Shown here: piece by piece, positions 1 through 64,000 of the stretch | How the letters are laid out: each line of letters opens with the position of its first letter | Position numbering within the stretch: position 1 is the first letter of the stretch | DNA from: Hyalangium minutum | GTDB taxonomy: Bacteria; Myxococcota; Myxococcia; Myxococcales; Myxococcaceae | Reading direction: 5' to 3' | Length of the DNA stretch: 64,000 nt | NCBI RefSeq assembly: GCF_000737315.1 | Contig: NZ_JMCB01000015.1 | Coordinates: 1-64,000 of the forward strand | Notes under the pieces: generated by a model | Seen by the model: the letters and a program-made list of their open reading frames with translations, nothing else | The model's database searches: none | What the model was told of the DNA's origin: nothing | Translations under genes and position numbers: made by a program

Positions 1-47
1 GGGGCGGGGCAGGGCGGGCGGGCTCCGCGACGGGAGCCGCAGGGCGC

Positions 48-1262
48 TCAGACGCGAAAGTTGGCGGGACCGGAGCGACCTCCTGGCGCTCCGGACTGGG
101 ACTTCGCGGCACCCTCGCCGCCGTGGAGACCCTGGGCCAGCCGGTCCACCTTGGCCAGGAGGTCCGGGATGCTGCTGGCCGGCGACAGCTGGATGGCCTT
201 GAGCAGGGCCATCTCCAGCGCGAGCCGCGGCTGGGCGGCGCGAGACACGTCCCACACGCAGCCGTGGACGATGTCGAACAGGCGCGCCAGCTGGGCGGAG
301 TCCGCCTCCTGGGCCAGCTCCTTGAGGGCCTTCTGCTCGGACTCGGCGAGCTCGGACGGGGCCTCGCCCACGGCCTTGGTGACGAAGAGGTGGCGCAGCT
401 GCAGCGCCAGCTCCTCCGCGAGCCGCTTCAGGTCCAGGCCGCGGTTGAAGACCTCCTCCACGCGGGAGAGCACCTTCTTGGCGTCCTTGCGGACCAGGGC
501 CTCGGCGAACTCCTGCACCATGGTGCGATCGATGGCGCCCATGGCCTCGGCCACGGCCTCGTCCGTGGGGTTGGGGCCGCACGAGGCGAGGATCTGATCC
601 ATCAAGCTGAGCGCGTCGCGCATGCCGCCTTCGGACTGGCGCACCACGAGCGACAGCGAGCGGTCGGAGATGCCAGCGCCCTCGGCGTCGGAGATCTGCT
701 TGAGGCGCTGGAGCATGCGGGCCGCGGGGATGCGGCGGAAGTTGTGGCGCTGGCAGCGGCTGAGGATGGTGTCCGGGAGCTTGTGGGCCTCGGTGGTGGC
801 GAAGATGAACTTCACGTGCCCGGGCGGCTCCTCCAGCGTCTTCAGGAGCGCGTTGAACGCCGCCCCCGAGAGCATGTGCACCTCGTCGATGATGTAGATC
901 TTGTGCCGGTCTCTCTGCGGCAGGTACTTGGCGTTCTCGCGAATCTCGCGGACGTTCTCGACGCCGTTGTTCGAGGCACCGTCGATCTCGGCCACGTCCA
1001 CGGAGGTGCCAGAGGCGATCTCGGTGCAGGCCTGGCAGGTGCCGCAGGGGGCGGCCGTGGGGCCCTGCTCACAGTTGAGCGCCTTGGCCAGCAGGCGGGC
1101 CGCCGTCGTCTTGCCCACCCCGCGAGGTCCACAGAACAGGTAGGCGTGCGCCACCCGGTCCATCTTGATGGCGTTCGCGATGGTCCGGACGATGTGCTCC
1201 TGTCCGGTCATGTCGTCGAAGGTCTGGGGGCGCCATTTCCGGGCGAGGACGAGGTAGCTCAT
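48..1262 (-). CDS. dnaX: DNA polymerase III subunit gamma/tau (gamma-length ORF, 404 aa)
   Basis: Starts MSYLVLARKWRPQTF; Walker A GPRGVGKT, Zn-binding CEQG..C..C..C, IDGASNNG, IIDEVHML, LKTLEEPP and SRC motifs. Canonical ATG at 1262 (ORF track starts at 1274). Ends after the oligomerisation domain. Confidence 0.97.
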   Translation of the reverse strand: MSYLVLARKWRPQTFDDMTGQEHIVRTIANAIKMDRVAHAYLFCGPRGVGKTTAARLLAKALNCEQGPTAAPCGTCQACTEIASGTSVDVAEIDGASNNGVENVREIRENAKYLPQRDRHKIYIIDEVHMLSGAAFNALLKTLEEPPGHVKFIFATTEAHKLPDTILSRCQRHNFRRIPAARMLQRLKQISDAEGAGISDRSLSLVVRQSEGGMRDALSLMDQILASCGPNPTDEAVAEAMGAIDRTMVQEFAEALVRKDAKKVLSRVEEVFNRGLDLKRLAEELALQLRHLFVTKAVGEAPSELAESEQKALKELAQEADSAQLARLFDIVHGCVWDVSRAAQPRLALEMALLKAIQLSPASSIPDLLAKVDRLAQGLHGGEGAAKSQSGAPGGRSGPANFRV

Positions 1263-1372
1263 GGGGGGTGCCATCTAAACACGCTGGCCCCCAGGATCCA
1301 TGCGCAACTCCCTGAACTTCGATGGCCGTCCGACGGAAATCTTGAATTCCTCTATTACTGCAGGGGCCTGGT

Positions 1373-3832
1373 CTAGATCTTGATGCGCTTCATGTCGGGG
1401 TCGTACAGGGGACGCAGCGAGGCCGTGACCGGATAGCGCTTGCCCGCGATCTCCACGTCCCACTGCCCCGACTCAAGCCAGGCCGCGTCGATGGGCTCAT
1501 GGGACTCGGCCATCACCAGGCCCACCGCGCCGCCGAGCGTGTGTCCATAGGAGCCCGCGCGCACATACCCCACCGGCTTGCCGTTCCTGCGGACCACCTC
1601 GGCGTGGAACAGCATCGGCTCCGGATCCTGAACCAGCACCTGGATCATGCGCTTCTTGAGCGGCCCAGCGGCCTTCTTGGCCAGGACCGCCTCCTTGCCG
1701 ATGAAGCCGCCCGGCTTCTTGAGGTCGACCGCGAAGCCGAGCCCGGCCTCGAGCACCGAGTCGGTGTTATCGATGTCGTGGCCATAGTCGCGGTAGCCCT
1801 TTTCCATGCGCAAGGAGGCCAGCGCCTTCAGGCCCGCGTGCCGCAGGCCGAACTGCTTACCCGCCTCGACGACGCGCTCATAGGCATGCATCGCCTGCTC
1901 GGCCGGGATGTAGAGCTCGTAGCCAAGCTCGCCCAGGTAGGTGATGCGCACGCACAGCGCCCGGGCGAAGCCGATGTCGATCTCTCGCGCGCCGCGGAAT
2001 GGGAAGGCTTCGTTCGACAGGTCGGCGGTCGTCACGGACTGCAGCAGCTCGCGTGAGCGGGGCCCCTGCACGTTGATTTGCGCCCATGCGGACGTCACAT
2101 CGGTGACGAAGGCATGCGAGTCGTCCGGGAAGTGGCGCCGCATCCAGGTCTCGACGTGGCGATGGGCGGTGTCCGACGCCACGACCCAGTAACGCTCGTC
2201 ATCGAGCTTGGTGACCGTGAGGTCGGCCTCGAGCGTTCCGCGCTCGTTGAGCCACTGGGTATAGGTGATGACCCCGGAAGGCCCGTCCACGTTGTTGGCT
2301 GAGATGTGGTTGAGCAGGCGCCCCGCGTCGCGTCCCTGCACGAGGAACTTGGCCATGAAGGACATGTCCATGAGGATCACGCCCTCGCGCGTGGCCTTGT
2401 GCTCGGCGGCCCAGCTCGGGAACCACTGCTGCCGGCCAAAGGAGAGCGGCCCGGGATCCGGCGTGGTGCCGGGCTCGCCGTACCAGTCGGGGCTCTCCCA
2501 GCCGCTCACGTCCCGGAAGTAGGCGCCCTGGGCGGCGAGGCGATCATGCACCGGCGAGCGCTTGGCGCCGCGAGCGGTCATCATCGAGCGCGTGGGGTAG
2601 TGGCACTGGTAGACCATGCCGAGCGACTCGACGGTGCGCGTGCGGCGGTACTCCGGGTTGGACTGATAGGTGTGCAGGCGATCGATGTGAATGCCGGTGA
2701 CGTCAGCACCGGGATCGCCGGTCAGGATCCATTGAGCCAGTACCCGCCCGAGTCCGCCGCCGGTCAGGATGCCGATGGAGTTCAGCCCCGCAGCGACGAA
2801 GTAGTTCTTGAGCTCGGGGGCTTCGCCCACGATGGGCTTCAGGTCCGGGGTGAAGCTCTCCGGGCCGCAGAAGAACTTCTTCACGCCCGTGTTCAGGGAG
2901 ACGGGCACGCGGGACATGGCCTTCTCCAGGTACGGGCCCATGCGATCCCAGTCGGGAGGAATCTCTCCGAACGAGAAGTCCTCGGGGATGCCGCCGATCT
3001 TCCAAGGGGCACAGACGGGCTCGAAGAGGCCGATCATCAGGCCGCCTACCTCTTCCCGGTAGTAGCCGTAGCAGCCCGGGTCCTCGATGACTGGCCAGTC
3101 CTTCGAGAGGCCGGGGATCGTCTCGGTGATGAGGTAATAGTGCTCGGCGGCCTGGAGCGGGATGTTCACGCCGGACTTCTCGCCGAGCTGCCGGGCCCAG
3201 GCGCCGGCGCAGTTGACGACGTACTCGGCCTGGATGTTGCCGTAGGCGGTCGTGACGCCGGTGACGACGCCGCGCTTCTTGAGCACGCCCGTGACGGGAA
3301 CGCCCTCGATGATCTTGGCGCCCTGCATGCGCGCGCCCTTGGCCAGGGCCATCGTCGCGCCCACGGGGTCGGCGCGGCCGTCCTCCTTGACGTAGAACCC
3401 GGCGAGGATGTCGTCGGTGCGCGCGAGCGGGAACAGCTCCTTCACCACGCTGGGGCCGATCTCGTGGACGTCTATCCCGCAGTAGCGGTTGAAGGCCGAG
3501 ACCCGGCGGTATTCCTCCAGGCGATCGGCGTCGGAGGCGAGTTCGATGAAGCCAATCGGCTTGAAGCCGGTGGAGAGGCCCGTCTCGGCCTCCAGGCGGC
3601 TGTAGAGATCGCGCGTGTACTTGCGCATCTCCGTCGAGGTCTCCGACGTGGAGCCGAAGGTGACCATGAGCCCTGCGGCGTGCCAGGTGGTCCCCGAGGT
3701 GAGGCGATCCCTCTCGAGGAGCACGACGTCCTTACAGCCCATGTGGGCCAGGTGGTAGGCGACGGAACAGCCGATGATCCCGCCGCCAATGATGACGACG
3801 CGGGCGCGTTCGGGCAGGGTGATGTCAGACAT
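1373..3832 (-). CDS. GcvT-family FAD-dependent oxidoreductase (dimethylglycine/sarcosine dehydrogenase-like)
   Basis: GGGIIG Rossmann motif, GTTWHAAG flavinylation-type motif, GPESFTPD, folate-binding T-domain (YTQWLNERGTLEADLTV, ITYLGELGYELY), C-terminal PLYDP. Confidence 0.92.
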   Translation of the reverse strand: MSDITLPERARVVIIGGGIIGCSVAYHLAHMGCKDVVLLERDRLTSGTTWHAAGLMVTFGSTSETSTEMRKYTRDLYSRLEAETGLSTGFKPIGFIELASDADRLEEYRRVSAFNRYCGIDVHEIGPSVVKELFPLARTDDILAGFYVKEDGRADPVGATMALAKGARMQGAKIIEGVPVTGVLKKRGVVTGVTTAYGNIQAEYVVNCAGAWARQLGEKSGVNIPLQAAEHYYLITETIPGLSKDWPVIEDPGCYGYYREEVGGLMIGLFEPVCAPWKIGGIPEDFSFGEIPPDWDRMGPYLEKAMSRVPVSLNTGVKKFFCGPESFTPDLKPIVGEAPELKNYFVAAGLNSIGILTGGGLGRVLAQWILTGDPGADVTGIHIDRLHTYQSNPEYRRTRTVESLGMVYQCHYPTRSMMTARGAKRSPVHDRLAAQGAYFRDVSGWESPDWYGEPGTTPDPGPLSFGRQQWFPSWAAEHKATREGVILMDMSFMAKFLVQGRDAGRLLNHISANNVDGPSGVITYTQWLNERGTLEADLTVTKLDDERYWVVASDTAHRHVETWMRRHFPDDSHAFVTDVTSAWAQINVQGPRSRELLQSVTTADLSNEAFPFRGAREIDIGFARALCVRITYLGELGYELYIPAEQAMHAYERVVEAGKQFGLRHAGLKALASLRMEKGYRDYGHDIDNTDSVLEAGLGFAVDLKKPGGFIGKEAVLAKKAAGPLKKRMIQVLVQDPEPMLFHAEVVRRNGKPVGYVRAGSYGHTLGGAVGLVMAESHEPIDAAWLESGQWDVEIAGKRYPVTASLRPLYDPDMKRIKI

Positions 3833-3948
3833 AGCGGAGGAGCATACCGCCGAACCGTCCGCGCGGTCGTGTTCAGGAAGGCCAGCAGGCGGACAAGCAC
3901 CCCGTGACTTGCGCGGGGGCTTCGGGGCGGGGAGAGTCGCTCCGTCCG

Positions 3949-5412
3949 ATGTCCGTTCCCGCTCCGCAGCCTCTCTCCACCCCGTCCCCTCCGCCGCCTG
4001 CCTTGCAGGCCATCGAAGAGGCTGCGCCCTCGGGCCAGCCGCTGTCTCGAGCAGCTTGGGTGCTGATGGCAGTCGTAGCGCTGGTTCCTGCGGTGACTGC
4101 CGTGGCGCAGCTGGGCCGCATCCACCCGGACGAGGTGTACCAGGTGCTCGAGCCCGCCTGGCACCGAGTCCATGGCTACGGCGTGCTCGCCTGGGAGTGG
4201 CGTGACGGGCTGCGCAATTGGGCGGTGCCGCTCGTCGTCTCGTGGTTGTTGCGGCTCGCGAACCTGCTGGGCCTCAGCCATCCCCAGGCATACCGGGCCC
4301 TCATCGCGCTACCGCAGGCGGCGCTGCACGGCTGGATGTTGCTCGCCACCTACCGCTTCGCAGCGCGTCGGGCCGGTGTAGCGGGAGGCTTGCTGGCCGC
4401 GCTCCTGGTGGGCCTGTACGGGCCGGTGCTCGTGTTCGCGGGCCGGACGATGAGCGAGTCCTTCTCTGCGGCGTTCCTCGTGGTGGGGCTGGAGGCGCTC
4501 GACCGGCAAGAGCGCCTGGAGCGCTCCGGGCTGCTCGGAGGGTTGGCGCTAGGGCTGTCGGTGGTGGCACGCTACGGCTCGGCGGTGTTCGTCGCTGCGG
4601 CGCTCGTGTGGCTGGTCCTCGCGAGGCGGTGGCGGATGCTGGCCTTCACCTGCTTGGGAGGCTTGGCGGTGGTGCTGGGCCTGGGCGCGCTCGACTGGGC
4701 CACCTGGGGCTCTCCCTTCCACTCCTTCTTCGCCTACCTGCGCTTCAACGTCCTCACGGATGGCGTGGTGCAGCAATTCGGCGCGAGCCCTGCTGGCTTC
4801 TACGTGCCGGTGCTCTTCTCCGCGCTGCCCGTGTGGTTCTGGCTGACGGTTCCGTCCGGCCTGGCCGAGGGGCTCCGCCGCCGAGCTGTGTCCCTGCCGC
4901 TGTTCTGCGCTGGGGTCTACCTGGCGGCGGTGAGCGCCACGCCGCACAAGGAGGAGCGCTTCCTCTACCCAGCGCTGGTTCTGCTGCTGCTCGGGGCGGC
5001 TCCGGCCGTGGGCGGCTGGCTCATGCACGCCTCCCGGGCCGTGAGGATCCGCTGGGGTGGGGTGACCCTGGCGCTGGCCTCCACCGTGGCCTCTGCGGCC
5101 CACTACCCGCCGGGAGATCTCCGGGCGGACCAGTTCCGCGCCATCGTCGCCTCCACGAGGGACGAGCGCGCCTCAGGCCTGCTCATCGTCAATGAGGGCC
5201 TGTGGGGCGCGGGGGGCTTCTTCTTCATTGGCAAGAACATCCCCTGGCTCACCTGCGACTGGCCTCAGGACTGGGCCTTCCAGCGGGCCATCCACGACCC
5301 GGCCTTCAACCGGGCCGTCTCCTTCGAGGGCCGGGCCCTCCCGGAGCTCCAGGCCGCCGGCTTCCGGGTGGTGGGACAGGTGGGACGAGAGACGATGCTC
5401 GCCCGCGACTGA
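3949..5412 (+). CDS. GT-C membrane glycosyltransferase, PIG-B/Alg9-like mannosyltransferase family
   Basis: Multiple TM helices; HPDEVYQVLEPA loop and PHKEERFLYP motif typical of the Alg9/PIG-B family; ATG at 3949 (ORF track 3904). Confidence 0.8.
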   Translation: MSVPAPQPLSTPSPPPPALQAIEEAAPSGQPLSRAAWVLMAVVALVPAVTAVAQLGRIHPDEVYQVLEPAWHRVHGYGVLAWEWRDGLRNWAVPLVVSWLLRLANLLGLSHPQAYRALIALPQAALHGWMLLATYRFAARRAGVAGGLLAALLVGLYGPVLVFAGRTMSESFSAAFLVVGLEALDRQERLERSGLLGGLALGLSVVARYGSAVFVAAALVWLVLARRWRMLAFTCLGGLAVVLGLGALDWATWGSPFHSFFAYLRFNVLTDGVVQQFGASPAGFYVPVLFSALPVWFWLTVPSGLAEGLRRRAVSLPLFCAGVYLAAVSATPHKEERFLYPALVLLLLGAAPAVGGWLMHASRAVRIRWGGVTLALASTVASAAHYPPGDLRADQFRAIVASTRDERASGLLIVNEGLWGAGGFFFIGKNIPWLTCDWPQDWAFQRAIHDPAFNRAVSFEGRALPELQAAGFRVVGQVGRETMLARD

Positions 5413-5462
5413 GGCGGCAGGCAGGGGAGGGGGCTTCCGCCCGCTCGCAGCCCGCAAAAGCA

Positions 5463-5495
5463 AAGAGCCGACGCCCCTGAGGGACATCGGCTCTT
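5463..5495 (-). terminator. Intrinsic terminator of the tRNA/tadA/ffs transcript
   Basis: Minus strand AAGAGCCGATGTCCC-TCA-GGGGCGTCGGCTCTT followed by TGCTTTT, just downstream of ffs. Confidence 0.7.
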
Positions 5496-5505
5496 CACCA
5501 AGAGA

Positions 5506-5590
5506 AACGGCCGGGACACACGCGAAGGTTCGCTACCGTTGCTTCCTTCCGGACCTGGCGGAGTTCACGGCCCCACGTTGTCCCGACCAC
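5506..5590 (-). ncRNA. ffs: Small bacterial SRP RNA (4.5S)
   Basis: Minus strand GTGAACTCCGCCAGGTCCGGAAGGAAGCAACGG is the helix-8 core with GGAA tetraloop; closing stem GGTCGGGACA / TGTCCCGGCC; next to dnaX as usual. Ends approximate. Confidence 0.93.
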
Positions 5591-5604
5591 AAATGTAACA
5601 CCTA

Positions 5605-5691
5605 CGGAGAGGGTGGGATTCGAACCCACGATACCCTTTCAGGTATGCACGCGTTCCAGGCGTGTGCCTTCAACCGCTCGGCCACCTCTCC
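5605..5691 (-). tRNA. tRNA-Ser(GGA)
   Basis: GGAGAGG acceptor stem, anticodon arm CACGC-CT-GGA-AC-GCGTG, long variable arm, GGTTCGAATCC T-arm; no encoded CCA. Confidence 0.97.
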
Positions 5692-5708
5692 AAGGACCTG
5701 CCAACAAG

Positions 5709-5795
5709 CGGAGAGCGTAGGATTCGAACCTACGGTACCGTTCCCGGTACGCCTGATTTCGAGTCAGGTGCCTTCGACCACTCGGCCAGCTCTCC
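5709..5795 (-). tRNA. tRNA-Ser(CGA)
   Basis: Anticodon arm CCTGA-CT-CGA-AA-TCAGG, long variable arm, GGTTCGAATCC; no encoded CCA. Confidence 0.97.
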
Positions 5796-5800
5796 AGTAT

Positions 5801-6268
5801 TCACTTTTCACGCTTCTTGTCGCGCAACCGCTCGAAGAAGCCTTTGAGAAGCAGGCGGCTCTCGTCCGCCAGAATGCCACTTGTCACCTGGAGCCGATGG
5901 TTGTGCCGGGGCTCTTCGGCGAGGTTGTAGAGCGAACCGACCGCTCCTGCCTTCGGGTCCATCGTCCCGAACACCAGCCGGGTGACCCGCCCCTGCACCA
6001 ACGCACCCGCGCACATGGCGCACGGCTCCAGCGTGACGTACAGGGTGACCCCGGTGAGCCGCCACGCCCCGAGCGCCTTGGCCGCCGCATCCAGCGCGAG
6101 CAGCTCGGCATGAGCCAGGGGGTTGCGATCCACCTCGCGGCGATTGAAGCCGGTGCCAATGACGTTGCCGCCATGCACCGCCACCGCTCCGACGGGGACC
6201 TCTCCGAGTGCCGCCGCTTCCCGCGCCAGCGCAAGCGCCTGCTGCATGAAAGCTTCGTCGTCACTCAT
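5801..6268 (-). CDS. tadA: tRNA adenosine(34) deaminase
   Basis: GEVPVGAV, AHAE and TLYVTLEPCAMCAGA motifs. Confidence 0.95.
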   Translation of the reverse strand: MSDDEAFMQQALALAREAAALGEVPVGAVAVHGGNVIGTGFNRREVDRNPLAHAELLALDAAAKALGAWRLTGVTLYVTLEPCAMCAGALVQGRVTRLVFGTMDPKAGAVGSLYNLAEEPRHNHRLQVTSGILADESRLLLKGFFERLRDKKREK

Positions 6269-6292
6269 GGAGAGAAGCTGCGTGGAGGGGTG

Positions 6293-6366
6293 CGCTCCCT
6301 GGAGGATTCGAACCTCCGGCCTTCGGATTCGTAGTCCGACGCTCTATCCAGCTGAGCTAAGGGAGC
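6293..6366 (-). tRNA. tRNA-Arg(ACG)
   Basis: GCTCCCT/AGGGAGC acceptor stem, anticodon arm TCGGA-CT-ACG-AA-TCCGA, GGTTCGAATCC. Confidence 0.97.
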
Positions 6367-6395
6367 ATTCCGTCCAACGCGGCTACAACGATAAG

Positions 6396-6485
6396 TGGCG
6401 GAGAGAGAGGGATTCGAACCCTCGATACCGTTTCCAGTATGCAGGTTTAGCAAACCTGTGCCTTCAGCCTCTCGGCCATCTCTCC
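6396..6485 (-). tRNA. tRNA-Ser(GCT)
   Basis: Anticodon arm CAGGT-TT-GCT-AA-ACCTG, long variable arm, encoded 3' CCA. Confidence 0.97.
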
Positions 6486-6529
6486 AACGTTTCTCTGTCA
6501 AAGAACTGCGTAAGACAAGAACAAAGTTT

Positions 6530-6616
6530 CGGAGGAAGTAGGATTCGAACCTACGGAGAGCTTTCACCCTCTGCGGTTTTCAAGACCGCTGCCTTCAGCC
6601 GCTCGGCCATTCCTCC
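6530..6616 (-). tRNA. tRNA-Ser(TGA)
   Basis: Anticodon arm GCGGT-CT-TGA-AA-ACCGC, long variable arm, GGTTCGAATCC. Confidence 0.97.
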
Positions 6617-6656
6617 ACAGCTTGCCGCGCGGCCCGCCACGCTGCGCGGGGCCGCC

Positions 6657-6684
6657 CTTCTACCTCATCCGCGTTTCATTGCAA
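6657..6684 (-). promoter_or_regulatory. Putative sigma70-type promoter for the tRNA cluster
   Basis: Minus strand TTGCAA-N16-TAGAAG about 40 nt upstream of tRNA-Ser(TGA). Confidence 0.45.
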
Positions 6685-6697
6685 TGGGGATGTGGCC

Positions 6698-12273
<5,576 letters not shown>

Positions 12274-12501
12274 GGTGTTCCTTCAGAGACCTGCTGGCGC
12301 AACCGCCCGCGGACGGGCTGGATCCTCTCGCCGCGAGCGCGCACGCTATCAGAGGCGTTTCCGGAGCGGAAAGAACGCGAACAGGCGGGCTCTCGCCACC
12401 CCTGGAGCCCAGGCAAGGGGGCAGGGGGCTGTCCGGCCGTGGCACTCCGAGTCCACGAGAGCCCCCCACCCCCATACCGGAGGTGGTAGACCCTGGTGAG
12501 C

Positions 12502-13818
12502 ATGGAGCCCACCATCATCCTGGGAGCGGGGCTGGCGGGCCTGTCCGCCGCCCACTTTCTGCAGCGCCCCTGGCATCTGATCGAGAAGACGGACCGGGCC
12601 GGAGGCCTGATCAAGACCGAGGTCATCGACGGGTGCTACTTCGACCCGACCGGGCACTGGCTGCACCTCCGGGATCCCGAAATCCGGGAACGGGTGAATA
12701 CCCTGTGGCTGCCTGGCCAGCTGGTGAGCATCCAGCGCAAGGCGGGCATCTTCTCGCGGGGCGTCTTCACCCGCTTCCCGTACCAGGTGAACACCCACGG
12801 GCTGCCGCCGGAGGTGGTGGCCGAGAACCTGATGGGCTTCGTGGAGGCTCTCTATGGAGAGAAGGGCCGCGAGCTGCGCGAGCGCGATCCCCGCAACTTC
12901 GAGGAGTTCATCCTCCGCTACATGGGCGAGGGCTTCGCGAAGAACTTCATGGTGCCCTACAACCAGAAGCTCTGGACGGTGCACCCCCGGGAGCTGTCGG
13001 CGGCGTGGGTGGGGCGCTTCGTGCCTCGGCCCACGCTCAAGGAAGTGGTGGATGGGGCGCTCGGCGTGGGCAGTGATGCGCTCGGCTACAACGCCTCGTT
13101 CCTCTACCCGCGCGAGGGCGGCATCGAGAGCCTGGCCCGCGCCATGCTCCGCCACCTCAAGGGCGGCGAGGTGAGCGTCCGCACCGAGCCCACCGCCATC
13201 GACTGGAAGGCTCGGAAGGTGGTGCTCTCGGATGGGCGGACGCTCGGCTATTCGGAGCTGCTCTCGACCGTGTCCCTGCCGCACCTGGTGGGGCTGCTGG
13301 CCCGAGGCGCCTCCGGGGTTCCGGACGAGGTCCGTGCCGCCGCGGGCCGCCTGCGCGCCACCACCGTTACTTATGTCTGCGTGGCGGCCCGAGGGAAGAA
13401 CCGCCAGCCCTGGCACTGGATCTATCTGCCGGAGTTGGAGTTCAAGACGTACCGCATTGGCTCGCCGTCCGCCGTGTATGCGCCGCTGGCGCCTCCGGAC
13501 ACCTCCACCTTCTATGTGGAGTACAGCCACCACGGCGAGCTGTCCCCCGCCCAGTGCGAGCAGCACGCGGTGGCGGATCTGGTTCGCTCGCAGATGATCC
13601 ACTCGGCGGACGAGGTGCTCTTCGCCCGGGCCCGGGAGATTCCCCACGCGTACGTCCTCTATGACGAGGCGTATGGCCCGGCGAAGGCGGAGATCCTCCG
13701 CTTCCTGGAGCACGCCCGCATCCTGACGGCGGGTCGCTACGGGCAGTGGGAGTACTCCTCCATGGAGGACGCCATCCTGGGCGGCCGGGCCAGTGCTCGC
13801 GTGCTCAACGCACGCTGA
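12502..13818 (+). CDS. FAD-dependent oxidoreductase, UDP-galactopyranose mutase / protoporphyrinogen oxidase-like
   Basis: GAGLAGL, GGLIKT..GCYFDPTGHWLH, PYNQKLW, FLYPREGG and AGRYGQWEYSSME motifs. Confidence 0.75.
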   Translation: MEPTIILGAGLAGLSAAHFLQRPWHLIEKTDRAGGLIKTEVIDGCYFDPTGHWLHLRDPEIRERVNTLWLPGQLVSIQRKAGIFSRGVFTRFPYQVNTHGLPPEVVAENLMGFVEALYGEKGRELRERDPRNFEEFILRYMGEGFAKNFMVPYNQKLWTVHPRELSAAWVGRFVPRPTLKEVVDGALGVGSDALGYNASFLYPREGGIESLARAMLRHLKGGEVSVRTEPTAIDWKARKVVLSDGRTLGYSELLSTVSLPHLVGLLARGASGVPDEVRAAAGRLRATTVTYVCVAARGKNRQPWHWIYLPELEFKTYRIGSPSAVYAPLAPPDTSTFYVEYSHHGELSPAQCEQHAVADLVRSQMIHSADEVLFARAREIPHAYVLYDEAYGPAKAEILRFLEHARILTAGRYGQWEYSSMEDAILGGRASARVLNAR

Positions 13819-13904
13819 GTCCCGGGCGATGACTGTTGTCGACGGTCACCGGCGGGCGTGGTACGCCGTGGGCTCCTACCGTCGACGCGCGTCCGCTCTC
13901 GAAT

Positions 13905-14618
13905 ATGGCCGCCCCGTACCTCTCCATCGTCATCCCCGTCTACAACGAGGAGTCCATCATCGCCGAGGCTGCGGCCGAGTTGTGCCAGGGCTTGGACGCG
14001 CACGGGTGGGACTACGAGGTCATCTTCGCGGAGAACGGCTCGCGCGACGCCACGCCTCAGCTCCTCGAGCGGATGTGCGCCGAGAACCCGCGTCTGCACT
14101 GGTTCCACTCGGAGCGGCCCAACTACGGCGCGGCGCTCAAGGCCGGCATCCTCAAGGCCCGGGGCACCTATGTGGTGTGCGATGAGATCGACCTGTGCGA
14201 TTTGACCTTCTACTCCGCCGCACTGCCCCGGCTGGAGCGGGGCGAGGCGGACATGGTCGTCGGCTCCAAGGCCGCCAAGGGCGCCAGTGACCAGCGGCCC
14301 ATCATCCGGCGCGTGGCCACCCGGGTGCACAACAAGCTGCTGAAGGTGACGCTGGGCTTCCGGGGCACCGACACGCACGGCCTCAAGGCGTTCCGGCGCA
14401 AGGCGCTCATGCCCGTCATTGCCAAGTGCGTGGTGGACATGGATGTGTTCGCCAGCGAGTTCGTCATCCGCGCCTGGCGCGAGGGCCTGAAGGTGATGGA
14501 GATCCCCATCCAGCTCCACGAGAAGCGCCAGCCCTCGGTTCACCTCTTCAAGCGCGTCCCCAACGTGCTGAAGAACGTGGGCAAGCTCGTCTACGTCATC
14601 CGCATCCGAGGCACCTGA
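13905..14618 (+). CDS. GT2 glycosyltransferase (polyprenol/dolichyl-phosphate hexose synthase-like)
   Basis: SIVIPVYNEE, ENGSRDAT, NYGAALKAG, DTHGLKAFR; DxD position reads DEID. Confidence 0.85.
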   Translation: MAAPYLSIVIPVYNEESIIAEAAAELCQGLDAHGWDYEVIFAENGSRDATPQLLERMCAENPRLHWFHSERPNYGAALKAGILKARGTYVVCDEIDLCDLTFYSAALPRLERGEADMVVGSKAAKGASDQRPIIRRVATRVHNKLLKVTLGFRGTDTHGLKAFRRKALMPVIAKCVVDMDVFASEFVIRAWREGLKVMEIPIQLHEKRQPSVHLFKRVPNVLKNVGKLVYVIRIRGT

Positions 14619-14628
14619 GAGGCGCGCC

Positions 14629-15570
14629 GTGGCTCTCCGGCTGGCGTGCATCTCCGTCGACCTGGATTCGCTGCACCACTACTGCCGCATCCACGGTCTG
14701 CCCGAGTCCGTGCTGGACGCGCGTGCCCGAGGGCTCGTGTACTCCACCGCCGTGCCGCGCTTCCGGGAGCTGCTCCGGTCCGTGGGTGCGCCCGGGACGT
14801 TCTTTGCCATCGGGGAAGATCTGGCAGACGCCCGGTCCGCCGAGGCGCTTCGGGACGCCCACCGCGCGGGCATCGAGGTGGGAAACCACAGCTACTCGCA
14901 CGACTACGCGCTCACCCGGCGCGCTCCCGAGTCCATCCGCGAGGAACTGGTCCGGGGCGAGGAGGCCATCCTCGCCGCCACGGGCACCCGGCCCGTCGGC
15001 TTCCGCGCTCCCGGCTACACGCTCAATGCCGCCCTCTACGCAGCCACGGCCGAGCGTGGCTACCTCTATGGCTCGTCCACCTTCCCGGCCGCGCCGTACT
15101 ACGCAGCCAAGGCCGCGGTGATGGGCGCGCTGGCGCTGGCGGGGCGTCCGTCGCGTTCGATATTGGACAGTCCCCGGGTGCTGCTGGCGCCTCGCACGCC
15201 GTACCGGCCGGACCCTTCGCAGCCCTACCGGCGGGGCACCGGGCCGGTGTTGGAGCTGCCCATGGCGGTAACGCCGGGCGTGCGCCTGCCCTTCATCGGC
15301 ACCTTCGTGGCGACGCTGCCCCTGCCCGCCGTTCACGCCGCGTGGCACGCGTGCCGCCGTGACACACTCTTCAACTTCGAGCTCCACGCCGTGGACGTGC
15401 TCGATGCCAACGATGGGATTCCTCCGCAACTGGTCCGCCAGCAGCGCGACTTGCGCGTGTCCTCGACCCGGAAGATGGAGCGGCTCGCGGCCATCTTCCG
15501 CTGGCTGAAGGAGGACGCGGACCTGGTCACCCTCCGTGTGGCCGCCGAGCGGCTTGCTCCCACCGTCTGA
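14629..15570 (+). CDS. Polysaccharide deacetylase (CE4/NodB-like)
   Basis: SVDLD, TFFAIG, EVGNHSYSH, GFRAPGY, FELHAVD motifs; GTG start. Confidence 0.85.
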   Translation: MALRLACISVDLDSLHHYCRIHGLPESVLDARARGLVYSTAVPRFRELLRSVGAPGTFFAIGEDLADARSAEALRDAHRAGIEVGNHSYSHDYALTRRAPESIREELVRGEEAILAATGTRPVGFRAPGYTLNAALYAATAERGYLYGSSTFPAAPYYAAKAAVMGALALAGRPSRSILDSPRVLLAPRTPYRPDPSQPYRRGTGPVLELPMAVTPGVRLPFIGTFVATLPLPAVHAAWHACRRDTLFNFELHAVDVLDANDGIPPQLVRQQRDLRVSSTRKMERLAAIFRWLKEDADLVTLRVAAERLAPTV

Positions 15571-15579
15571 GGCGACGGC

Positions 15580-16278
15580 TCAGCGCGGCGTCTCCGGCGC
15601 CCTGAGCACGTCCGCCACCGCTTCGAGCACACGGGAGTCATCGCGCATCCAGTGATGCAGGAGCACGAAGAAGGTGCGGTCGTGGGCGCCAGGCAGCCGC
15701 GCGCTGGTGGCCGGGACGACAATCATGTCCAGCGGCGTCCAGAAGGTATGAACCTCCACTTTGCCGAAAGGGTGGGGGTTCCGGTTGAGCGCCCGCAGGA
15801 GCGGGCTCCTCGGCCGCATCTGCTTCACCCCCAGCCCCGGGTGCACGTAGGCCATCATCGTCCCCGCCTGGGGCCCGGAGATGGAGACGAAGCGGCGCAC
15901 CTCCTCCTTGCCGCCCTCCATCTGCAGCCAGAAGCGCGTCACCAGCGCCCCCATGCTGAACGCCACCACGTCGATTCGAGCAGCCCCCGTCTCCGCACGC
16001 AGGGCCTCGGCCGCCTGTCCTACCTGCTGGGCCATGTCCGGCACGCTCAGGCTTCCGTTATTGGGCTCCAGCGCGGCCACCCGCACCACGGGCCAGCCGG
16101 CCTGCTCCAGGTACTGCTTCATCGGCTCCAGGCCGAGTGGGGTGTCGTGGAGGCCGTGGACGAGCAGCACCGGCAGCGGGGACGACGCCTGGGACGTGTG
16201 GGTGGGAGCGCGCACCGAGGGCCCCGTCGCACACCCTCCGGCGAGCCACCCCAGCAGCAGCAGCACCTGGAAACGCAT
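15580..16278 (-). CDS. Lipoprotein lipase/esterase (alpha/beta hydrolase)
   Basis: Lipobox LAGGC, VLLVHGL oxyanion motif, nucleophile elbow AFSMG, D..V and H near the C-terminus. ATG at 16278; ORF-track extension is spurious. Confidence 0.8.
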   Translation of the reverse strand: MRFQVLLLLGWLAGGCATGPSVRAPTHTSQASSPLPVLLVHGLHDTPLGLEPMKQYLEQAGWPVVRVAALEPNNGSLSVPDMAQQVGQAAEALRAETGAARIDVVAFSMGALVTRFWLQMEGGKEEVRRFVSISGPQAGTMMAYVHPGLGVKQMRPRSPLLRALNRNPHPFGKVEVHTFWTPLDMIVVPATSARLPGAHDRTFFVLLHHWMRDDSRVLEAVADVLRAPETPR

Positions 16279-16323
16279 GCACGCATGATGCGCCCTCTCC
16301 ACTGGGTGGTGTAAAGAGCCCCC

Positions 16324-17178
16324 ATGTTCGAGGCGCTTGGCGACAAGGTCCGGCAGCGGCTCAAGGGCTGGACGGAGCAGATGGCGGGCCAGGAGCGCAA
16401 GGAGCAGCTCCAGGCACTCACGCGGACGGAGAACGAGTACGGGGTGGACCCCTTCGGGTTCAACCTCGACTTCAGCCTCGCGGCGGCGGCGCCTCTGCTC
16501 TGGCTCTACCGCAAGTACTTCCGCGTGGAGACCTACGGCATCGAGAAGGTTCCCCGTGGCCGCGTCCTCCTCATCTCCAACCACTCAGGCCAGCTCCCCC
16601 TGGATGGCGCGATGATCTGCGTGGCCATGATGATGGAGGCCTCGCCCCCCCGCGCCGTTCGCAGCATGGTGGAGAAGTGGGTGCCCACCCTGCCGTATAT
16701 CTCCACGCTGTTCGCCCGCGTGGGGCAGATCGTCGGCACCCCGGAGAACTGCCGGCGCCTGCTGGAGTCCGACGAGGCCATCCTCGTCTTCCCCGAGGGC
16801 GCTCGCGGCATCTCCAAGCTGTGGCCCCAGCGCTACCAGCTCCAGGAGTTCGGTCTGGGCTTCATGCGCCTGGCCCTGGAGACGAACACGCCCATCGTCC
16901 CCGTGGCTGTCATCGGCGCCGAGGAGCAGGCCCCCGCGCTGCTGGACATCAAGCCCGTGGCCAAGCTGCTCGGGTTCCCCTCCTTCCCCGTCACGCCCAC
17001 CGGGCTGCCCTTCCCGCTGCCCACCAAGTACCGCCTCTACTTCGGAGATCCGCTGTACTTCACCGGCCGCCCGGATGATGAGGACTCCGAGCTGGACAAG
17101 AAGGTGCGCACCGTGAAGACCGCCATCCAGGGGATGATTCACCAGGGACTCAAGGAACGCCGGGGCATCTTCTGGTGA
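16324..17178 (+). CDS. Lysophospholipid/glycerolipid acyltransferase (PlsC family)
   Basis: NHSGQLPLD (HX4-5D), LVFPEG, PIVPVAVIG motifs. Confidence 0.9.
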   Translation: MFEALGDKVRQRLKGWTEQMAGQERKEQLQALTRTENEYGVDPFGFNLDFSLAAAAPLLWLYRKYFRVETYGIEKVPRGRVLLISNHSGQLPLDGAMICVAMMMEASPPRAVRSMVEKWVPTLPYISTLFARVGQIVGTPENCRRLLESDEAILVFPEGARGISKLWPQRYQLQEFGLGFMRLALETNTPIVPVAVIGAEEQAPALLDIKPVAKLLGFPSFPVTPTGLPFPLPTKYRLYFGDPLYFTGRPDDEDSELDKKVRTVKTAIQGMIHQGLKERRGIFW

Positions 17179-17209
17179 GCGCGGCGCAACGTTCGAGGAG
17201 GGGGGCTCC

Positions 17210-18133
17210 ATGAGACCGGCCGTCGTCGTCACAGGCATCAGCGGCAACCTGGGCCGCGCGCTCGCCAAGCAGCTCCACAAGACCGAGCGCATCATCGGCA
17301 TCGACCGGCGCCCCTTCGTGGGCCGGCCGAAGGACGTCGAGATGTATCAGCTCGACCTCCGTAAGAAGAAGGCGGAGGACGTCTTCCGGAAGAACGAGGT
17401 CGGCGCCGTCATCCACATGGGCATCATGCACGACCCGCGCATGAGCGAGGAGGAGCACCACTCCTTCAATGTGGTGGGCACCACGCGCCTGCTCGAGTAC
17501 TGCGCCAAGTACGGCGTGAAGAAGGTGGTCGTCCTCTCCTCGGCCAACGTCTACGGCCCCAGCCCGGACAACTCCAACTTCCTCACGGAAGACGCGCCGC
17601 TCATGGCCGCCAGCCGCTTCTCCGGCGTGAGAGATCTCATCGAAGTGGACATGCTCGCCCACGGCTTCTTCTGGCGGCACCCGGACATCAACACCGTCAT
17701 CCTCCGCCCCGTCCACATCGTCGGGCCCACCATCAAGAACGCTCCCTCCAACTACTTTCGGCTGCGCCGCCCGTGGACGCTGGCGGGGTTCGACCCCATG
17801 GTGCAGCTCATCCACGTGGACGACGTGTCGCGCGCCATGATGGAGGCCCTCCGCCCCGAGCTGAAGGGCGTCTACAACGTCACCGGCCCCGGCGAGGTGC
17901 CGCTGTCCACCGTGCACCGCGAGCTGGGCCATACCGCCATCCCCGTGCCGCACCCCGTCGCCCGGCCGCTGCTCGGCCTGCTCTTCAAGTACCGGCTGGC
18001 CAGCTTTCCGCCCCCCGAGCTGGACCACATCCAGTTCCTCTGCAACGTGGACGGCTCTCGCTGGCTGAAGGAGGCCGGCTGGAAGCCCCGCTACTCCATG
18101 CGCGAGACCATCCGGTCCGTGCTCGGCGAGTAG
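17210..18133 (+). CDS. NAD-dependent epimerase/dehydratase (extended SDR)
   Basis: VVVTGISGNLG, NVVGT, SSANVYG, QLIHVDDV, YNVTG; canonical YxxxK not evident (VRDLIEVD). Confidence 0.85.
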   Translation: MRPAVVVTGISGNLGRALAKQLHKTERIIGIDRRPFVGRPKDVEMYQLDLRKKKAEDVFRKNEVGAVIHMGIMHDPRMSEEEHHSFNVVGTTRLLEYCAKYGVKKVVVLSSANVYGPSPDNSNFLTEDAPLMAASRFSGVRDLIEVDMLAHGFFWRHPDINTVILRPVHIVGPTIKNAPSNYFRLRRPWTLAGFDPMVQLIHVDDVSRAMMEALRPELKGVYNVTGPGEVPLSTVHRELGHTAIPVPHPVARPLLGLLFKYRLASFPPPELDHIQFLCNVDGSRWLKEAGWKPRYSMRETIRSVLGE

Positions 18134-18138
18134 AGGAG

Positions 18139-18166
18139 GGCCCTGACAGTCGTGTCAGGGCCTTTT
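18139..18166 (+). terminator. Hairpin + T4 after the SDR gene (may double as enhancer dyad)
   Basis: GGCCCTGACA-GTCG-TGTCAGGGCC-TTTT, 5 nt after the SDR stop. Confidence 0.65.
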
Positions 18167-18202
18167 GGCCGGGGAAGCCCGAGGGGCCTGACACCCGTGT
18201 CG
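18144..18202. promoter_or_regulatory. Two TGACA-N4-TGTC(A/G) dyads, putative bEBP enhancer sites
   Basis: TGACAGTCGTGTCA at 18144-18157 and TGACACCCGTGTCG at 18189-18202, 90-145 bp upstream of a sigma54 box. Confidence 0.5.
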
Positions 18203-18247
18203 TGTCTTGGGCCGCGCTGGCATGGCTCTGGGTGCCGGGTTTCCGCG

Positions 18248-18260
18248 CAAGGGCTTGATT
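18248..18260 (-). promoter_or_regulatory. IHF consensus site
   Basis: Minus strand AATCAA-GCCC-TTG matches WATCAANNNNTTR exactly; lies between the dyads and the -24 box. Confidence 0.6.
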
Positions 18261-18289
18261 TTACTCGGAACCTGCTGGAATCCAGGCCC

Positions 18290-18305
18290 TGGCACCGGCC
18301 TTGCT
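18290..18305 (+). promoter_or_regulatory. sigma54 -24/-12 promoter
   Basis: TGGCAC-CGGCC-TTGCT is a perfect TGGCAC-N5-TTGCW match. Confidence 0.8.
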
Positions 18306-18315
18306 CTTAGGGAGG

Positions 18316-18394
18316 GCATGGATAGGGGGTTCCATAGGGGAACCTTCGACGCCCGTCGTCTCGGCCGGCCCCGAGTCGACGGGCGGTTTTTTTT
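18316..18394 (+). ncRNA. Candidate sigma54-dependent small RNA (~80 nt)
   Basis: Between convergent genes; preceded by the sigma54 box; stem-loop GGTTCC-ATAGG-GGAACC, then a long hairpin ending in T8. Start inferred from -12 spacing. Confidence 0.6.
18350..18394 (+). terminator. Strong intrinsic terminator on the + strand
   Basis: CGCCCGTCG..CTCGG-loop-CCGAG..CGACGGGCG-G-TTTTTTTT. Confidence 0.85.
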
Positions 18395-18820
18395 CTACGG
18401 CAGCTCGCCCGCGAAGGGCCCGTCGAGCATCCGCTCCAGCTGCCACGTCTTCTCCTGCTGCACGTAGAGGTACTCCTCGGTGACCGTGGCGGTCTGCTCC
18501 GAGGGCGACGGCAGGCGCATCCACTGCAGCCGCGTCGTCACGAAGGCCCGCATCCCATCCGCCGTCAGCTGGGCGTCGAGCACCTCGAAGTCGGAGATCG
18601 TCAAATCCCGCTCGTCGTGAAGCTCCGCCCGGGCCCGCAGGAAAGCCTCGCGACGCTCTGGCACCAGGTGCCGGGCCGCTCCCCGGAAGTCCTTCCAGCG
18701 GATGCGCTTGTGGAAGTCCTCCACCACCGGACGCAACCCCTCCAGTCCGGTACTTTGAGGCGTGTGGGCGCAGGCCCCACCCAGCAGGGCCATCAGGAGC
18801 ACAAGGACGAACGAGCGCAT
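18395..18820 (-). CDS. Hypothetical lipoprotein (141 aa, NTF2-like fold possible)
   Basis: Signal/lipobox MRSFVLVLLMALLGGAC; ATG at 18820. Confidence 0.75.
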   Translation of the reverse strand: MRSFVLVLLMALLGGACAHTPQSTGLEGLRPVVEDFHKRIRWKDFRGAARHLVPERREAFLRARAELHDERDLTISDFEVLDAQLTADGMRAFVTTRLQWMRLPSPSEQTATVTEEYLYVQQEKTWQLERMLDGPFAGELP

Positions 18821-18914
18821 GCTGGTAGGCAACGGTAGCACCCGGAAAGGGCCCCACAAGTAGATCCAGTGCTATCGTCCGGGTCCTGCCTGCGCACCGG
18901 AGTTCCGAACATCC

Positions 18915-21900
18915 ATGGCCAAGTCGATGGTGGAGAGGTACGAGCAGCTGCTGCTGCAAGACCCCACATCCGCGGTTTTCGTCGAGCTCGCCAAAGCCCT
19001 CCTTGAGAAGAGCGAGCATGCTCGCGCGATCGAGGTGTGCCAAAGAGGTCTCGGCCACCACCCCAACTCCGTCATCGGACGGGTGCTGTGGGGCAAGTCG
19101 CTGCTGCACCAGGGCAAGCCTGCCGAGGCGATGGAGCAGTTTGATCAGGCCATTGCCGTCGATAAGGAGAACGCCCACGCCTACAACCTGATCGGTGAGG
19201 TGCTGGTGCAGCGAGGGCTGTTCCGCTCCGCGCTCCCCATTCTGCGCAAGGCCGCCGCGCTGCAACCCAATGATGGGCGGGTCCGTTTGTGGCTGGAGCA
19301 GACCCAGCAGGCCCTGTCGGGAGGGCCCGCCCCGGTGGTGGCGGAGCTTCCTGGCATCACGGCCCACGAGCTCGAGCCGAAGCCCTTCGAGGAGGCGGCG
19401 CCGCCTCCGCCTCCGACTCCGCCTCAGGAGGCCGCGCCGCCTCCGCCGCCCGAGCCGGAGTCCGAGGCGTCCGAGGGCTCCGCGCCTCCGCCGCCGCCCG
19501 AGTCCTGGGATGACGGTGAGCGGGACGACATCACCCGGCAGTTCAGCACCATCAAGGTGGAGCAGTTCCCGGGCGAGGAGCCCCCGGCGCGTCCAGCGAC
19601 GGATGACGAGATCACCACGCCTGGACAGGTCACTCCCTCGCGAGGTCCGGTCAAGGTCTACATGTTCCCGCCTCGCAAGGCCGCGAAGCCGCCGCCTCCT
19701 CCAGAGGAGGAGGATCTCGCGGACACGCCGCCTCCCTTCGCTGCGCGGCGTGAGGAGTATGACGAAGACACGCCGGTGCCGAGCGCGGAGGACAGCGAGG
19801 CCCCTGAAGAGCGTGCGGCGAGTGGGGGAGGGCTGCTCCCGGATGTGGATGGACCGGAGGCCCGCGAGGAGGACGACTCTGGACAGGCGCCCCCTGCCGA
19901 TACCGAGTCTGAGTCCTTGTCCACGGGTGTGATGAGTGCCGCCGACTCTGGAGGAGGCGGTGGGCTCCTGGGCGATCTGCCGCCTCCTGAAGAGGAGGAG
20001 CTGGCTGCGGTTCCCGCGGCCGCCCGTGTCTCCGCCACCGCGAAGACTTCGTCGCCGAGCCGTTCTCGGTCCTCCGCTGGAGGCTCCGCGAAGCGCGCGC
20101 TCCTGGATGACATCCCCGAGGCCGTCGAGCCGAAGGTGACGACGGGCTCGGCTCGCGCCAGGTCCGCGGCCCAGGTAGACGCCGCCGAGGCCGCCGCGGC
20201 CTACGAGAAGGAGCTGCGCGACAAGCTCGCCAAGAGCGCCGCGAATCCCTCCTTCCTCCAGCGCTATGGCCTGAAGCTCGCCGTGGGTGGTGTGCTGGCC
20301 GTGGTGCTCGGCGTGGGCCTGAGCGTGTACCTCATCCGGCGCGCGGCTCAGGGCGGACAGACGCTCACCGAGGTGCTGGAGCGGACCGATCGCGCCATCT
20401 CCCAGGACACCCGCAACGACTTCCAGAACGCGCTCGCGATGATCGAGCGGGCGCAGGAGATGGACGACGACAACCCCAAGGCCCTGGCGCTGAAGGCGTA
20501 TACGTACGCGCTGCTCTTCGCCGACCACGGTGGGAAGATCGAGGACCGGCAGCAGGCGCTCGCGGCGATGGAGCTGCCGGGGGTGAAGGATTCGCACCCG
20601 GGGCTGGCCCTCGCCACGGACGTGTTGGTGGCCGACGACAAGGCGCGCTCCACGGCTCGCGCCGCGCTGCTGTCCTCCACGGATGACTCCACCGAGCGCC
20701 ACGCGCTCGCGGGCACGGTGTTGCTGGAGGACAAGCAGCCGGAGAAGGCGCTGGAGCACTTCAAGCGCGCCCTGGAGGTCTCCGGCCGCAATGTGCGCGC
20801 GCTCGTCGCGCTGGGCCAGTACTACCAGGACTTCGACGACTACCCGAACGCCATCAAGGTCTACGGCACGGCGCAGGAGCTCTCTCCGGAGCACCCGCTG
20901 GCGCGCATTGGCATGGCCGAGAGCCGGCTCGCCCTGGGGCAGGAGCTGAACGAGGCGCTCGCGGACATGCAGGCGCTGAGCGCGGACACGTCCTTGCCCG
21001 AGGCCCTGCACGGCCGGCAGCAGCTCATTCACGGGCGGCTCCTGGCCAGCCTGGGCAAGCCGGACGAGGCCCTGCCGCTGCTGGAGGCCGGCTCCAAGGG
21101 CCAGGGCCCGCTCGTCTTCGACTTCCTGCTCGCGCTGGGTGAGGCGAGCCGCGCCTCGGGCAAGCTGCCCAAGGCCCAGGAGGCCTACGAGGCCGCCCTG
21201 AAGATGCAGCCCAAGAGCGAGGCCGCGATGGAGGGCCTGGGCCGGGCGCTGCTGGATCGCGATCGCGTGAAGGAAGTGCTCGACAAGCTGGGCAAGGCCG
21301 AGGGGCGCCGGCTGTCGCTGGTGCGCGCGGCGGCCTACGCGCGGCAGGAGGACTGGAAGCGCGTCCGCTCGGAGCTGGAGAAGACGCGGGTGAACGACCG
21401 CTACGTGCCCGAGGCCATCGGCTACATGGCCATGGCGGACTCGGCGGACGGCAACGGCGAGCAGGCCCGCGAGGTGCTGGAGAAGGCGACGAAGACCTCC
21501 AAGCAGCCCCGCACGGATCTCCGCGTCGCGCTGGGGCGCGTGTACTGGCGGCTGGGCGCGATGGACAAGGCGCGCGCCGAGCTCGAGGAGGCCATGAAGG
21601 ATCCCCGGGACTACGAGGCCGCCTGCTCGCTGGGCCGGCTGCTGCTCGCGCGGGGCCTGCCGGACCTGGCGCTCGCGCCGCTCACGCGGGCCGTGGAGCG
21701 CAACGGCTTCCACGGAGAGGCGCGGGATGCGCTCGGCCGGGCGCTGCTGGCCATGGGGCGCACGGACGAGGGCTTCAAGCAGTTCACGGCCTGGAAGGAC
21801 GACAACCCCGAGAGCTCCGAGGCCCAGAAGGGCTATGCCCTGGCGCTCTGGCGCTCGGGCCAGTTCGCGCAGGCCGCGGAGGTGCTGCGCGGGGTGAAGG

Positions 21901-22610
21901 TCGGCGCGAACGACGCGGCGGGGCACCGCCTGCGTGCGGTCATCTTGTTCGCCTTGGGGGATAGCAAGGGCGCGACCAAGTCCCTGGAGCTCGCCGCCAA
22001 GAACAGCTCCAGCGATCCGGAGACGTTCTGTGAGATCGCCCACCTCTACCTCCGCAACGCCAAGACCGAAGAGGCTGCGGGGGCCTTCGAGAAGGTCCGG
22101 GCGGATTCGCCCGACACGCTCTGCGGCCAGGTGGGCGAGTACTACGTGTACCCCGAGGACAGCGGCAAGACGGTGCCCGACACGCTGCGGAACCTGGCGA
22201 GCAAGGCGCCCACGGTCTGGGACAAGGCCTTTGCCCAGACGACGCTGGCGCGGGTGCTGCTGAGCACGTCGACGTCCTCCACCTCGCCGAACCTGAAGGC
22301 GGCCCGCGCGGCGGCGGAGGAGGCGGTGAAGCTGGATCCCTTCAACGGCCGGGCTCACCTGGCGCTGGGGCTCGTGGCGCTCCGGCAGAAGCAGGAGGAG
22401 CCCGCGGTCACCGCGCTCACCCAGGCGGTGGAGCTGGATCCGGCGCATGCCCTGGCGCACCTGTCCCTGGCGGATGCGCTCGCGCGCAAGCAGGAGACGC
22501 TGGCCCGCTCGGTTCAGGAGTATGAGACGTTCCTCAAGCTGGCCGGCACGTCGGAGGAGGCCAAGCGGGTCAAGAAGCTGCTGCCGACCCTCAAGAAGCG
22601 GGTGAAGTAG
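18915..22610 (+). CDS. Large membrane-anchored TPR protein (1231 aa)
   Basis: N-terminal TPRs, ~270-aa Pro/Glu-rich linker, TM helix (LAVGGVLAVVLGVGLSVYLI), long TPR array. Confidence 0.85.
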   Translation: MAKSMVERYEQLLLQDPTSAVFVELAKALLEKSEHARAIEVCQRGLGHHPNSVIGRVLWGKSLLHQGKPAEAMEQFDQAIAVDKENAHAYNLIGEVLVQRGLFRSALPILRKAAALQPNDGRVRLWLEQTQQALSGGPAPVVAELPGITAHELEPKPFEEAAPPPPPTPPQEAAPPPPPEPESEASEGSAPPPPPESWDDGERDDITRQFSTIKVEQFPGEEPPARPATDDEITTPGQVTPSRGPVKVYMFPPRKAAKPPPPPEEEDLADTPPPFAARREEYDEDTPVPSAEDSEAPEERAASGGGLLPDVDGPEAREEDDSGQAPPADTESESLSTGVMSAADSGGGGGLLGDLPPPEEEELAAVPAAARVSATAKTSSPSRSRSSAGGSAKRALLDDIPEAVEPKVTTGSARARSAAQVDAAEAAAAYEKELRDKLAKSAANPSFLQRYGLKLAVGGVLAVVLGVGLSVYLIRRAAQGGQTLTEVLERTDRAISQDTRNDFQNALAMIERAQEMDDDNPKALALKAYTYALLFADHGGKIEDRQQALAAMELPGVKDSHPGLALATDVLVADDKARSTARAALLSSTDDSTERHALAGTVLLEDKQPEKALEHFKRALEVSGRNVRALVALGQYYQDFDDYPNAIKVYGTAQELSPEHPLARIGMAESRLALGQELNEALADMQALSADTSLPEALHGRQQLIHGRLLASLGKPDEALPLLEAGSKGQGPLVFDFLLALGEASRASGKLPKAQEAYEAALKMQPKSEAAMEGLGRALLDRDRVKEVLDKLGKAEGRRLSLVRAAAYARQEDWKRVRSELEKTRVNDRYVPEAIGYMAMADSADGNGEQAREVLEKATKTSKQPRTDLRVALGRVYWRLGAMDKARAELEEAMKDPRDYEAACSLGRLLLARGLPDLALAPLTRAVERNGFHGEARDALGRALLAMGRTDEGFKQFTAWKDDNPESSEAQKGYALALWRSGQFAQAAEVLRGVKVGANDAAGHRLRAVILFALGDSKGATKSLELAAKNSSSDPETFCEIAHLYLRNAKTEEAAGAFEKVRADSPDTLCGQVGEYYVYPEDSGKTVPDTLRNLASKAPTVWDKAFAQTTLARVLLSTSTSSTSPNLKAARAAAEEAVKLDPFNGRAHLALGLVALRQKQEEPAVTALTQAVELDPAHALAHLSLADALARKQETLARSVQEYETFLKLAGTSEEAKRVKKLLPTLKKRVK

Positions 22611-22611
22611 C

Positions 22612-23010
22612 GTGGAGACGCCTTCCGATTCAGAGCAGCGGCAGCCGACGTACCCGCTCCTGCGCATCATGGGGAGCAACGCCTTCCTGCTCTCCGTCAT
22701 CTACCTCATCCTGGGCATCTCCGTGGAGGCGGTGCGGCGCGTCTACCCGACGCGCTTCGTCCAGCGGCTGTCGCTGTCGCTGGACTCGCTGCCTGCGCGC
22801 GCGCTGGAGTTCCTGGGGTGGATGGAGCCCCTGCGTGCGAAGTACCTCAACGGGCAGATCCCCGACTACCAGGTGCGCCTCATCTTCGGCGTTACCACGG
22901 TGGTCATCATCTTCCTGCTGGCGTTCGCGGTGGGGCTGCTCGTGGGCAGCCTGCGCGGCTACATGGAGCGCCGCGCCCTGAAGAAGCACTCCCAGCGCCG
23001 CCCCGGATAA
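22612..23010 (+). CDS. Hypothetical membrane protein (2 TM)
   Basis: GTG 1 nt after the TPR stop; two hydrophobic helices; coding-like codon bias. Confidence 0.75.
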   Translation: METPSDSEQRQPTYPLLRIMGSNAFLLSVIYLILGISVEAVRRVYPTRFVQRLSLSLDSLPARALEFLGWMEPLRAKYLNGQIPDYQVRLIFGVTTVVIIFLLAFAVGLLVGSLRGYMERRALKKHSQRRPG

Positions 23011-23032
23011 GCAGGGAGGAGGGGAGGGAGGC

Positions 23033-25567
23033 TCAGCCGATCTGCAGCTCGGCGATCTTGTGCTTCTTGTCGCTGATCAGATCCATCAGCTTGCCGAAGC
23101 CGAAGGCGAGCAGGCCGATCCCCGCGCCCACCGCCATGCCGAGCGGGCCTCCGATGGCTCCCACCGCGATGGCCCCGCCAATGCCTCCGGCGATGCCCAC
23201 CGCGCCCTTGGCGATCTGCGCCCCGTCCTTGTCCTTGGCCCCGTTGACGATGTCCATGATGCCCAGGCCGGTGCTCGCCGCCGCGCCGGCCACGTTCGCG
23301 AAGCCGCCCATGGCCTTGAGCGCGCCCAGCGCTTTGGCGCCCATCTGGGCCGCGCTGCCCGCCACCTTGCCCAGGCCGCCCATGCCCTTCACGGAGTCGA
23401 AGATGGCGGAGGTGACGGCCGAGCCCACCTTGGGATTGCTCAGCGTCTTGGCCCAGTTGCCCAGGCCCTTGGACACGGTGCCCGTGGCGTCCGTGGCGGT
23501 GTCCCCCACGCCCTTGATGGCGCTCTGGAAGGTCTTGCCACCGTCATAGATGTTCTTCAGGCCTAGGCCCGTGTCGAACAGGCCCTTGAAGATCTCCGGC
23601 ACGTTGTGGTTCCGGATGCCCTCGGCGAGCTGGAGCCCACCGGCCACCGCGCCCGCCACGCCCGCCAGTGCTCCCGTGCCGCCCCGGGCTCCCTCCAGGC
23701 CGCGGGAGAGGGCCTCGGTGCCGAGCACCTTCGAGGCCAGGCCCGGCAGCCGCTTCGCGTCCTGGCTGAGGTCGGCCACCATCCCCACGGCGCGGGCGCC
23801 TCCGTTGTTGGCGTAGGAGTTCACCGTGTTGGCGGTGGACACGCTGGCCTGCAGGAGCAGGTTCTTGCCATCCGGGTCATCCTTCACGTTCTCCGGGTCG
23901 GTGATGTCGCGCGGGTCCTTGCCGCCGGGGCCGCTGAGCGTCATCCGCTCGCCGTTCTTTCCCGTCTCGTGGACGGCCTGCCGCCCGTCCGCGCTGGTGA
24001 CGGTGTTGCGCGAGTTCAGCAGCTGCGCCCCCTTGCCCGACAGCAGCGAGGTGTCCTCCCGCAGCGAGGTGTCCGTCTTGTTGTCCTGGGTGAGCTTAGT
24101 CTCCAGGGACTCGCTCAGCTCGAGGCCCGCGTCGGTGGGCTTGCGGGTGCTGTTGTAGCGCTGCTCCAGGGTGGAGCCGTCCGCTTGCAGCTGCTTCATG
24201 TCCATCTTCTCGATGGAACCGTCCGCCGCGTAGGTCCGCGAGCCCTGGCCATGGATGTCCACCAGCTCGCCGGCCTTCTTGGCGTCTGGCTTGAACGTCT
24301 TGCCGTGGTAGTCCTCGCGCACGGTGCTGCCCTCGCGCGTCTTGTTCGTGATGGTGGTGGCCTTGGGCGTGCCCTCGATGAACGTCTGTGTCTGCAGGCT
24401 GTTGGGATCCTTCTGGAGCTCCATCAGCCAGCGCTTGGGCGTCTTGCCCTTGTCCGTGCCGTCGTTCGCGTCATAGTCCTCGCCGCCGTGCTTGCCGTAC
24501 TCGTCGCGCACGCGGTCCGCGTCCTCGCGGTTGTGCGGGCCCTCGCCGGCGTACTTCTTGTGCCCATCCAGCTCGCGGTCCACGTACGAGGTGGCCTGGA
24601 CGTTGTCCTGGGAGAAGGACTGGGTGCGGTTGTAATGGGGGTTGCCCTGGGAGCCATCGGCACCCGGCGGAGGAATCGAGTAGGTGTAGCTGTCCGCCCG
24701 GTCCACCGGCTTCTTGTAGTCGAAGGGCTTGTCCAGCTTGTTGTCGATGCCCTTGTCGCCCTTCTGCTGGAAGTACGCGGTGCGGCTGCCGGTGATGCCG
24801 CCGTCGGCCTGGGCGTACTCGTCCACGTGCAGCCGATTGTCCTTCGTGTCCGTGTGCACCTCGTTGCTCGTGTAGAGCAGGTTCTGGTCCCGTGACTTCT
24901 CGATGTCGTCGAAGGACTTGAGGTCGGAGACCTCGTTCTTGTCGCCCTTCCACTCGGCGCGCTGGACGCGCGAGCTGCCGTCGGTGCGCATGTCCACCTT
25001 GTCGCGCTTGTTGGCGCCGTCCTCATAGCTCGCCGTGTCGAGCGTGACGGCGCCGTCCGGGCCCTTGGTGGCCACGGTGCGCTCGGCCAGCTCGCCCTTG
25101 GCGTTGCGGCGCACCAACTCGGCCTGGTTGTCAGACAGCTTCTTCACCTCCGTGCCCGAAGGAACGAAGCCCTTGCCGTCCGCCATGGCGAAGACGTCAT
25201 CCGCCTTCTTCGTGGTCTCCTCGCGCAGCTTCTTCTGGGCCTCCTCGATTTCAGTGCGCCGGTCAGCCACGGTCTTCACATCCACCTCGGCCTTGGCCTT
25301 GTCCTCGCCGGAGACACTCCGCGGGGCGACGTCCTTGGGTTGGACAGTCTGCGCCGCTGCCTTCGCGAGGGCCCCGACGGCCCCGGCCACCTTGGATGCG
25401 GCCGAGGCCTCGAAGCGGTCTCCCACCTGGGCCCGGACCACCTGCTTCGGCTCGGGGGCCTTGGCGGCGGCGGGCGCCACTGCAGGCTTCTTCTCGGCCG
25501 CTGCGGCACGCTCGAGCGAGAGGGGAGCAGGAGAGACAGGCTTCCGGGAGATGGGGGCAACAGACAT
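23033..25567 (-). CDS. Hypothetical 844-aa protein with glycine-rich hydrophobic C-terminus (candidate pore-forming effector)
   Basis: ATG at 25567 with GGAG SD; low-complexity N-terminus with GDRFEAS; hydrophilic centre; C-terminal GIAGGIGGAIAVGAIGGPLGMAVGAGIGLLAFGFG. Confidence 0.8.
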   Translation of the reverse strand: MSVAPISRKPVSPAPLSLERAAAAEKKPAVAPAAAKAPEPKQVVRAQVGDRFEASAASKVAGAVGALAKAAAQTVQPKDVAPRSVSGEDKAKAEVDVKTVADRRTEIEEAQKKLREETTKKADDVFAMADGKGFVPSGTEVKKLSDNQAELVRRNAKGELAERTVATKGPDGAVTLDTASYEDGANKRDKVDMRTDGSSRVQRAEWKGDKNEVSDLKSFDDIEKSRDQNLLYTSNEVHTDTKDNRLHVDEYAQADGGITGSRTAYFQQKGDKGIDNKLDKPFDYKKPVDRADSYTYSIPPPGADGSQGNPHYNRTQSFSQDNVQATSYVDRELDGHKKYAGEGPHNREDADRVRDEYGKHGGEDYDANDGTDKGKTPKRWLMELQKDPNSLQTQTFIEGTPKATTITNKTREGSTVREDYHGKTFKPDAKKAGELVDIHGQGSRTYAADGSIEKMDMKQLQADGSTLEQRYNSTRKPTDAGLELSESLETKLTQDNKTDTSLREDTSLLSGKGAQLLNSRNTVTSADGRQAVHETGKNGERMTLSGPGGKDPRDITDPENVKDDPDGKNLLLQASVSTANTVNSYANNGGARAVGMVADLSQDAKRLPGLASKVLGTEALSRGLEGARGGTGALAGVAGAVAGGLQLAEGIRNHNVPEIFKGLFDTGLGLKNIYDGGKTFQSAIKGVGDTATDATGTVSKGLGNWAKTLSNPKVGSAVTSAIFDSVKGMGGLGKVAGSAAQMGAKALGALKAMGGFANVAGAAASTGLGIMDIVNGAKDKDGAQIAKGAVGIAGGIGGAIAVGAIGGPLGMAVGAGIGLLAFGFGKLMDLISDKKHKIAELQIG

Positions 25568-25607
25568 GAGGGCTCCGAGGGAAGGCAGGAGGACTGCGGA
25601 GCCTCGA

Positions 25608-25624
25608 TGCGTCTGGTGTGCCAA
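25608..25624 (-). promoter_or_regulatory. Putative sigma54 promoter for the 844-aa gene
   Basis: Minus strand TTGGCAC-ACCAG-ACGCA: GG-N10-GC spacing correct, -12 TT replaced by AC; 40 nt upstream of the ATG. Confidence 0.55.
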
Positions 25625-25696
25625 CGTCGGAATCAGCGGTTCATGTGGGGAAACCCCCTGTTTTCAGGAGCAAAGGTGTCCACAAGGCCCACGGCT

Positions 25697-25729
25697 CCTG
25701 GTGACAGCGGTCATCGCCCCTGGTGACAG
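25697..25729. repeat. 11-bp direct repeat CCTGGTGACAG x2, 22-bp period (putative enhancer)
   Basis: Exact copies at 25697-25707 and 25719-25729, 70-105 bp upstream of the putative sigma54 box. Confidence 0.6.
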
Positions 25730-25770
25730 AAGTCCCAGGGGGCTCATGACGGCAGACACCCCCTGCGGGC

Positions 25771-27807
25771 TCAGCCCTTGCGGCTCTTGCGGACGCGAGG
25801 CGCCTCGGGGACGGCGACAGGCTCGTGGCCTGCGGCGCGGGCCATCAGGCAGATCTCCACCACCTTGGGGCCGAAGCGCTCCCAGCGGCTCTCGCCCGTG
25901 CCCTTCACCGTGAGGAAGGACTCGCGGTCCGTGGGCAGCGCCGCCGCCAGGCCGAGCAGCGTGGCGTCGTTGAAGATGATGAAGGGGGCGATCTCCAGAT
26001 CCTTTGCCAGCGCCTTGCGCCAGCGCCGCAACTCCGTGGCCGCCAGCTCGCTGTAGTGCTCCGGTTTCCCGGAGGCGGAGGCGGGCTTCGTTACCGGCAC
26101 GGGGCGGGGCATCCGGCTGCCCGTGCACACGTCGCACTTGCCGCAGGTGGACGGCAGGTCCTGCTGGCCGAAGTAGCCCAGGATGAAGGACCGGCGGCAC
26201 CGCCGTGTGTACGCGTAGTCCGTCATCTGCTTGAGGTGGAGCAGGGCACGGCGCTCCTGCTCGCGCACCCGGTTCAGGTCCACACCCAGCTCACGGAAGG
26301 GCACCTGCTCCAGCGCGCGGATGGTCCTCCCGGCGAAGGGGCGGCGCACCTTCACCGCTCCGGCCTTCTCCAACAACCCGAGCGCGTGCCGCACCTCCTC
26401 CACACCCAGCCCCGTGCGCCGGGCCAGCGGGCCCAGCTCCGTGCTCTGCGCGCGCCCCACGGGGTACACCTCCAGCAGCGACTGGAGCAGCTTCCGGGAC
26501 TCCGGGGCATGCGGGTGGGTGGCGAGTGCCTTCTCCGTGAGGGTGAGTCCGTACTCGCCCTCACCCCGGCCACCGCGCTCAATCTTCCCCTCGCGCTCGA
26601 AGATGCGCAGGGCGGCGGACACCTCGAACTCGCTGGCGCCCACCATGCCCGCCAGCACGCCGATACCCTTGCTGAACTCGGGCACGTTGCGCAGGGCGTT
26701 CCAGAGATCCGACAGCACCACCTCTTTGGGGTGGTTGCCCTCGATGAGGCGCTCCTGGGTGTAGACGTCCGCGTGGTTGAAGAGCAGCACGGCGGTGGCC
26801 TCCTGCCCATCCCGGCCCGCGCGGCCCACCTCCTGGTAGTACGCCTCGACCGCCTTGGGGATGTTGGCGTGGGCCACGAAGCGGATGTCCGGCTTGTCGA
26901 TGCCCATGCCGAAGGCGTTGGTGGCCACTGCCACCGCCTCCTTGGCCGCCATGAACTCGTCCTGGGCCAGGCGCCGGGCGTCGTCCTCCATGCCTGCGTG
27001 GTACAGCACCGCCTTCACGCCCCGCTCCAGCAGCGAGGAGTGCATCCCCTCGGCCGCCTTGCGCGTGGAGCAATAAATGATGCCGCTGCCACCCTGGGCC
27101 GCCAGTTGGGTGCACGCCTGCCGCTTCTCCTCGTCCCCGCTGACGCTCATCACCTCCAGGAAGAGGTTGGGCCGATCGAAGCCCTGGGCGAACACCTGGG
27201 GCTCCTTCATCAGCAGCATGCGGATAATGTCCTCGCGCACCTCGGGGGTTGCCGTGGCGGTGAGTGCCAGCGTGCGTGGAGGGCGCAGGCGCTTGCGCAC
27301 CTGTCCCAGCTGCGCGTAGTCCGGCCGGAAGTCGTGGCCCCACTGGGAAATACAGTGGGCCTCGTCCACGGCGAGCAGGTCCACGCCCACCTCGCCGAGC
27401 GCCTCCAGGAAGCTCTGGCTGCGGAAGCGCTCAGGCGCCACGTATACAAGTTTGTACTCACGGGCGCGCAGCCGCCGCATGCGCTCGGCGCGCTCCAGGT
27501 CCGTCAGCGACGAGTTGATGAAGGTGGCGAGAATCCCGCGCGCGGTGAGCTGCTCCACCTGGTCCTTCATCAACGCGATCAGCGGAGAGACGACCAGCGT
27601 CACGCCGGGCAGCAGCAGGGCCGGCAGCTGGTAGCAGAGGCTCTTGCCCGCGCCCGTGGGCATCACCACCACGGTGTTGCGGCCGCTCATCACGGAGCTG
27701 ATGACCTCGGCCTGCCCGGGCCGGAACTCGGACAGGCCGAAGTGCCGGACCAGGCCTTCCTGGGCCTCCGTGAAGTAGGGCAGCTCTACGGGCAACATCC
27801 TCCGCAT
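25771..27807 (-). CDS. recQ: RecQ-family ATP-dependent DNA helicase with HRDC domain
   Basis: MPTGAGKSLCYQLP, VDEAHCISQWGHDFRPDY, TATAT, ATNAFGMGIDKPD, YYQEVGRAGRDG, Zn motif CRR..CGKCDVC, C-terminal HRDC (PFIIFNDATL). Confidence 0.95.
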   Translation of the reverse strand: MRRMLPVELPYFTEAQEGLVRHFGLSEFRPGQAEVISSVMSGRNTVVVMPTGAGKSLCYQLPALLLPGVTLVVSPLIALMKDQVEQLTARGILATFINSSLTDLERAERMRRLRAREYKLVYVAPERFRSQSFLEALGEVGVDLLAVDEAHCISQWGHDFRPDYAQLGQVRKRLRPPRTLALTATATPEVREDIIRMLLMKEPQVFAQGFDRPNLFLEVMSVSGDEEKRQACTQLAAQGGSGIIYCSTRKAAEGMHSSLLERGVKAVLYHAGMEDDARRLAQDEFMAAKEAVAVATNAFGMGIDKPDIRFVAHANIPKAVEAYYQEVGRAGRDGQEATAVLLFNHADVYTQERLIEGNHPKEVVLSDLWNALRNVPEFSKGIGVLAGMVGASEFEVSAALRIFEREGKIERGGRGEGEYGLTLTEKALATHPHAPESRKLLQSLLEVYPVGRAQSTELGPLARRTGLGVEEVRHALGLLEKAGAVKVRRPFAGRTIRALEQVPFRELGVDLNRVREQERRALLHLKQMTDYAYTRRCRRSFILGYFGQQDLPSTCGKCDVCTGSRMPRPVPVTKPASASGKPEHYSELAATELRRWRKALAKDLEIAPFIIFNDATLLGLAAALPTDRESFLTVKGTGESRWERFGPKVVEICLMARAAGHEPVAVPEAPRVRKSRKG

Positions 27808-27809
27808 AT

Positions 27810-28148
27810 TTACTTTTCCCTGGAGATCGTCAACCGGGGATCTTCACTACCCGCCAGGTCCAATTCCGCTGGGGCAGGAACCGCCTTGCGGGCCCGAGCC
27901 TCCGCTACCTCTCGGGTCAGCCGGGCCCGCAGCTCGGGGTCCAGGCGGCCGTCCACCACCACGTCTCCCTCCTGGGTTCCCGGAGGTAGCGCGCTGCGGT
28001 CCACCATCTGCGTCTTCCCGGTCCCCAGCTCCACCACGCGGGCCCGCGTCTCTCCCACGTCATCCACCTGCCACGAGCGGGAGCCAGCCCCCGCGCCTCC
28101 ACATCCCATGACTGCGGTCATGACCCACCTCCTCCAACTGCGGTCCAT
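27810..28148 (-). CDS. Small DUF3006-like protein
   Basis: VDDVGETRARV..LPPGTQEGDVV resembles DUF3006; overlaps the radC 3' end and abuts the recQ start. Start uncertain. Confidence 0.55.
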   Translation of the reverse strand: MDRSWRRWVMTAVMGCGGAGAGSRSWQVDDVGETRARVVELGTGKTQMVDRSALPPGTQEGDVVVDGRLDPELRARLTREVAEARARKAVPAPAELDLAGSEDPRLTISREK

Positions 28149-28807
28149 AAACCCTGCTCTCCCTCGCCCCCGAAGAACCCCCGCTCCATGAGCGACACGT
28201 ACTTGCCGTCCCCCTCGATGAGGTGGTCCAGCACCTTGATGCCGAGCAACTGGCCGGCCTGTGCCAGCTGCAAGGTCAGCGCGAGGTCCTGCTTCGAGGG
28301 CTCCGGGTCCCCCGACGGATGGTTGTGCGCGAGCACGATGGCCGTGGCGCGCAGGGTCAGCGCCGGGGCGAACACCTCGCGCGGATCCACGGGGCACGAG
28401 TTCATCGTCCCCTCGGCCACCCGTACGTCCGCGAGCAGCACGTTGCGCGGGTTGAAGCACAGCACGTGGAACACCTCCCGCCGCAGCGCGCTCAGGAGCG
28501 GCGACAGGTATCCATGAATCTCCCGAGGGTTGCGCAGCCGCGGCCGCCGCTCGGTGACGCGCTGGGCCCGGCGTCCCAGCTCCAGCGCCGCGAGCATCTG
28601 CGCCGTCCGGGCCGGACCCAGCCCCGGCTGCGCGATCAGCTCCAGCGGATCCTTCAGGAGCAGAGGCTTGAGGCCGCCGCTCTTTCCGAGCAGCTCTTCC
28701 ACGAGTCTCTGCGCTCGGGGTCCCATTCCCAGCAGCACACCCAGAAGCTCCGGGTCGGTGAGGGCCAGGGCACCCACCTTGAAGAGGCGCTCACGCACCT
28801 CCTCCAT
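28118..28807 (-). CDS. radC: RadC/UPF0758 JAB-domain protein
   Basis: RERL..GA.AL.D.ELL N-terminus, HhH GLGPARTAQ, EVFHVL, PREVF, AHNHPSGDPEPSKQD, LDHLI. Start at 28807 preferred; frame open to 29002. Confidence 0.93.
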   Translation of the reverse strand: MEEVRERLFKVGALALTDPELLGVLLGMGPRAQRLVEELLGKSGGLKPLLLKDPLELIAQPGLGPARTAQMLAALELGRRAQRVTERRPRLRNPREIHGYLSPLLSALRREVFHVLCFNPRNVLLADVRVAEGTMNSCPVDPREVFAPALTLRATAIVLAHNHPSGDPEPSKQDLALTLQLAQAGQLLGIKVLDHLIEGDGKYVSLMERGFFGGEGEQGLWTAVGGGGS

Positions 28808-29300
28808 GTCGCGGCCCTGCGTCCTCACCGACCCTTCGCCCGCAGACTCCTCCCCCCGCTCTACCTCCACCTCGCCCTCCACCACTCCCTCCCTCCCGAC
28901 CTCCAGCCTCCGCACCGTCCCCACCTCCACCACGCGTACCCTCCCGTCCTCCGACACCTGCACCCTCCCGCCCTCCGTCTGCGTGGGGAAGCAATGCAGC
29001 AAGCGTGCCGTGATAGGTTCCTAGGAAAGTTGCCTACTTAGCTGGTTGGATGGGCAGGGGAACCGTCCACAGCCGGAGACGGCACCGTCCGCGGTCGTGA
29101 CAGCGGGTCAGGCCGTGGGCGCAAGGCTACGAAGGTCGTGACTCGGCCCCGGATCCTCTGAAGGCAACTCGCTGGTGAGCGCCTCGACCAACCGGTTCAT
29201 TTGCTCCAGGGGGATCTTCAACTCCACGACTTGTCAGTGTGGCCTTGTATTGCTGGCTTCGGGCGTGCACTCGTGACACGCCAGCGCTGGGGAGAGCGGC

Positions 29301-29960
29301 ATGATGCAACGCTGGGCAGTTGTCGTGTCGTTGCTCCTTGGGGTGAGCGGGTGCGGGGCAAGAAGCGGGATCCCCTCACCGGGCCCTCAAAATGGAGCAC
29401 TTCCGGCACCGGGCGCGCAGCCCGCGCGCGCCAGGGTGGAAGGCCCACGGATCAGTGTTGTCGCCGGGAGCTTCAAGCCGACGCTGTTCTATGGTCCATG
29501 GCAGTGCAACCAGCGATGGATGGCCTATTGCGAGAGACAGTGTGCAGCCGAGGGATACACCCTCAAGGGCTGCATGTGGCTTGCTGATCTCAAACTGGAC
29601 TGGGAAGGGAGGCTCTATGGGGCGGGGGGAAGGTACGCGATCACGCACTGCTGCTGCGATTACCCTGTGCTGTCGAAGGATGCGACCCAGGCGGCACGAG
29701 AGCGGTGGGAGAATATCCGCGAGTCATTCCGAGAGGGCTGGAGCAAGAAGTTTGGGAACTGGCCTCTTGAGCGGGGCAAGTCCTGGCCAGGGCACCACAT
29801 CCGCGACCTCAAGCACGGCGGCGATCCAGTCGATCCCAACAACATTGTCCCGATGCCCCCCACCATCCACGACGTACTGAACAAGGAGTATCCGAGGTGC
29901 TACGACGGAGGGCCCCCCTGGAATACGGCCGGTCCTGATCTGCCCTACGCGGACTACTGA
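29301..29960 (+). CDS. Lipoprotein with C-terminal HNH nuclease (SitA-like polymorphic toxin candidate)
   Basis: Lipobox LGVSGC, Cys-rich central region, C-terminal GHHIRDLKHGG..DPNNIVPMP..IH..N. Confidence 0.8.
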   Translation: MMQRWAVVVSLLLGVSGCGARSGIPSPGPQNGALPAPGAQPARARVEGPRISVVAGSFKPTLFYGPWQCNQRWMAYCERQCAAEGYTLKGCMWLADLKLDWEGRLYGAGGRYAITHCCCDYPVLSKDATQAARERWENIRESFREGWSKKFGNWPLERGKSWPGHHIRDLKHGGDPVDPNNIVPMPPTIHDVLNKEYPRCYDGGPPWNTAGPDLPYADY

Positions 29961-29962
29961 CG

Positions 29963-30454
29963 ATGCCAAAGCCCATGCTCAGCTTGCTTGAAGAAGTCTC
30001 GCGCGATCACTTCCCGTATCCGCCCGCAACACCTGCGGAAGTCGCGGAGTTCGAGCAGCGCGTGGGCTGGAAGCTGGATCCCGACCTGAGGGCTTTTTAT
30101 CTGCACTGCAACGGCGCGGAGTTGATCAAGCGGCTGCCGAATTCGCCTTACCAGATCCTCCCCTTGGCCGAGATCGTCCGGGCGCGCGTAGCCATCTACG
30201 GTGAAGATGACGGCAAGTGGGGCCCTGCCTCTGTGTACACGGTGTGCGACGTTCAAGACGGAAACTTTGTGGTGATCGACGTGAGCCGCCGAGTGCACGG
30301 GCGATATCCACTGTTCGACGCGTGGCATGAGGCCTGGCCGGATCCGAACTACTGCGACAAGATCGAGGATTCGTTTTCGGACTTCCTGGAAGCCGCTTTG
30401 CGTGAGCGCCGCCCCGCGTACTGGCTCAAGAGGTCAGCGCAGAGCAACACCTGA
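29963..30454 (+). CDS. SMI1/KNR4 (SUKH) family immunity protein
   Basis: PATPAEVAEFEQRVGWKLDPDLRAFYLHCNG, C-terminal SFSDFLE; starts 2 nt after the toxin stop. Confidence 0.88.
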   Translation: MPKPMLSLLEEVSRDHFPYPPATPAEVAEFEQRVGWKLDPDLRAFYLHCNGAELIKRLPNSPYQILPLAEIVRARVAIYGEDDGKWGPASVYTVCDVQDGNFVVIDVSRRVHGRYPLFDAWHEAWPDPNYCDKIEDSFSDFLEAALRERRPAYWLKRSAQSNT

Positions 30455-30487
30455 GAACCTTCATCAAAGGGCGTGAGCACGCAGCCC

Positions 30488-31327
30488 TCAATGCTGCGGA
30501 GGCTCGGTTTCCGGAGGAGGGGCGTGGCGCTTCCGCTCCTCCGCATCCCATGCGAGCCCGTCCTCGTAGCCGCGCTCCTCCACATCCACCCGGTAGCCCA
30601 GCTCCGAGAGGAGCCGCCCTCGGCAGAGCTTGCCGCTCCAGTTGCCGCCCCGGACGCTGTCGAACGCCTTGGCGAGAAGGCCCCACATGACCCAGTCCGG
30701 AATGGTGTCTCGGTCGGACGGGTAGGCGAAGCGGAACATCAGCAGGTGAGACAGCAACACCTCCCTGTACCGATCGAAGCGCTTGAGCAGGCGCTTCCAA
30801 TCGAGCCGCTTCCCCGTGGCGAGCAGCAGGTGGTTCACCTCCGTGCCATCGAAGCGGTCGCGCTCGAGCACGAACGCCTTGTTCCAGATCAGCTCCTCCA
30901 CAGGAGCCATCCGGCAGCGCTCCCCGAGCACCTCGCCCTCCGTGCCGTGCTCCACCCACGCGTCATCCACCACAGCGATGCCGTTGGCCGACGTGTAGAT
31001 GAGGTCCACCAGCGAGTCCTCCCAGAAGGCTTTGTGCAGCCAACCGTGGGCATCGCGCTCGGTGCGCCAGCCGTTCGCCTCGAAGACGGCGAGCGCACGA
31101 TCCGCGTCGGCTTTGCGCAGGAAGAGGTCCAGGTCCTTCGTGTCGCGGTGGAGGCCCGTGTGGTGGGCATAAGCGTAGGCGCCCCCCACCAGGAACGGGA
31201 TTCCCGCTTCCCGCAGGAACTGGAGGGCCCGAGCCCGGACAGAGAGCTCGCCGTGCTCCCACTTCTCGCTAGACAGCTGGATTTCCGTCCCGCCCGTATC
31301 CGCCGCAGTGCTGTCGTGTCCGTGCAT
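30488..31327 (-). CDS. Uncharacterised nucleotidyltransferase-family protein
   Basis: FLVGGAYAY..RDTKDLDLF (GG..DxD) motif; ATG at 31327. Confidence 0.8.
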   Translation of the reverse strand: MHGHDSTAADTGGTEIQLSSEKWEHGELSVRARALQFLREAGIPFLVGGAYAYAHHTGLHRDTKDLDLFLRKADADRALAVFEANGWRTERDAHGWLHKAFWEDSLVDLIYTSANGIAVVDDAWVEHGTEGEVLGERCRMAPVEELIWNKAFVLERDRFDGTEVNHLLLATGKRLDWKRLLKRFDRYREVLLSHLLMFRFAYPSDRDTIPDWVMWGLLAKAFDSVRGGNWSGKLCRGRLLSELGYRVDVEERGYEDGLAWDAEERKRHAPPPETEPPQH

Positions 31328-31400
31328 CCGGGAAAGGTAGGGATTGTTCCTGGCGCTCGCTCTGTCAGGCCCACAGGAGAGCAAGCAGGCAGGCGTCCGC

Positions 31401-32273
31401 TCAACGGCCGGAGAGGGCCTCGGCGAGCAGAGGAAGCGCATCACCGGCCCGCGCCTCCACCCGCACGTCCGCCAGTTCCTCACCGCGGCACTCCCCAATG
31501 TTCAACATGCCGATGGGCATGTGGCGCTCGGCGGCGCGGAGCAAGAAGCGGTAGCCGGAGAAGACCGCCAGGGACGAGCCCACCACCAGCAGCGCGTCTC
31601 CCTCCTCCAGCATGGAGAACGCGGCCTCCACCTTGGGGCGCGGCACGTTGTCCCCAAAGAACACCACGTCCGGTTTCAGCGCCCCGCCGCAGTGCAGGCA
31701 ATCGGCGGCGCGGAAGGAGCGCACGGCCTCCACCGGCAGTTCGGCATCTCCATCCGGCCGCAGCTCCACCTGATGCTCCAGGAAGCCCGGGTTGAGCACG
31801 AGCAGCCGCTCCTGCAACGCCACGCGAGGCTCCCGCCCGTCGCAGGACAGGCACCGCACCTCCGCCAGCGCCCCATGCAGCTCGATGATTCGCGAGCTGC
31901 CCGCGGCATGGTGCAGCCGGTCCACGTTCTGGGTGATGAGGCCCAGCACGTGCCCGTCCCGCTCCATGGCCGCGAGCGCATGGTGCGCCGCGTTGGGACG
32001 CGCCGAGGAGAAGCGGGGCCAGCCGATCAGGCTGCGGGCCCAGTAGCGCGCGCGCACCTCGGAGCGCTGGAGGAACTCCATGTGCTGGATGGGATTGCGC
32101 GCCCGGGCCCGGGTGCCAGGCCCTCGGTAGTCCGGGATGCCCGACTCGGTGCTGCACCCAGCGCCCGTGAGCACCACGGTGCGGCGCCCCCGCAGCAGCT
32201 TCACCAGGGCTCCCACATCGGGAGACTGGGAGGAGACAGTCGCTGGAGCCACGGGAGCAGGCATCGCCCCCAT
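31401..32273 (-). CDS. Sir2-family NAD-dependent deacylase (class II, SIRT4-like)
   Basis: [27 protein letters not shown], CxxC pairs, [13 protein letters not shown]. Start 32273 or 32264. Confidence 0.93.
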
Positions 32274-32414
32274 GTATAGCGTCCGCCCCCCGCTTTTTGC
32301 ATGGCAGCCGACGCCGCGCCTGTCCGCCTGTTGAGAGGCCACCTTTCATGACGCAAGTGGGATTCGGCCCTCCCAGGGTTCCGCGCTAGCTTCGGAACCA
32401 AAGGGGAGGGTGCC

Positions 32415-32924
32415 ATGCGTGTCCGTGCATCATTGGCTCTTCTGCTCGCAGCGACAGGCTGCTCGACGACCTACAAGGTGCCACCGGCGGAGATCTCCCG
32501 GCTCAATGGCTGGTTCGTGCCGGACCTGGTGAAGCGGACGCCTGGGGATGGGCGCCTCGAGGATCCCAGCACCGTGCAGCTCCGGGACGTGGAAGGCCGT
32601 ACGCACCCGTTCACCGAGGACACCCCGCTGGTGCTCGTCCAGCGCGACGGGTCGGTCATCTCCGAGAAGTTCCTGGACGTCAGCGTGGACGGGCAGCACT
32701 TCCGGGGCGTCCCCCAGGATGCGTTCCGCCGGACCGTCGAGGTCCCCCTGGGCGAGGTCCAGTCCGCCGGCATCCAGGAGGTCAGTGTCGGCCGGACGGC
32801 CCTGCTGCTCTCCGGCATCGGCGCCGTGGTGGTGGGGGCGCTCATCGGGGCGAAGCTGGCCATCGGAGATGTACCCCGGAAGCCGGCGGGAGACCCCTGC
32901 GGCGACGTGGGCTGCCCGTTCTGA
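32415..32924 (+). CDS. Hypothetical lipoprotein with C-terminal hydrophobic helix
   Basis: Lipobox LAATGC; C-terminal TALLLSGIGAVVVGALIG. Confidence 0.75.
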   Translation: MRVRASLALLLAATGCSTTYKVPPAEISRLNGWFVPDLVKRTPGDGRLEDPSTVQLRDVEGRTHPFTEDTPLVLVQRDGSVISEKFLDVSVDGQHFRGVPQDAFRRTVEVPLGEVQSAGIQEVSVGRTALLLSGIGAVVVGALIGAKLAIGDVPRKPAGDPCGDVGCPF

Positions 32925-32930
32925 GCCCCG

Positions 32931-32957
32931 GGGGGACCGCGATGCTCTCGCGGTCCC
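32931..32957. terminator. Hairpin between convergent genes
   Basis: GGGGACCGCGA-TGCTC-TCGCGGTCCCC; no U-tract. Confidence 0.5.
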
Positions 32958-32965
32958 CGGATGGA

Positions 32966-34750
32966 TCACCCGCTCACGGAGTCTACGTAGAGCGAGCCCG
33001 TCCACGTGGCACCGGTGAAGATCTCCAGGCCGAGCTCCGCGAAGGGCGACACGGCGTTGGAGGGCACCGGGAGCGTGAGGGTGTTCCAGGCGTCCGCCTT
33101 CAAGGATGAGACGCCGAACCACGAGCCGGACCAGCGCCACCCGCCGCTTGCTCCTTGCAGCAGGTAGGGCTGGATCGCGGTGACGCGGCTGCCAGTGGGG
33201 AGCCACACGCGGAAGGACACGGTCCTTCCAGCGGGCACGGAGGCCCCTGCCACGGAGGCCTTGCCCACTCCACTGGGAGCGCCCGCCACCTTCACCTCGA
33301 GCGAGCGCCTGCCCGCGAAGGCCCGGGCGGTGGAGGAGGAGACACTCGGGACGATGCCCCAGCGCGTCCACCCTTGGGTGCCGCTCTCGAAGTCGAACGA
33401 CGACGTCGCCGGGGGAGGGGAAGGTGTGGGAGGCGGCGTGGGCTCGGTCGGGGGAGGAGGTGGGCCGCCCGGGGGCGTGGAGCCCGTAGCGGGAATGGCC
33501 AGGCCGCCCGCCTTGAGGAAGGCACCCGCGCGGCTCTTCATGAAGGGCTGGCCGTCCGTGTACACGTCATTGGTGTACGAGCTCTGTTGGCCCTCGCCCT
33601 TGCCGAAGAGCAGAGCGATGACACCGCTGCTGGCGAACTTCTCCCGGTGCGTGGCGCCGTTGGGGCCGAAGAAGTACTCGGGGCGGTTGTCCTTGTAGCC
33701 CTCGCGCGCGTTGCCCGTGTTGGGCGTGTTCAGGTGGTTCGAGTTCCCCAGGGGGATCTGCCACAGCACCCAGCGCTTGCCGGAGGCCACGTTCCACAGG
33801 CGCAGCCACTCGGCGTACCGGTTGAAGCTCTTGGAGAGGATGGAGGCCGTGTCGCTCTCAGCCCACCAGCGATCCTGGCCGCTCTGGGTGAGCCTGTAGA
33901 AGTCCGCGTCTCGATCGAGCGGATCGCCCACCAGCACGTCCCAGGTGGCGCCGGTGACGTTGGCCGCCAGGCCCAAGGGTTTGAGGAAGGTGTGGACCTG
34001 GGTCACCTCGGGTTCCAGCGGCTGCGTGACGGAGAAGTGGGCAATGTCTCCACTGCCCGCCCACGCGGAGATGTGGATGCCGAGGACGACGTTGCTGGCG
34101 CCCACCGCCTTGCGCAGCTGGAGGAAGGCGAGCCCCCAGCCCGCCACGGTGTTCGGCAACCCGCTCAGCTCGGGCAGCCCGGTGGCCGCCACCGCCGCAT
34201 AGGCGTTCGGGTTGTTCGCGGACTGCTTCTGCAGGTAGGCGAAGCCGTCCGCCTCCACGAGCACCATGACGGGCTTGCCGAACTCCTTGGCTCGTTGCAT
34301 GAGCACCTTGAAGTCGGCGAAGTAGCTCCTCATGGTGCCGGCGTTCTGGGCCTTGGCGAGGAACTGAGCCTCACCGCCGCCCGGCTCGCCGTTCATCTGG
34401 TAGTACTGGATGGCGGGCAGGAAGCCCTGGGTCTGGCACTCCTGCATGTACTGCAGGCCCCACTGGCCGTCGGCGGCGCCCCAGCCGAAGTTGTTGATCC
34501 AGCCCTTGACGAAGTAGCGGTAGCGCACGTCCCACGGCACGGCGCTGCTCTGCATCCACGTCTGGCCGGTGTCCTCGAACAGGCCCACTTGCAGGCGCGC
34601 GGGCAGGCCCGCGGGGATGGATCCATAGACGGATCCAACAACGGCCGACTGGCCAGTCGTGCGCTGGCTGTCGGCAGGCGTCTCATGGATCAACTCGGGC
34701 CCACAGGCGGCGAGCGCCGCGAGCGCGAGCACGGGAATGAAGTGTCTCAT
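32966..34750 (-). CDS. Lipoprotein, glycoside-hydrolase-like domain + Pro linker + CBM-like domain
   Basis: Lipobox LAAC; aromatic-rich catalytic-size domain (LVEADG, WQIPLGN); PPPP linker; FDFESGTQGW beta-sandwich. ATG at 34750. Confidence 0.7.
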   Translation of the reverse strand: MRHFIPVLALAALAACGPELIHETPADSQRTTGQSAVVGSVYGSIPAGLPARLQVGLFEDTGQTWMQSSAVPWDVRYRYFVKGWINNFGWGAADGQWGLQYMQECQTQGFLPAIQYYQMNGEPGGGEAQFLAKAQNAGTMRSYFADFKVLMQRAKEFGKPVMVLVEADGFAYLQKQSANNPNAYAAVAATGLPELSGLPNTVAGWGLAFLQLRKAVGASNVVLGIHISAWAGSGDIAHFSVTQPLEPEVTQVHTFLKPLGLAANVTGATWDVLVGDPLDRDADFYRLTQSGQDRWWAESDTASILSKSFNRYAEWLRLWNVASGKRWVLWQIPLGNSNHLNTPNTGNAREGYKDNRPEYFFGPNGATHREKFASSGVIALLFGKGEGQQSSYTNDVYTDGQPFMKSRAGAFLKAGGLAIPATGSTPPGGPPPPPTEPTPPPTPSPPPATSSFDFESGTQGWTRWGIVPSVSSSTARAFAGRRSLEVKVAGAPSGVGKASVAGASVPAGRTVSFRVWLPTGSRVTAIQPYLLQGASGGWRWSGSWFGVSSLKADAWNTLTLPVPSNAVSPFAELGLEIFTGATWTGSLYVDSVSG

Positions 34751-34854
34751 CGCCCCTCGGAACCGGGGGGCCACCTCACGCCGTTCCCAGGCGTCTCTTG
34801 CCTGCCCGCGGGCCCGGCCGATCCTCGGACAGAGGATCGGGCGGACGCATCGGG

Positions 34855-37020
34855 CTACTGCTCTACCCCGAGCTGCGTCAGCAGGAAGGCGTAGTTGAAC
34901 GCCCGCTCCTTGAGGGAGTCATAGCGCCCGGACGAGCCGCCGTGGCCGCCGTTCATGTTGATCTGGAAGAGCAGGGGGTTCGGGTCCGTCTTCAGCGCGC
35001 GCAGCTTCGCCACCCACTTGGCGGGCTCCCAGTACATGACCTGGCTGTCGTTGAAGCTCGTCTTCACCAGCATCGCTGGGTAGGCCTTGGCGGTGACGTT
35101 GGTGTACGGGCAGTACTGCCGCAGGTACTCGTACTCTTCCTTGACCTGCGGATTGCCCCACTCCTCGAACTCGCCCACGGTGAGCGGCAGGGTGGTGTCG
35201 CTCATGGTATTGAGCACGTCCACGAAGGGCACCTCGGCCAGCACCGCCTTGAAGAGATCCGGGCGCATGTTGGTGACGGCGCCCATCAGCAGGCCTCCCG
35301 CACTGCCACCCTGGATGGCCAGGCGCTCCTTCGAGGTGTAGCCCCGGGCCACCAGCGCTTCGGCCACGGCGATGAAGTCCGTGAAGGTGTTCATCTTCTG
35401 TCGCATGCGCCCGGCGTCGTGCCACGGCTTGCCCAGGTCTCCCCCTCCGCGCACGTGCGCCACGGCCACCGCCACGCCTCGGTCCAGCAGGGACAGCGCG
35501 TTGGAGTTGAAGAAGGGCATGCTGGGGATGCCGTAGGAGCCGTAGCCCTGGAGCAGCAGGGGCGCACGGCCGTCTTTTTTCAGGCCCTTGCGGTACACCA
35601 GGCTCACGGGCACCTGGGTACCGTCCTGGGCTGGCACCAGCAGCCGCTCTGTCTCGTAGCGCGAGGCGTCGTACCCGCCCAGCACCGCCTGTTGCTTGAG
35701 CAGCTTTCGCTCGCGGGTGTTCATGTCGTAGTCGAACACGGACCACGGCGTGATGAGCGAGGTGTACTGGAAGCGCAGCACGGGCGTGTCGAACTCCGCG
35801 TTCGAGCTGGGGAACACCGCGTAGCCCTGCTCGGGGAACTGGATGCGGTGGCTGGCGCCCGTCTTGAGATCGGTGATGAGCAGCTGCGGCTGGCCGGTGT
35901 CCCGCTCCAGGACGGCGAGGTGGTTCTTGAAGAGGACCAGGTTCTCGAGCATCACCTGCGGACGGTGCGCGATGAGCTCCTTCCAGTTCTTCTGGCCTGG
36001 GGACTTCACGGGCGCGGTGACGAGGCGGAAGTTGCGGCCACCCGAGTTGGTGAGAATGTAGAAGAGGCCACCGTGGTGGTCCACGCTGTACTCATGGTCC
36101 TGCTTCCGCGGCTCCACGACCTGGAACTGCGCGGAGGGCTTGGTTGCTGGCAGGAAGCGCACCTCGCTCGTGGTGGAGCTGGTGGAGCTGATGAGGATGT
36201 ACTCGTTCGAGAGCGTGCGCTGGACGGACAGCCGGAAGTGCTCGTTCTTCTCCTCATAGACGAGCGTGTCCGTTTGGCTGTCCGTGCCCACGGTGTGGCG
36301 CCACACGCGGTAGGAGCGCTTGGCATCGTCCTCGGTGGCGTAGAAGAAGGTGCGGTTGTCCGCGGCCCAGGCTCCGTCGAAGCCGGCCGTGTGCTCGATG
36401 CGCTCCGGGCCGAGCTTCCCGGTGCGCAAGTCCTTCACGTGGAGGGTGAACTCACGGAAGCCCGTGGTGTCCACGGAGTAGGCCAGCAGGTTGCCGTCAT
36501 CGCTCACCTCGAAGGTGCCCACGCGGAAGAACTTGAAGCCCTCGGAGAGCACGTTGGGATTGAGCAGCACCTCCTCGGGGGCCTCCAGGCTGCCCTTCTT
36601 CCGGCAGAAGATGGGGTACTGCTTCCCCTCCTCGGTGCGGGAGTAATAGAAGAAGCCGCCCTTGCGGTAGGGCACCTCCAGGTCCGTCTGTTGGATGCGC
36701 CCGAGCATCTCCGCGTAGAGCTTCTGCTGAAGAGCCTCGGTGGGCTTCATCACCTGGGCGGTGTAGGCCGCCTCCGCCTCCAGGTAGGCGCGGACCTCGG
36801 GATTCTCCTTCTCGCGCAGCCAGAAGTAGTCGTCCTGCCGGGTGTCTCCGTGTTGGGTGACGGGGTGGGGAAGGCGCTTGGCCACGGGCGGCGTGGGCCG
36901 AGCCGGCGCGGGTGCTGTCGCCGAGGGAGCGGGAGGAGCCGCCTGCGGCGCGGGAGCGGGGGGCGGAGGGGTGGCACAAGCCACGGCGAGCGCTGCCAGG
37001 AAGAGCGGAGAGAGGCGCAT
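34855..37020 (-). CDS. ptrB: Oligopeptidase B (peptidase S9A), lipoprotein-anchored
   Basis: HGDTRQDDYFWLR, GYGSYG, QGGSAGG nucleophile, VPFVDV, DSQV, GGHGG; lipobox LAVAC; ATG at 37020. Confidence 0.93.
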   Translation of the reverse strand: MRLSPLFLAALAVACATPPPPAPAPQAAPPAPSATAPAPARPTPPVAKRLPHPVTQHGDTRQDDYFWLREKENPEVRAYLEAEAAYTAQVMKPTEALQQKLYAEMLGRIQQTDLEVPYRKGGFFYYSRTEEGKQYPIFCRKKGSLEAPEEVLLNPNVLSEGFKFFRVGTFEVSDDGNLLAYSVDTTGFREFTLHVKDLRTGKLGPERIEHTAGFDGAWAADNRTFFYATEDDAKRSYRVWRHTVGTDSQTDTLVYEEKNEHFRLSVQRTLSNEYILISSTSSTTSEVRFLPATKPSAQFQVVEPRKQDHEYSVDHHGGLFYILTNSGGRNFRLVTAPVKSPGQKNWKELIAHRPQVMLENLVLFKNHLAVLERDTGQPQLLITDLKTGASHRIQFPEQGYAVFPSSNAEFDTPVLRFQYTSLITPWSVFDYDMNTRERKLLKQQAVLGGYDASRYETERLLVPAQDGTQVPVSLVYRKGLKKDGRAPLLLQGYGSYGIPSMPFFNSNALSLLDRGVAVAVAHVRGGGDLGKPWHDAGRMRQKMNTFTDFIAVAEALVARGYTSKERLAIQGGSAGGLLMGAVTNMRPDLFKAVLAEVPFVDVLNTMSDTTLPLTVGEFEEWGNPQVKEEYEYLRQYCPYTNVTAKAYPAMLVKTSFNDSQVMYWEPAKWVAKLRALKTDPNPLLFQINMNGGHGGSSGRYDSLKERAFNYAFLLTQLGVEQ

Positions 37021-37160
37021 GGGCGGGCGAGAGAGAAGGGGTTGCGCTGGAGACCAGTGCGAAGGGGTTAGCTCAAGCGTGAGTCTTTGAAAAGGCGCCT
37101 GTCCGGGAGCACCGGGCCAGAAACTGGAGCCGTCGCATGGTGGCGATACATTCCTGTGGC

Positions 37161-37676
37161 ATGGGACTCGATAAGAGAGAGCTGATTTCTCAGCTCGCCG
37201 AACGTCTCCAGTACAGCGACCGGCTCGCCCACCGCGCGGAGGCTGAGGCGCGTGAGGCTGCACGCAGTCTGGCAACGGAGTCGGAGAAGAAGGAGGACGG
37301 CCGGGCCGCCATCGAGTACGGCAGCCTTGCCACGGGACAGGCCGCACGTGCTCGCCGCGTTCAGGAGGAGCTGAGCGCGCTCAACGCCTTCCAGCAGGCT
37401 GCGCTGCCGCGCTTCGAGCGCAAGAGCCCGGTGTCTCTGGGCGCCATCGTGGATGTCCGCACAGAGGATGAGGACGGCTACGACGAGCGGACGTTCTTCC
37501 TGCTCCCGGTGGGCGCGGGGACGGAGCTGACGGGCCCGGGCGGAGATGGCTTTCTCTCCGTCATCACACCCGCCTCGCCGGTGGGCCGGGCCCTAATGGG
37601 CCGCCGCACCGGAGACTGCATCGAGGTGACCCTCGCGGGCGAAGTGCACGAGTGGACGGTGCTCGACGTGGCGTGA
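37161..37676 (+). CDS. GreA/GreB-family protein
   Basis: N-terminal coiled coil; C-terminal VITPASPVGRALMG..GD motif. Confidence 0.8.
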   Translation: MGLDKRELISQLAERLQYSDRLAHRAEAEAREAARSLATESEKKEDGRAAIEYGSLATGQAARARRVQEELSALNAFQQAALPRFERKSPVSLGAIVDVRTEDEDGYDERTFFLLPVGAGTELTGPGGDGFLSVITPASPVGRALMGRRTGDCIEVTLAGEVHEWTVLDVA

Positions 37677-37679
37677 GGC

Positions 37680-38471
37680 TCAGGCCGCCACGGACACCGA
37701 GACGCTCCCCAGTCCTTCCACGGTGAGCCGGACCTGATCGCCCGGCTTCATCATGTGCGCGACCGTGGCGGCACCCGCCAGCACGATGCTCCCCGCAGGC
37801 AGGGACTCGCCGCGCTCGGCCAGCAGCTCGCACAGCTGCACCACGGACAGCAGCGGGTCTCCCGAGATGGCGCTGGAGAGCGCTGACTGCACCTGCACGC
37901 CGTTCACCTCCATCGACATCGGGAGCTTCGCCAGCTCCAGCTCGCGCGGCGGCCGCTCGGTGGTGCCCAGCACGAACATGGACGAGGAGGAGTTGTCCGC
38001 CACCACGTCCGGCAGCGAGAAGTATTTGAAGTCCACGTACCGCGAGTCGAGGATCTCCATCGCCACCATCGCGCTGGAGCACGCATCGAGCGCCTCCTCG
38101 CGAGAGATCTTCCCGCGCAGCTCGCGCGAGGTGCGGAACGCGATCTCCGGCTCGATCTTCGGGTGGATGAAGCCCTGCAGCCGGAACACGCCCCCGGCAG
38201 GCACCTGCATCTTGTCCGTGAGCACCCCATACACGGGTGAGTCCAGGTTCATCTGCTTGCGCTTGGCCTCGGACGTCAGCCCCATCTTCATGCCGATCAC
38301 CCGCTCGCCCCGCGCTGTGCGCAGCTGGATGCCCTCGGCCTGAATCGCATACGCGTCCCGCAGAGGCAGCTCCGCGTGCGTGCGGGTAAGGGGAGGAACC
38401 TCCCGGGCCTCGAGCCGCGCCTGGTCCAGCAGCCGGGCCAGCTCCTGATGATTCTGTGCCGTCAATGCCAT
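37680..38471 (-). CDS. 4-oxalocrotonate decarboxylase / 2-keto-4-pentenoate hydratase (FAH family)
   Basis: GMKMGLTS, PKIEPEIAF, EILDSRY, VVADNSS motifs; divergent from the kynurenine operon. Confidence 0.88.
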   Translation of the reverse strand: MALTAQNHQELARLLDQARLEAREVPPLTRTHAELPLRDAYAIQAEGIQLRTARGERVIGMKMGLTSEAKRKQMNLDSPVYGVLTDKMQVPAGGVFRLQGFIHPKIEPEIAFRTSRELRGKISREEALDACSSAMVAMEILDSRYVDFKYFSLPDVVADNSSSSMFVLGTTERPPRELELAKLPMSMEVNGVQVQSALSSAISGDPLLSVVQLCELLAERGESLPAGSIVLAGAATVAHMMKPGDQVRLTVEGLGSVSVSVAA

Positions 38472-38632
38472 GTGCTTGCTCCCCGACAACCAGGGCGGGC
38501 GAGCTTCCCGGCACCCCCGGTGCGGCGCAAGCAGCTTCTGCCGCCTATGTGAAATCCTGGGGGCTCCGAGCCGTGACCTGGCGAGCGCCCCCGTGCTATT
38601 CGGGCGCCCGGTCGTCCGAGGAGGAATCCTGC

Positions 38633-40075
38633 ATGCAGAAGGTCCTCAACTACATCGGCGGAGAGCTGGTTCCCCCCAGCGCCCAGAAGTGGCTCGAAAA
38701 GCCTGAGCCCGCCACGGCCGAGCCCTACGCCCACGTGCCCGACTCGGACGAGACCGATGTCCGCCGCGCTGTCGAGGCTGCCGCCCGTGCTTTCCCTGCC
38801 TGGGCCGCCACGCCCGCCTCCGACCGCTCGCGTTTGCTGCGCCGCGTCGCGGAGGCCATTCGCGCCCGGCTGCCCGAGTTCGCTCGCGCCGAGTCCATCG
38901 ACACGGGCAAGCCGCTCTCGGTGGCCTCCACCGTGGACATTCCGCGCAGCATCCTCAACTTCGAGTTCTTCGCGGACGCGGCCACCCAGTTCTCCAGCGA
39001 GGCCCACGCCACCGACTCCGTGGCGCTCAACTACACCCTGCGCTCGCCGCTGGGCGTCGTCGGGTGCATCTCACCGTGGAACCTGCCGCTCTACCTGTTC
39101 ACCTGGAAGATCGCCCCCGCGCTCGCCATGGGCAACTGCGTCATCGGCAAGCCCTCCGAGGTGACGCCGATGACGGCCTTCCTCCTCTCGCAGGTGTGCC
39201 GCGACGCGGGGCTGCCTCCCGGCGTGCTCAACATCGTCCACGGGCTGGGCGCCAAGGTCGGCGCCCCCATGAGCAGCCACCCTGAGATCAAGGCGATCTC
39301 CTTTACGGGGAGCACCCGCGTGGGCGCGGAGATTGCCCGCACCGCCGCGCCCCTCTTCAAGAAGATCTCCCTGGAGATGGGCGGTAAGAACCCCAACGTC
39401 ATCTTCGCCGACTGCGACTTCGACGAGGCGCTCGCCACCACGCTGCGCTCCTCGTTCGCCAACCAGGGGCAGATCTGCCTCTGTGGTCCGCGCATCTTCG
39501 TCCAGGCGCCCATCTATGAGCGGTTCAAGGCCGCGCTCGTGGAGCGCACGCGGGCCCTCAAGGTGGGCGACCCGCTGGAGGCGGGCACGGACCAGGGCGC
39601 GCTCGTGTCCCAGCAGCACTTCGACAAGGTGATGAGCTACATCGAGCTGGCCCAGAAGGAGGGTGGGAAGATCCTCACGGGTGGCGGCCGCGCGAAGCTG
39701 GCGGGCCGGTGCCGCAACGGCTGGTTCGTGGAGCCCACGCTCGTGGAGGGCTTGGGCTCCGAGTGCCGCACCAACCAGGAGGAGATCTTCGGTCCCGTGG
39801 CCACGCTCACCCCCTTCGAGAAGGAGGAGGAGGTGCTCGCCTGGGCCAACTCCACCAGCTACGGCCTGGCCGCCAGCGTGTGGACGAAGGACCTCAGCCG
39901 CGCCCACCGCTTCGCCGCCAAGCTGCACAGCGGCATCGTCTGGATCAACTGTTGGATGCTGAGAGACCTGCGTACGCCGTTTGGCGGTGTGAAGGACTCG
40001 GGCGTGGGACGGGAGGGCGGCCAGGAAGTGCTGCGCTTCTTCACCGAGCCCAAGAACGTGTGCGTGAAGCTATGA
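38633..40075 (+). CDS. 2-aminomuconate-6-semialdehyde dehydrogenase (ALDH8-like)
   Basis: PWNLP, ISFTGS, LEMGGKNP, NQGQICLC, EEIFGPV, WINCW; operon context. Confidence 0.88.
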   Translation: MQKVLNYIGGELVPPSAQKWLEKPEPATAEPYAHVPDSDETDVRRAVEAAARAFPAWAATPASDRSRLLRRVAEAIRARLPEFARAESIDTGKPLSVASTVDIPRSILNFEFFADAATQFSSEAHATDSVALNYTLRSPLGVVGCISPWNLPLYLFTWKIAPALAMGNCVIGKPSEVTPMTAFLLSQVCRDAGLPPGVLNIVHGLGAKVGAPMSSHPEIKAISFTGSTRVGAEIARTAAPLFKKISLEMGGKNPNVIFADCDFDEALATTLRSSFANQGQICLCGPRIFVQAPIYERFKAALVERTRALKVGDPLEAGTDQGALVSQQHFDKVMSYIELAQKEGGKILTGGGRAKLAGRCRNGWFVEPTLVEGLGSECRTNQEEIFGPVATLTPFEKEEEVLAWANSTSYGLAASVWTKDLSRAHRFAAKLHSGIVWINCWMLRDLRTPFGGVKDSGVGREGGQEVLRFFTEPKNVCVKL

Positions 40076-40497
40076 GCCAGGAAGAGCGGATCGACTCGAA
40101 GCGGGCCCCCGAGCCGGTGGGCCTCTATCCCCACGCCCGGCGCGTGGGCAACCTCCTGTTCCTGTCCGGGGTGGGGCCTCGCGAGCGCGGCACCAAGAAG
40201 ATCCCCGGCGTGGAGCTGGATGCCCAGGGCAACATCACCTCCTATGACATCGAGGCCCAGTGCCACTCGGTGTTCCGCAACGTGCGGTACATCCTCGAGG
40301 AGGCGGGCTCCTCATGGGACCGGCTGGTGGATGTCACGGTCTACCTCACCAACATGAAGGCGGACTTCCCCATCTACAACCGGCTGTGGGCGGAGTACTT
40401 CAAGGACAACCCGCCGTGCCGCACCACGCTGGAGATCAACGCGCTGCCCACGCCGATCGCGATTGAGCTCAAGTGCATCGCCACGATTGGAGATTGA
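40072..40497 (+). CDS. RidA-family 2-aminomuconate deaminase
   Basis: PVGLYPHARRVGNLLFLSG, PCRTT, IELKCIA; ATGA overlap with the ALDH stop. Confidence 0.85.
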   Translation: MSQEERIDSKRAPEPVGLYPHARRVGNLLFLSGVGPRERGTKKIPGVELDAQGNITSYDIEAQCHSVFRNVRYILEEAGSSWDRLVDVTVYLTNMKADFPIYNRLWAEYFKDNPPCRTTLEINALPTPIAIELKCIATIGD

Positions 40498-40500
40498 GCC

Positions 40501-41022
40501 ATGGCCCTGATGCCGCCCTTCAACTTCAAGAAGTGGATCGACGAGCACCGCCACTTGCTCAAGCCCCCCGTGGGCAACCAGCTGGTGTGGAAGGACCAGG
40601 AGTTCATCGTCATGGTGGTGGGCGGGCCCAACTCGCGCACGGACTTCCACATCGACGAGAGCGAGGAGTTCTTCTACCAGCTCGAGGGTGACATCAACCT
40701 GCGCATCATCGAGGACGGCAAGCCGAGAGACTTGCCCATCCGCGAGGGCGACATCTTCCTGCTGCCCCCCAAGGTGCCGCACTCGCCGCAGCGGCCCGCG
40801 GGCACGGTGGGGCTGGTCATCGAGCGCCGCCGCCAGCCGCACGAGCAGGATGGCTTCGCGTGGTTCTGCCCTCGGTGTGACAGCAAGCTGTACGAGGAGT
40901 ACCTCCACGTCTCCAACATCGTCACGCAGCTGCCGCCGGTGTTCGACCGCTTCTACAGCGACCCGAAGCACTGCACCTGCAAGCAGTGCGGCTTCCAGAT
41001 GACCCGGAGCGGGGGCAAGTGA
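40501..41022 (+). CDS. nbaC: 3-hydroxyanthranilate 3,4-dioxygenase
   Basis: [32 protein letters not shown], rubredoxin-like CPRC...CKQC. Confidence 0.96.
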
Positions 41023-42035
41023 AGATCGACATTCACACCCATCTGCTCCCGGCCGAGCTGCCGCGCTTCGCCGAGCGCTACGGCTACGGCGGGTTCATCC
41101 AGCTGGATCACCACGCCCCGTGCCGCGCTCGGATGATGCGGGACGACGGGAAGTTCTTCCGCGAGATCGCGAGCAACTGCTGGGACCCGGCGCAGCGCCT
41201 CAAGGAGTGCGACGCGGCCGGCGTCTCCGTCCAGGTGCTCTCCACCGTGCCGGTGATGTTCAGCTACTGGGCCAAGCCCGAGCACGGGCTGGATATCTCG
41301 CGCTTCCTCAATGACCACCTGGCCTCCGTGGTGCGTGGCAGCCCGCGCCGGTTCGCGGGCCTGGGCACCGTGCCGCTCCAGGACGTGAAGCGGGCTGTGA
41401 GCGAGCTGGAGCGCTGCATGCGCGAGCTGGGGCTGGCGGGCGTGCAGATCGGCTCGCACGTGAACGGCACCAACCTGGGCGACCCGGCGCTGTTCCCTTT
41501 CTTCGAGGCAGCGGCCGAGCTGGGCGCGGCGGTGTTCGTCCACCCGTGGGACATGCTCGGCGGCGCGCGAATGGAGAAGTATTGGCTGCCGTGGCTCGTG
41601 GGCATGCCCGCCGAGGTGGCCCTGGCCATCACCACCCTCATCTTCTCTGGCACGCTGGAGCGGCTGCCCAAGCTGCGGCTCGCGTTCGCGCACGGTGGCG
41701 GCGCGTTCCCGGGCACGCTCGGCCGCATCCAGCACGGCTTCGAGGCCCGGCCGGATCTGGTGGCCGTGGACAACAAGGTGGCGCCGCGCGACTACCTGGG
41801 GCGGTTCTGGGTGGACTCGCTCGTCCATGACACGGACACGCTGCGCTTTATCGTCAAGCTGTTCGGCCCGGAGAAGGTGGCGCTCGGCAGCGACTACCCG
41901 TTCCCGCTCGGCGAGGATCGTCCGGGCACGCAGATCGAGTCCCTGTCTGGCCTGGAGCCCTCCACCCGCGAGCGGCTCCTGTGGCGCAACGCGCTCGAGT
42001 GGCTTGGGCGTGCGCGGGAGGAGTTCGCTCCATGA
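41019..42035 (+). CDS. nbaD: ACMS decarboxylase (amidohydrolase family)
   Basis: [47 protein letters not shown]; GTG at 41019. Confidence 0.94.
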
Positions 42036-43318
42036 TGAACCCCGACGTGGTGAACTTCGAGGAGGGCGAGGCCTTCGCCCGGCGCATGGATGCCGAGGAT
42101 CCGCTGCGCCACTTCCGCGACGAGTTCCTCTTCCCCCGCAACAAGGCCGGCGAGCCCGCCATCTACTTCGTGGGCAACTCGCTCGGGCTCCAGCCGCGCA
42201 AGGCGAAGCAGTACGTGCTGCAGGAACTGGAGGACTGGGAGAAGTTCGGCGTCGAGGGCCACTTCCACGCCCGCAGCCCCTGGCTGCCCTACCACGAGAC
42301 GTTGACCGCGCAGACAGCCCGCCTCGTGGGCGCGATGCCGCTCGAAGTGGTGGTGATGAACACCCTCTCGGTGAACCTCCACCTGATGATGGTGTCCTTC
42401 TACCGGCCCACGCGCGAGCGCTTCCGGATCCTCATCGAGGGTGGGGCCTTCCCGTCGGACCAGTACGCGGTGGCCTCGCAGGCGCGCTTCCACGGCTTCG
42501 ATCCGCGAGATGCCATCCTCCGCCTGGAGCCGCGCCCCGGCGAGGACACGCTGCGCGAGGAGGACATCCTCGACACCATTGATCGTCACGGGCCCGAGAT
42601 CGCCCTCGTGCTGCTGGGCAACGTGAACTATCTCACCGGGCAGGCCTTCGACATGAAGGCCATCACCCGCGCCGCGCACGAGCGGGGCTGCCGCGTCGGC
42701 TTTGATCTCGCCCACGGCGCCGGCAACCTGCGGCTGTCGCTGCACGATGACGGACCGGACTTCGCGGTGTGGTGCTCGTACAAGTACCTCAACGGTGGCC
42801 CGGGCACGCTGGGCGGCGTCTTCGTCCACGAGCGCCACGCCCACATGCCTGGCATTCCTCGCTTCGAGGGCTGGTGGGGCCACGACAAGGCCACCCGCTT
42901 CGAGATGGGCCCTGACTTCGTGCCGTTGGCGGGCGCAGAGGGCTGGCAGCTCTCCAACCCGCCCATCCTCCAGATGGCCGCGCTGCGCGCCTCCATGGAG
43001 ATCTTCGATCAGGCGACGATGCCCGCGCTCCGGCTCAAGGGAGACCTGCTCACCAGCTACCTCGAGTTCCTCCTGGATCGCCTTCCCCCGGAGATGGCGC
43101 GCATCGTCACTCCGCGCGACTTGAAGGCCCGAGGCTCGCAGCTCTCGCTGCGCTTCAGCAAGGAGCCCAAGAAGCTGCTCGCCAAGCTCGTGGAGGCCGG
43201 TGCCTTCTGTGACTTCCGCGAGCCGGACATCATCCGGGCGTCTCCCGCGCCGCTGTACTGCAGCTTCCTCGACGTCTACCGCTTCGTGAGGATCCTCGAG
43301 AACCATGCACGCGCTTGA
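42032..43318 (+). CDS. kynU: Kynureninase
   Basis: YFVGNSLGLQP, MNTLSVNLH, FPSDQY, DLAHGAGN, WCSYKYLNGGPG, LSNPP. Confidence 0.96.
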   Translation: MMNPDVVNFEEGEAFARRMDAEDPLRHFRDEFLFPRNKAGEPAIYFVGNSLGLQPRKAKQYVLQELEDWEKFGVEGHFHARSPWLPYHETLTAQTARLVGAMPLEVVVMNTLSVNLHLMMVSFYRPTRERFRILIEGGAFPSDQYAVASQARFHGFDPRDAILRLEPRPGEDTLREEDILDTIDRHGPEIALVLLGNVNYLTGQAFDMKAITRAAHERGCRVGFDLAHGAGNLRLSLHDDGPDFAVWCSYKYLNGGPGTLGGVFVHERHAHMPGIPRFEGWWGHDKATRFEMGPDFVPLAGAEGWQLSNPPILQMAALRASMEIFDQATMPALRLKGDLLTSYLEFLLDRLPPEMARIVTPRDLKARGSQLSLRFSKEPKKLLAKLVEAGAFCDFREPDIIRASPAPLYCSFLDVYRFVRILENHARA

Positions 43319-44702
43319 TCGGACGCAGACGGTGACCCTGGCGGGGGCGGGCCTCGTGGGCTCGCTGATGGCCATGTTCCTGGCCCGGCGCGGCTTCCAA
43401 GTGGAAGTCCTGGAGCGGCGGCCGGACATGCGCCGCGAGACGGTGGAGGCCGGGCGCTCCATCAACCTCGCCATCTCCGCGCGAGGGCTCTACGCGCTGA
43501 AGCAGGTGGGCCTGGAGGACGAGGCTCGGCGCCACGCCATCCCCATGCGCGGGCGGATGATCCACCCGCTGTCAGGCGAGCTGACGCTGCAGCCCTACGG
43601 CAAGGACGACTCGCAGCACATCAACAGCATCTCCCGCGCGTGGCTCAACCAGTTCCTGATGACGCACGCCGAGGGCACTGGCAAGGTGCGCATCCGCTTC
43701 AAGCAGCGCATCCAGAGCGTGGACTTCGACACGGGCACGCTCTCTGTCCTGGACGAGCCGAGCGGCACCACCCGCGAGGAGCGCGTCCCGGTGCTGCTTG
43801 GGGCGGACGGCTCGGGCTCGGCGGTGCGGCAGGCGATGGCGAAGCTGCCGGGCAACACCTCCACCCAGGACGTGCTGAGCCACGGCTACAAGGAGCTCTC
43901 CATCCCCGCGGGGCCGGGCGGCTCCTTCCGCATGGAGAAACACGCGCTCCATATCTGGCCGCGCGGCACTTTCATGCTCATCGCGCTGCCCAACGAAGAC
44001 GGCAGCTTCACCTGCACGCTCTTCCTTCCCTTCGAGGGGCCGGTGAGCTTCGCGTCGTTGGACTCGCCCTCGAAGGTGACGGCCTTCTTCCAGGAGCAGT
44101 TTCCGGACGCCGTGCCGCTCATTCCCACGCTCACGCATGACTTCTTCCACAACCCCACCGGCCACATGGTGACGGTGAAGAGCGCGCCGTGGCACGTGGA
44201 AGGCCGGGCCCTGGTGCTCGGAGATGCCGCGCACGCCATCGTCCCGTTCTTCGGGCAGGGGATGAACTGCGGCTTCGAGGACTGCGTGGCGCTCGATGGG
44301 CTCCTGGCGCGCCACTCGCGCTGGGAGGACGCATTCGAGGAGTTCTTCCGCCTGCGCAAGCCGAACGCGGACGCCATCGCCGACATGGCCGTGGAGAACT
44401 TCATCGAGATGCGCGACAGCACTGCCAGTCCGCGCTTCCTATTGGAGAAGCAGGTGGAGAAGGTGCTGCTCAACGCTTTCCCCGGACAGTTCCTCAGCCG
44501 CTACACCCTGGTCAGCTTCAGCCGCGTGCCGTACCGCCTCGCTTATGAGGTGGGCGCCATTGCCGGTCGCATCGTCTCCGAGCTGTCCGAGGGCCTCACC
44601 CGTGCGGAGGAGGTGGATCTCGATCGCGCCGCCCGGCTCGTCCGCGAGCGGCTCGTTCCTTTCCTGGAGGCGCACCCGGACGGATTCAAGCCTGAAGGGT
44701 AG
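43305..44702 (+). CDS. kmo: Kynurenine 3-monooxygenase
   Basis: GAGLVG, GRSINLAISARG, LHIWPRG, IALPNEDGSFTCTLF, GDAAHAIVPFFGQGMNCGFED. Confidence 0.95.
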   Translation: MHALDRTQTVTLAGAGLVGSLMAMFLARRGFQVEVLERRPDMRRETVEAGRSINLAISARGLYALKQVGLEDEARRHAIPMRGRMIHPLSGELTLQPYGKDDSQHINSISRAWLNQFLMTHAEGTGKVRIRFKQRIQSVDFDTGTLSVLDEPSGTTREERVPVLLGADGSGSAVRQAMAKLPGNTSTQDVLSHGYKELSIPAGPGGSFRMEKHALHIWPRGTFMLIALPNEDGSFTCTLFLPFEGPVSFASLDSPSKVTAFFQEQFPDAVPLIPTLTHDFFHNPTGHMVTVKSAPWHVEGRALVLGDAAHAIVPFFGQGMNCGFEDCVALDGLLARHSRWEDAFEEFFRLRKPNADAIADMAVENFIEMRDSTASPRFLLEKQVEKVLLNAFPGQFLSRYTLVSFSRVPYRLAYEVGAIAGRIVSELSEGLTRAEEVDLDRAARLVRERLVPFLEAHPDGFKPEG

Positions 44703-44808
44703 GACAGGGAGGAGGGGGGCGCCTTCCGGTGGCCCTCTGCCCGCTGTGGTAGAGTGAGCCCTGGCTTCGGCTGCGGCGATGCATCGCCCCGCCTCCCCCC
44801 AGGTGCCC

Positions 44809-45513
44809 ATGTTCGATCTCGACCTTGCGACCACCCCCATGTGGCTCATGTCCTTCCTCGCCATCAGCGATGGACTCTGGATTGCCACGTACATCCTGTG
44901 CATCCGCCAGGCCGCCAAGGACAAGGTCTACGCCATCCCGCCGACGGCGCTCGCCGCCAACTGGATGCTGGAGATCACGTTCACCCTCATCTATCCGCCC
45001 CCGCCGCCGGTCGGCTACGCGATGGTGCCGATGGCCCTCTTCACCACCTTCCTCGCGTATCAATACTTCAAGTACGCGAAGAATGATCCCAGCCTCCCCA
45101 ACATCAACCCCAAGTGGATGCTGCCCATCTTCGTGCTCTCCTGCGCGATGAGCATGCCGCTCGTCATGGCCACCACGCGGCACTTCCAGGACAACAACTG
45201 GCACATCTCCAACTTCGTCGTGCTGCTGGACTCGGCGCTGTGGGTCCACATGATTCTGCGGCGCAATGACATGCGCGGGCAGTCGCTCTACATCGGTCTG
45301 TGCAAGGGCATTGGATCGGCGGGTGTGGCGGTGGCCTTTGTCCTGCTCTTTGGCATCAACCACCCCCTCATCATCATCTCCGTCATCGTGACGGCGATCC
45401 TGGACGCCTGGTACGTGGGGTTGATCTTCGTGAAGTGCCGCGAGCTGGGAATCAATCCCTGGCAGTGGAACCGGGAGCCGCAAGCGGCGCGGCCCACGTT
45501 GGCGGCGAACTGA
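44809..45513 (+). CDS. 7-TM membrane protein, Pyr4/PaxB-like terpene cyclase family
   Basis: W..TY..CIR..KDK.YAIP..ALAANWMLE and R..RGQS....KGIGS patterns; ~235 aa, highly hydrophobic. Confidence 0.65.
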   Translation: MFDLDLATTPMWLMSFLAISDGLWIATYILCIRQAAKDKVYAIPPTALAANWMLEITFTLIYPPPPPVGYAMVPMALFTTFLAYQYFKYAKNDPSLPNINPKWMLPIFVLSCAMSMPLVMATTRHFQDNNWHISNFVVLLDSALWVHMILRRNDMRGQSLYIGLCKGIGSAGVAVAFVLLFGINHPLIIISVIVTAILDAWYVGLIFVKCRELGINPWQWNREPQAARPTLAAN

Positions 45514-45531
45514 GGTGCCGGGCCCTTGGGC

Positions 45532-46338
45532 TCACAGCAGTGAGCCGAGGGCCTCCACCACCTGCCGCCATTCCGGGGCGAGCGGGTTGATGAGCTCGAA
45601 GTGCCCCGCGCCTGGCAGCGTGACGAGGCGGACGTCGTCTCCCACCGCCGCCGCGCGGGCGTGGTACTCGATGCTGAGCGAGACGGGGACGGTGTCGTCC
45701 TCGGTGCCGTGCAGGAGGATCTGCCGCACACCCAGCGGCACGAGCGCGGAAGGGGAGCCGAGCTGGTAGCGCTCGGGAACCTGCGCGGGCGTCCCGCCGA
45801 GGAACTCCTCCACGATGCCTTGGCTGAGCCGCAGCGCGAGGGCCTGCTCCAGGTTCACCACTCCCGCGAGCCCCACCACCCCGCGGGGGATGAAGGGGGT
45901 GGGGCGGTAGAGCGGCGCTTCCGGTGGCAGGCGGCGGCGCGCGGCAAGCCAGAGGGCCAGATGGCCTCCCGCCGAGTGCCCCATGAACACCGCGCGCGAC
46001 AGGTCCAGCGGCTGCGAGGCCGCGAGCGTGCGCAGGAAGTCCACGCCTTCGGCCACGTCCTCGAAGGTGCCGGGCCAGCCGCCGCCCTCGTGGCCCACGC
46101 GGCGGAACTCGAGGCTCCAGGTGGCAAAACCGCGCCGTGTGAGGTCCGCGCACAGGTGGCCCACATGCTCCAGGTCGTACTTCGCGCGCCAGAACCCACC
46201 GTGCACCATGACGACGACAGGGTGAGGGCCTGGGCCCTGCGGTAGGCGCAGGTCTCCGAACTGGTACGGGTTCTTCCCGTACGGGATGCGAGCATCCGCG
46301 GGCGGAGAGGGGGTTTCGAGCATCCAGAGCGGGTCCAT
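45532..46338 (-). CDS. Alpha/beta hydrolase (BD-FAE / kynurenine formamidase-like)
   Basis: HGGFW, GHSAGG nucleophile, HGTEDDTVP, GAGHF. Confidence 0.85.
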   Translation of the reverse strand: MDPLWMLETPSPPADARIPYGKNPYQFGDLRLPQGPGPHPVVVMVHGGFWRAKYDLEHVGHLCADLTRRGFATWSLEFRRVGHEGGGWPGTFEDVAEGVDFLRTLAASQPLDLSRAVFMGHSAGGHLALWLAARRRLPPEAPLYRPTPFIPRGVVGLAGVVNLEQALALRLSQGIVEEFLGGTPAQVPERYQLGSPSALVPLGVRQILLHGTEDDTVPVSLSIEYHARAAAVGDDVRLVTLPGAGHFELINPLAPEWRQVVEALGSLL

Positions 46339-46353
46339 GGAGGCTCGGGCCGC

Positions 46354-46812
46354 TCAGAAGCGGGAGATGGCAAAGAAGGCTTTAATCTTGTCGCTCGTCT
46401 CGCGCAGCCGCTCGGAGAGCGTGCGGACGAAAGTCCACAGCAGCACGTACGCCAGGTCCTTGTCCGTGAACATCAGCTGGTCCAGCTTGGCCCGCTCGAC
46501 GACCCAGAGCGTACAGGGCGTGTGAGCAATGGCATCCGCAGAGCGGGGGCTGTCATCGATTACCGCCATTTCCCCGAAATACTGGCCCTTCTCCAGGATG
46601 GCGAGCGCCTCCTCGCCTATCCCCGGGACATTCTTGGAGATGCGCACCCGCCCTTCGACGATGACGTACATCTCCTGACCTGTATCGCCCTCGCGGAAGA
46701 TAAAGGAGCTGCCCTCGTACTGCCGGACCTGAGCAATGGATGCCACCTTGGCAAGCTGGCCCTGAGTCAAGCCCTCGAAGAGCGCAACCTTTTTGAGGAG
46801 CGAGGCATCCAT
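46354..46812 (-). CDS. Stand-alone cyclic-nucleotide-binding domain protein
   Basis: IFREGDTG..YVIVEG.V, FGEMA..PRSADA; no HTH. Confidence 0.88.
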   Translation of the reverse strand: MDASLLKKVALFEGLTQGQLAKVASIAQVRQYEGSSFIFREGDTGQEMYVIVEGRVRISKNVPGIGEEALAILEKGQYFGEMAVIDDSPRSADAIAHTPCTLWVVERAKLDQLMFTDKDLAYVLLWTFVRTLSERLRETSDKIKAFFAISRF

Positions 46813-46883
46813 GAGTTCACTTCGTATCACGCGCTATGGGCGCTCTGGTACTTTCCGGCCCCCTTCGAAGAGGAGCTACAGCC

Positions 46884-47846
46884 GTGGCGGACGAGAAGAT
46901 CAACAAGGTGACCATCATCGGTTCGGGGCCTGCGGGCTACACGGCGGCGATCTATGCCGCTCGGGCCAATCTGGAGCCGGTCGTCTTCGCGGGAGGACCC
47001 ACGCTGGAGGACCCTCAGCGCGTGCCCGGCGGGCAGCTGATGATCACCACCGAGGTGGAGAACTACCCGGGCTTCGCCGAGGGCATCACCGGCCCCGAGC
47101 TCATGGAGCGCTTCCAGAAGCAGGCCGAGCGCTTCGGCACCCGCATCCACATGGAGAACGTGGTGAAGGTGGACCTGTCCTCGCGTCCGTTCCTCATCCA
47201 GGGCGAGAGCGTGAGCTACCGCTCGGAGACGGTCATCATCTCCACGGGCGCCAGCGCCAAGTGGCTGAACGTCAAGGGCGAGGACATGTACAAGAACCGG
47301 GGCGTATCGGCGTGCGCCACGTGTGACGGTGCGTTCTTCAAGAAGCAGAACGTGCTGGTGGTGGGCGGCGGCGACACCGCCATGGAGGAGGCCACCTACC
47401 TGGCGAAGATTGTCGACAAGGTCACCCTGCTGCACCGCCGGGACAGCCTGCGCGCCTCGAAGATCATGCAGGACCGTGTGCTCAACAACCCGAAGATCTC
47501 CGTGATGTGGAACTCGGTGGTGGAAGAGGTGGTGGGCAACGCGAAGGGGATGACGGGCGCGGTGGTGCGCAACATGAAGACGAACGACACCCAGCTGTTG
47601 GCAGCCACGGGCCTGTTTGTCGCCATCGGCCACACGCCCAATACGCAGCTCTTCCAGGGCGTGCTGGAGACGCACCAGAGTGGCTACCTGAAGACGGTGC
47701 CGGGCAGCACCCGCACCAACATTGAGGGCGTGTACGCCTGCGGTGATGTGCAGGACAGCTTCTACCGGCAGGCGATTACGGCTGCGGGCACGGGCTGCAT
47801 GGCCGCCATCGAGGCAGAGCGCTGGCTCATCGAACAGGGCAAGTGA
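46884..47846 (+). CDS. trxB: Thioredoxin reductase
   Basis: IIGSGPAGYTAAIY, VENYPGF, SACATCDG, GGGDTAMEEA, FVAIGH, YRQAITAAGTGC; GTG at 46884. Confidence 0.96.
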   Translation: MADEKINKVTIIGSGPAGYTAAIYAARANLEPVVFAGGPTLEDPQRVPGGQLMITTEVENYPGFAEGITGPELMERFQKQAERFGTRIHMENVVKVDLSSRPFLIQGESVSYRSETVIISTGASAKWLNVKGEDMYKNRGVSACATCDGAFFKKQNVLVVGGGDTAMEEATYLAKIVDKVTLLHRRDSLRASKIMQDRVLNNPKISVMWNSVVEEVVGNAKGMTGAVVRNMKTNDTQLLAATGLFVAIGHTPNTQLFQGVLETHQSGYLKTVPGSTRTNIEGVYACGDVQDSFYRQAITAAGTGCMAAIEAERWLIEQGK

Positions 47847-47853
47847 GCAGGAC

Positions 47854-49050
47854 ATGAGCCAGAAGCCGCTGAGTCCGAAGACGGTGGCGGTGCACGCGGG
47901 GAGCCGGCTGGTGGGCAGCACCTCCCAGCCGCTCGCGCCCGCCATCCACATGTCCACGGTGGGGTGGTTCGACAGCAGCGACGAGCTGGACGGAGCGCTG
48001 GACGGGAAGGACTACGTCTACTCGCGCATCAGCGCCCAGAACACCTCGCTGTTGGAGGAGTCCGTGGCGGCGCTGGAGGGTGCCGAGGCGTGCGCCTCCT
48101 ACGCCAGCGGCATGGCGGCGCTTCGGGCTGTCTTCGAGGCACAGAACCTCCAGGCCATGGACCGGGTCGTCATGCCCGCGGATGGCTACGGTGTCACGCG
48201 GGTGCTCTTCAAGACGTTGAGCGCCCGTGCCCGCGTGGAATTGCACCCGCTGATCCTTTCCGATCCTGAGGCACCCGAGCGCATCCTCGAGCTGGAGCCC
48301 AAGCTCGTGGTGGCTGAGAGCATCACCAACCCGTTGCTCTCCGTGCCGGACCTCCGGGCTCTGGCGCAGGCTTGCAAGAAGGTGGGGGCGGTGCTGGCCG
48401 TGGATGCCACGTTCCCCTCGCCGTATGGGCAGCGTGCCCTGGCGCTTGGGGCGGACTACGCGATTCAGTCCGCGACGAAGTGGATCAACGGGCACAGTGA
48501 CGCGCTGGCGGGCACGGTGAGTGGCTCGCGCGAGCGCCTGGCGCCGCTGCGCTCCTTGCGTCTGATGGGGGGGGACGTGCTGGGGCCCTTCGAGGCGTGG
48601 CTCACGCAGCGTGGCCTGCGCACGTTGCACGTGCGGATGAAGGCGCACTTCGAGAACGCGGCTCACGTGGCCCGGCGCCTCGCGGAGTCCCCGCTGCTGG
48701 AGCGTGTCTACTACCCGGGCCTGAACTCACACCCGAACCACACGGTGGCGCGGGAGGTGCTGGAGAACGGCTTCGGGCCCATGGTGGCCTTCGAGATCAA
48801 GGGCGCGGGCCGGCCTGAGGGCTTCCGGTTCCTGGAGGCGCTGAAGGTGGCGCGGCCGGGACCGTCGCTTGGGGACGTGTGCACGCTGGTGATGCACGCG
48901 GCCAGCGCGAGTGCCCGCCGGATGACGCCCGAGGAACGGGCCGCGGCTGGGATTCGCGAGAACCTCATCCGCGTCTCCGTGGGTCTGGAGGATCCCGAGG
49001 ACATCGTCGAGGACCTGCTCGCGGCCGTGGCGCATGGGGTGAAGCGGTGA
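47854..49050 (+). CDS. PLP-dependent Cys/Met metabolism enzyme (cystathionine gamma-synthase/lyase family)
   Basis: SGMAA, ESITNP, VDATF, SATKWINGHSD (PLP Lys), SLGDVCTL, RVSVGLED. Confidence 0.9.
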   Translation: MSQKPLSPKTVAVHAGSRLVGSTSQPLAPAIHMSTVGWFDSSDELDGALDGKDYVYSRISAQNTSLLEESVAALEGAEACASYASGMAALRAVFEAQNLQAMDRVVMPADGYGVTRVLFKTLSARARVELHPLILSDPEAPERILELEPKLVVAESITNPLLSVPDLRALAQACKKVGAVLAVDATFPSPYGQRALALGADYAIQSATKWINGHSDALAGTVSGSRERLAPLRSLRLMGGDVLGPFEAWLTQRGLRTLHVRMKAHFENAAHVARRLAESPLLERVYYPGLNSHPNHTVAREVLENGFGPMVAFEIKGAGRPEGFRFLEALKVARPGPSLGDVCTLVMHAASASARRMTPEERAAAGIRENLIRVSVGLEDPEDIVEDLLAAVAHGVKR

Positions 49051-49493
49051 AGATGGTCAATGTTGGAGGCAAGCGGAAGACGGAGCGCATGGCTGTGGCC
49101 ACCTCGCGCCTGCACATGCTGCCGGCGACGCTGAAGCGCATCCAGGAGGGCAAGGTCGAGAAGGGCGATGTGCTGGCCGCGGCCCGGCTGGCGGGCATCA
49201 TGGCCGCGAAGAGGACTCCGGATGTGGTGCCGTTGTGTCACCCCATCGCGCTCTCTGGCGTGGAGGTGACGCTGGCACCTTTCGAGAACGGGCTGGAGGT
49301 GCGCGTCGAGGTCCGCACTGTCGACCGTACCGGCGTGGAGATGGAGGCCCTCACGGCGGCCTGCGCGGCGGCCCTCACGGTCTACGACATGTGCAAGAGC
49401 GTGGACCGGGGCATGGTCATCGAGCGCGTCCAGCTGGAGCACAAGTCCGGCGGCCGCTCGGGGACGTGGAACCGCAAGGGCTCGAAGCGCTGA
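49047..49493 (+). CDS. moaC: Cyclic pyranopterin monophosphate synthase
   Basis: MVNVGGK..T.R.A.A, KGDVL, IMAAKRT..PLCHP, GVEMEALT, YDMCK, KSGG. Confidence 0.95.
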   Translation: MKMVNVGGKRKTERMAVATSRLHMLPATLKRIQEGKVEKGDVLAAARLAGIMAAKRTPDVVPLCHPIALSGVEVTLAPFENGLEVRVEVRTVDRTGVEMEALTAACAAALTVYDMCKSVDRGMVIERVQLEHKSGGRSGTWNRKGSKR

Positions 49494-49609
49494 GCACCGC
49501 GCTCCGGGTCTGCCTGGAGTAGGGGGCTGCGGTAGAGGCCCTGGCCGGCTGCCTGCCCCCTTCCAGACCGGTCGTCGGGGGTCGATCTCTCCTCCCGAGA
49601 GGAGATCTC

Positions 49610-50038
49610 ATGTTCATCAGATGGCTGCTGGTAGGGACCTTGGTGCTAGGTGCAGTCGGCCAGCTGCGGTGCACGCCGACCGCGGAGGCCGCGCAGGAGA
49701 GCACGTCCAGCACACTCGACACGGAGAAGAAGGGGGACGAGCCCACGGGCGGCCAGTTCTGCGGGGGCTTCGCCGCCATCCCATGCCCCGAGGGCCTGCT
49801 CTGCGTGGATGACCCCAAGGACTCCTGCGACCCAACCCGGGGCGGCGCCGACTGCGGCGGCATCTGCGTCAAACCTGATGATCAGGAGAAGCCCAAGTGC
49901 GACCACAAAGATCCGAACCGGCGCTACGTCTCGCGCGATCCCAACCAATGCGCCGCGATCCGGTTCATCTGCAATGAGGGCGAGACCGCCTTCTTCGATG
50001 ACTGCGGTTGTGGTTGCGAGTTGACACCTGCTCCCTAG
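49610..50038 (+). CDS. Small secreted cysteine-rich protein
   Basis: Signal peptide/lipobox-like; CGGFAAIPCPEGLLCVDDPKDSCDPTRGGADCGGIC and C..IRF.C..FFDDCGCGC modules. Confidence 0.8.
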   Translation: MFIRWLLVGTLVLGAVGQLRCTPTAEAAQESTSSTLDTEKKGDEPTGGQFCGGFAAIPCPEGLLCVDDPKDSCDPTRGGADCGGICVKPDDQEKPKCDHKDPNRRYVSRDPNQCAAIRFICNEGETAFFDDCGCGCELTPAP

Positions 50039-50044
50039 GCGAGC

Positions 50045-50086
50045 CTTCGGCACGGCGGCGGAGTGCTAGCGTCTCTTGTGCCGAAG
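50045..50086. promoter_or_regulatory. Inverted repeat upstream of iolB (operator or terminator)
   Basis: CTTCGGCAC-N24-GTGCCGAAG. Confidence 0.35.
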
Positions 50087-50109
50087 TGCTCAACCTGTAG
50101 GGAGGGGCC

Positions 50110-50946
50110 ATGACCGACAGCGCCCAGGCGAGGGCCGCCGTCATCACCCGTTACCGGGGAGGATTCCCTCGCGGCCTCACGTGGATCACCCGTGAGGGCG
50201 AGTCCGAGCTGGATACCGGGATGGACTTTGGTATCCACCGCATGGCCCGTGGCGAGGTCTCCCGGGATCCCACTTCCAAAGAAACCGCCTGGATCTTGTT
50301 CTCGGGACAGGTGGAGGTAGAGCTCGGGGGCACTCGGACGCAGGTGGCGCGGACCTCGCTCTTCGAGGAGGCGCCCACGGTCGTCCACGTCCCAGCGGGT
50401 ACTTCCGTCCGCTTGGTGGCCCAGAGCGACGAGGTGGAGTGGGGCGTCGTGTGCGCGACGAACCCCAAGTCCTTCGAGCCGCGCATCTTCTTCCCTCAGG
50501 ACATCCAGGACGAGCTGCGCGGCAAGGGGCTCGTGCAGGACGGGGCAGTGCGCAACGTGCGCTTGGCCTTTGACCTGGCCGTCCGTCCCGAGTCCAACCT
50601 CGTCATCGGCGAGGTGATCAACTACCCGGGCCGCTGGTCCAGCTATCCGCCCCACCACCACGCCCAGACGGAGCTCTACCATTACCGCTTCACGCTTCCT
50701 CAGGGCTACGGCCACGCCGAACTGGGCGAGGACGTCCACAAGGTGCGCCAGTACGACACGGTGAAAATCCTCGGGGGGCTGGATCACCCGCAGGTCTCCG
50801 CGCCGGGCTACGGCATGTACTACCTGTGGGTCGTTCGCCATCAACCGGACAACCCATACCGTGGCTTTGAGTTCGCCGAGGAGCATCGCTGGGTGCTCGA
50901 TGCGCAGCAGCAGGGGTGGCGGCCCAAGAGCGCAGGGGAGCGATGA
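50110..50946 (+). CDS. iolB: 5-deoxy-glucuronate isomerase
   Basis: GRWSSYPPHHH, ELYHYRF, HPQVSAPGY.MYYLW; iol cluster context. Confidence 0.88.
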   Translation: MTDSAQARAAVITRYRGGFPRGLTWITREGESELDTGMDFGIHRMARGEVSRDPTSKETAWILFSGQVEVELGGTRTQVARTSLFEEAPTVVHVPAGTSVRLVAQSDEVEWGVVCATNPKSFEPRIFFPQDIQDELRGKGLVQDGAVRNVRLAFDLAVRPESNLVIGEVINYPGRWSSYPPHHHAQTELYHYRFTLPQGYGHAELGEDVHKVRQYDTVKILGGLDHPQVSAPGYGMYYLWVVRHQPDNPYRGFEFAEEHRWVLDAQQQGWRPKSAGER

Positions 50947-50947
50947 C

Positions 50948-52804
50948 ATGAGCAAGACTGTCCGAGTCACCCTGGCGCAGGCGATCGTCCGGTTCCTCGA
51001 TGCCCAGCGCGTCTCGCGGGATGGCGAGGTGCACCGCTTCTTCCGAGGCGTCTTTGGCATCTTTGGCCACGGCAACGTGACAGGCATGGGCCAGGCCCTG
51101 GAGGAGCACGAGGGCGAACTGCCCTACTTCCAGCCCAAGAACGAGCAGGGCATGGTCCACACGGCCATCGCCTACGCGAAGGCTCGGCGAAGGCTCTCCA
51201 CCTTCGCCTGCACCAGCTCCATCGGGCCGGGCGCCACCAACATGGTCACTGGGGCAGCCACGGCGACCATCAACCGGCTGCCCGTCCTCCTGCTTCCTGG
51301 AGACATCTTCGCCAGCCGGACGCCCCAGCCCGTGCTGCAGCAGCTCGAGTTCCCTCACTCCATGGATGTGAGCGTGAACGACTGCTTCCGCCCGGTGTCC
51401 AAGTACTGGGATCGGATCCAGCGGCCCGAGCAGATCCTCTCCGCGCTCCCAGAGGCCATGCGGGTGCTCGCCGATCCCGCGGAGACTGGCGCCGTGACGC
51501 TGTGTCTCCCGCAGGATGTGCAGGCCGAGGCTTTCGACTGCCCCGCGCACTTCCTCCAGGAGCGGGTCCACGTCGTCGAGCGCCGGCCATGTTCCCGAGA
51601 GCGCATCGCGGAGGCTGCGGCGCTCCTGCGGCATGCCAAGCGGCCGTTCTGCATCGCAGGCGGTGGAGTGCACTACGCCGCCGCCGAGGAGGCACTCCGG
51701 CGCTTCTCCGACGCGACGGGCATTCCTGTGGGCGTCACTCAAGCCGGCATGGGCGCCTTGCCCGACTCGCATGGCGCGTGTCTTGGGGCTGTCGGTGTCA
51801 CAGGGACGGGCGCTGCCAACCGCATTGCCAGTGATGCGGATGTCATCCTCACCGTGGGCACGCGCCTGTCGGACTTCACGACGGCCTCGAAGACCCAATT
51901 CCAGGCGGAGGGCGTGCGCTTCATCGCCCTCAACGTCAACGCGTTCGATGCCGCCAAGCACGGAGCGCTCCCTCTCGTGGGGGACGCGAGGCTGGCGCTC
52001 GAAGAACTCACGAAGGCACTGGAGGGGTGGCGCATCCTTGCGAGCTATGGGACCGAGATCGCCTCGGTTCGGGAGGAGTGGGCGGAAGTCCGGGAACAGC
52101 TCACGCGCTCTCTGGATGGCCGGCTCACCCAGGCCGAGGTGATCCGCGTGCTCAACGAAGAGGCGGGACCTGGTTCCACCATCGTCCACGCGGCCGGCGG
52201 CATCCCTGGCGATATCCACAAGCTCTGGCGCGCCAAGGAGCCGGACGACTACCACTCCGAATACGGTTACTCGTGCATGGGCTACGAGATCGCCGGAGCG
52301 CTCGGCGTCAAGCTCGCGCGTCCCGAGCGCGAGGTCTATGCGCTCCTGGGCGATGGCAGCTACCTCATGCTGAGCCAGGAACTGCTGACGTCCATCCAGG
52401 AGGGAGCGAAGATCACGGCCGTCCTCCTCGACAACCACGGGTACCAGTGCATCCACAACCTGCAGCGCGGATCGGGGAGCCGGGGCTTCGGCAACGAATT
52501 CCGTGCCAGGAAGGGCCCCAAGCTCGAGGGTGAGCACCTTCCAGTCGACTTCGTCCAGAATGCCCAGAGCCTGGGGGCGAAGACCTTCACCGCGACGACT
52601 GCCGCCGAGCTCTCGCATGCGCTCCGTGAGGCGAAGAACCAGCCCACCAGCTGCCTCATCTACATCCCGCTCGAGGGCAGCGCGGGGCTGCCGGGAACGT
52701 CCTGGTGGGACGTTCCCATCGCCGAGGTGAGCTCCTCCTCTTCTGTGCGGGAGAAGCACGCAGCCTACGAAGAGGCGAAGAAGAAGCAGCGGTTCCACTA
52801 CTGA
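50948..52804 (+). CDS. iolD: 3D-(3,5/4)-trihydroxycyclohexane-1,2-dione acylhydrolase (ThDP-dependent)
   Basis: FGIFGHGNV, NEQGM, TSSIGPGATNM, LEFP...SVNDCFRPVS, EYGYSCMGYE, GDGSYLM..DN.GY.CI. Confidence 0.96.
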   Translation: MSKTVRVTLAQAIVRFLDAQRVSRDGEVHRFFRGVFGIFGHGNVTGMGQALEEHEGELPYFQPKNEQGMVHTAIAYAKARRRLSTFACTSSIGPGATNMVTGAATATINRLPVLLLPGDIFASRTPQPVLQQLEFPHSMDVSVNDCFRPVSKYWDRIQRPEQILSALPEAMRVLADPAETGAVTLCLPQDVQAEAFDCPAHFLQERVHVVERRPCSRERIAEAAALLRHAKRPFCIAGGGVHYAAAEEALRRFSDATGIPVGVTQAGMGALPDSHGACLGAVGVTGTGAANRIASDADVILTVGTRLSDFTTASKTQFQAEGVRFIALNVNAFDAAKHGALPLVGDARLALEELTKALEGWRILASYGTEIASVREEWAEVREQLTRSLDGRLTQAEVIRVLNEEAGPGSTIVHAAGGIPGDIHKLWRAKEPDDYHSEYGYSCMGYEIAGALGVKLARPEREVYALLGDGSYLMLSQELLTSIQEGAKITAVLLDNHGYQCIHNLQRGSGSRGFGNEFRARKGPKLEGEHLPVDFVQNAQSLGAKTFTATTAAELSHALREAKNQPTSCLIYIPLEGSAGLPGTSWWDVPIAEVSSSSSVREKHAAYEEAKKKQRFHY

Positions 52805-52827
52805 CGGAGCACTCTCGGAGGACCCCT

Positions 52828-53724
52828 ATGCCAGAGAACCTCAAGGTGCAGGTGGGCGCCCAGCCCATCAACTGGTGCAACGATGACTTCCGAGACCTCG
52901 GGGCTTCCATCTCCTTGGACCAGTGTCTGAGCGAGATGCGTCAGGCGGGCTACGCAGGCACGGAGCTGGGCCACCGGTTCCCCCAGTCTGGCGCTGAGGT
53001 CCGCGCGCTGCTGGAGCGCTACGGGCTGAGGCTCGCTTCCGGCTGGCACAGCACGTACCTGGCTTCCCGGCCCTATGCAGAGGAGGAGAAGTCCTTCGAC
53101 GCGCACATGGCCCGGCTCCAAGCCGCAGGCAGTCGTGTGATCATCGTTGCCGAGTGCACACACGCCATCCACTCGGAAGGCTCGAAGCCGCTGCGCTTCG
53201 CCTCGGGTCAAGAGCTGCTCGACGCGAGTGCCTGGACCCGCGTCTACGAGGGGCTCGACCGGCTCTCTGAGCGCGCCGCTGCCGCCGGGATGAAAGTGGC
53301 CTATCACCCCCACATGGGCACGGTGATCCAGGACGCCCGGGACGTGGCGCAGCTCATGGAGCGGACGAAGGTGCTCTCGCTCCTGCTCGACACTGGGCAC
53401 CTGGCCTTCGCGGGCTCGGATCCGCTCGCGGTGCTGCGCGCCCACGGGCCGCGTGTCGCGCACGTCCACCTGAAGAACATCCGCCCGGCGGTGGTGGAGG
53501 AGGTCCGCTCGAAGCGCTGGAGCTTCGAGGCCGCCGTTCGCGCCGGCGCCTTCACCGTCCCAGGTGACGGAGGCATCGACTACCGGCCCATCTTCGAGCA
53601 CCTGTCCAAGCTCGGGTACTCGGGCTGGTGGATCGTGGAGGCCGAGCAGGATCCGGCGAAGGCGAACCCGCTCGAGTACGCGCTGCGCGGGCGGCACTAC
53701 ATCCGGGAGCTCGCGGGCGTCTGA
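52828..53724 (+). CDS. iolE: myo-inosose-2 dehydratase
   Basis: QPINWCNDD, GTELG, YHPHMGT, LDTGH, HVHLKN, FTVPGDG, EAEQDP. Confidence 0.95.
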   Translation: MPENLKVQVGAQPINWCNDDFRDLGASISLDQCLSEMRQAGYAGTELGHRFPQSGAEVRALLERYGLRLASGWHSTYLASRPYAEEEKSFDAHMARLQAAGSRVIIVAECTHAIHSEGSKPLRFASGQELLDASAWTRVYEGLDRLSERAAAAGMKVAYHPHMGTVIQDARDVAQLMERTKVLSLLLDTGHLAFAGSDPLAVLRAHGPRVAHVHLKNIRPAVVEEVRSKRWSFEAAVRAGAFTVPGDGGIDYRPIFEHLSKLGYSGWWIVEAEQDPAKANPLEYALRGRHYIRELAGV

Positions 53725-53759
53725 GTCCCTGGGCAGTCCCCACACATGCAGGGAAGGGT

Positions 53760-54818
53760 ATGGCTCTCACACGGATGCATCAGACCGTCGCACTGGGCAC
53801 CGAGTTCTGGAATGACTCCTGCGCGCTCCCCGAGCTGAAGGAGGCCATCGAGAACGGCGCCGTCGGTGCCACCTCCAACCCCGTCATCGTCGGCGCCGCT
53901 GTGAGCAGCGACAAGGTGCGGTGGCTGCCGGTGCTCGACCGCATGCTGCGCGAGAACCCCGAAGACACCGAAGACGACGTGACGTGGAAGCTCATCGAGG
54001 CCGTCGCGAGAGAGGCCGCCTCCCTGCTGCTCCCCATCCACGAGGCCACCCAAGGCCGCCATGGGTTCCTCTGCGTGCAGGTGAGCCCCAAGCTGTACCG
54101 GTCCACCGAGTGGATGATTGAGCACGGCGTGACGCTCGCCGCGCTCGCGCCCAACATCGCCATCAAGTGCCCCTCCACCCAGGAGGGCATCGCAGCGATG
54201 GAGGAGCTCATGGCCCGAGGCATCAACGTCAACGCCACCGTGAGCTTCACCGTGCCGCAGGTGCTGGCCACGGCTGAGGCCCTCGAGCGGGGCATCGAGC
54301 GCGCGCTCAAGTCCGGCATCCCCCGGGAGCGGTTGCACCCCTATGTGACGATCATGGTCGGAAGGCTCGATGATCACCTGAAGCGGTTGGCCGAGCGGGA
54401 CGCCATCCTCGTCGATCCGGGCTACCTGAACTGGGCAGGCATCGCGGTGTTCAAGCGGGCGCGCCAGTTGTTCCTCCAGCGCCAGTACCGGAGCAAGCTG
54501 CTGGCAGCCGCGTACCGCCACCACCTGCACTGGTCGGAGCTCATCGGCGAGGATTCCATCCAGAGTATTCCCTACACGTGGTGGAAGCAGTTCAACGCCT
54601 CGGACATCGCGCCGCGCAAGACCTTGTCCGAGCCTGTCAGCTCGGAGATCGTCGAGACGCTCCGCCGGAAGTTCCCCGACTTCGTCCGCGCCTATGATGA
54701 GGAGGGCATGCGCCCGGAGGACTTCGCCGGGTATGGGGCCTCCGTCCACACCCTGCGGCAGTTCCTCGGCGGCTATCAGCAGCTCGTGGAGTGGGTGCGG
54801 GAGCGGATGCTGCCGTAG
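53760..54818 (+). CDS. Transaldolase-family protein (atypical active site)
   Basis: FWNDS, ATSNP, Schiff-base Lys in IAIKCPST, NVNATVSFT, MVGRLDD; the Glu position reads CVQVSP. Confidence 0.88.
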   Translation: MALTRMHQTVALGTEFWNDSCALPELKEAIENGAVGATSNPVIVGAAVSSDKVRWLPVLDRMLRENPEDTEDDVTWKLIEAVAREAASLLLPIHEATQGRHGFLCVQVSPKLYRSTEWMIEHGVTLAALAPNIAIKCPSTQEGIAAMEELMARGINVNATVSFTVPQVLATAEALERGIERALKSGIPRERLHPYVTIMVGRLDDHLKRLAERDAILVDPGYLNWAGIAVFKRARQLFLQRQYRSKLLAAAYRHHLHWSELIGEDSIQSIPYTWWKQFNASDIAPRKTLSEPVSSEIVETLRRKFPDFVRAYDEEGMRPEDFAGYGASVHTLRQFLGGYQQLVEWVRERMLP

Positions 54819-54830
54819 CCCTGCGCGGGC

Positions 54831-55823
54831 TTACAGAGCAATCGGCACGGGCTTGCCCAGCTTCAGAGACTGGAGCGCCGCATCCGCGAGGACGAGCGCC
54901 GCCCGGCCATCGCGGCCCGTCACCAGGGGCGCTACACCCCCGGTGGAGACCTCGAGGAAGTGCTCCAGCTCGGCGCGATAGGCCTCGGGGTAGCGGTCCA
55001 GGAAGAAGTGATACGGCTTGTCGGAGAGCACGGCCTCGCTCGTGTAGCGCGTGACGGTGGTGGGCGTCGGGTTGGCCGCCTGGAGCATCCCCTTCGAGCC
55101 GAAGACCTCGATGCGCTGATCGTAGCCGTAGGCCGCGCGCCGGCTGTTGTCGATGTGGCAGAGCGCGCCGCGCCGGGTTTTGAGGATCACCATCGCCGTG
55201 TCGATGTCGCCCGCCTCGGCGATCTCCGGATTCACCAGGCACGAGCCCGTGGCGAAAACTTCCACGGGCTCCTCGCCCAACAGGAAGCGCGCCATGTCCA
55301 GGTCGTGGATCATCATGTCGCGGAAGATGCCGCCTGAGGTCCGGATATAGGAGACCGGCGGCGGCGCCGGGTCCCGGCTGGTGATCTTGACGATCTCCAC
55401 CTCGCCCGCCTCTCCCCGGCGGACGGCCTCCCGCAGGGCGCGGAAGTTCGGGTCGAAGCGGCGGTTGAAGCCGAGCACCAGCGGGACCCCCGAGCGCGAC
55501 ACCTCCTCCAGGCACGCGTCCACCTTCGCGAGGTCCAGGTCGATGGGCTTCTCGCAGAAGATGGGCAGCTTGCGCCGCGCCGCCTTGAGGATGAGCTCCA
55601 CGTGGGTGTCCGTGGAGGTGCAGATGAAGACCCCCTGCACCTCGGGATCCGCGAGCACGGCATCCACATCCGCCGAGGCCTTCGCGCCATACCGCTCGGC
55701 GGCAGCCTTCGCGGAGGCGGCGTTCACATCCACCACGGCGTGTAGCTTCGCGCGGGGATGGTGGTGAATGTTGGCGGCGTGAATCAGCCCAATGCGTCCG
55801 GCACCCAAGAGAGCAATCCGCAT
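54831..55823 (-). CDS. iolG: Inositol 2-dehydrogenase
   Basis: GAGRIG, FCEKPID, GFNRRFDP, SRDP, GGIFRDMMIHDLD, YGYDQRIEVFGSKG. Confidence 0.93.
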   Translation of the reverse strand: MRIALLGAGRIGLIHAANIHHHPRAKLHAVVDVNAASAKAAAERYGAKASADVDAVLADPEVQGVFICTSTDTHVELILKAARRKLPIFCEKPIDLDLAKVDACLEEVSRSGVPLVLGFNRRFDPNFRALREAVRRGEAGEVEIVKITSRDPAPPPVSYIRTSGGIFRDMMIHDLDMARFLLGEEPVEVFATGSCLVNPEIAEAGDIDTAMVILKTRRGALCHIDNSRRAAYGYDQRIEVFGSKGMLQAANPTPTTVTRYTSEAVLSDKPYHFFLDRYPEAYRAELEHFLEVSTGGVAPLVTGRDGRAALVLADAALQSLKLGKPVPIAL

Positions 55824-55905
55824 GGGCTGACCATACACCTGGGCCTTCCGCGCTTCTCCCTGGCGCGGTGCCATGTGTCGAGCACTCGGCGAATCGGGAG
55901 TCGCG

Positions 55906-56463
55906 CTACTTCGCGGCCTCGGCGCGCAGCCGCTCCAGGAAGAAGGCCACCACCACGAGCGAGTGGGTGATCTTCCCCTCCAGGATGAGGCGCGGTACCT
56001 CGGCGCGGGGGAACAGCTCCACGCTGATGTCCTCGCCGTGGTCCTGCTTCCCCTCGTGACGCTTCACGCTGTCCAGCGCCAGGAAGGAGTGGCACCGGTT
56101 GCCCTGCAGCGCCGGGTTCGGATGCACCGAGCCCAGGGACACCAGGCGGCCCGGCACGTAGCCCGTTTCCTCCTCCAGCTCGCGCGCCGCCGCGATGGCC
56201 GGATCCTCGCCCCGATCCACGAGCCCGCCTGGAATCTCCAGCGTCACTTCCTTCGTCCCGAAGCGGTACTGCCGGATGAGCACCAGCTGATCCTCCGGCG
56301 TCACCGCGATGATGTTGCACCACTCGGGCGTGTCGATGAACACGCGAGGGTGCTCCTGACCGGTGCGCGGATCCGCGTACATGTCCTGGCGGACCTTGAG
56401 GATGGTGTAGTCGTGCTCGAGCCCCAGGCGCAGTCGCGGCCAGGGGCGGGGATGCTGGGACAC
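55906..56463 (-). CDS. NUDIX hydrolase (ADP-ribose pyrophosphatase-like)
   Basis: GGLVDRGED..AAARELEEETGY Nudix box; RQYRF. Confidence 0.92.
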   Translation of the reverse strand: MSQHPRPWPRLRLGLEHDYTILKVRQDMYADPRTGQEHPRVFIDTPEWCNIIAVTPEDQLVLIRQYRFGTKEVTLEIPGGLVDRGEDPAIAAARELEEETGYVPGRLVSLGSVHPNPALQGNRCHSFLALDSVKRHEGKQDHGEDISVELFPRAEVPRLILEGKITHSLVVVAFFLERLRAEAAK

Positions 56464-56476
56464 AAAGCCTCCAGAG

Positions 56477-57337
56477 TCAGTTCAGGTTGGCCAGCCGCTC
56501 GCGCAGATCCTTGGCCATCAGCTCCAGCCGCTCGCGATCCGGCGCCTCGGGCGACAGCTCCAGGCACCGCTCCACGTCCTTCAGCCCGGCCCGGAACGCT
56601 CCTACCTTCGACAGCAGCAGCGCACGCGTGCGCAGCTCGCCCGGGTGGTCCGGTGCCAGCAGCAGCAGCAGGTCCACCACCGCCAGCCCGCGCTCGGCGT
56701 CCTCGTGCTCCAGGTACACGCGCTTGAGGTTGGAGAGCATCCGGTAGGTGATGAGCTCCACCGGCGCCGGCGTCAGCTTGGCCGGATCGAAGCGCAGCTG
56801 CGGCGCCACCCGCTTGAGCAGCTCCTCGCAGCCTGTCTCCGTGAGGATGTCCCCGTTGTGGTACGGATCCACCACCAGTTTGTGGCTGCCCGTGTTGCAC
56901 GCCACCAGGAAGTGCCCGGGGAAGGCCACGCCGTACAGCGGAATGCCCGCCCGCCGCGCCACCTCCAGGTACACCACCGAGAGGGTGATGGGCAGCCCCA
57001 CCTTGTGCTCCAGCACATGGTCCAGGAAGCTGTTCTCCGGCGAGTAGTACTCCCTCTCGTTGCCGCGGAAGCCCTCGATGTCCGCCAGCACGTGGCGCAG
57101 GGCTCTCAGCCGAGCCAGCGACAGCCCATCGTCCAGGTGGCGCTCCACCTCGACCTGCACGCGGGCTGCCAGGGCATCCAGCGTGTGAAGACAGGCCGGC
57201 GCATCCAGGGAGGGAGTGGCGAGCGTGGCGATGGCCAGCGCCGCCAGATCCAGTCGAGGCGGATCGGCCGCCAGGGCCGACACCAACCGCTCCCGGGCGA
57301 GCGGAGAGCCGAATCCAGAGGGAAAGTTCACGGGCAA
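56477..57337 (-). CDS. SirB1/YchA-family protein (transglutaminase-like + TPR)
   Basis: YYSPENSFL..VL..K.GLPITLSVVY, GVAFPGHFL, RMLSNLK, C-terminal TPR. Confidence 0.9.
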   Translation of the reverse strand: MPVNFPSGFGSPLARERLVSALAADPPRLDLAALAIATLATPSLDAPACLHTLDALAARVQVEVERHLDDGLSLARLRALRHVLADIEGFRGNEREYYSPENSFLDHVLEHKVGLPITLSVVYLEVARRAGIPLYGVAFPGHFLVACNTGSHKLVVDPYHNGDILTETGCEELLKRVAPQLRFDPAKLTPAPVELITYRMLSNLKRVYLEHEDAERGLAVVDLLLLLAPDHPGELRTRALLLSKVGAFRAGLKDVERCLELSPEAPDRERLELMAKDLRERLANLN

Positions 57338-57383
57338 GGACTAACCCACCTGCCGCCGAACGGCAAAGGCAGGCGGCCGTTCG

Positions 57384-57662
57384 TCAGGTTGCTGCGGGTG
57401 GACGGTAGGGAAGACGACCTTTGATCTCGGCCTTCAGGGCGATCTGCGCGGAGATGAGCCCCGCCAGAATCCCATCTTCATACTCGAAGGTGGGATGTTC
57501 CCTGAGTTCCGGGAAGTCGTGTGCGTTGCGCAGGTCCTCGGGACCGATGTTGGGCACCGCCTCGCGGGCCAGGCGCAGCACCTTGGCCTGTTGCTGCGAA
57601 ATCATCCGCTCGAAGAGCGGATGGGCGAGCGCCAACATCTCCTCTGCTGTCTCTTCCTTCAT
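57384..57662 (-). CDS. Conserved hypothetical protein (92 aa)
   Basis: AGGA SD before the ATG at 57662; DLRNAHDFPEL..FEYEDG; operonic position. Confidence 0.7.
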   Translation of the reverse strand: MKEETAEEMLALAHPLFERMISQQQAKVLRLAREAVPNIGPEDLRNAHDFPELREHPTFEYEDGILAGLISAQIALKAEIKGRLPYRPPAAT

Positions 57663-57685
57663 ACGTCCTGCCTCACTGCTTCCGG

Positions 57686-59290
57686 CTACTTCTGGGCGAT
57701 GTCCCATTTCAACCGCTCGTAGCTCTTGCGGAAGGAGAGGGCATCCTCCTCAATAGCGCCCTTTTTGTCCTCGCGCCCGTCCAGGAACGCCACGAACTCC
57801 AACTGCCGGTCCGGCTTGTCGTACTCCTGGTCGAACAGCTTGACGATCTCGTTGGCGGGAAGGGTGCGCCGGCCGGCCACGTCCACCAGGTTGATTTGGA
57901 TGCCCTTCACGTCCTTGGAGGGCGCGTAGGACTTGTAGACCAGCTCCGTGCACACCAGCGTCGAGTCCGAGAAGAAGTCGAAGTTGAAGTCGTACGGACG
58001 GCCCTGGTACGTGAACGCACGGACGATGGCCTGGGCCTTGTCCTTCTTGGTCAGCCGCGGCCGCATGACGCCCATGTAGTCCACGCGCATGCCGTGCTCG
58101 GGGCCGGTGAAGGAGACGCCCTCGCTGATGGCTTCGATGATGCGGATGGGGTCCCCGTGCTCGTCCTTGCCCGTGTACTGGGTCCACTTGGCGGGGAAGC
58201 TCTTGGACAGGTGCTCGGCCAGCGTCTTCGGCTTGCCGGACAGGGTGGCCAGCCACGCCTGCACCTCCGCGTCCCCGTCGAAGTAGGCGGAGACGTGCTC
58301 CGGCGTGCCCACGTACAGCTCGGCGTGCGGCCAGAAGCCCGGCAGGCCGATGTTGGAGAGGAACCAGTTCTGCCGGGCCACGATGATGTCGCCCGGCTCC
58401 ATCTTCTCCATCACCTTGAAGACCTGCTCACGGGAGATGAGCGGCTTGCCCTGGCGGCGGACGCGGGTGTCGCCCATCCACTCGGCCACGTTCTTCTGCA
58501 CGGGGAAGATGGCGCGCGAGGCGCTGTCCACCACGATGTCCTTGGCCGCCGTGGTGAAGAAGGAGGGGCCGCGCTTGAGCAGCTTGCCCTTGGCCACCTT
58601 GGAGTTCTCCTTCATCTCCTGGATGACCCAGGAGGTGAGCTTGAAGTTGAGCGCGCCCGCCTTGGACAGGAAGGGCCGCACCTGCTCGCGGTACGTGTCA
58701 CCCGTGACGAGCTGGGTGGCGGTGGAGACGTGGATGACCTTCTCCTTGAAGTGGGCGAAGGCGCGCTCGGGGATGCCGTAGTCCGCCGAGGGCTCGTCCA
58801 GGAGCACCTCGAGCTGCTTCTTGCCGTTGGTGAGCTCCGCGTAGGTGAGCCCGTGCGCGAGGATGGTGGTGAGCGCCCCATGGGTGAGCAGGAAGCCCCA
58901 GGCGTGCTTCTTGGGCTGGGTGATTCCGGGCACCTTCACGAAGTCCCAGTAGCGCTGGCGGATCTGCTCGGTGGAGGCGAAGTAATCGAAGAAGGCCGCC
59001 CACGTGGTGAGCAGCGTCTGCTTCTGCTCCGGCGAGTAGGGGATGTCCTGCTTCTGGTTGTAGAGCGCCAGGTTCTTCTTGATCTGCTCCTGCAGCCCGC
59101 GCAGGCCGTTGGCGTAGCGCTGGAGCGCCTCGAGATCGAGCTGGGCCTGGGCCACGAAGGCCTCATCGTCCCAGTCATAGATGTTGGAGGGCTCGGCCTC
59201 GGCGGCAGGAGGGGAGGAGGGAGCGGCAGCCTGAGGGGGAGGGGAGCCAGCGAGCGTGAGCTGGGCCAGAAGCAGGGAGGTGACGAGCAT
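57686..59290 (-). CDS. YiiX/YebB-like permuted papain (NlpC/P60) hydrolase with long N-terminal helical region
   Basis: Signal peptide; PGDIIVAR, PGFWPHAELY, YDFNFDF..LVCTELV (His before Cys, permuted). Confidence 0.85.
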   Translation of the reverse strand: MLVTSLLLAQLTLAGSPPPQAAAPSSPPAAEAEPSNIYDWDDEAFVAQAQLDLEALQRYANGLRGLQEQIKKNLALYNQKQDIPYSPEQKQTLLTTWAAFFDYFASTEQIRQRYWDFVKVPGITQPKKHAWGFLLTHGALTTILAHGLTYAELTNGKKQLEVLLDEPSADYGIPERAFAHFKEKVIHVSTATQLVTGDTYREQVRPFLSKAGALNFKLTSWVIQEMKENSKVAKGKLLKRGPSFFTTAAKDIVVDSASRAIFPVQKNVAEWMGDTRVRRQGKPLISREQVFKVMEKMEPGDIIVARQNWFLSNIGLPGFWPHAELYVGTPEHVSAYFDGDAEVQAWLATLSGKPKTLAEHLSKSFPAKWTQYTGKDEHGDPIRIIEAISEGVSFTGPEHGMRVDYMGVMRPRLTKKDKAQAIVRAFTYQGRPYDFNFDFFSDSTLVCTELVYKSYAPSKDVKGIQINLVDVAGRRTLPANEIVKLFDQEYDKPDRQLEFVAFLDGREDKKGAIEEDALSFRKSYERLKWDIAQK

Positions 59291-59469
59291 CGGGTCTCCG
59301 AGAGGAGCGGAAGCGCGGCCAGCCTACCTCAGAAGCGCCCGGACACGGTTGGCTGCCTGGCCTGTGAGCGGTGCGGGCCGTGCCGCCCTGGGTGGTCCAA
59401 CGACTTCACCATCCCCAAGTTCAAGGAAAGCGCCCGGACCAGAAACCCGGGCAGAAAGGCAGAGACACG

Positions 59470-59787
59470 ATGGCTTACGGACAGGCGGAGAACCCGGCGC
59501 TGTCGATCCCCACTCACCTGGACGCCGTGGACTACCCGGTGTGGCGTGAGCAACTCGTGAGGGCAGCCGAGGACAACGGAGCGGACGTGAACGTCATCAA
59601 TGTCCTCAAGTTCCTGCCCCGCACGCGCTACGAATCCAAGGTGGAGGTCATGCGTGACCTGGCCGAGGCAGCCCGGAGGTTCGCCATGGGGGGGCTCCGG
59701 GACGACGACGGGGTGGACAGGGACCGGCGGAACATCGGCAGGGATCTGGTGGAGAACGCTCCGGAAGGCAACTCCCGTCACCCTTGA
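59470..59787 (+). CDS. DUF2795-family protein
   Basis: HLDAVDYPVWREQLVRAAEDNGA...LPRTRY.S..EV pattern. Confidence 0.8.
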   Translation: MAYGQAENPALSIPTHLDAVDYPVWREQLVRAAEDNGADVNVINVLKFLPRTRYESKVEVMRDLAEAARRFAMGGLRDDDGVDRDRRNIGRDLVENAPEGNSRHP

Positions 59788-59846
59788 GCAGAGATGGTGA
59801 AAGAGGCTCGCGGGCGCTGGCGGTTTCTGCCAGCGTTCGCGGCCGT

Positions 59847-60749
59847 ATGCGTTTCTCGGGAAGATGGATGTGGCTGGGCTGTGCCGTGGTGCTGGCGGGG
59901 TGTACCAAGCCCGCCTCCTCGCTGGTGCCGGAGGCGGGGGCTCCCCTCCCGGTGCGGCTCGACTTTCGTCCGCCTGTGGATCGGGCCATGACGGAGCGCG
60001 TGCAGACGGCGCGCACGGTGGAGCGGGCGGGCACGAAGCAGTCCGAGGAGGTGGACATGACCACCGTGACCCGCTTCACGCCGGCGGAGAGTGGCTGGCA
60101 GCTGGCCCAGACGGTGACGCGAGCCCGGATGACGCGTGGCGGCACACCCGTGGAGACGGTGGTGGACGATGTGCTCACGCGGCTGGGACTGCGGGTGCGG
60201 CTGGCGGCGGATGGGGCTTTCGTGAAGCTGGTGAACGCGGACGAGGGGCTGAAGGCGCTGCGACAGGTGGTGCCGGCGGGGCAGCAGGCCGGGCCGCTGG
60301 AGGCCTTCTTCGCACCCGAGGCCCTGGAGGCGCGGGCCCGCGAGGAGTGGGAGACGAAGTACGGCGGGCTGCTGCAGCGCAACCTCATGGTGGGGCAGCA
60401 CACGTGGGCGGTGGAGCGGTTCTCCTCGGCGGACGGTGAGGTGCGCTACGTGCTGGAGCGCACGGTGCAGGGCACGGAGCTGACGGACCAGGGCGACGCG
60501 CTGGTGCTGGGGCTGAAGTGCCTGGATGCGGTGCCGGACGACGCGCCCGAGGAGCTGCGAGAGCTGGTGGAGGAGGCAGGGAGCCCGGCGCTGACGCCCG
60601 GAGTGACGTGTGAGGGTGAGCAAGTGGTGGCGCGGGGCTACTTCGTGCCGATGCGGCGCAATCTCACCGTGCGCGCGAGGGTGGGCGACGCTACATGGAC
60701 GCTCGCGACGCAGACCCAGCTGGAGCTGTTGGAGGAGGCACGACGATGA
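59847..60749 (+). CDS. Hypothetical lipoprotein
   Basis: Lipobox VLAGC after ATG 59847; beta-rich body. Start uncertain. Confidence 0.7.
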   Translation: MRFSGRWMWLGCAVVLAGCTKPASSLVPEAGAPLPVRLDFRPPVDRAMTERVQTARTVERAGTKQSEEVDMTTVTRFTPAESGWQLAQTVTRARMTRGGTPVETVVDDVLTRLGLRVRLAADGAFVKLVNADEGLKALRQVVPAGQQAGPLEAFFAPEALEARAREEWETKYGGLLQRNLMVGQHTWAVERFSSADGEVRYVLERTVQGTELTDQGDALVLGLKCLDAVPDDAPEELRELVEEAGSPALTPGVTCEGEQVVARGYFVPMRRNLTVRARVGDATWTLATQTQLELLEEARR

Positions 60750-61192
60750 ACTTCCAGGACAACCTCATCGAGAACGAGATGGGGGTCGAGCGGGTAGTGA
60801 AGACCTCGAAGCGCGTGGCGGTGTTGGGGATCAAGACGGAGCAGCAGTCGGGGCAGCCGGCGTTCTACGTGCCGGAGTATCTGGCGCGGGCGGGGGTGGA
60901 GGTGGTTCCGGTGCCCGTGTACTACCCGGAGGTGAAGCAGATCCTCGGCAAGCCGGTGTACCGGAAGCTGGTGGATATTCCGGGGGAGATTGACCTGGTG
61001 AATGTGTTCCGGCGGCCACAGGACATCGATCAGCACCTGGAGGACATCATCGCCAAGAAGCCGAAGGCGGTGTGGTTCCAGTCGGGCATCCGCAACGACG
61101 CGGCGGCCGAGAAGCTGGCGCAGGCGGGCATCCAGGTGGTGCAGGACCGGTGCCTGATGGTGGAGCACCGCCGCTACGCCATCCTGGGGTGA
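60746..61192 (+). CDS. CoA-binding domain protein (YccU-like)
   Basis: RVAVLG, VDLVNVFRR, AVWFQSGIRN, VVQDRCLMVEH; ATGA overlap. Confidence 0.9.
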   Translation: MNFQDNLIENEMGVERVVKTSKRVAVLGIKTEQQSGQPAFYVPEYLARAGVEVVPVPVYYPEVKQILGKPVYRKLVDIPGEIDLVNVFRRPQDIDQHLEDIIAKKPKAVWFQSGIRNDAAAEKLAQAGIQVVQDRCLMVEHRRYAILG

Positions 61193-61560
61193 TTCGGCAC
61201 GTACTTTCGCACCACGCTCAGGAGCTCGTCGGCATCGATGGGCTTCACCAGGCAGTCGGCCGCCGCGAGCTGCGCGGCCTTTTCGCGCGCCGCGTGATGG
61301 CCCGAGATGAGCACGACGGGGATGTCGGCGTACTGGGGCGTGTCGTGGATTGACGTGAGGAAGTCTTCTCCATCCATCCGCGGCATCATCATGTCCAGGA
61401 GGATCACCGAAGGGGGCTCGCCCGCTCTCAGGTGGTCGAGCGCGTCCAGTCCGTCCCTCGCCGAGTCGACCTCATAGCCCTCCGAGCACAGCAGCAGGCT
61501 GAGGATGTCGCGGATGTCCTCGTCGTCGTCCACCACCAGGATCGACCCGCCAGCGCTCAT
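61174..61560 (-). CDS. Single-domain response regulator
   Basis: ILVVDDD, LLDMMMPRMDG, ISG, LVKP; ATGA overlap with the kinase stop. Confidence 0.93.
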   Translation of the reverse strand: MSAGGSILVVDDDEDIRDILSLLLCSEGYEVDSARDGLDALDHLRAGEPPSVILLDMMMPRMDGEDFLTSIHDTPQYADIPVVLISGHHAAREKAAQLAAADCLVKPIDADELLSVVRKYVPNHPRMA

Positions 61561-64000
61561 GACGCTCTCCTTCCTCGAGGCAGCTGGATCGTGAACGTGG
61601 AGCCCACTCCCGGCTCGCTCTTGACGCTGACCGATCCCCCCAGGCCTTCGACCAGTGTCTTCACGATGTGGAGCCCCAACCCCAGGCCCCCGTAGTGGCG
61701 CACCGACACCCCGCGCTCGAAGGGATGGAAGATCCGCTCCAGATTCTCGTGGCTGATGCCCATCCCTTGGTCCCTCACGAGGAGCTGCGCGTGCCCCTCC
61801 CGCGCCCGGGCTGTGAGCTCGATCGGCTTGCCCATCCCGAACTTCAGTGCATTGGAGAGCAGGTTCGTGACGATCTGCTCCACGAGCGCCTTGTCCCACT
61901 CGCCAACGATCTGTCCGTCGACCGTGATGGACAGCGGCGAGCCGGAGCAGCCGATCTCCGGCTGCAGCCGCGTCGCGACCTGCCGGATCACGTCACCCAG
62001 GTCCACCTGCTGGTACTCGAAGTGGAGCTGCCCCGACTGGATCCGGCCCAGATCCAGCAACTCGGTGACGAACCGCGACAGGCGGCGGTCCTCCCGCTCG
62101 ATCATGTCGAACACCTTCGACTGCTGCGACGCGGGCACCTTCCCCTTCCGCAGGCATTGGACGGCCAGGTGCAGCGAGGTGGTGGGACCGCGGATCTCAT
62201 GCGCCGCGATGGAGAGGAATTCCTCCCGGGCCCGCAGCGCCTCTTGGGCCCGCTGGTAGAGGTGGGCATTCTCCAGGGAGAGCACCGCGCGGCGGGCCAG
62301 CTCCTCGACGAGCTCCAGGTCGGTCTGCTCGTACTTGCGGTGCGGCGAGGCGCGGCAGGTGAGCGCGCCCACCAGCCGTCCCTTCATCATCAGAGGCACG
62401 CCCAGGTAGCAGGTGGAGGCCTCTGCGTAGATGAGCGGGTGTCCCGCGAGCACGGCTGGGTGGAGTTCCGGCGAGAGGGGCCTGTGCTCATCCCGTGAGA
62501 CGGCGAGCAGCCGCCGAGGGCCCTCGCCGTTGAACAGATCGATCGCGCAGCCGTCGCCCAGGTGCTGCACCACGAGGTGGGCCACCCCCTCGAGAGCCTT
62601 CTCCACATCGAGCGAGCCCAGCAGCCGCGCCGCTTCGGAGAGAAACAGTGCCCGCTGCAGCAGTTGCTCGCGCTCGGAGATGTCCCGGAAGCTCCACACC
62701 CGGCCCACGATGGCGTCCCCCACGCGCTGGGGCCGCGAGTACCGCTCGAAGACCCGGCCGTCCTTGAACTGGATGCGGTCGACGGACTCCTGGCCCGGCC
62801 GGGAGTAGCGCTCGTGGATGCACTGGATGAACTCCTCCCTGTCCTCGATCTGATCGAGCACGTAGGCGAGGAGCGGTGGCGCCTCTTGGCGCTGGGCGAG
62901 CTCGGGCGGGATCCGCCACAGGCTCAGAAAGCGCTGGTTGTAGAGCACCACCCGCTTGTGAAGATCGACGACGAGGAGCCCGTCGGCGGTGGCCTCGATC
63001 GTGGCCTGGAGCAGCGAGTGCGACCGATCGCTCTGGTGGAGGGTCTCCTGCAGATCCCTCTGGAGCCAGGCGTTGTCGAGCGCCAATGCCATGCGGCGGC
63101 CCAGTTCCTGGGCCAGCGCGAGATCCGCCGACGTGTAGCGGCGGCCGGTGCGCGACAGGGCGAATGTGGCAACCCCGATCACTCTTCCCCGCGCGATGAG
63201 TGGGACGGTGATGACAGAGCAGGGGCTCAAGGACTGGACGCTCCGCACGTGTTGCTCGTCGCGGCCCGAGGCGCGGAGAAGCTCCTCGGTGACCTCGGAG
63301 ATCAGGAGGGATTTGCCGGACCTCAATGCCCGTGCCTGGGGCTGCGAAGAGTCCAGGTCGATCGGGTGGTTGCGATGCAGGGCCTCGACCTCCTGCACCT
63401 TGCTCGCGTCGACGTGAGCCCAGGAGACAGGCTGGAGCACCTCGTTCTCCAGGGCATCGATGAGGCACCAGTCCGCCAGCTGTGGGACGGCCACGGTGGC
63501 GAGCCGGGGCCGGAGCGCCTCGAGGCCCGGCGACTCGGCGAACTCGGCGCTCGCATTGGAGAGCAGGCGCAGCGAGGCCTCGACCCGCGCCCGCTCCGCG
63601 AAGAGCCGGCTGTTCTCCAGCGCGATGGCCATCTGGGCTGATAACAACCGGAGCATCTCGGCCCGCTCGGGCGCAAAGGCATCCCGCGAGAGGTTGTTCT
63701 CGAAGTAGAGGACCCCGAGCACCCGGTTCGCTCGGGCAATGGGCACCACCAGCACGGATCGCACGCTGTTCCCAGAAACATAAGGGTCCGCGGTGAAGCA
63801 TCCCTCGCGTGCCGCGTCCCCCAGCAAGAACACCTCTCGGGACCGGATGACGTGGCGGATGATCGAGATGGGAACCGAGCGCCCCTCCGCCAGTGGCCGC
63901 TGCTCCAGGAACACCTCGCGCCGGGCGGTCGCCGTGGCGCGGATGACGAACTCGCCCTCGTCCAGCACGAGCACCGCCCGCTCCGCTGCTGCAGCCTCCA
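61557..64000 (-). CDS. Multi-sensor histidine kinase (GAF-GAF-PAS-GAF-HisKA-HATPase), 5' end outside the window
   Basis: FLSIAAHEIRGP H-box, NLLSNALKF, DQGMGI, GGLGLGL, GSTF; several GAF (VPL..RG..G..ALDNA) and one PAS segment. Confidence 0.92.
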   Translation of the reverse strand, partial: EAAAAERAVLVLDEGEFVIRATATARREVFLEQRPLAEGRSVPISIIRHVIRSREVFLLGDAAREGCFTADPYVSGNSVRSVLVVPIARANRVLGVLYFENNLSRDAFAPERAEMLRLLSAQMAIALENSRLFAERARVEASLRLLSNASAEFAESPGLEALRPRLATVAVPQLADWCLIDALENEVLQPVSWAHVDASKVQEVEALHRNHPIDLDSSQPQARALRSGKSLLISEVTEELLRASGRDEQHVRSVQSLSPCSVITVPLIARGRVIGVATFALSRTGRRYTSADLALAQELGRRMALALDNAWLQRDLQETLHQSDRSHSLLQATIEATADGLLVVDLHKRVVLYNQRFLSLWRIPPELAQRQEAPPLLAYVLDQIEDREEFIQCIHERYSRPGQESVDRIQFKDGRVFERYSRPQRVGDAIVGRVWSFRDISEREQLLQRALFLSEAARLLGSLDVEKALEGVAHLVVQHLGDGCAIDLFNGEGPRRLLAVSRDEHRPLSPELHPAVLAGHPLIYAEASTCYLGVPLMMKGRLVGALTCRASPHRKYEQTDLELVEELARRAVLSLENAHLYQRAQEALRAREEFLSIAAHEIRGPTTSLHLAVQCLRKGKVPASQQSKVFDMIEREDRRLSRFVTELLDLGRIQSGQLHFEYQQVDLGDVIRQVATRLQPEIGCSGSPLSITVDGQIVGEWDKALVEQIVTNLLSNALKFGMGKPIELTARAREGHAQLLVRDQGMGISHENLERIFHPFERGVSVRHYGGLGLGLHIVKTLVEGLGGSVSVKSEPGVGSTFTIQLPRGRRAS

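Follow-up and report, generated by a model that had tools for sequence, protein, structure and literature searches.

The intergenic stretch at 18139-18394 of a Hyalangium minutum contig lies between two convergent genes and combines, on one strand, enhancer-like dyads, a sigma-54 promoter box and a pair of hairpins that ends in a run of T residues. The question raised by this locus is whether such a promoter serves an RNA of its own and, if so, how an RNA of this size might act. An earlier note on this DNA had read the stretch as an independent, enhancer-dependent sigma-54 unit making a short terminated regulatory RNA. Comparison of the window, by which the whole 64,000-nt stretch analysed is meant, with related loci makes it very probable that a genuine sRNA gene, so far undescribed and switched on by a sigma-54 system, occupies this intergenic stretch. 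The fuller reading, according to which 18139-18394 forms a complete and independent sigma-54 unit for a non-coding RNA of ~78 nt, activated through a bEBP and DNA bending and acting as a riboregulator in trans, is considered probable.

The locus and its predicted sigma-54 promoter

The flanking genes and the elements upstream of the predicted RNA are the following:

17210-18133, plus strand: SDR epimerase gene, the upstream flank, ending at 18133
18139-18166, plus strand: hairpin GGCCCTGACA-GTCG-TGTCAGGGCC followed by TTTT, likely terminator of the SDR epimerase gene
18144-18157, within the stem of that terminator: distal dyad TGACA-GTCG-TGTCA, ~165 nt upstream of the predicted start
18187-18204, no strand assigned: proximal enhancer-like dyad CCTGACA-CCCG-TGTCGTG (core GACA-N4-TGTC), putative bEBP site
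18248-18260, minus strand: exact IHF consensus AATCAAGCCCTTG (WATCAANNNNTTR), between enhancer and promoter
18290-18305, plus strand: sigma-54 box TGGCAC-CGGCC-TTGCT, with the -24 GG and the -12 GC
18315-18317, plus strand: predicted transcription start, ~11-13 nt downstream of the -12 GC
18395-18859, minus strand: lipoprotein-like ORF, the convergent downstream flank

When the sequence was read from 17700 to 18800, every element listed in the earlier note was found in its place, and the SDR epimerase gene (plus strand) and the lipoprotein-like ORF (minus strand) are convergent, as it had said. An exact protein match assigns the contig to JMCB01000015.1 of assembly GCA_000737315.1. One correction concerns the upstream end, where a dyad at 18144 and a hairpin with a T4 run closing the epimerase gene had been described as separate elements. 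Both exist, but they are a single object (18139-18166) that had been counted twice, the stem of the hairpin carrying the distal dyad.

Orthologous loci were collected with the epimerase protein as query and one genome per GTDB species, which yielded 80 loci from Hyalangium, Archangium, Corallococcus, Myxococcus, Pyxidicoccus, Citreicoccus, Vitiosangium and many Myxococcaceae MAGs. At nearly every locus with a long enough contig, a sigma-54 box is present downstream of the epimerase gene and is followed by the same RNA; from the DNA examined at loci L046 and L080 the RNA is absent. A metagenome search with a pattern built from the invariant RNA positions returned a further 114 stretches, 109 of them genuine and with the same synteny and five of them chance matches within coding sequence. 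Pooled over genomes and metagenomes, the RNA module occurs downstream of the same SDR-epimerase gene at 177 Myxococcaceae/Archangiaceae loci, and for 168 of these the sequence extends 260 nt or more upstream. The order of SDR epimerase, sRNA, convergent lipoprotein gene and TPR protein gene recurs across these families, with the SDR epimerase as the upstream gene at every locus compared, and a covariance model search found no second copy of the module in the 64-kb window. By this comparison, the candidate sRNA gene is single-copy and strictly syntenic across the Myxococcaceae/Archangiaceae.

The sigma-54 box of the window matches TGGCAC-N5-TTGCW exactly and remains the sole match in the 64 kb at a tolerance of one mismatch. 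Since chance would produce about 1.9 matches of this kind, the box by itself is within chance for a stretch of this length and not significant. Among the orthologues, however, a box with GG and GC intact is kept at 166 of the 168 loci with sufficient upstream sequence, and 153 of the same 168 carry an exact TGGCAY-N5-TTGCW. The predicted transcription start follows from the usual geometry of sigma-54 promoters, which is well established. No sigma-70-like promoter was found between 17000 and 19500.

The proximal dyad (TGACA-CCCG-TGTC at 18189-18201) is centered ~120 nt upstream of the predicted start. Its extended form, CTGACA-N4-TGTC, has three matches in the 64-kb window against 0.11 expected, a number reached by none of 100 shuffles. 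Across the family, at least one GACA-N4-TGTC dyad lies within 200 nt upstream at 136 of 166 loci, compared to none of the 146 control windows placed 500-700 nt upstream; the exact dyad is absent from the other 30. The half-sites are fixed while the N4 spacer varies freely, and the offsets, counted relative to the T of TGGCAC, cluster at about -67, -88, -99/-100 and -110/-111, classes that differ by roughly whole helical turns. Such a pattern is expected of an activator site, that is, a protein site facing the promoter; bEBP sites typically lie some 80-200 bp away from the promoter they serve. The two dyads of the earlier note (18144 and 18189) are thus both present in the window, with family-wide presence limited to the proximal one: a second dyad 45-46 bp upstream of the proximal, again with a variable N4, is found in Hyalangium, Corallococcus, Myxococcus and Pyxidicoccus, and two dyads occur at 39/166 loci. 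A similar restriction applies to the IHF site that had been proposed as part of the architecture. The exact consensus stands in the window (one match, 0.14 expected in 64 kb), but an IHF-like site that agrees in orientation and position and deviates by no more than one mismatch is kept at only 34 of 70 genome loci; these all belong to the named genera, and none was seen in the deeper MAG lineages among the 70. A bend between enhancer and promoter, by IHF or intrinsic to the DNA, is common at sigma-54 promoters without being obligatory.

Candidates for the activator were also considered. A linked activator was rejected, as no bEBP signature (GAFTGA and related motifs) occurs anywhere in the 64-kb window, and PexR was set aside since its published M. 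xanthus site, CACCG-n6-CGGTG, does not match.

Structure, strand and variation of the RNA module

Downstream of the promoter, the predicted RNA contains the following features, all on the plus strand:

18321-18394, plus strand: conserved 74-nt core module, consisting of leader UAG, SL1, GA linker, terminator hairpin and U-tract
18325-18347, plus strand: SL1, a 9-bp stem (18325-18333 with 18339-18347) and a pentaloop AUAGG (18334-18338)
18350-18385, plus strand: 14-bp bulged GC terminator hairpin, its 9-bp and 5-bp helices separated by a U/U bulge position, with the loop CCGGCC (18365-18370)
18362-18373, plus strand: terminator apex CGGCCGGCCCCG, invariant in 72/72 distinct modules
18387-18394, plus strand: U8 tract, preceded by G and completing the intrinsic terminator

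The short stem-loop and the long GC hairpin followed by T8 are therefore as the earlier note had described them. Folding of 18316-18394 yields -42.8 kcal/mol with z = -4.0, and one structure accounts for 75% of the ensemble. A simple terminator scan gave no match at the terminator hairpin, probably because of its internal bulge. A small protein gene starting at an ATG at 18319 was considered and rejected, since its frame runs on through the terminator and many orthologues lack the ATG.

An alignment of 72 distinct modules (A1; 74 columns, gap-free) was used to examine this structure. The two hairpins are paired in 95.6% of the cells, and sliding the partners by one to three columns lowers this value to 38-59%. 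Compensatory changes, in which both sides of a pair differ, affect 14 pairs, and none of 500 shuffles reached the observed values. They are found in six of the nine SL1 pairs and in lower-stem pairs of the terminator hairpin (e.g., 35-60, 36-59, and 41-54), whose apex pairs are invariant and for this reason cannot covary. RNAalifold independently predicts the same two hairpins, and the column pairs with the highest mutual information are helix pairs. The covariation looked for in the orthologous intergenic regions is thus present in both hairpins, and it is strand-specific: G-U pairs are frequent (e.g., nine at 6-26, nine at 10-22, and 11 at 41-54), which would read as C-A mismatches on the opposite strand. 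A covariance model built from the alignment (R1) finds one match in the window, on the plus strand, at 93.9 bits (E = 1.7e-21), as opposed to 26 bits on the minus strand, where the hairpin alone is recognized. Taken together, the G-U pairs and the model scores indicate that the selected molecule is the predicted plus-strand RNA. The joint conservation of promoter and hairpins in related genomes, which the earlier note had named as decisive for its proposal, held at ~170 loci, and by comparison of sequences the promoter, the enhancer, the RNA structure, its strand and its conservation can be regarded as established.

Conservation is strongest in the loops. The SL1 loop follows the consensus AU-N-GG closed by a C-G pair, in which A, U and the first G never change, the second G hardly does, and the middle base is almost random (entropy 1.79 bits); no pseudoknot or tertiary covariation with this variable base was seen. 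The apex CGG-CCGGCC-CCG never varies across the 72 modules, and the linker together with the base of the terminator helix (CGACGCCC ... GGGCG) is nearly invariant. In total, 28 columns of the module alignment are invariant, covering the loops and the adjacent stem pairs. These patterns do not agree with the part of the earlier proposal that concerned G-rich single strands. The AUGGA of the 5' leader is conserved among close relatives only, and what is conserved without being paired is instead the AUNGG loop, together with the CCGGCC apex, which is C-rich. If the RNA bound C-rich targets by way of AUGGA and AUAGGGG, it would consequently rely on motifs other than the conserved ones, the most invariant unpaired stretch being itself C-rich. 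The suggested titration of a GGA-binding protein fares no better, as GGA shows no conservation among the unpaired bases and occurs in the module only inside the SL1 stem, at no fixed position.

The Hyalangium minutum window represents the commonest and minimal form of the family, with the promoter, a leader of ~10 nt and one module, a spacing found at ~110 of 166 loci. In Hyalangium versicolor, Corallococcus, Myxococcus and others, a further hairpin is inserted on the 5' side, its loop resembling GGGCCNGGAA. In Myxococcus and Pyxidicoccus, two to three complete modules are arranged in tandem, repeating every 71 nt; each of them keeps every invariant position, and the internal modules have weaker U-tracts.

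Proposed mode of action and alternatives

The proposed mechanism follows the established sigma-54 paradigm, from which bEBP binding, DNA bending and the start site are taken. Sigma-54 RNA polymerase would sit as a closed complex on TGGCAC-N5-TTGCT, while an unlinked bEBP would bind the GACA-N4-TGTC dyad ~120 nt upstream of the start and, in this genome, possibly also the one at ~165 nt. A bend in the DNA between enhancer and promoter, here presumably at the exact IHF consensus, would deliver the bEBP to the polymerase. Transcription would then start near 18316 and stop at the GC hairpin and U8 tract at 18394, giving a product composed of a short leader, a 9-bp hairpin with the AU-N-GG pentaloop, and the terminator hairpin with its invariant apex. 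That this RNA is transcribed, and what it does, are matters of inference.

With respect to its action, the favored though tentative reading, for which the chances are judged slightly less than even, is that of a trans-acting, Hfq-independent riboregulator, with the two invariant hairpin loops as the points of contact with its partners. C-rich apical loops are the usual pairing surface of Hfq-independent sRNAs, and the C-rich terminator apex would be the likeliest surface for pairing with G-rich ribosome-binding regions. M. xanthus has been reported to lack Hfq and yet to show sRNA-mRNA pairs near SD sequences (preprint 10.1101/2025.09.11.675593). Several points speak against base pairing: the invariant sequence is not confined to the loops but reaches into the stems, a pentaloop with a hypervariable middle base would be unusual for a seed, and CCGGCC would have thousands of complements in a genome of ~70% G+C.

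The chief rival is a decoy, in which the same sigma-54-driven RNA would titrate an RNA-binding protein in the manner of GlmY, CrcZ or RsmZ. Each module would offer two sequence-specific hairpins, and the added modules of Myxococcus would raise the capacity. This possibility is considered less likely, although it has to be taken seriously. It would account for the 28 invariant columns over loops and adjacent stem pairs, which exceed the needs of a pairing seed, for the nearly random base between a fixed AU and a fixed GG, as found in loops read by proteins, and for the duplication of whole modules two to three times with all invariant positions kept. Moreover, protein sponges are known among the sigma-54-dependent sRNAs, GlmY and CrcZ being examples. 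On the other hand, the loop motif differs from the A(N)GGA of CsrA/RsmA, a module has just two hairpins and most genera carry a single module, and tandem duplication is also known from the base-pairing sRNAs NrsZ and PrrF1/2. A more far-reaching version, which must be called speculative and somewhat less likely again, envisages a dedicated, family-wide titration platform. Here, the hairpin pair, whose palindromic CCGGCC apex could also permit loop-loop dimerisation, would bind a myxobacterial RNA-binding protein in a Csr/GlmY-like, sigma-54-gated circuit of bacteria without Hfq. In Myxococcus, tandem amplification would adjust the number of modules, and the circuit would govern a programme of social behavior or of the cell envelope.

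Readings that deny the RNA a role in trans are harder to reconcile with the comparison. The locus could serve the two convergent genes mainly in cis, as a terminator-insulator that both share or that works in both directions, or by regulating in antisense the 3' end of the lipoprotein mRNA, which would read into the element. The lipoprotein-like ORF indeed ends directly at the U-tract, with its stop codon at 18395-18397 on the minus strand. Read from that strand, the hairpin can still form, but it is preceded by an A-tract and lacks a following U-tract, so that lipoprotein transcripts could extend antisense to the sRNA. A purely cis-acting role is nevertheless improbable. The RNA, promoter and enhancer persist at loci where the lipoprotein gene was not found (e.g., L058, L060, L109, L123, L159, L175, and L187); furthermore, termination needs neither SL1 with its invariant loop nor an enhancer-dependent promoter of its own, and the G-U pairs show selection on the plus-strand RNA. 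Alternatively, the module could be a leader or attenuator, driven by sigma-54, that regulates the downstream TPR-protein gene by read-through of the hairpin. This is suggested by L058 and L060, where ~45 nt separate the module from the start codon of the TPR gene, which has the same orientation, and where the U-tract is weaker (GGTTTGTTTG). In the window and at most loci, however, a convergent gene of ~460 bp intervenes and the terminator has T8. Even in L058 and L060, the TPR start is closely preceded by a conserved TGnTAnnnT -10-like element, and the leader was dropped as an explanation on the ground that the TPR gene keeps this element of its own; it is regarded as very improbable. Finally, there might be no RNA at all but a chance assembly of motifs, or a site acting at the DNA level such as a protein-bound palindrome. 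The sigma-54 box alone does not exceed chance for 64 kb, and GGCCGGCC is a DNA palindrome, but promoter, enhancer, hairpins and U-tract are conserved jointly at ~170 loci, and the compensatory and G-U changes are strand-specific. The hairpin is also off-center relative to the palindrome, which makes the conserved apex asymmetric as DNA, and this last explanation appears scarcely credible.

A trans-acting RNA of this kind would be of interest in several respects. Myxobacteria carry roughly 50 sigma-54 activators, the direct targets of which are mostly unknown, and the GACA-N4-TGTC site provides a handle for finding the activator and its signal. As a second sigma-54-dependent myxobacterial sRNA, the RNA would be directly testable by M. 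xanthus genetics, and it would offer a handle on Hfq-independent post-transcriptional control. The series from one to three modules represents a natural experiment in sRNA evolution, and the RNA would add a new family to the RNA databases.

Relation to known small RNAs

In the papers covered by full-text search, no description of the RNA or its sequence was found, nor any functionally characterised myxobacterial sRNA besides Pxr. The RNA may have been detected earlier as an anonymous transcript, for example among the candidate M. xanthus sRNAs obtained by TRIC-seq, which include MXnc1 and candidates near MXAN_RS24205 or MXAN_RS10995 (10.1101/2025.09.11.675593); by full-text search, these two locus tags are used in no other paper found. 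The earlier note had proposed a search of Rfam. In Rfam 15, which includes GlmY/GlmZ, Qrr, CrcZ and RsmY/Z, no family matched the window region at its gathering threshold, and the M. xanthus orthologue gave the same outcome. At E <= 10, the sole match was RF02870 ncS035 (Burkholderia sRNA 35), with 22.2 bits and E = 0.0044 in a search of 451 nt, compared to a gathering score of 79. This match spans the GC-rich terminator hairpin and the U-tract and skips 41 and 28 model positions; it is a generic terminator resemblance and not homology. The claim that the sRNA is undescribed is in keeping with these searches. By its promoter, the predicted RNA belongs with the sigma-54-dependent bacterial sRNAs.

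Within the myxobacteria, the obvious comparison is Pxr, an sRNA of M. xanthus and other Cystobacterineae. It is encoded between genes, has a predicted sigma-54 promoter, an upstream enhancer region and several stem-loops, and carries a segment conserved in sequence in its terminator-like last stem (PMC5684412). The pxr gene lies directly downstream of the regulator genes pxrK/pxrR (nla19) and its RNA forms three stem-loops (PMC5684412), and pxr paralogues are present in Cystobacter (PMC5568312). Both RNAs are accordingly myxobacterial and intergenic, with a sigma-54 promoter and enhancer and an expansion of copy number in some genera. They differ in that Pxr has three hairpins in 108 nt and the present RNA two in ~78 nt, and in their upstream genes, which are pxrK/pxrR in one case and the SDR epimerase in the other, where the 64 kb contain no bEBP signature. 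When positions 13-33 and 48-111 of the ancestral Pxr allele, as published (PMC5568312), were aligned locally, the result was no better than with shuffles, and the 64-kb window contains no Pxr fragment at three or fewer mismatches. The predicted RNA is hence distinct from Pxr, identity being ruled out on both sequence and locus.

The remaining sigma-54-dependent sRNAs show resemblances of a more formal kind. Qrr of Vibrio and CrcZ of Pseudomonas are short terminated RNAs made only from bEBP-activated sigma-54 promoters and act globally in trans, Qrr by Hfq-dependent pairing and CrcZ as a titrator of protein that sequesters Hfq. The example cited here for Vibrio is Qrr1, which is sigma-54-driven (PMC10162802). 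The present RNA resembles these neither in sequence nor in structure and has no Rfam matches, and M. xanthus is reported to lack Hfq. The sRNAs that titrate CsrA/RsmA expose several unpaired A(N)GGA motifs in hairpin loops, whereas the loop seen here is AU-N-GG closed by C-G. In the Enterobacteriaceae, GlmY/GlmZ combine a sigma-54 promoter and an IHF site with upstream sites of the form TGTC-N10-GACA for GlrR, a bEBP of the response-regulator type, and one of the two works by protein mimicry. The window shares the TGTC/GACA half-sites and the layout of sigma-54 box and IHF consensus, but the half-sites are reversed and closer (GACA-N4-TGTC), the Rfam models do not match even at E <= 10, no overlapping sigma-70 promoter was found and no link to glmS was seen. 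NrsZ of Pseudomonas aeruginosa, an NtrC/sigma-54-dependent sRNA composed of tandem similar stem-loop modules, resembles the arrays of two to three modules in Myxococcus and Pyxidicoccus; it has no sequence relation to them, and the version in the window comprises a single module. The closest systems are therefore Pxr in biology, NrsZ in architecture, and GlmY/GlmZ in promoter layout.

Gene context of the predicted sRNA

The predicted sigma-54-driven sRNA (18316-18394, plus strand) lies at the end of an envelope-type gene run, the last member of which encodes an SDR epimerase. As checked across the orthologous loci, the position of the epimerase gene adjoining the sRNA is kept family-wide. At two epimerase loci (L046 and L080), neither the module, i.e., the conserved sRNA core, nor the promoter was found in the flanking DNA retrieved, and the sRNA could have been lost from these MAG lineages or moved elsewhere. 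The features of the window referred to here are as follows:

5501-6617, minus strand: SRP RNA and a tRNA cluster comprising tRNA-Ser (gga, cga, gct, tga) and tRNA-Arg (acg)
8068-12273, minus strand: TPR protein 1 (1401 aa) with an N-terminal zinc ribbon, tandem proline-rich peptide repeats and then a long TPR region
12496-18133: gene run encoding an amine-oxidase-like flavoprotein, a GT2 glycosyltransferase, a polysaccharide deacetylase, a lipase/thioesterase-like hydrolase, a PlsC-type acyltransferase and the SDR epimerase
18915-22610, plus strand: TPR protein 2 (1231 aa), conserved downstream neighbor of the sRNA

The tRNA cluster, which follows an SRP RNA and contains four tRNA-Ser genes and one tRNA-Arg gene, is flanked by a GcvT/DAO-type dehydrogenase gene and dnaX on one side and by serS on the other. 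The seryl-tRNA synthetase gene adjoins all four tRNA-Ser genes. Two further ORFs with coding-like GC3, of 134 aa (22606-23010, plus strand) and 863 aa (23033-25624, minus strand), showed no Pfam match at E <= 0.001.

TPR proteins and -10-like elements

The two large TPR proteins encoded in the window are similar in architecture. A conserved TGnTAnnnT, which resembles an extended -10 element, is located at about 18868-18880, near the start codon of the conserved neighbor, and at the orthologous positions. In Archangium, only about 12 nt separate this element from the TPR start codon, a spacing at which the mRNA would be leaderless or carry a very short leader. A similar sequence, TGCTACCGT, is located upstream of the ATG of the lipoprotein-like ORF.

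Additional hairpins and tandem modules

Many genera carry an additional 5' hairpin between promoter and module (L001:5105-5190, L007, L017, L022:5135-5180 and others), which is absent from the window. Its arms vary by genus while pairing, judged by eye, is still kept, and its loop resembles GGGCCNGGAA.

In Myxococcus and Pyxidicoccus loci, the 71-nt module occurs in two or three tandem copies:

L022:5131-5328: tandem module array of M. xanthus AM003
L009, L019, L023, L025, L034-L036, L039, L041, L043, L126, L141, L181: further tandem-module loci

An N run within the array of Pyxidicoccus sp. 3LFB2 (L026:about 5260-5410) suggests assembly collapse at the repeat, and module copy numbers read from draft genomes may therefore be underestimates. 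The U-tracts of internal copies are weakened (GGUUUCUUGU). According to MFE folding, the arms of neighboring terminator hairpins are predicted to pair alternatively.
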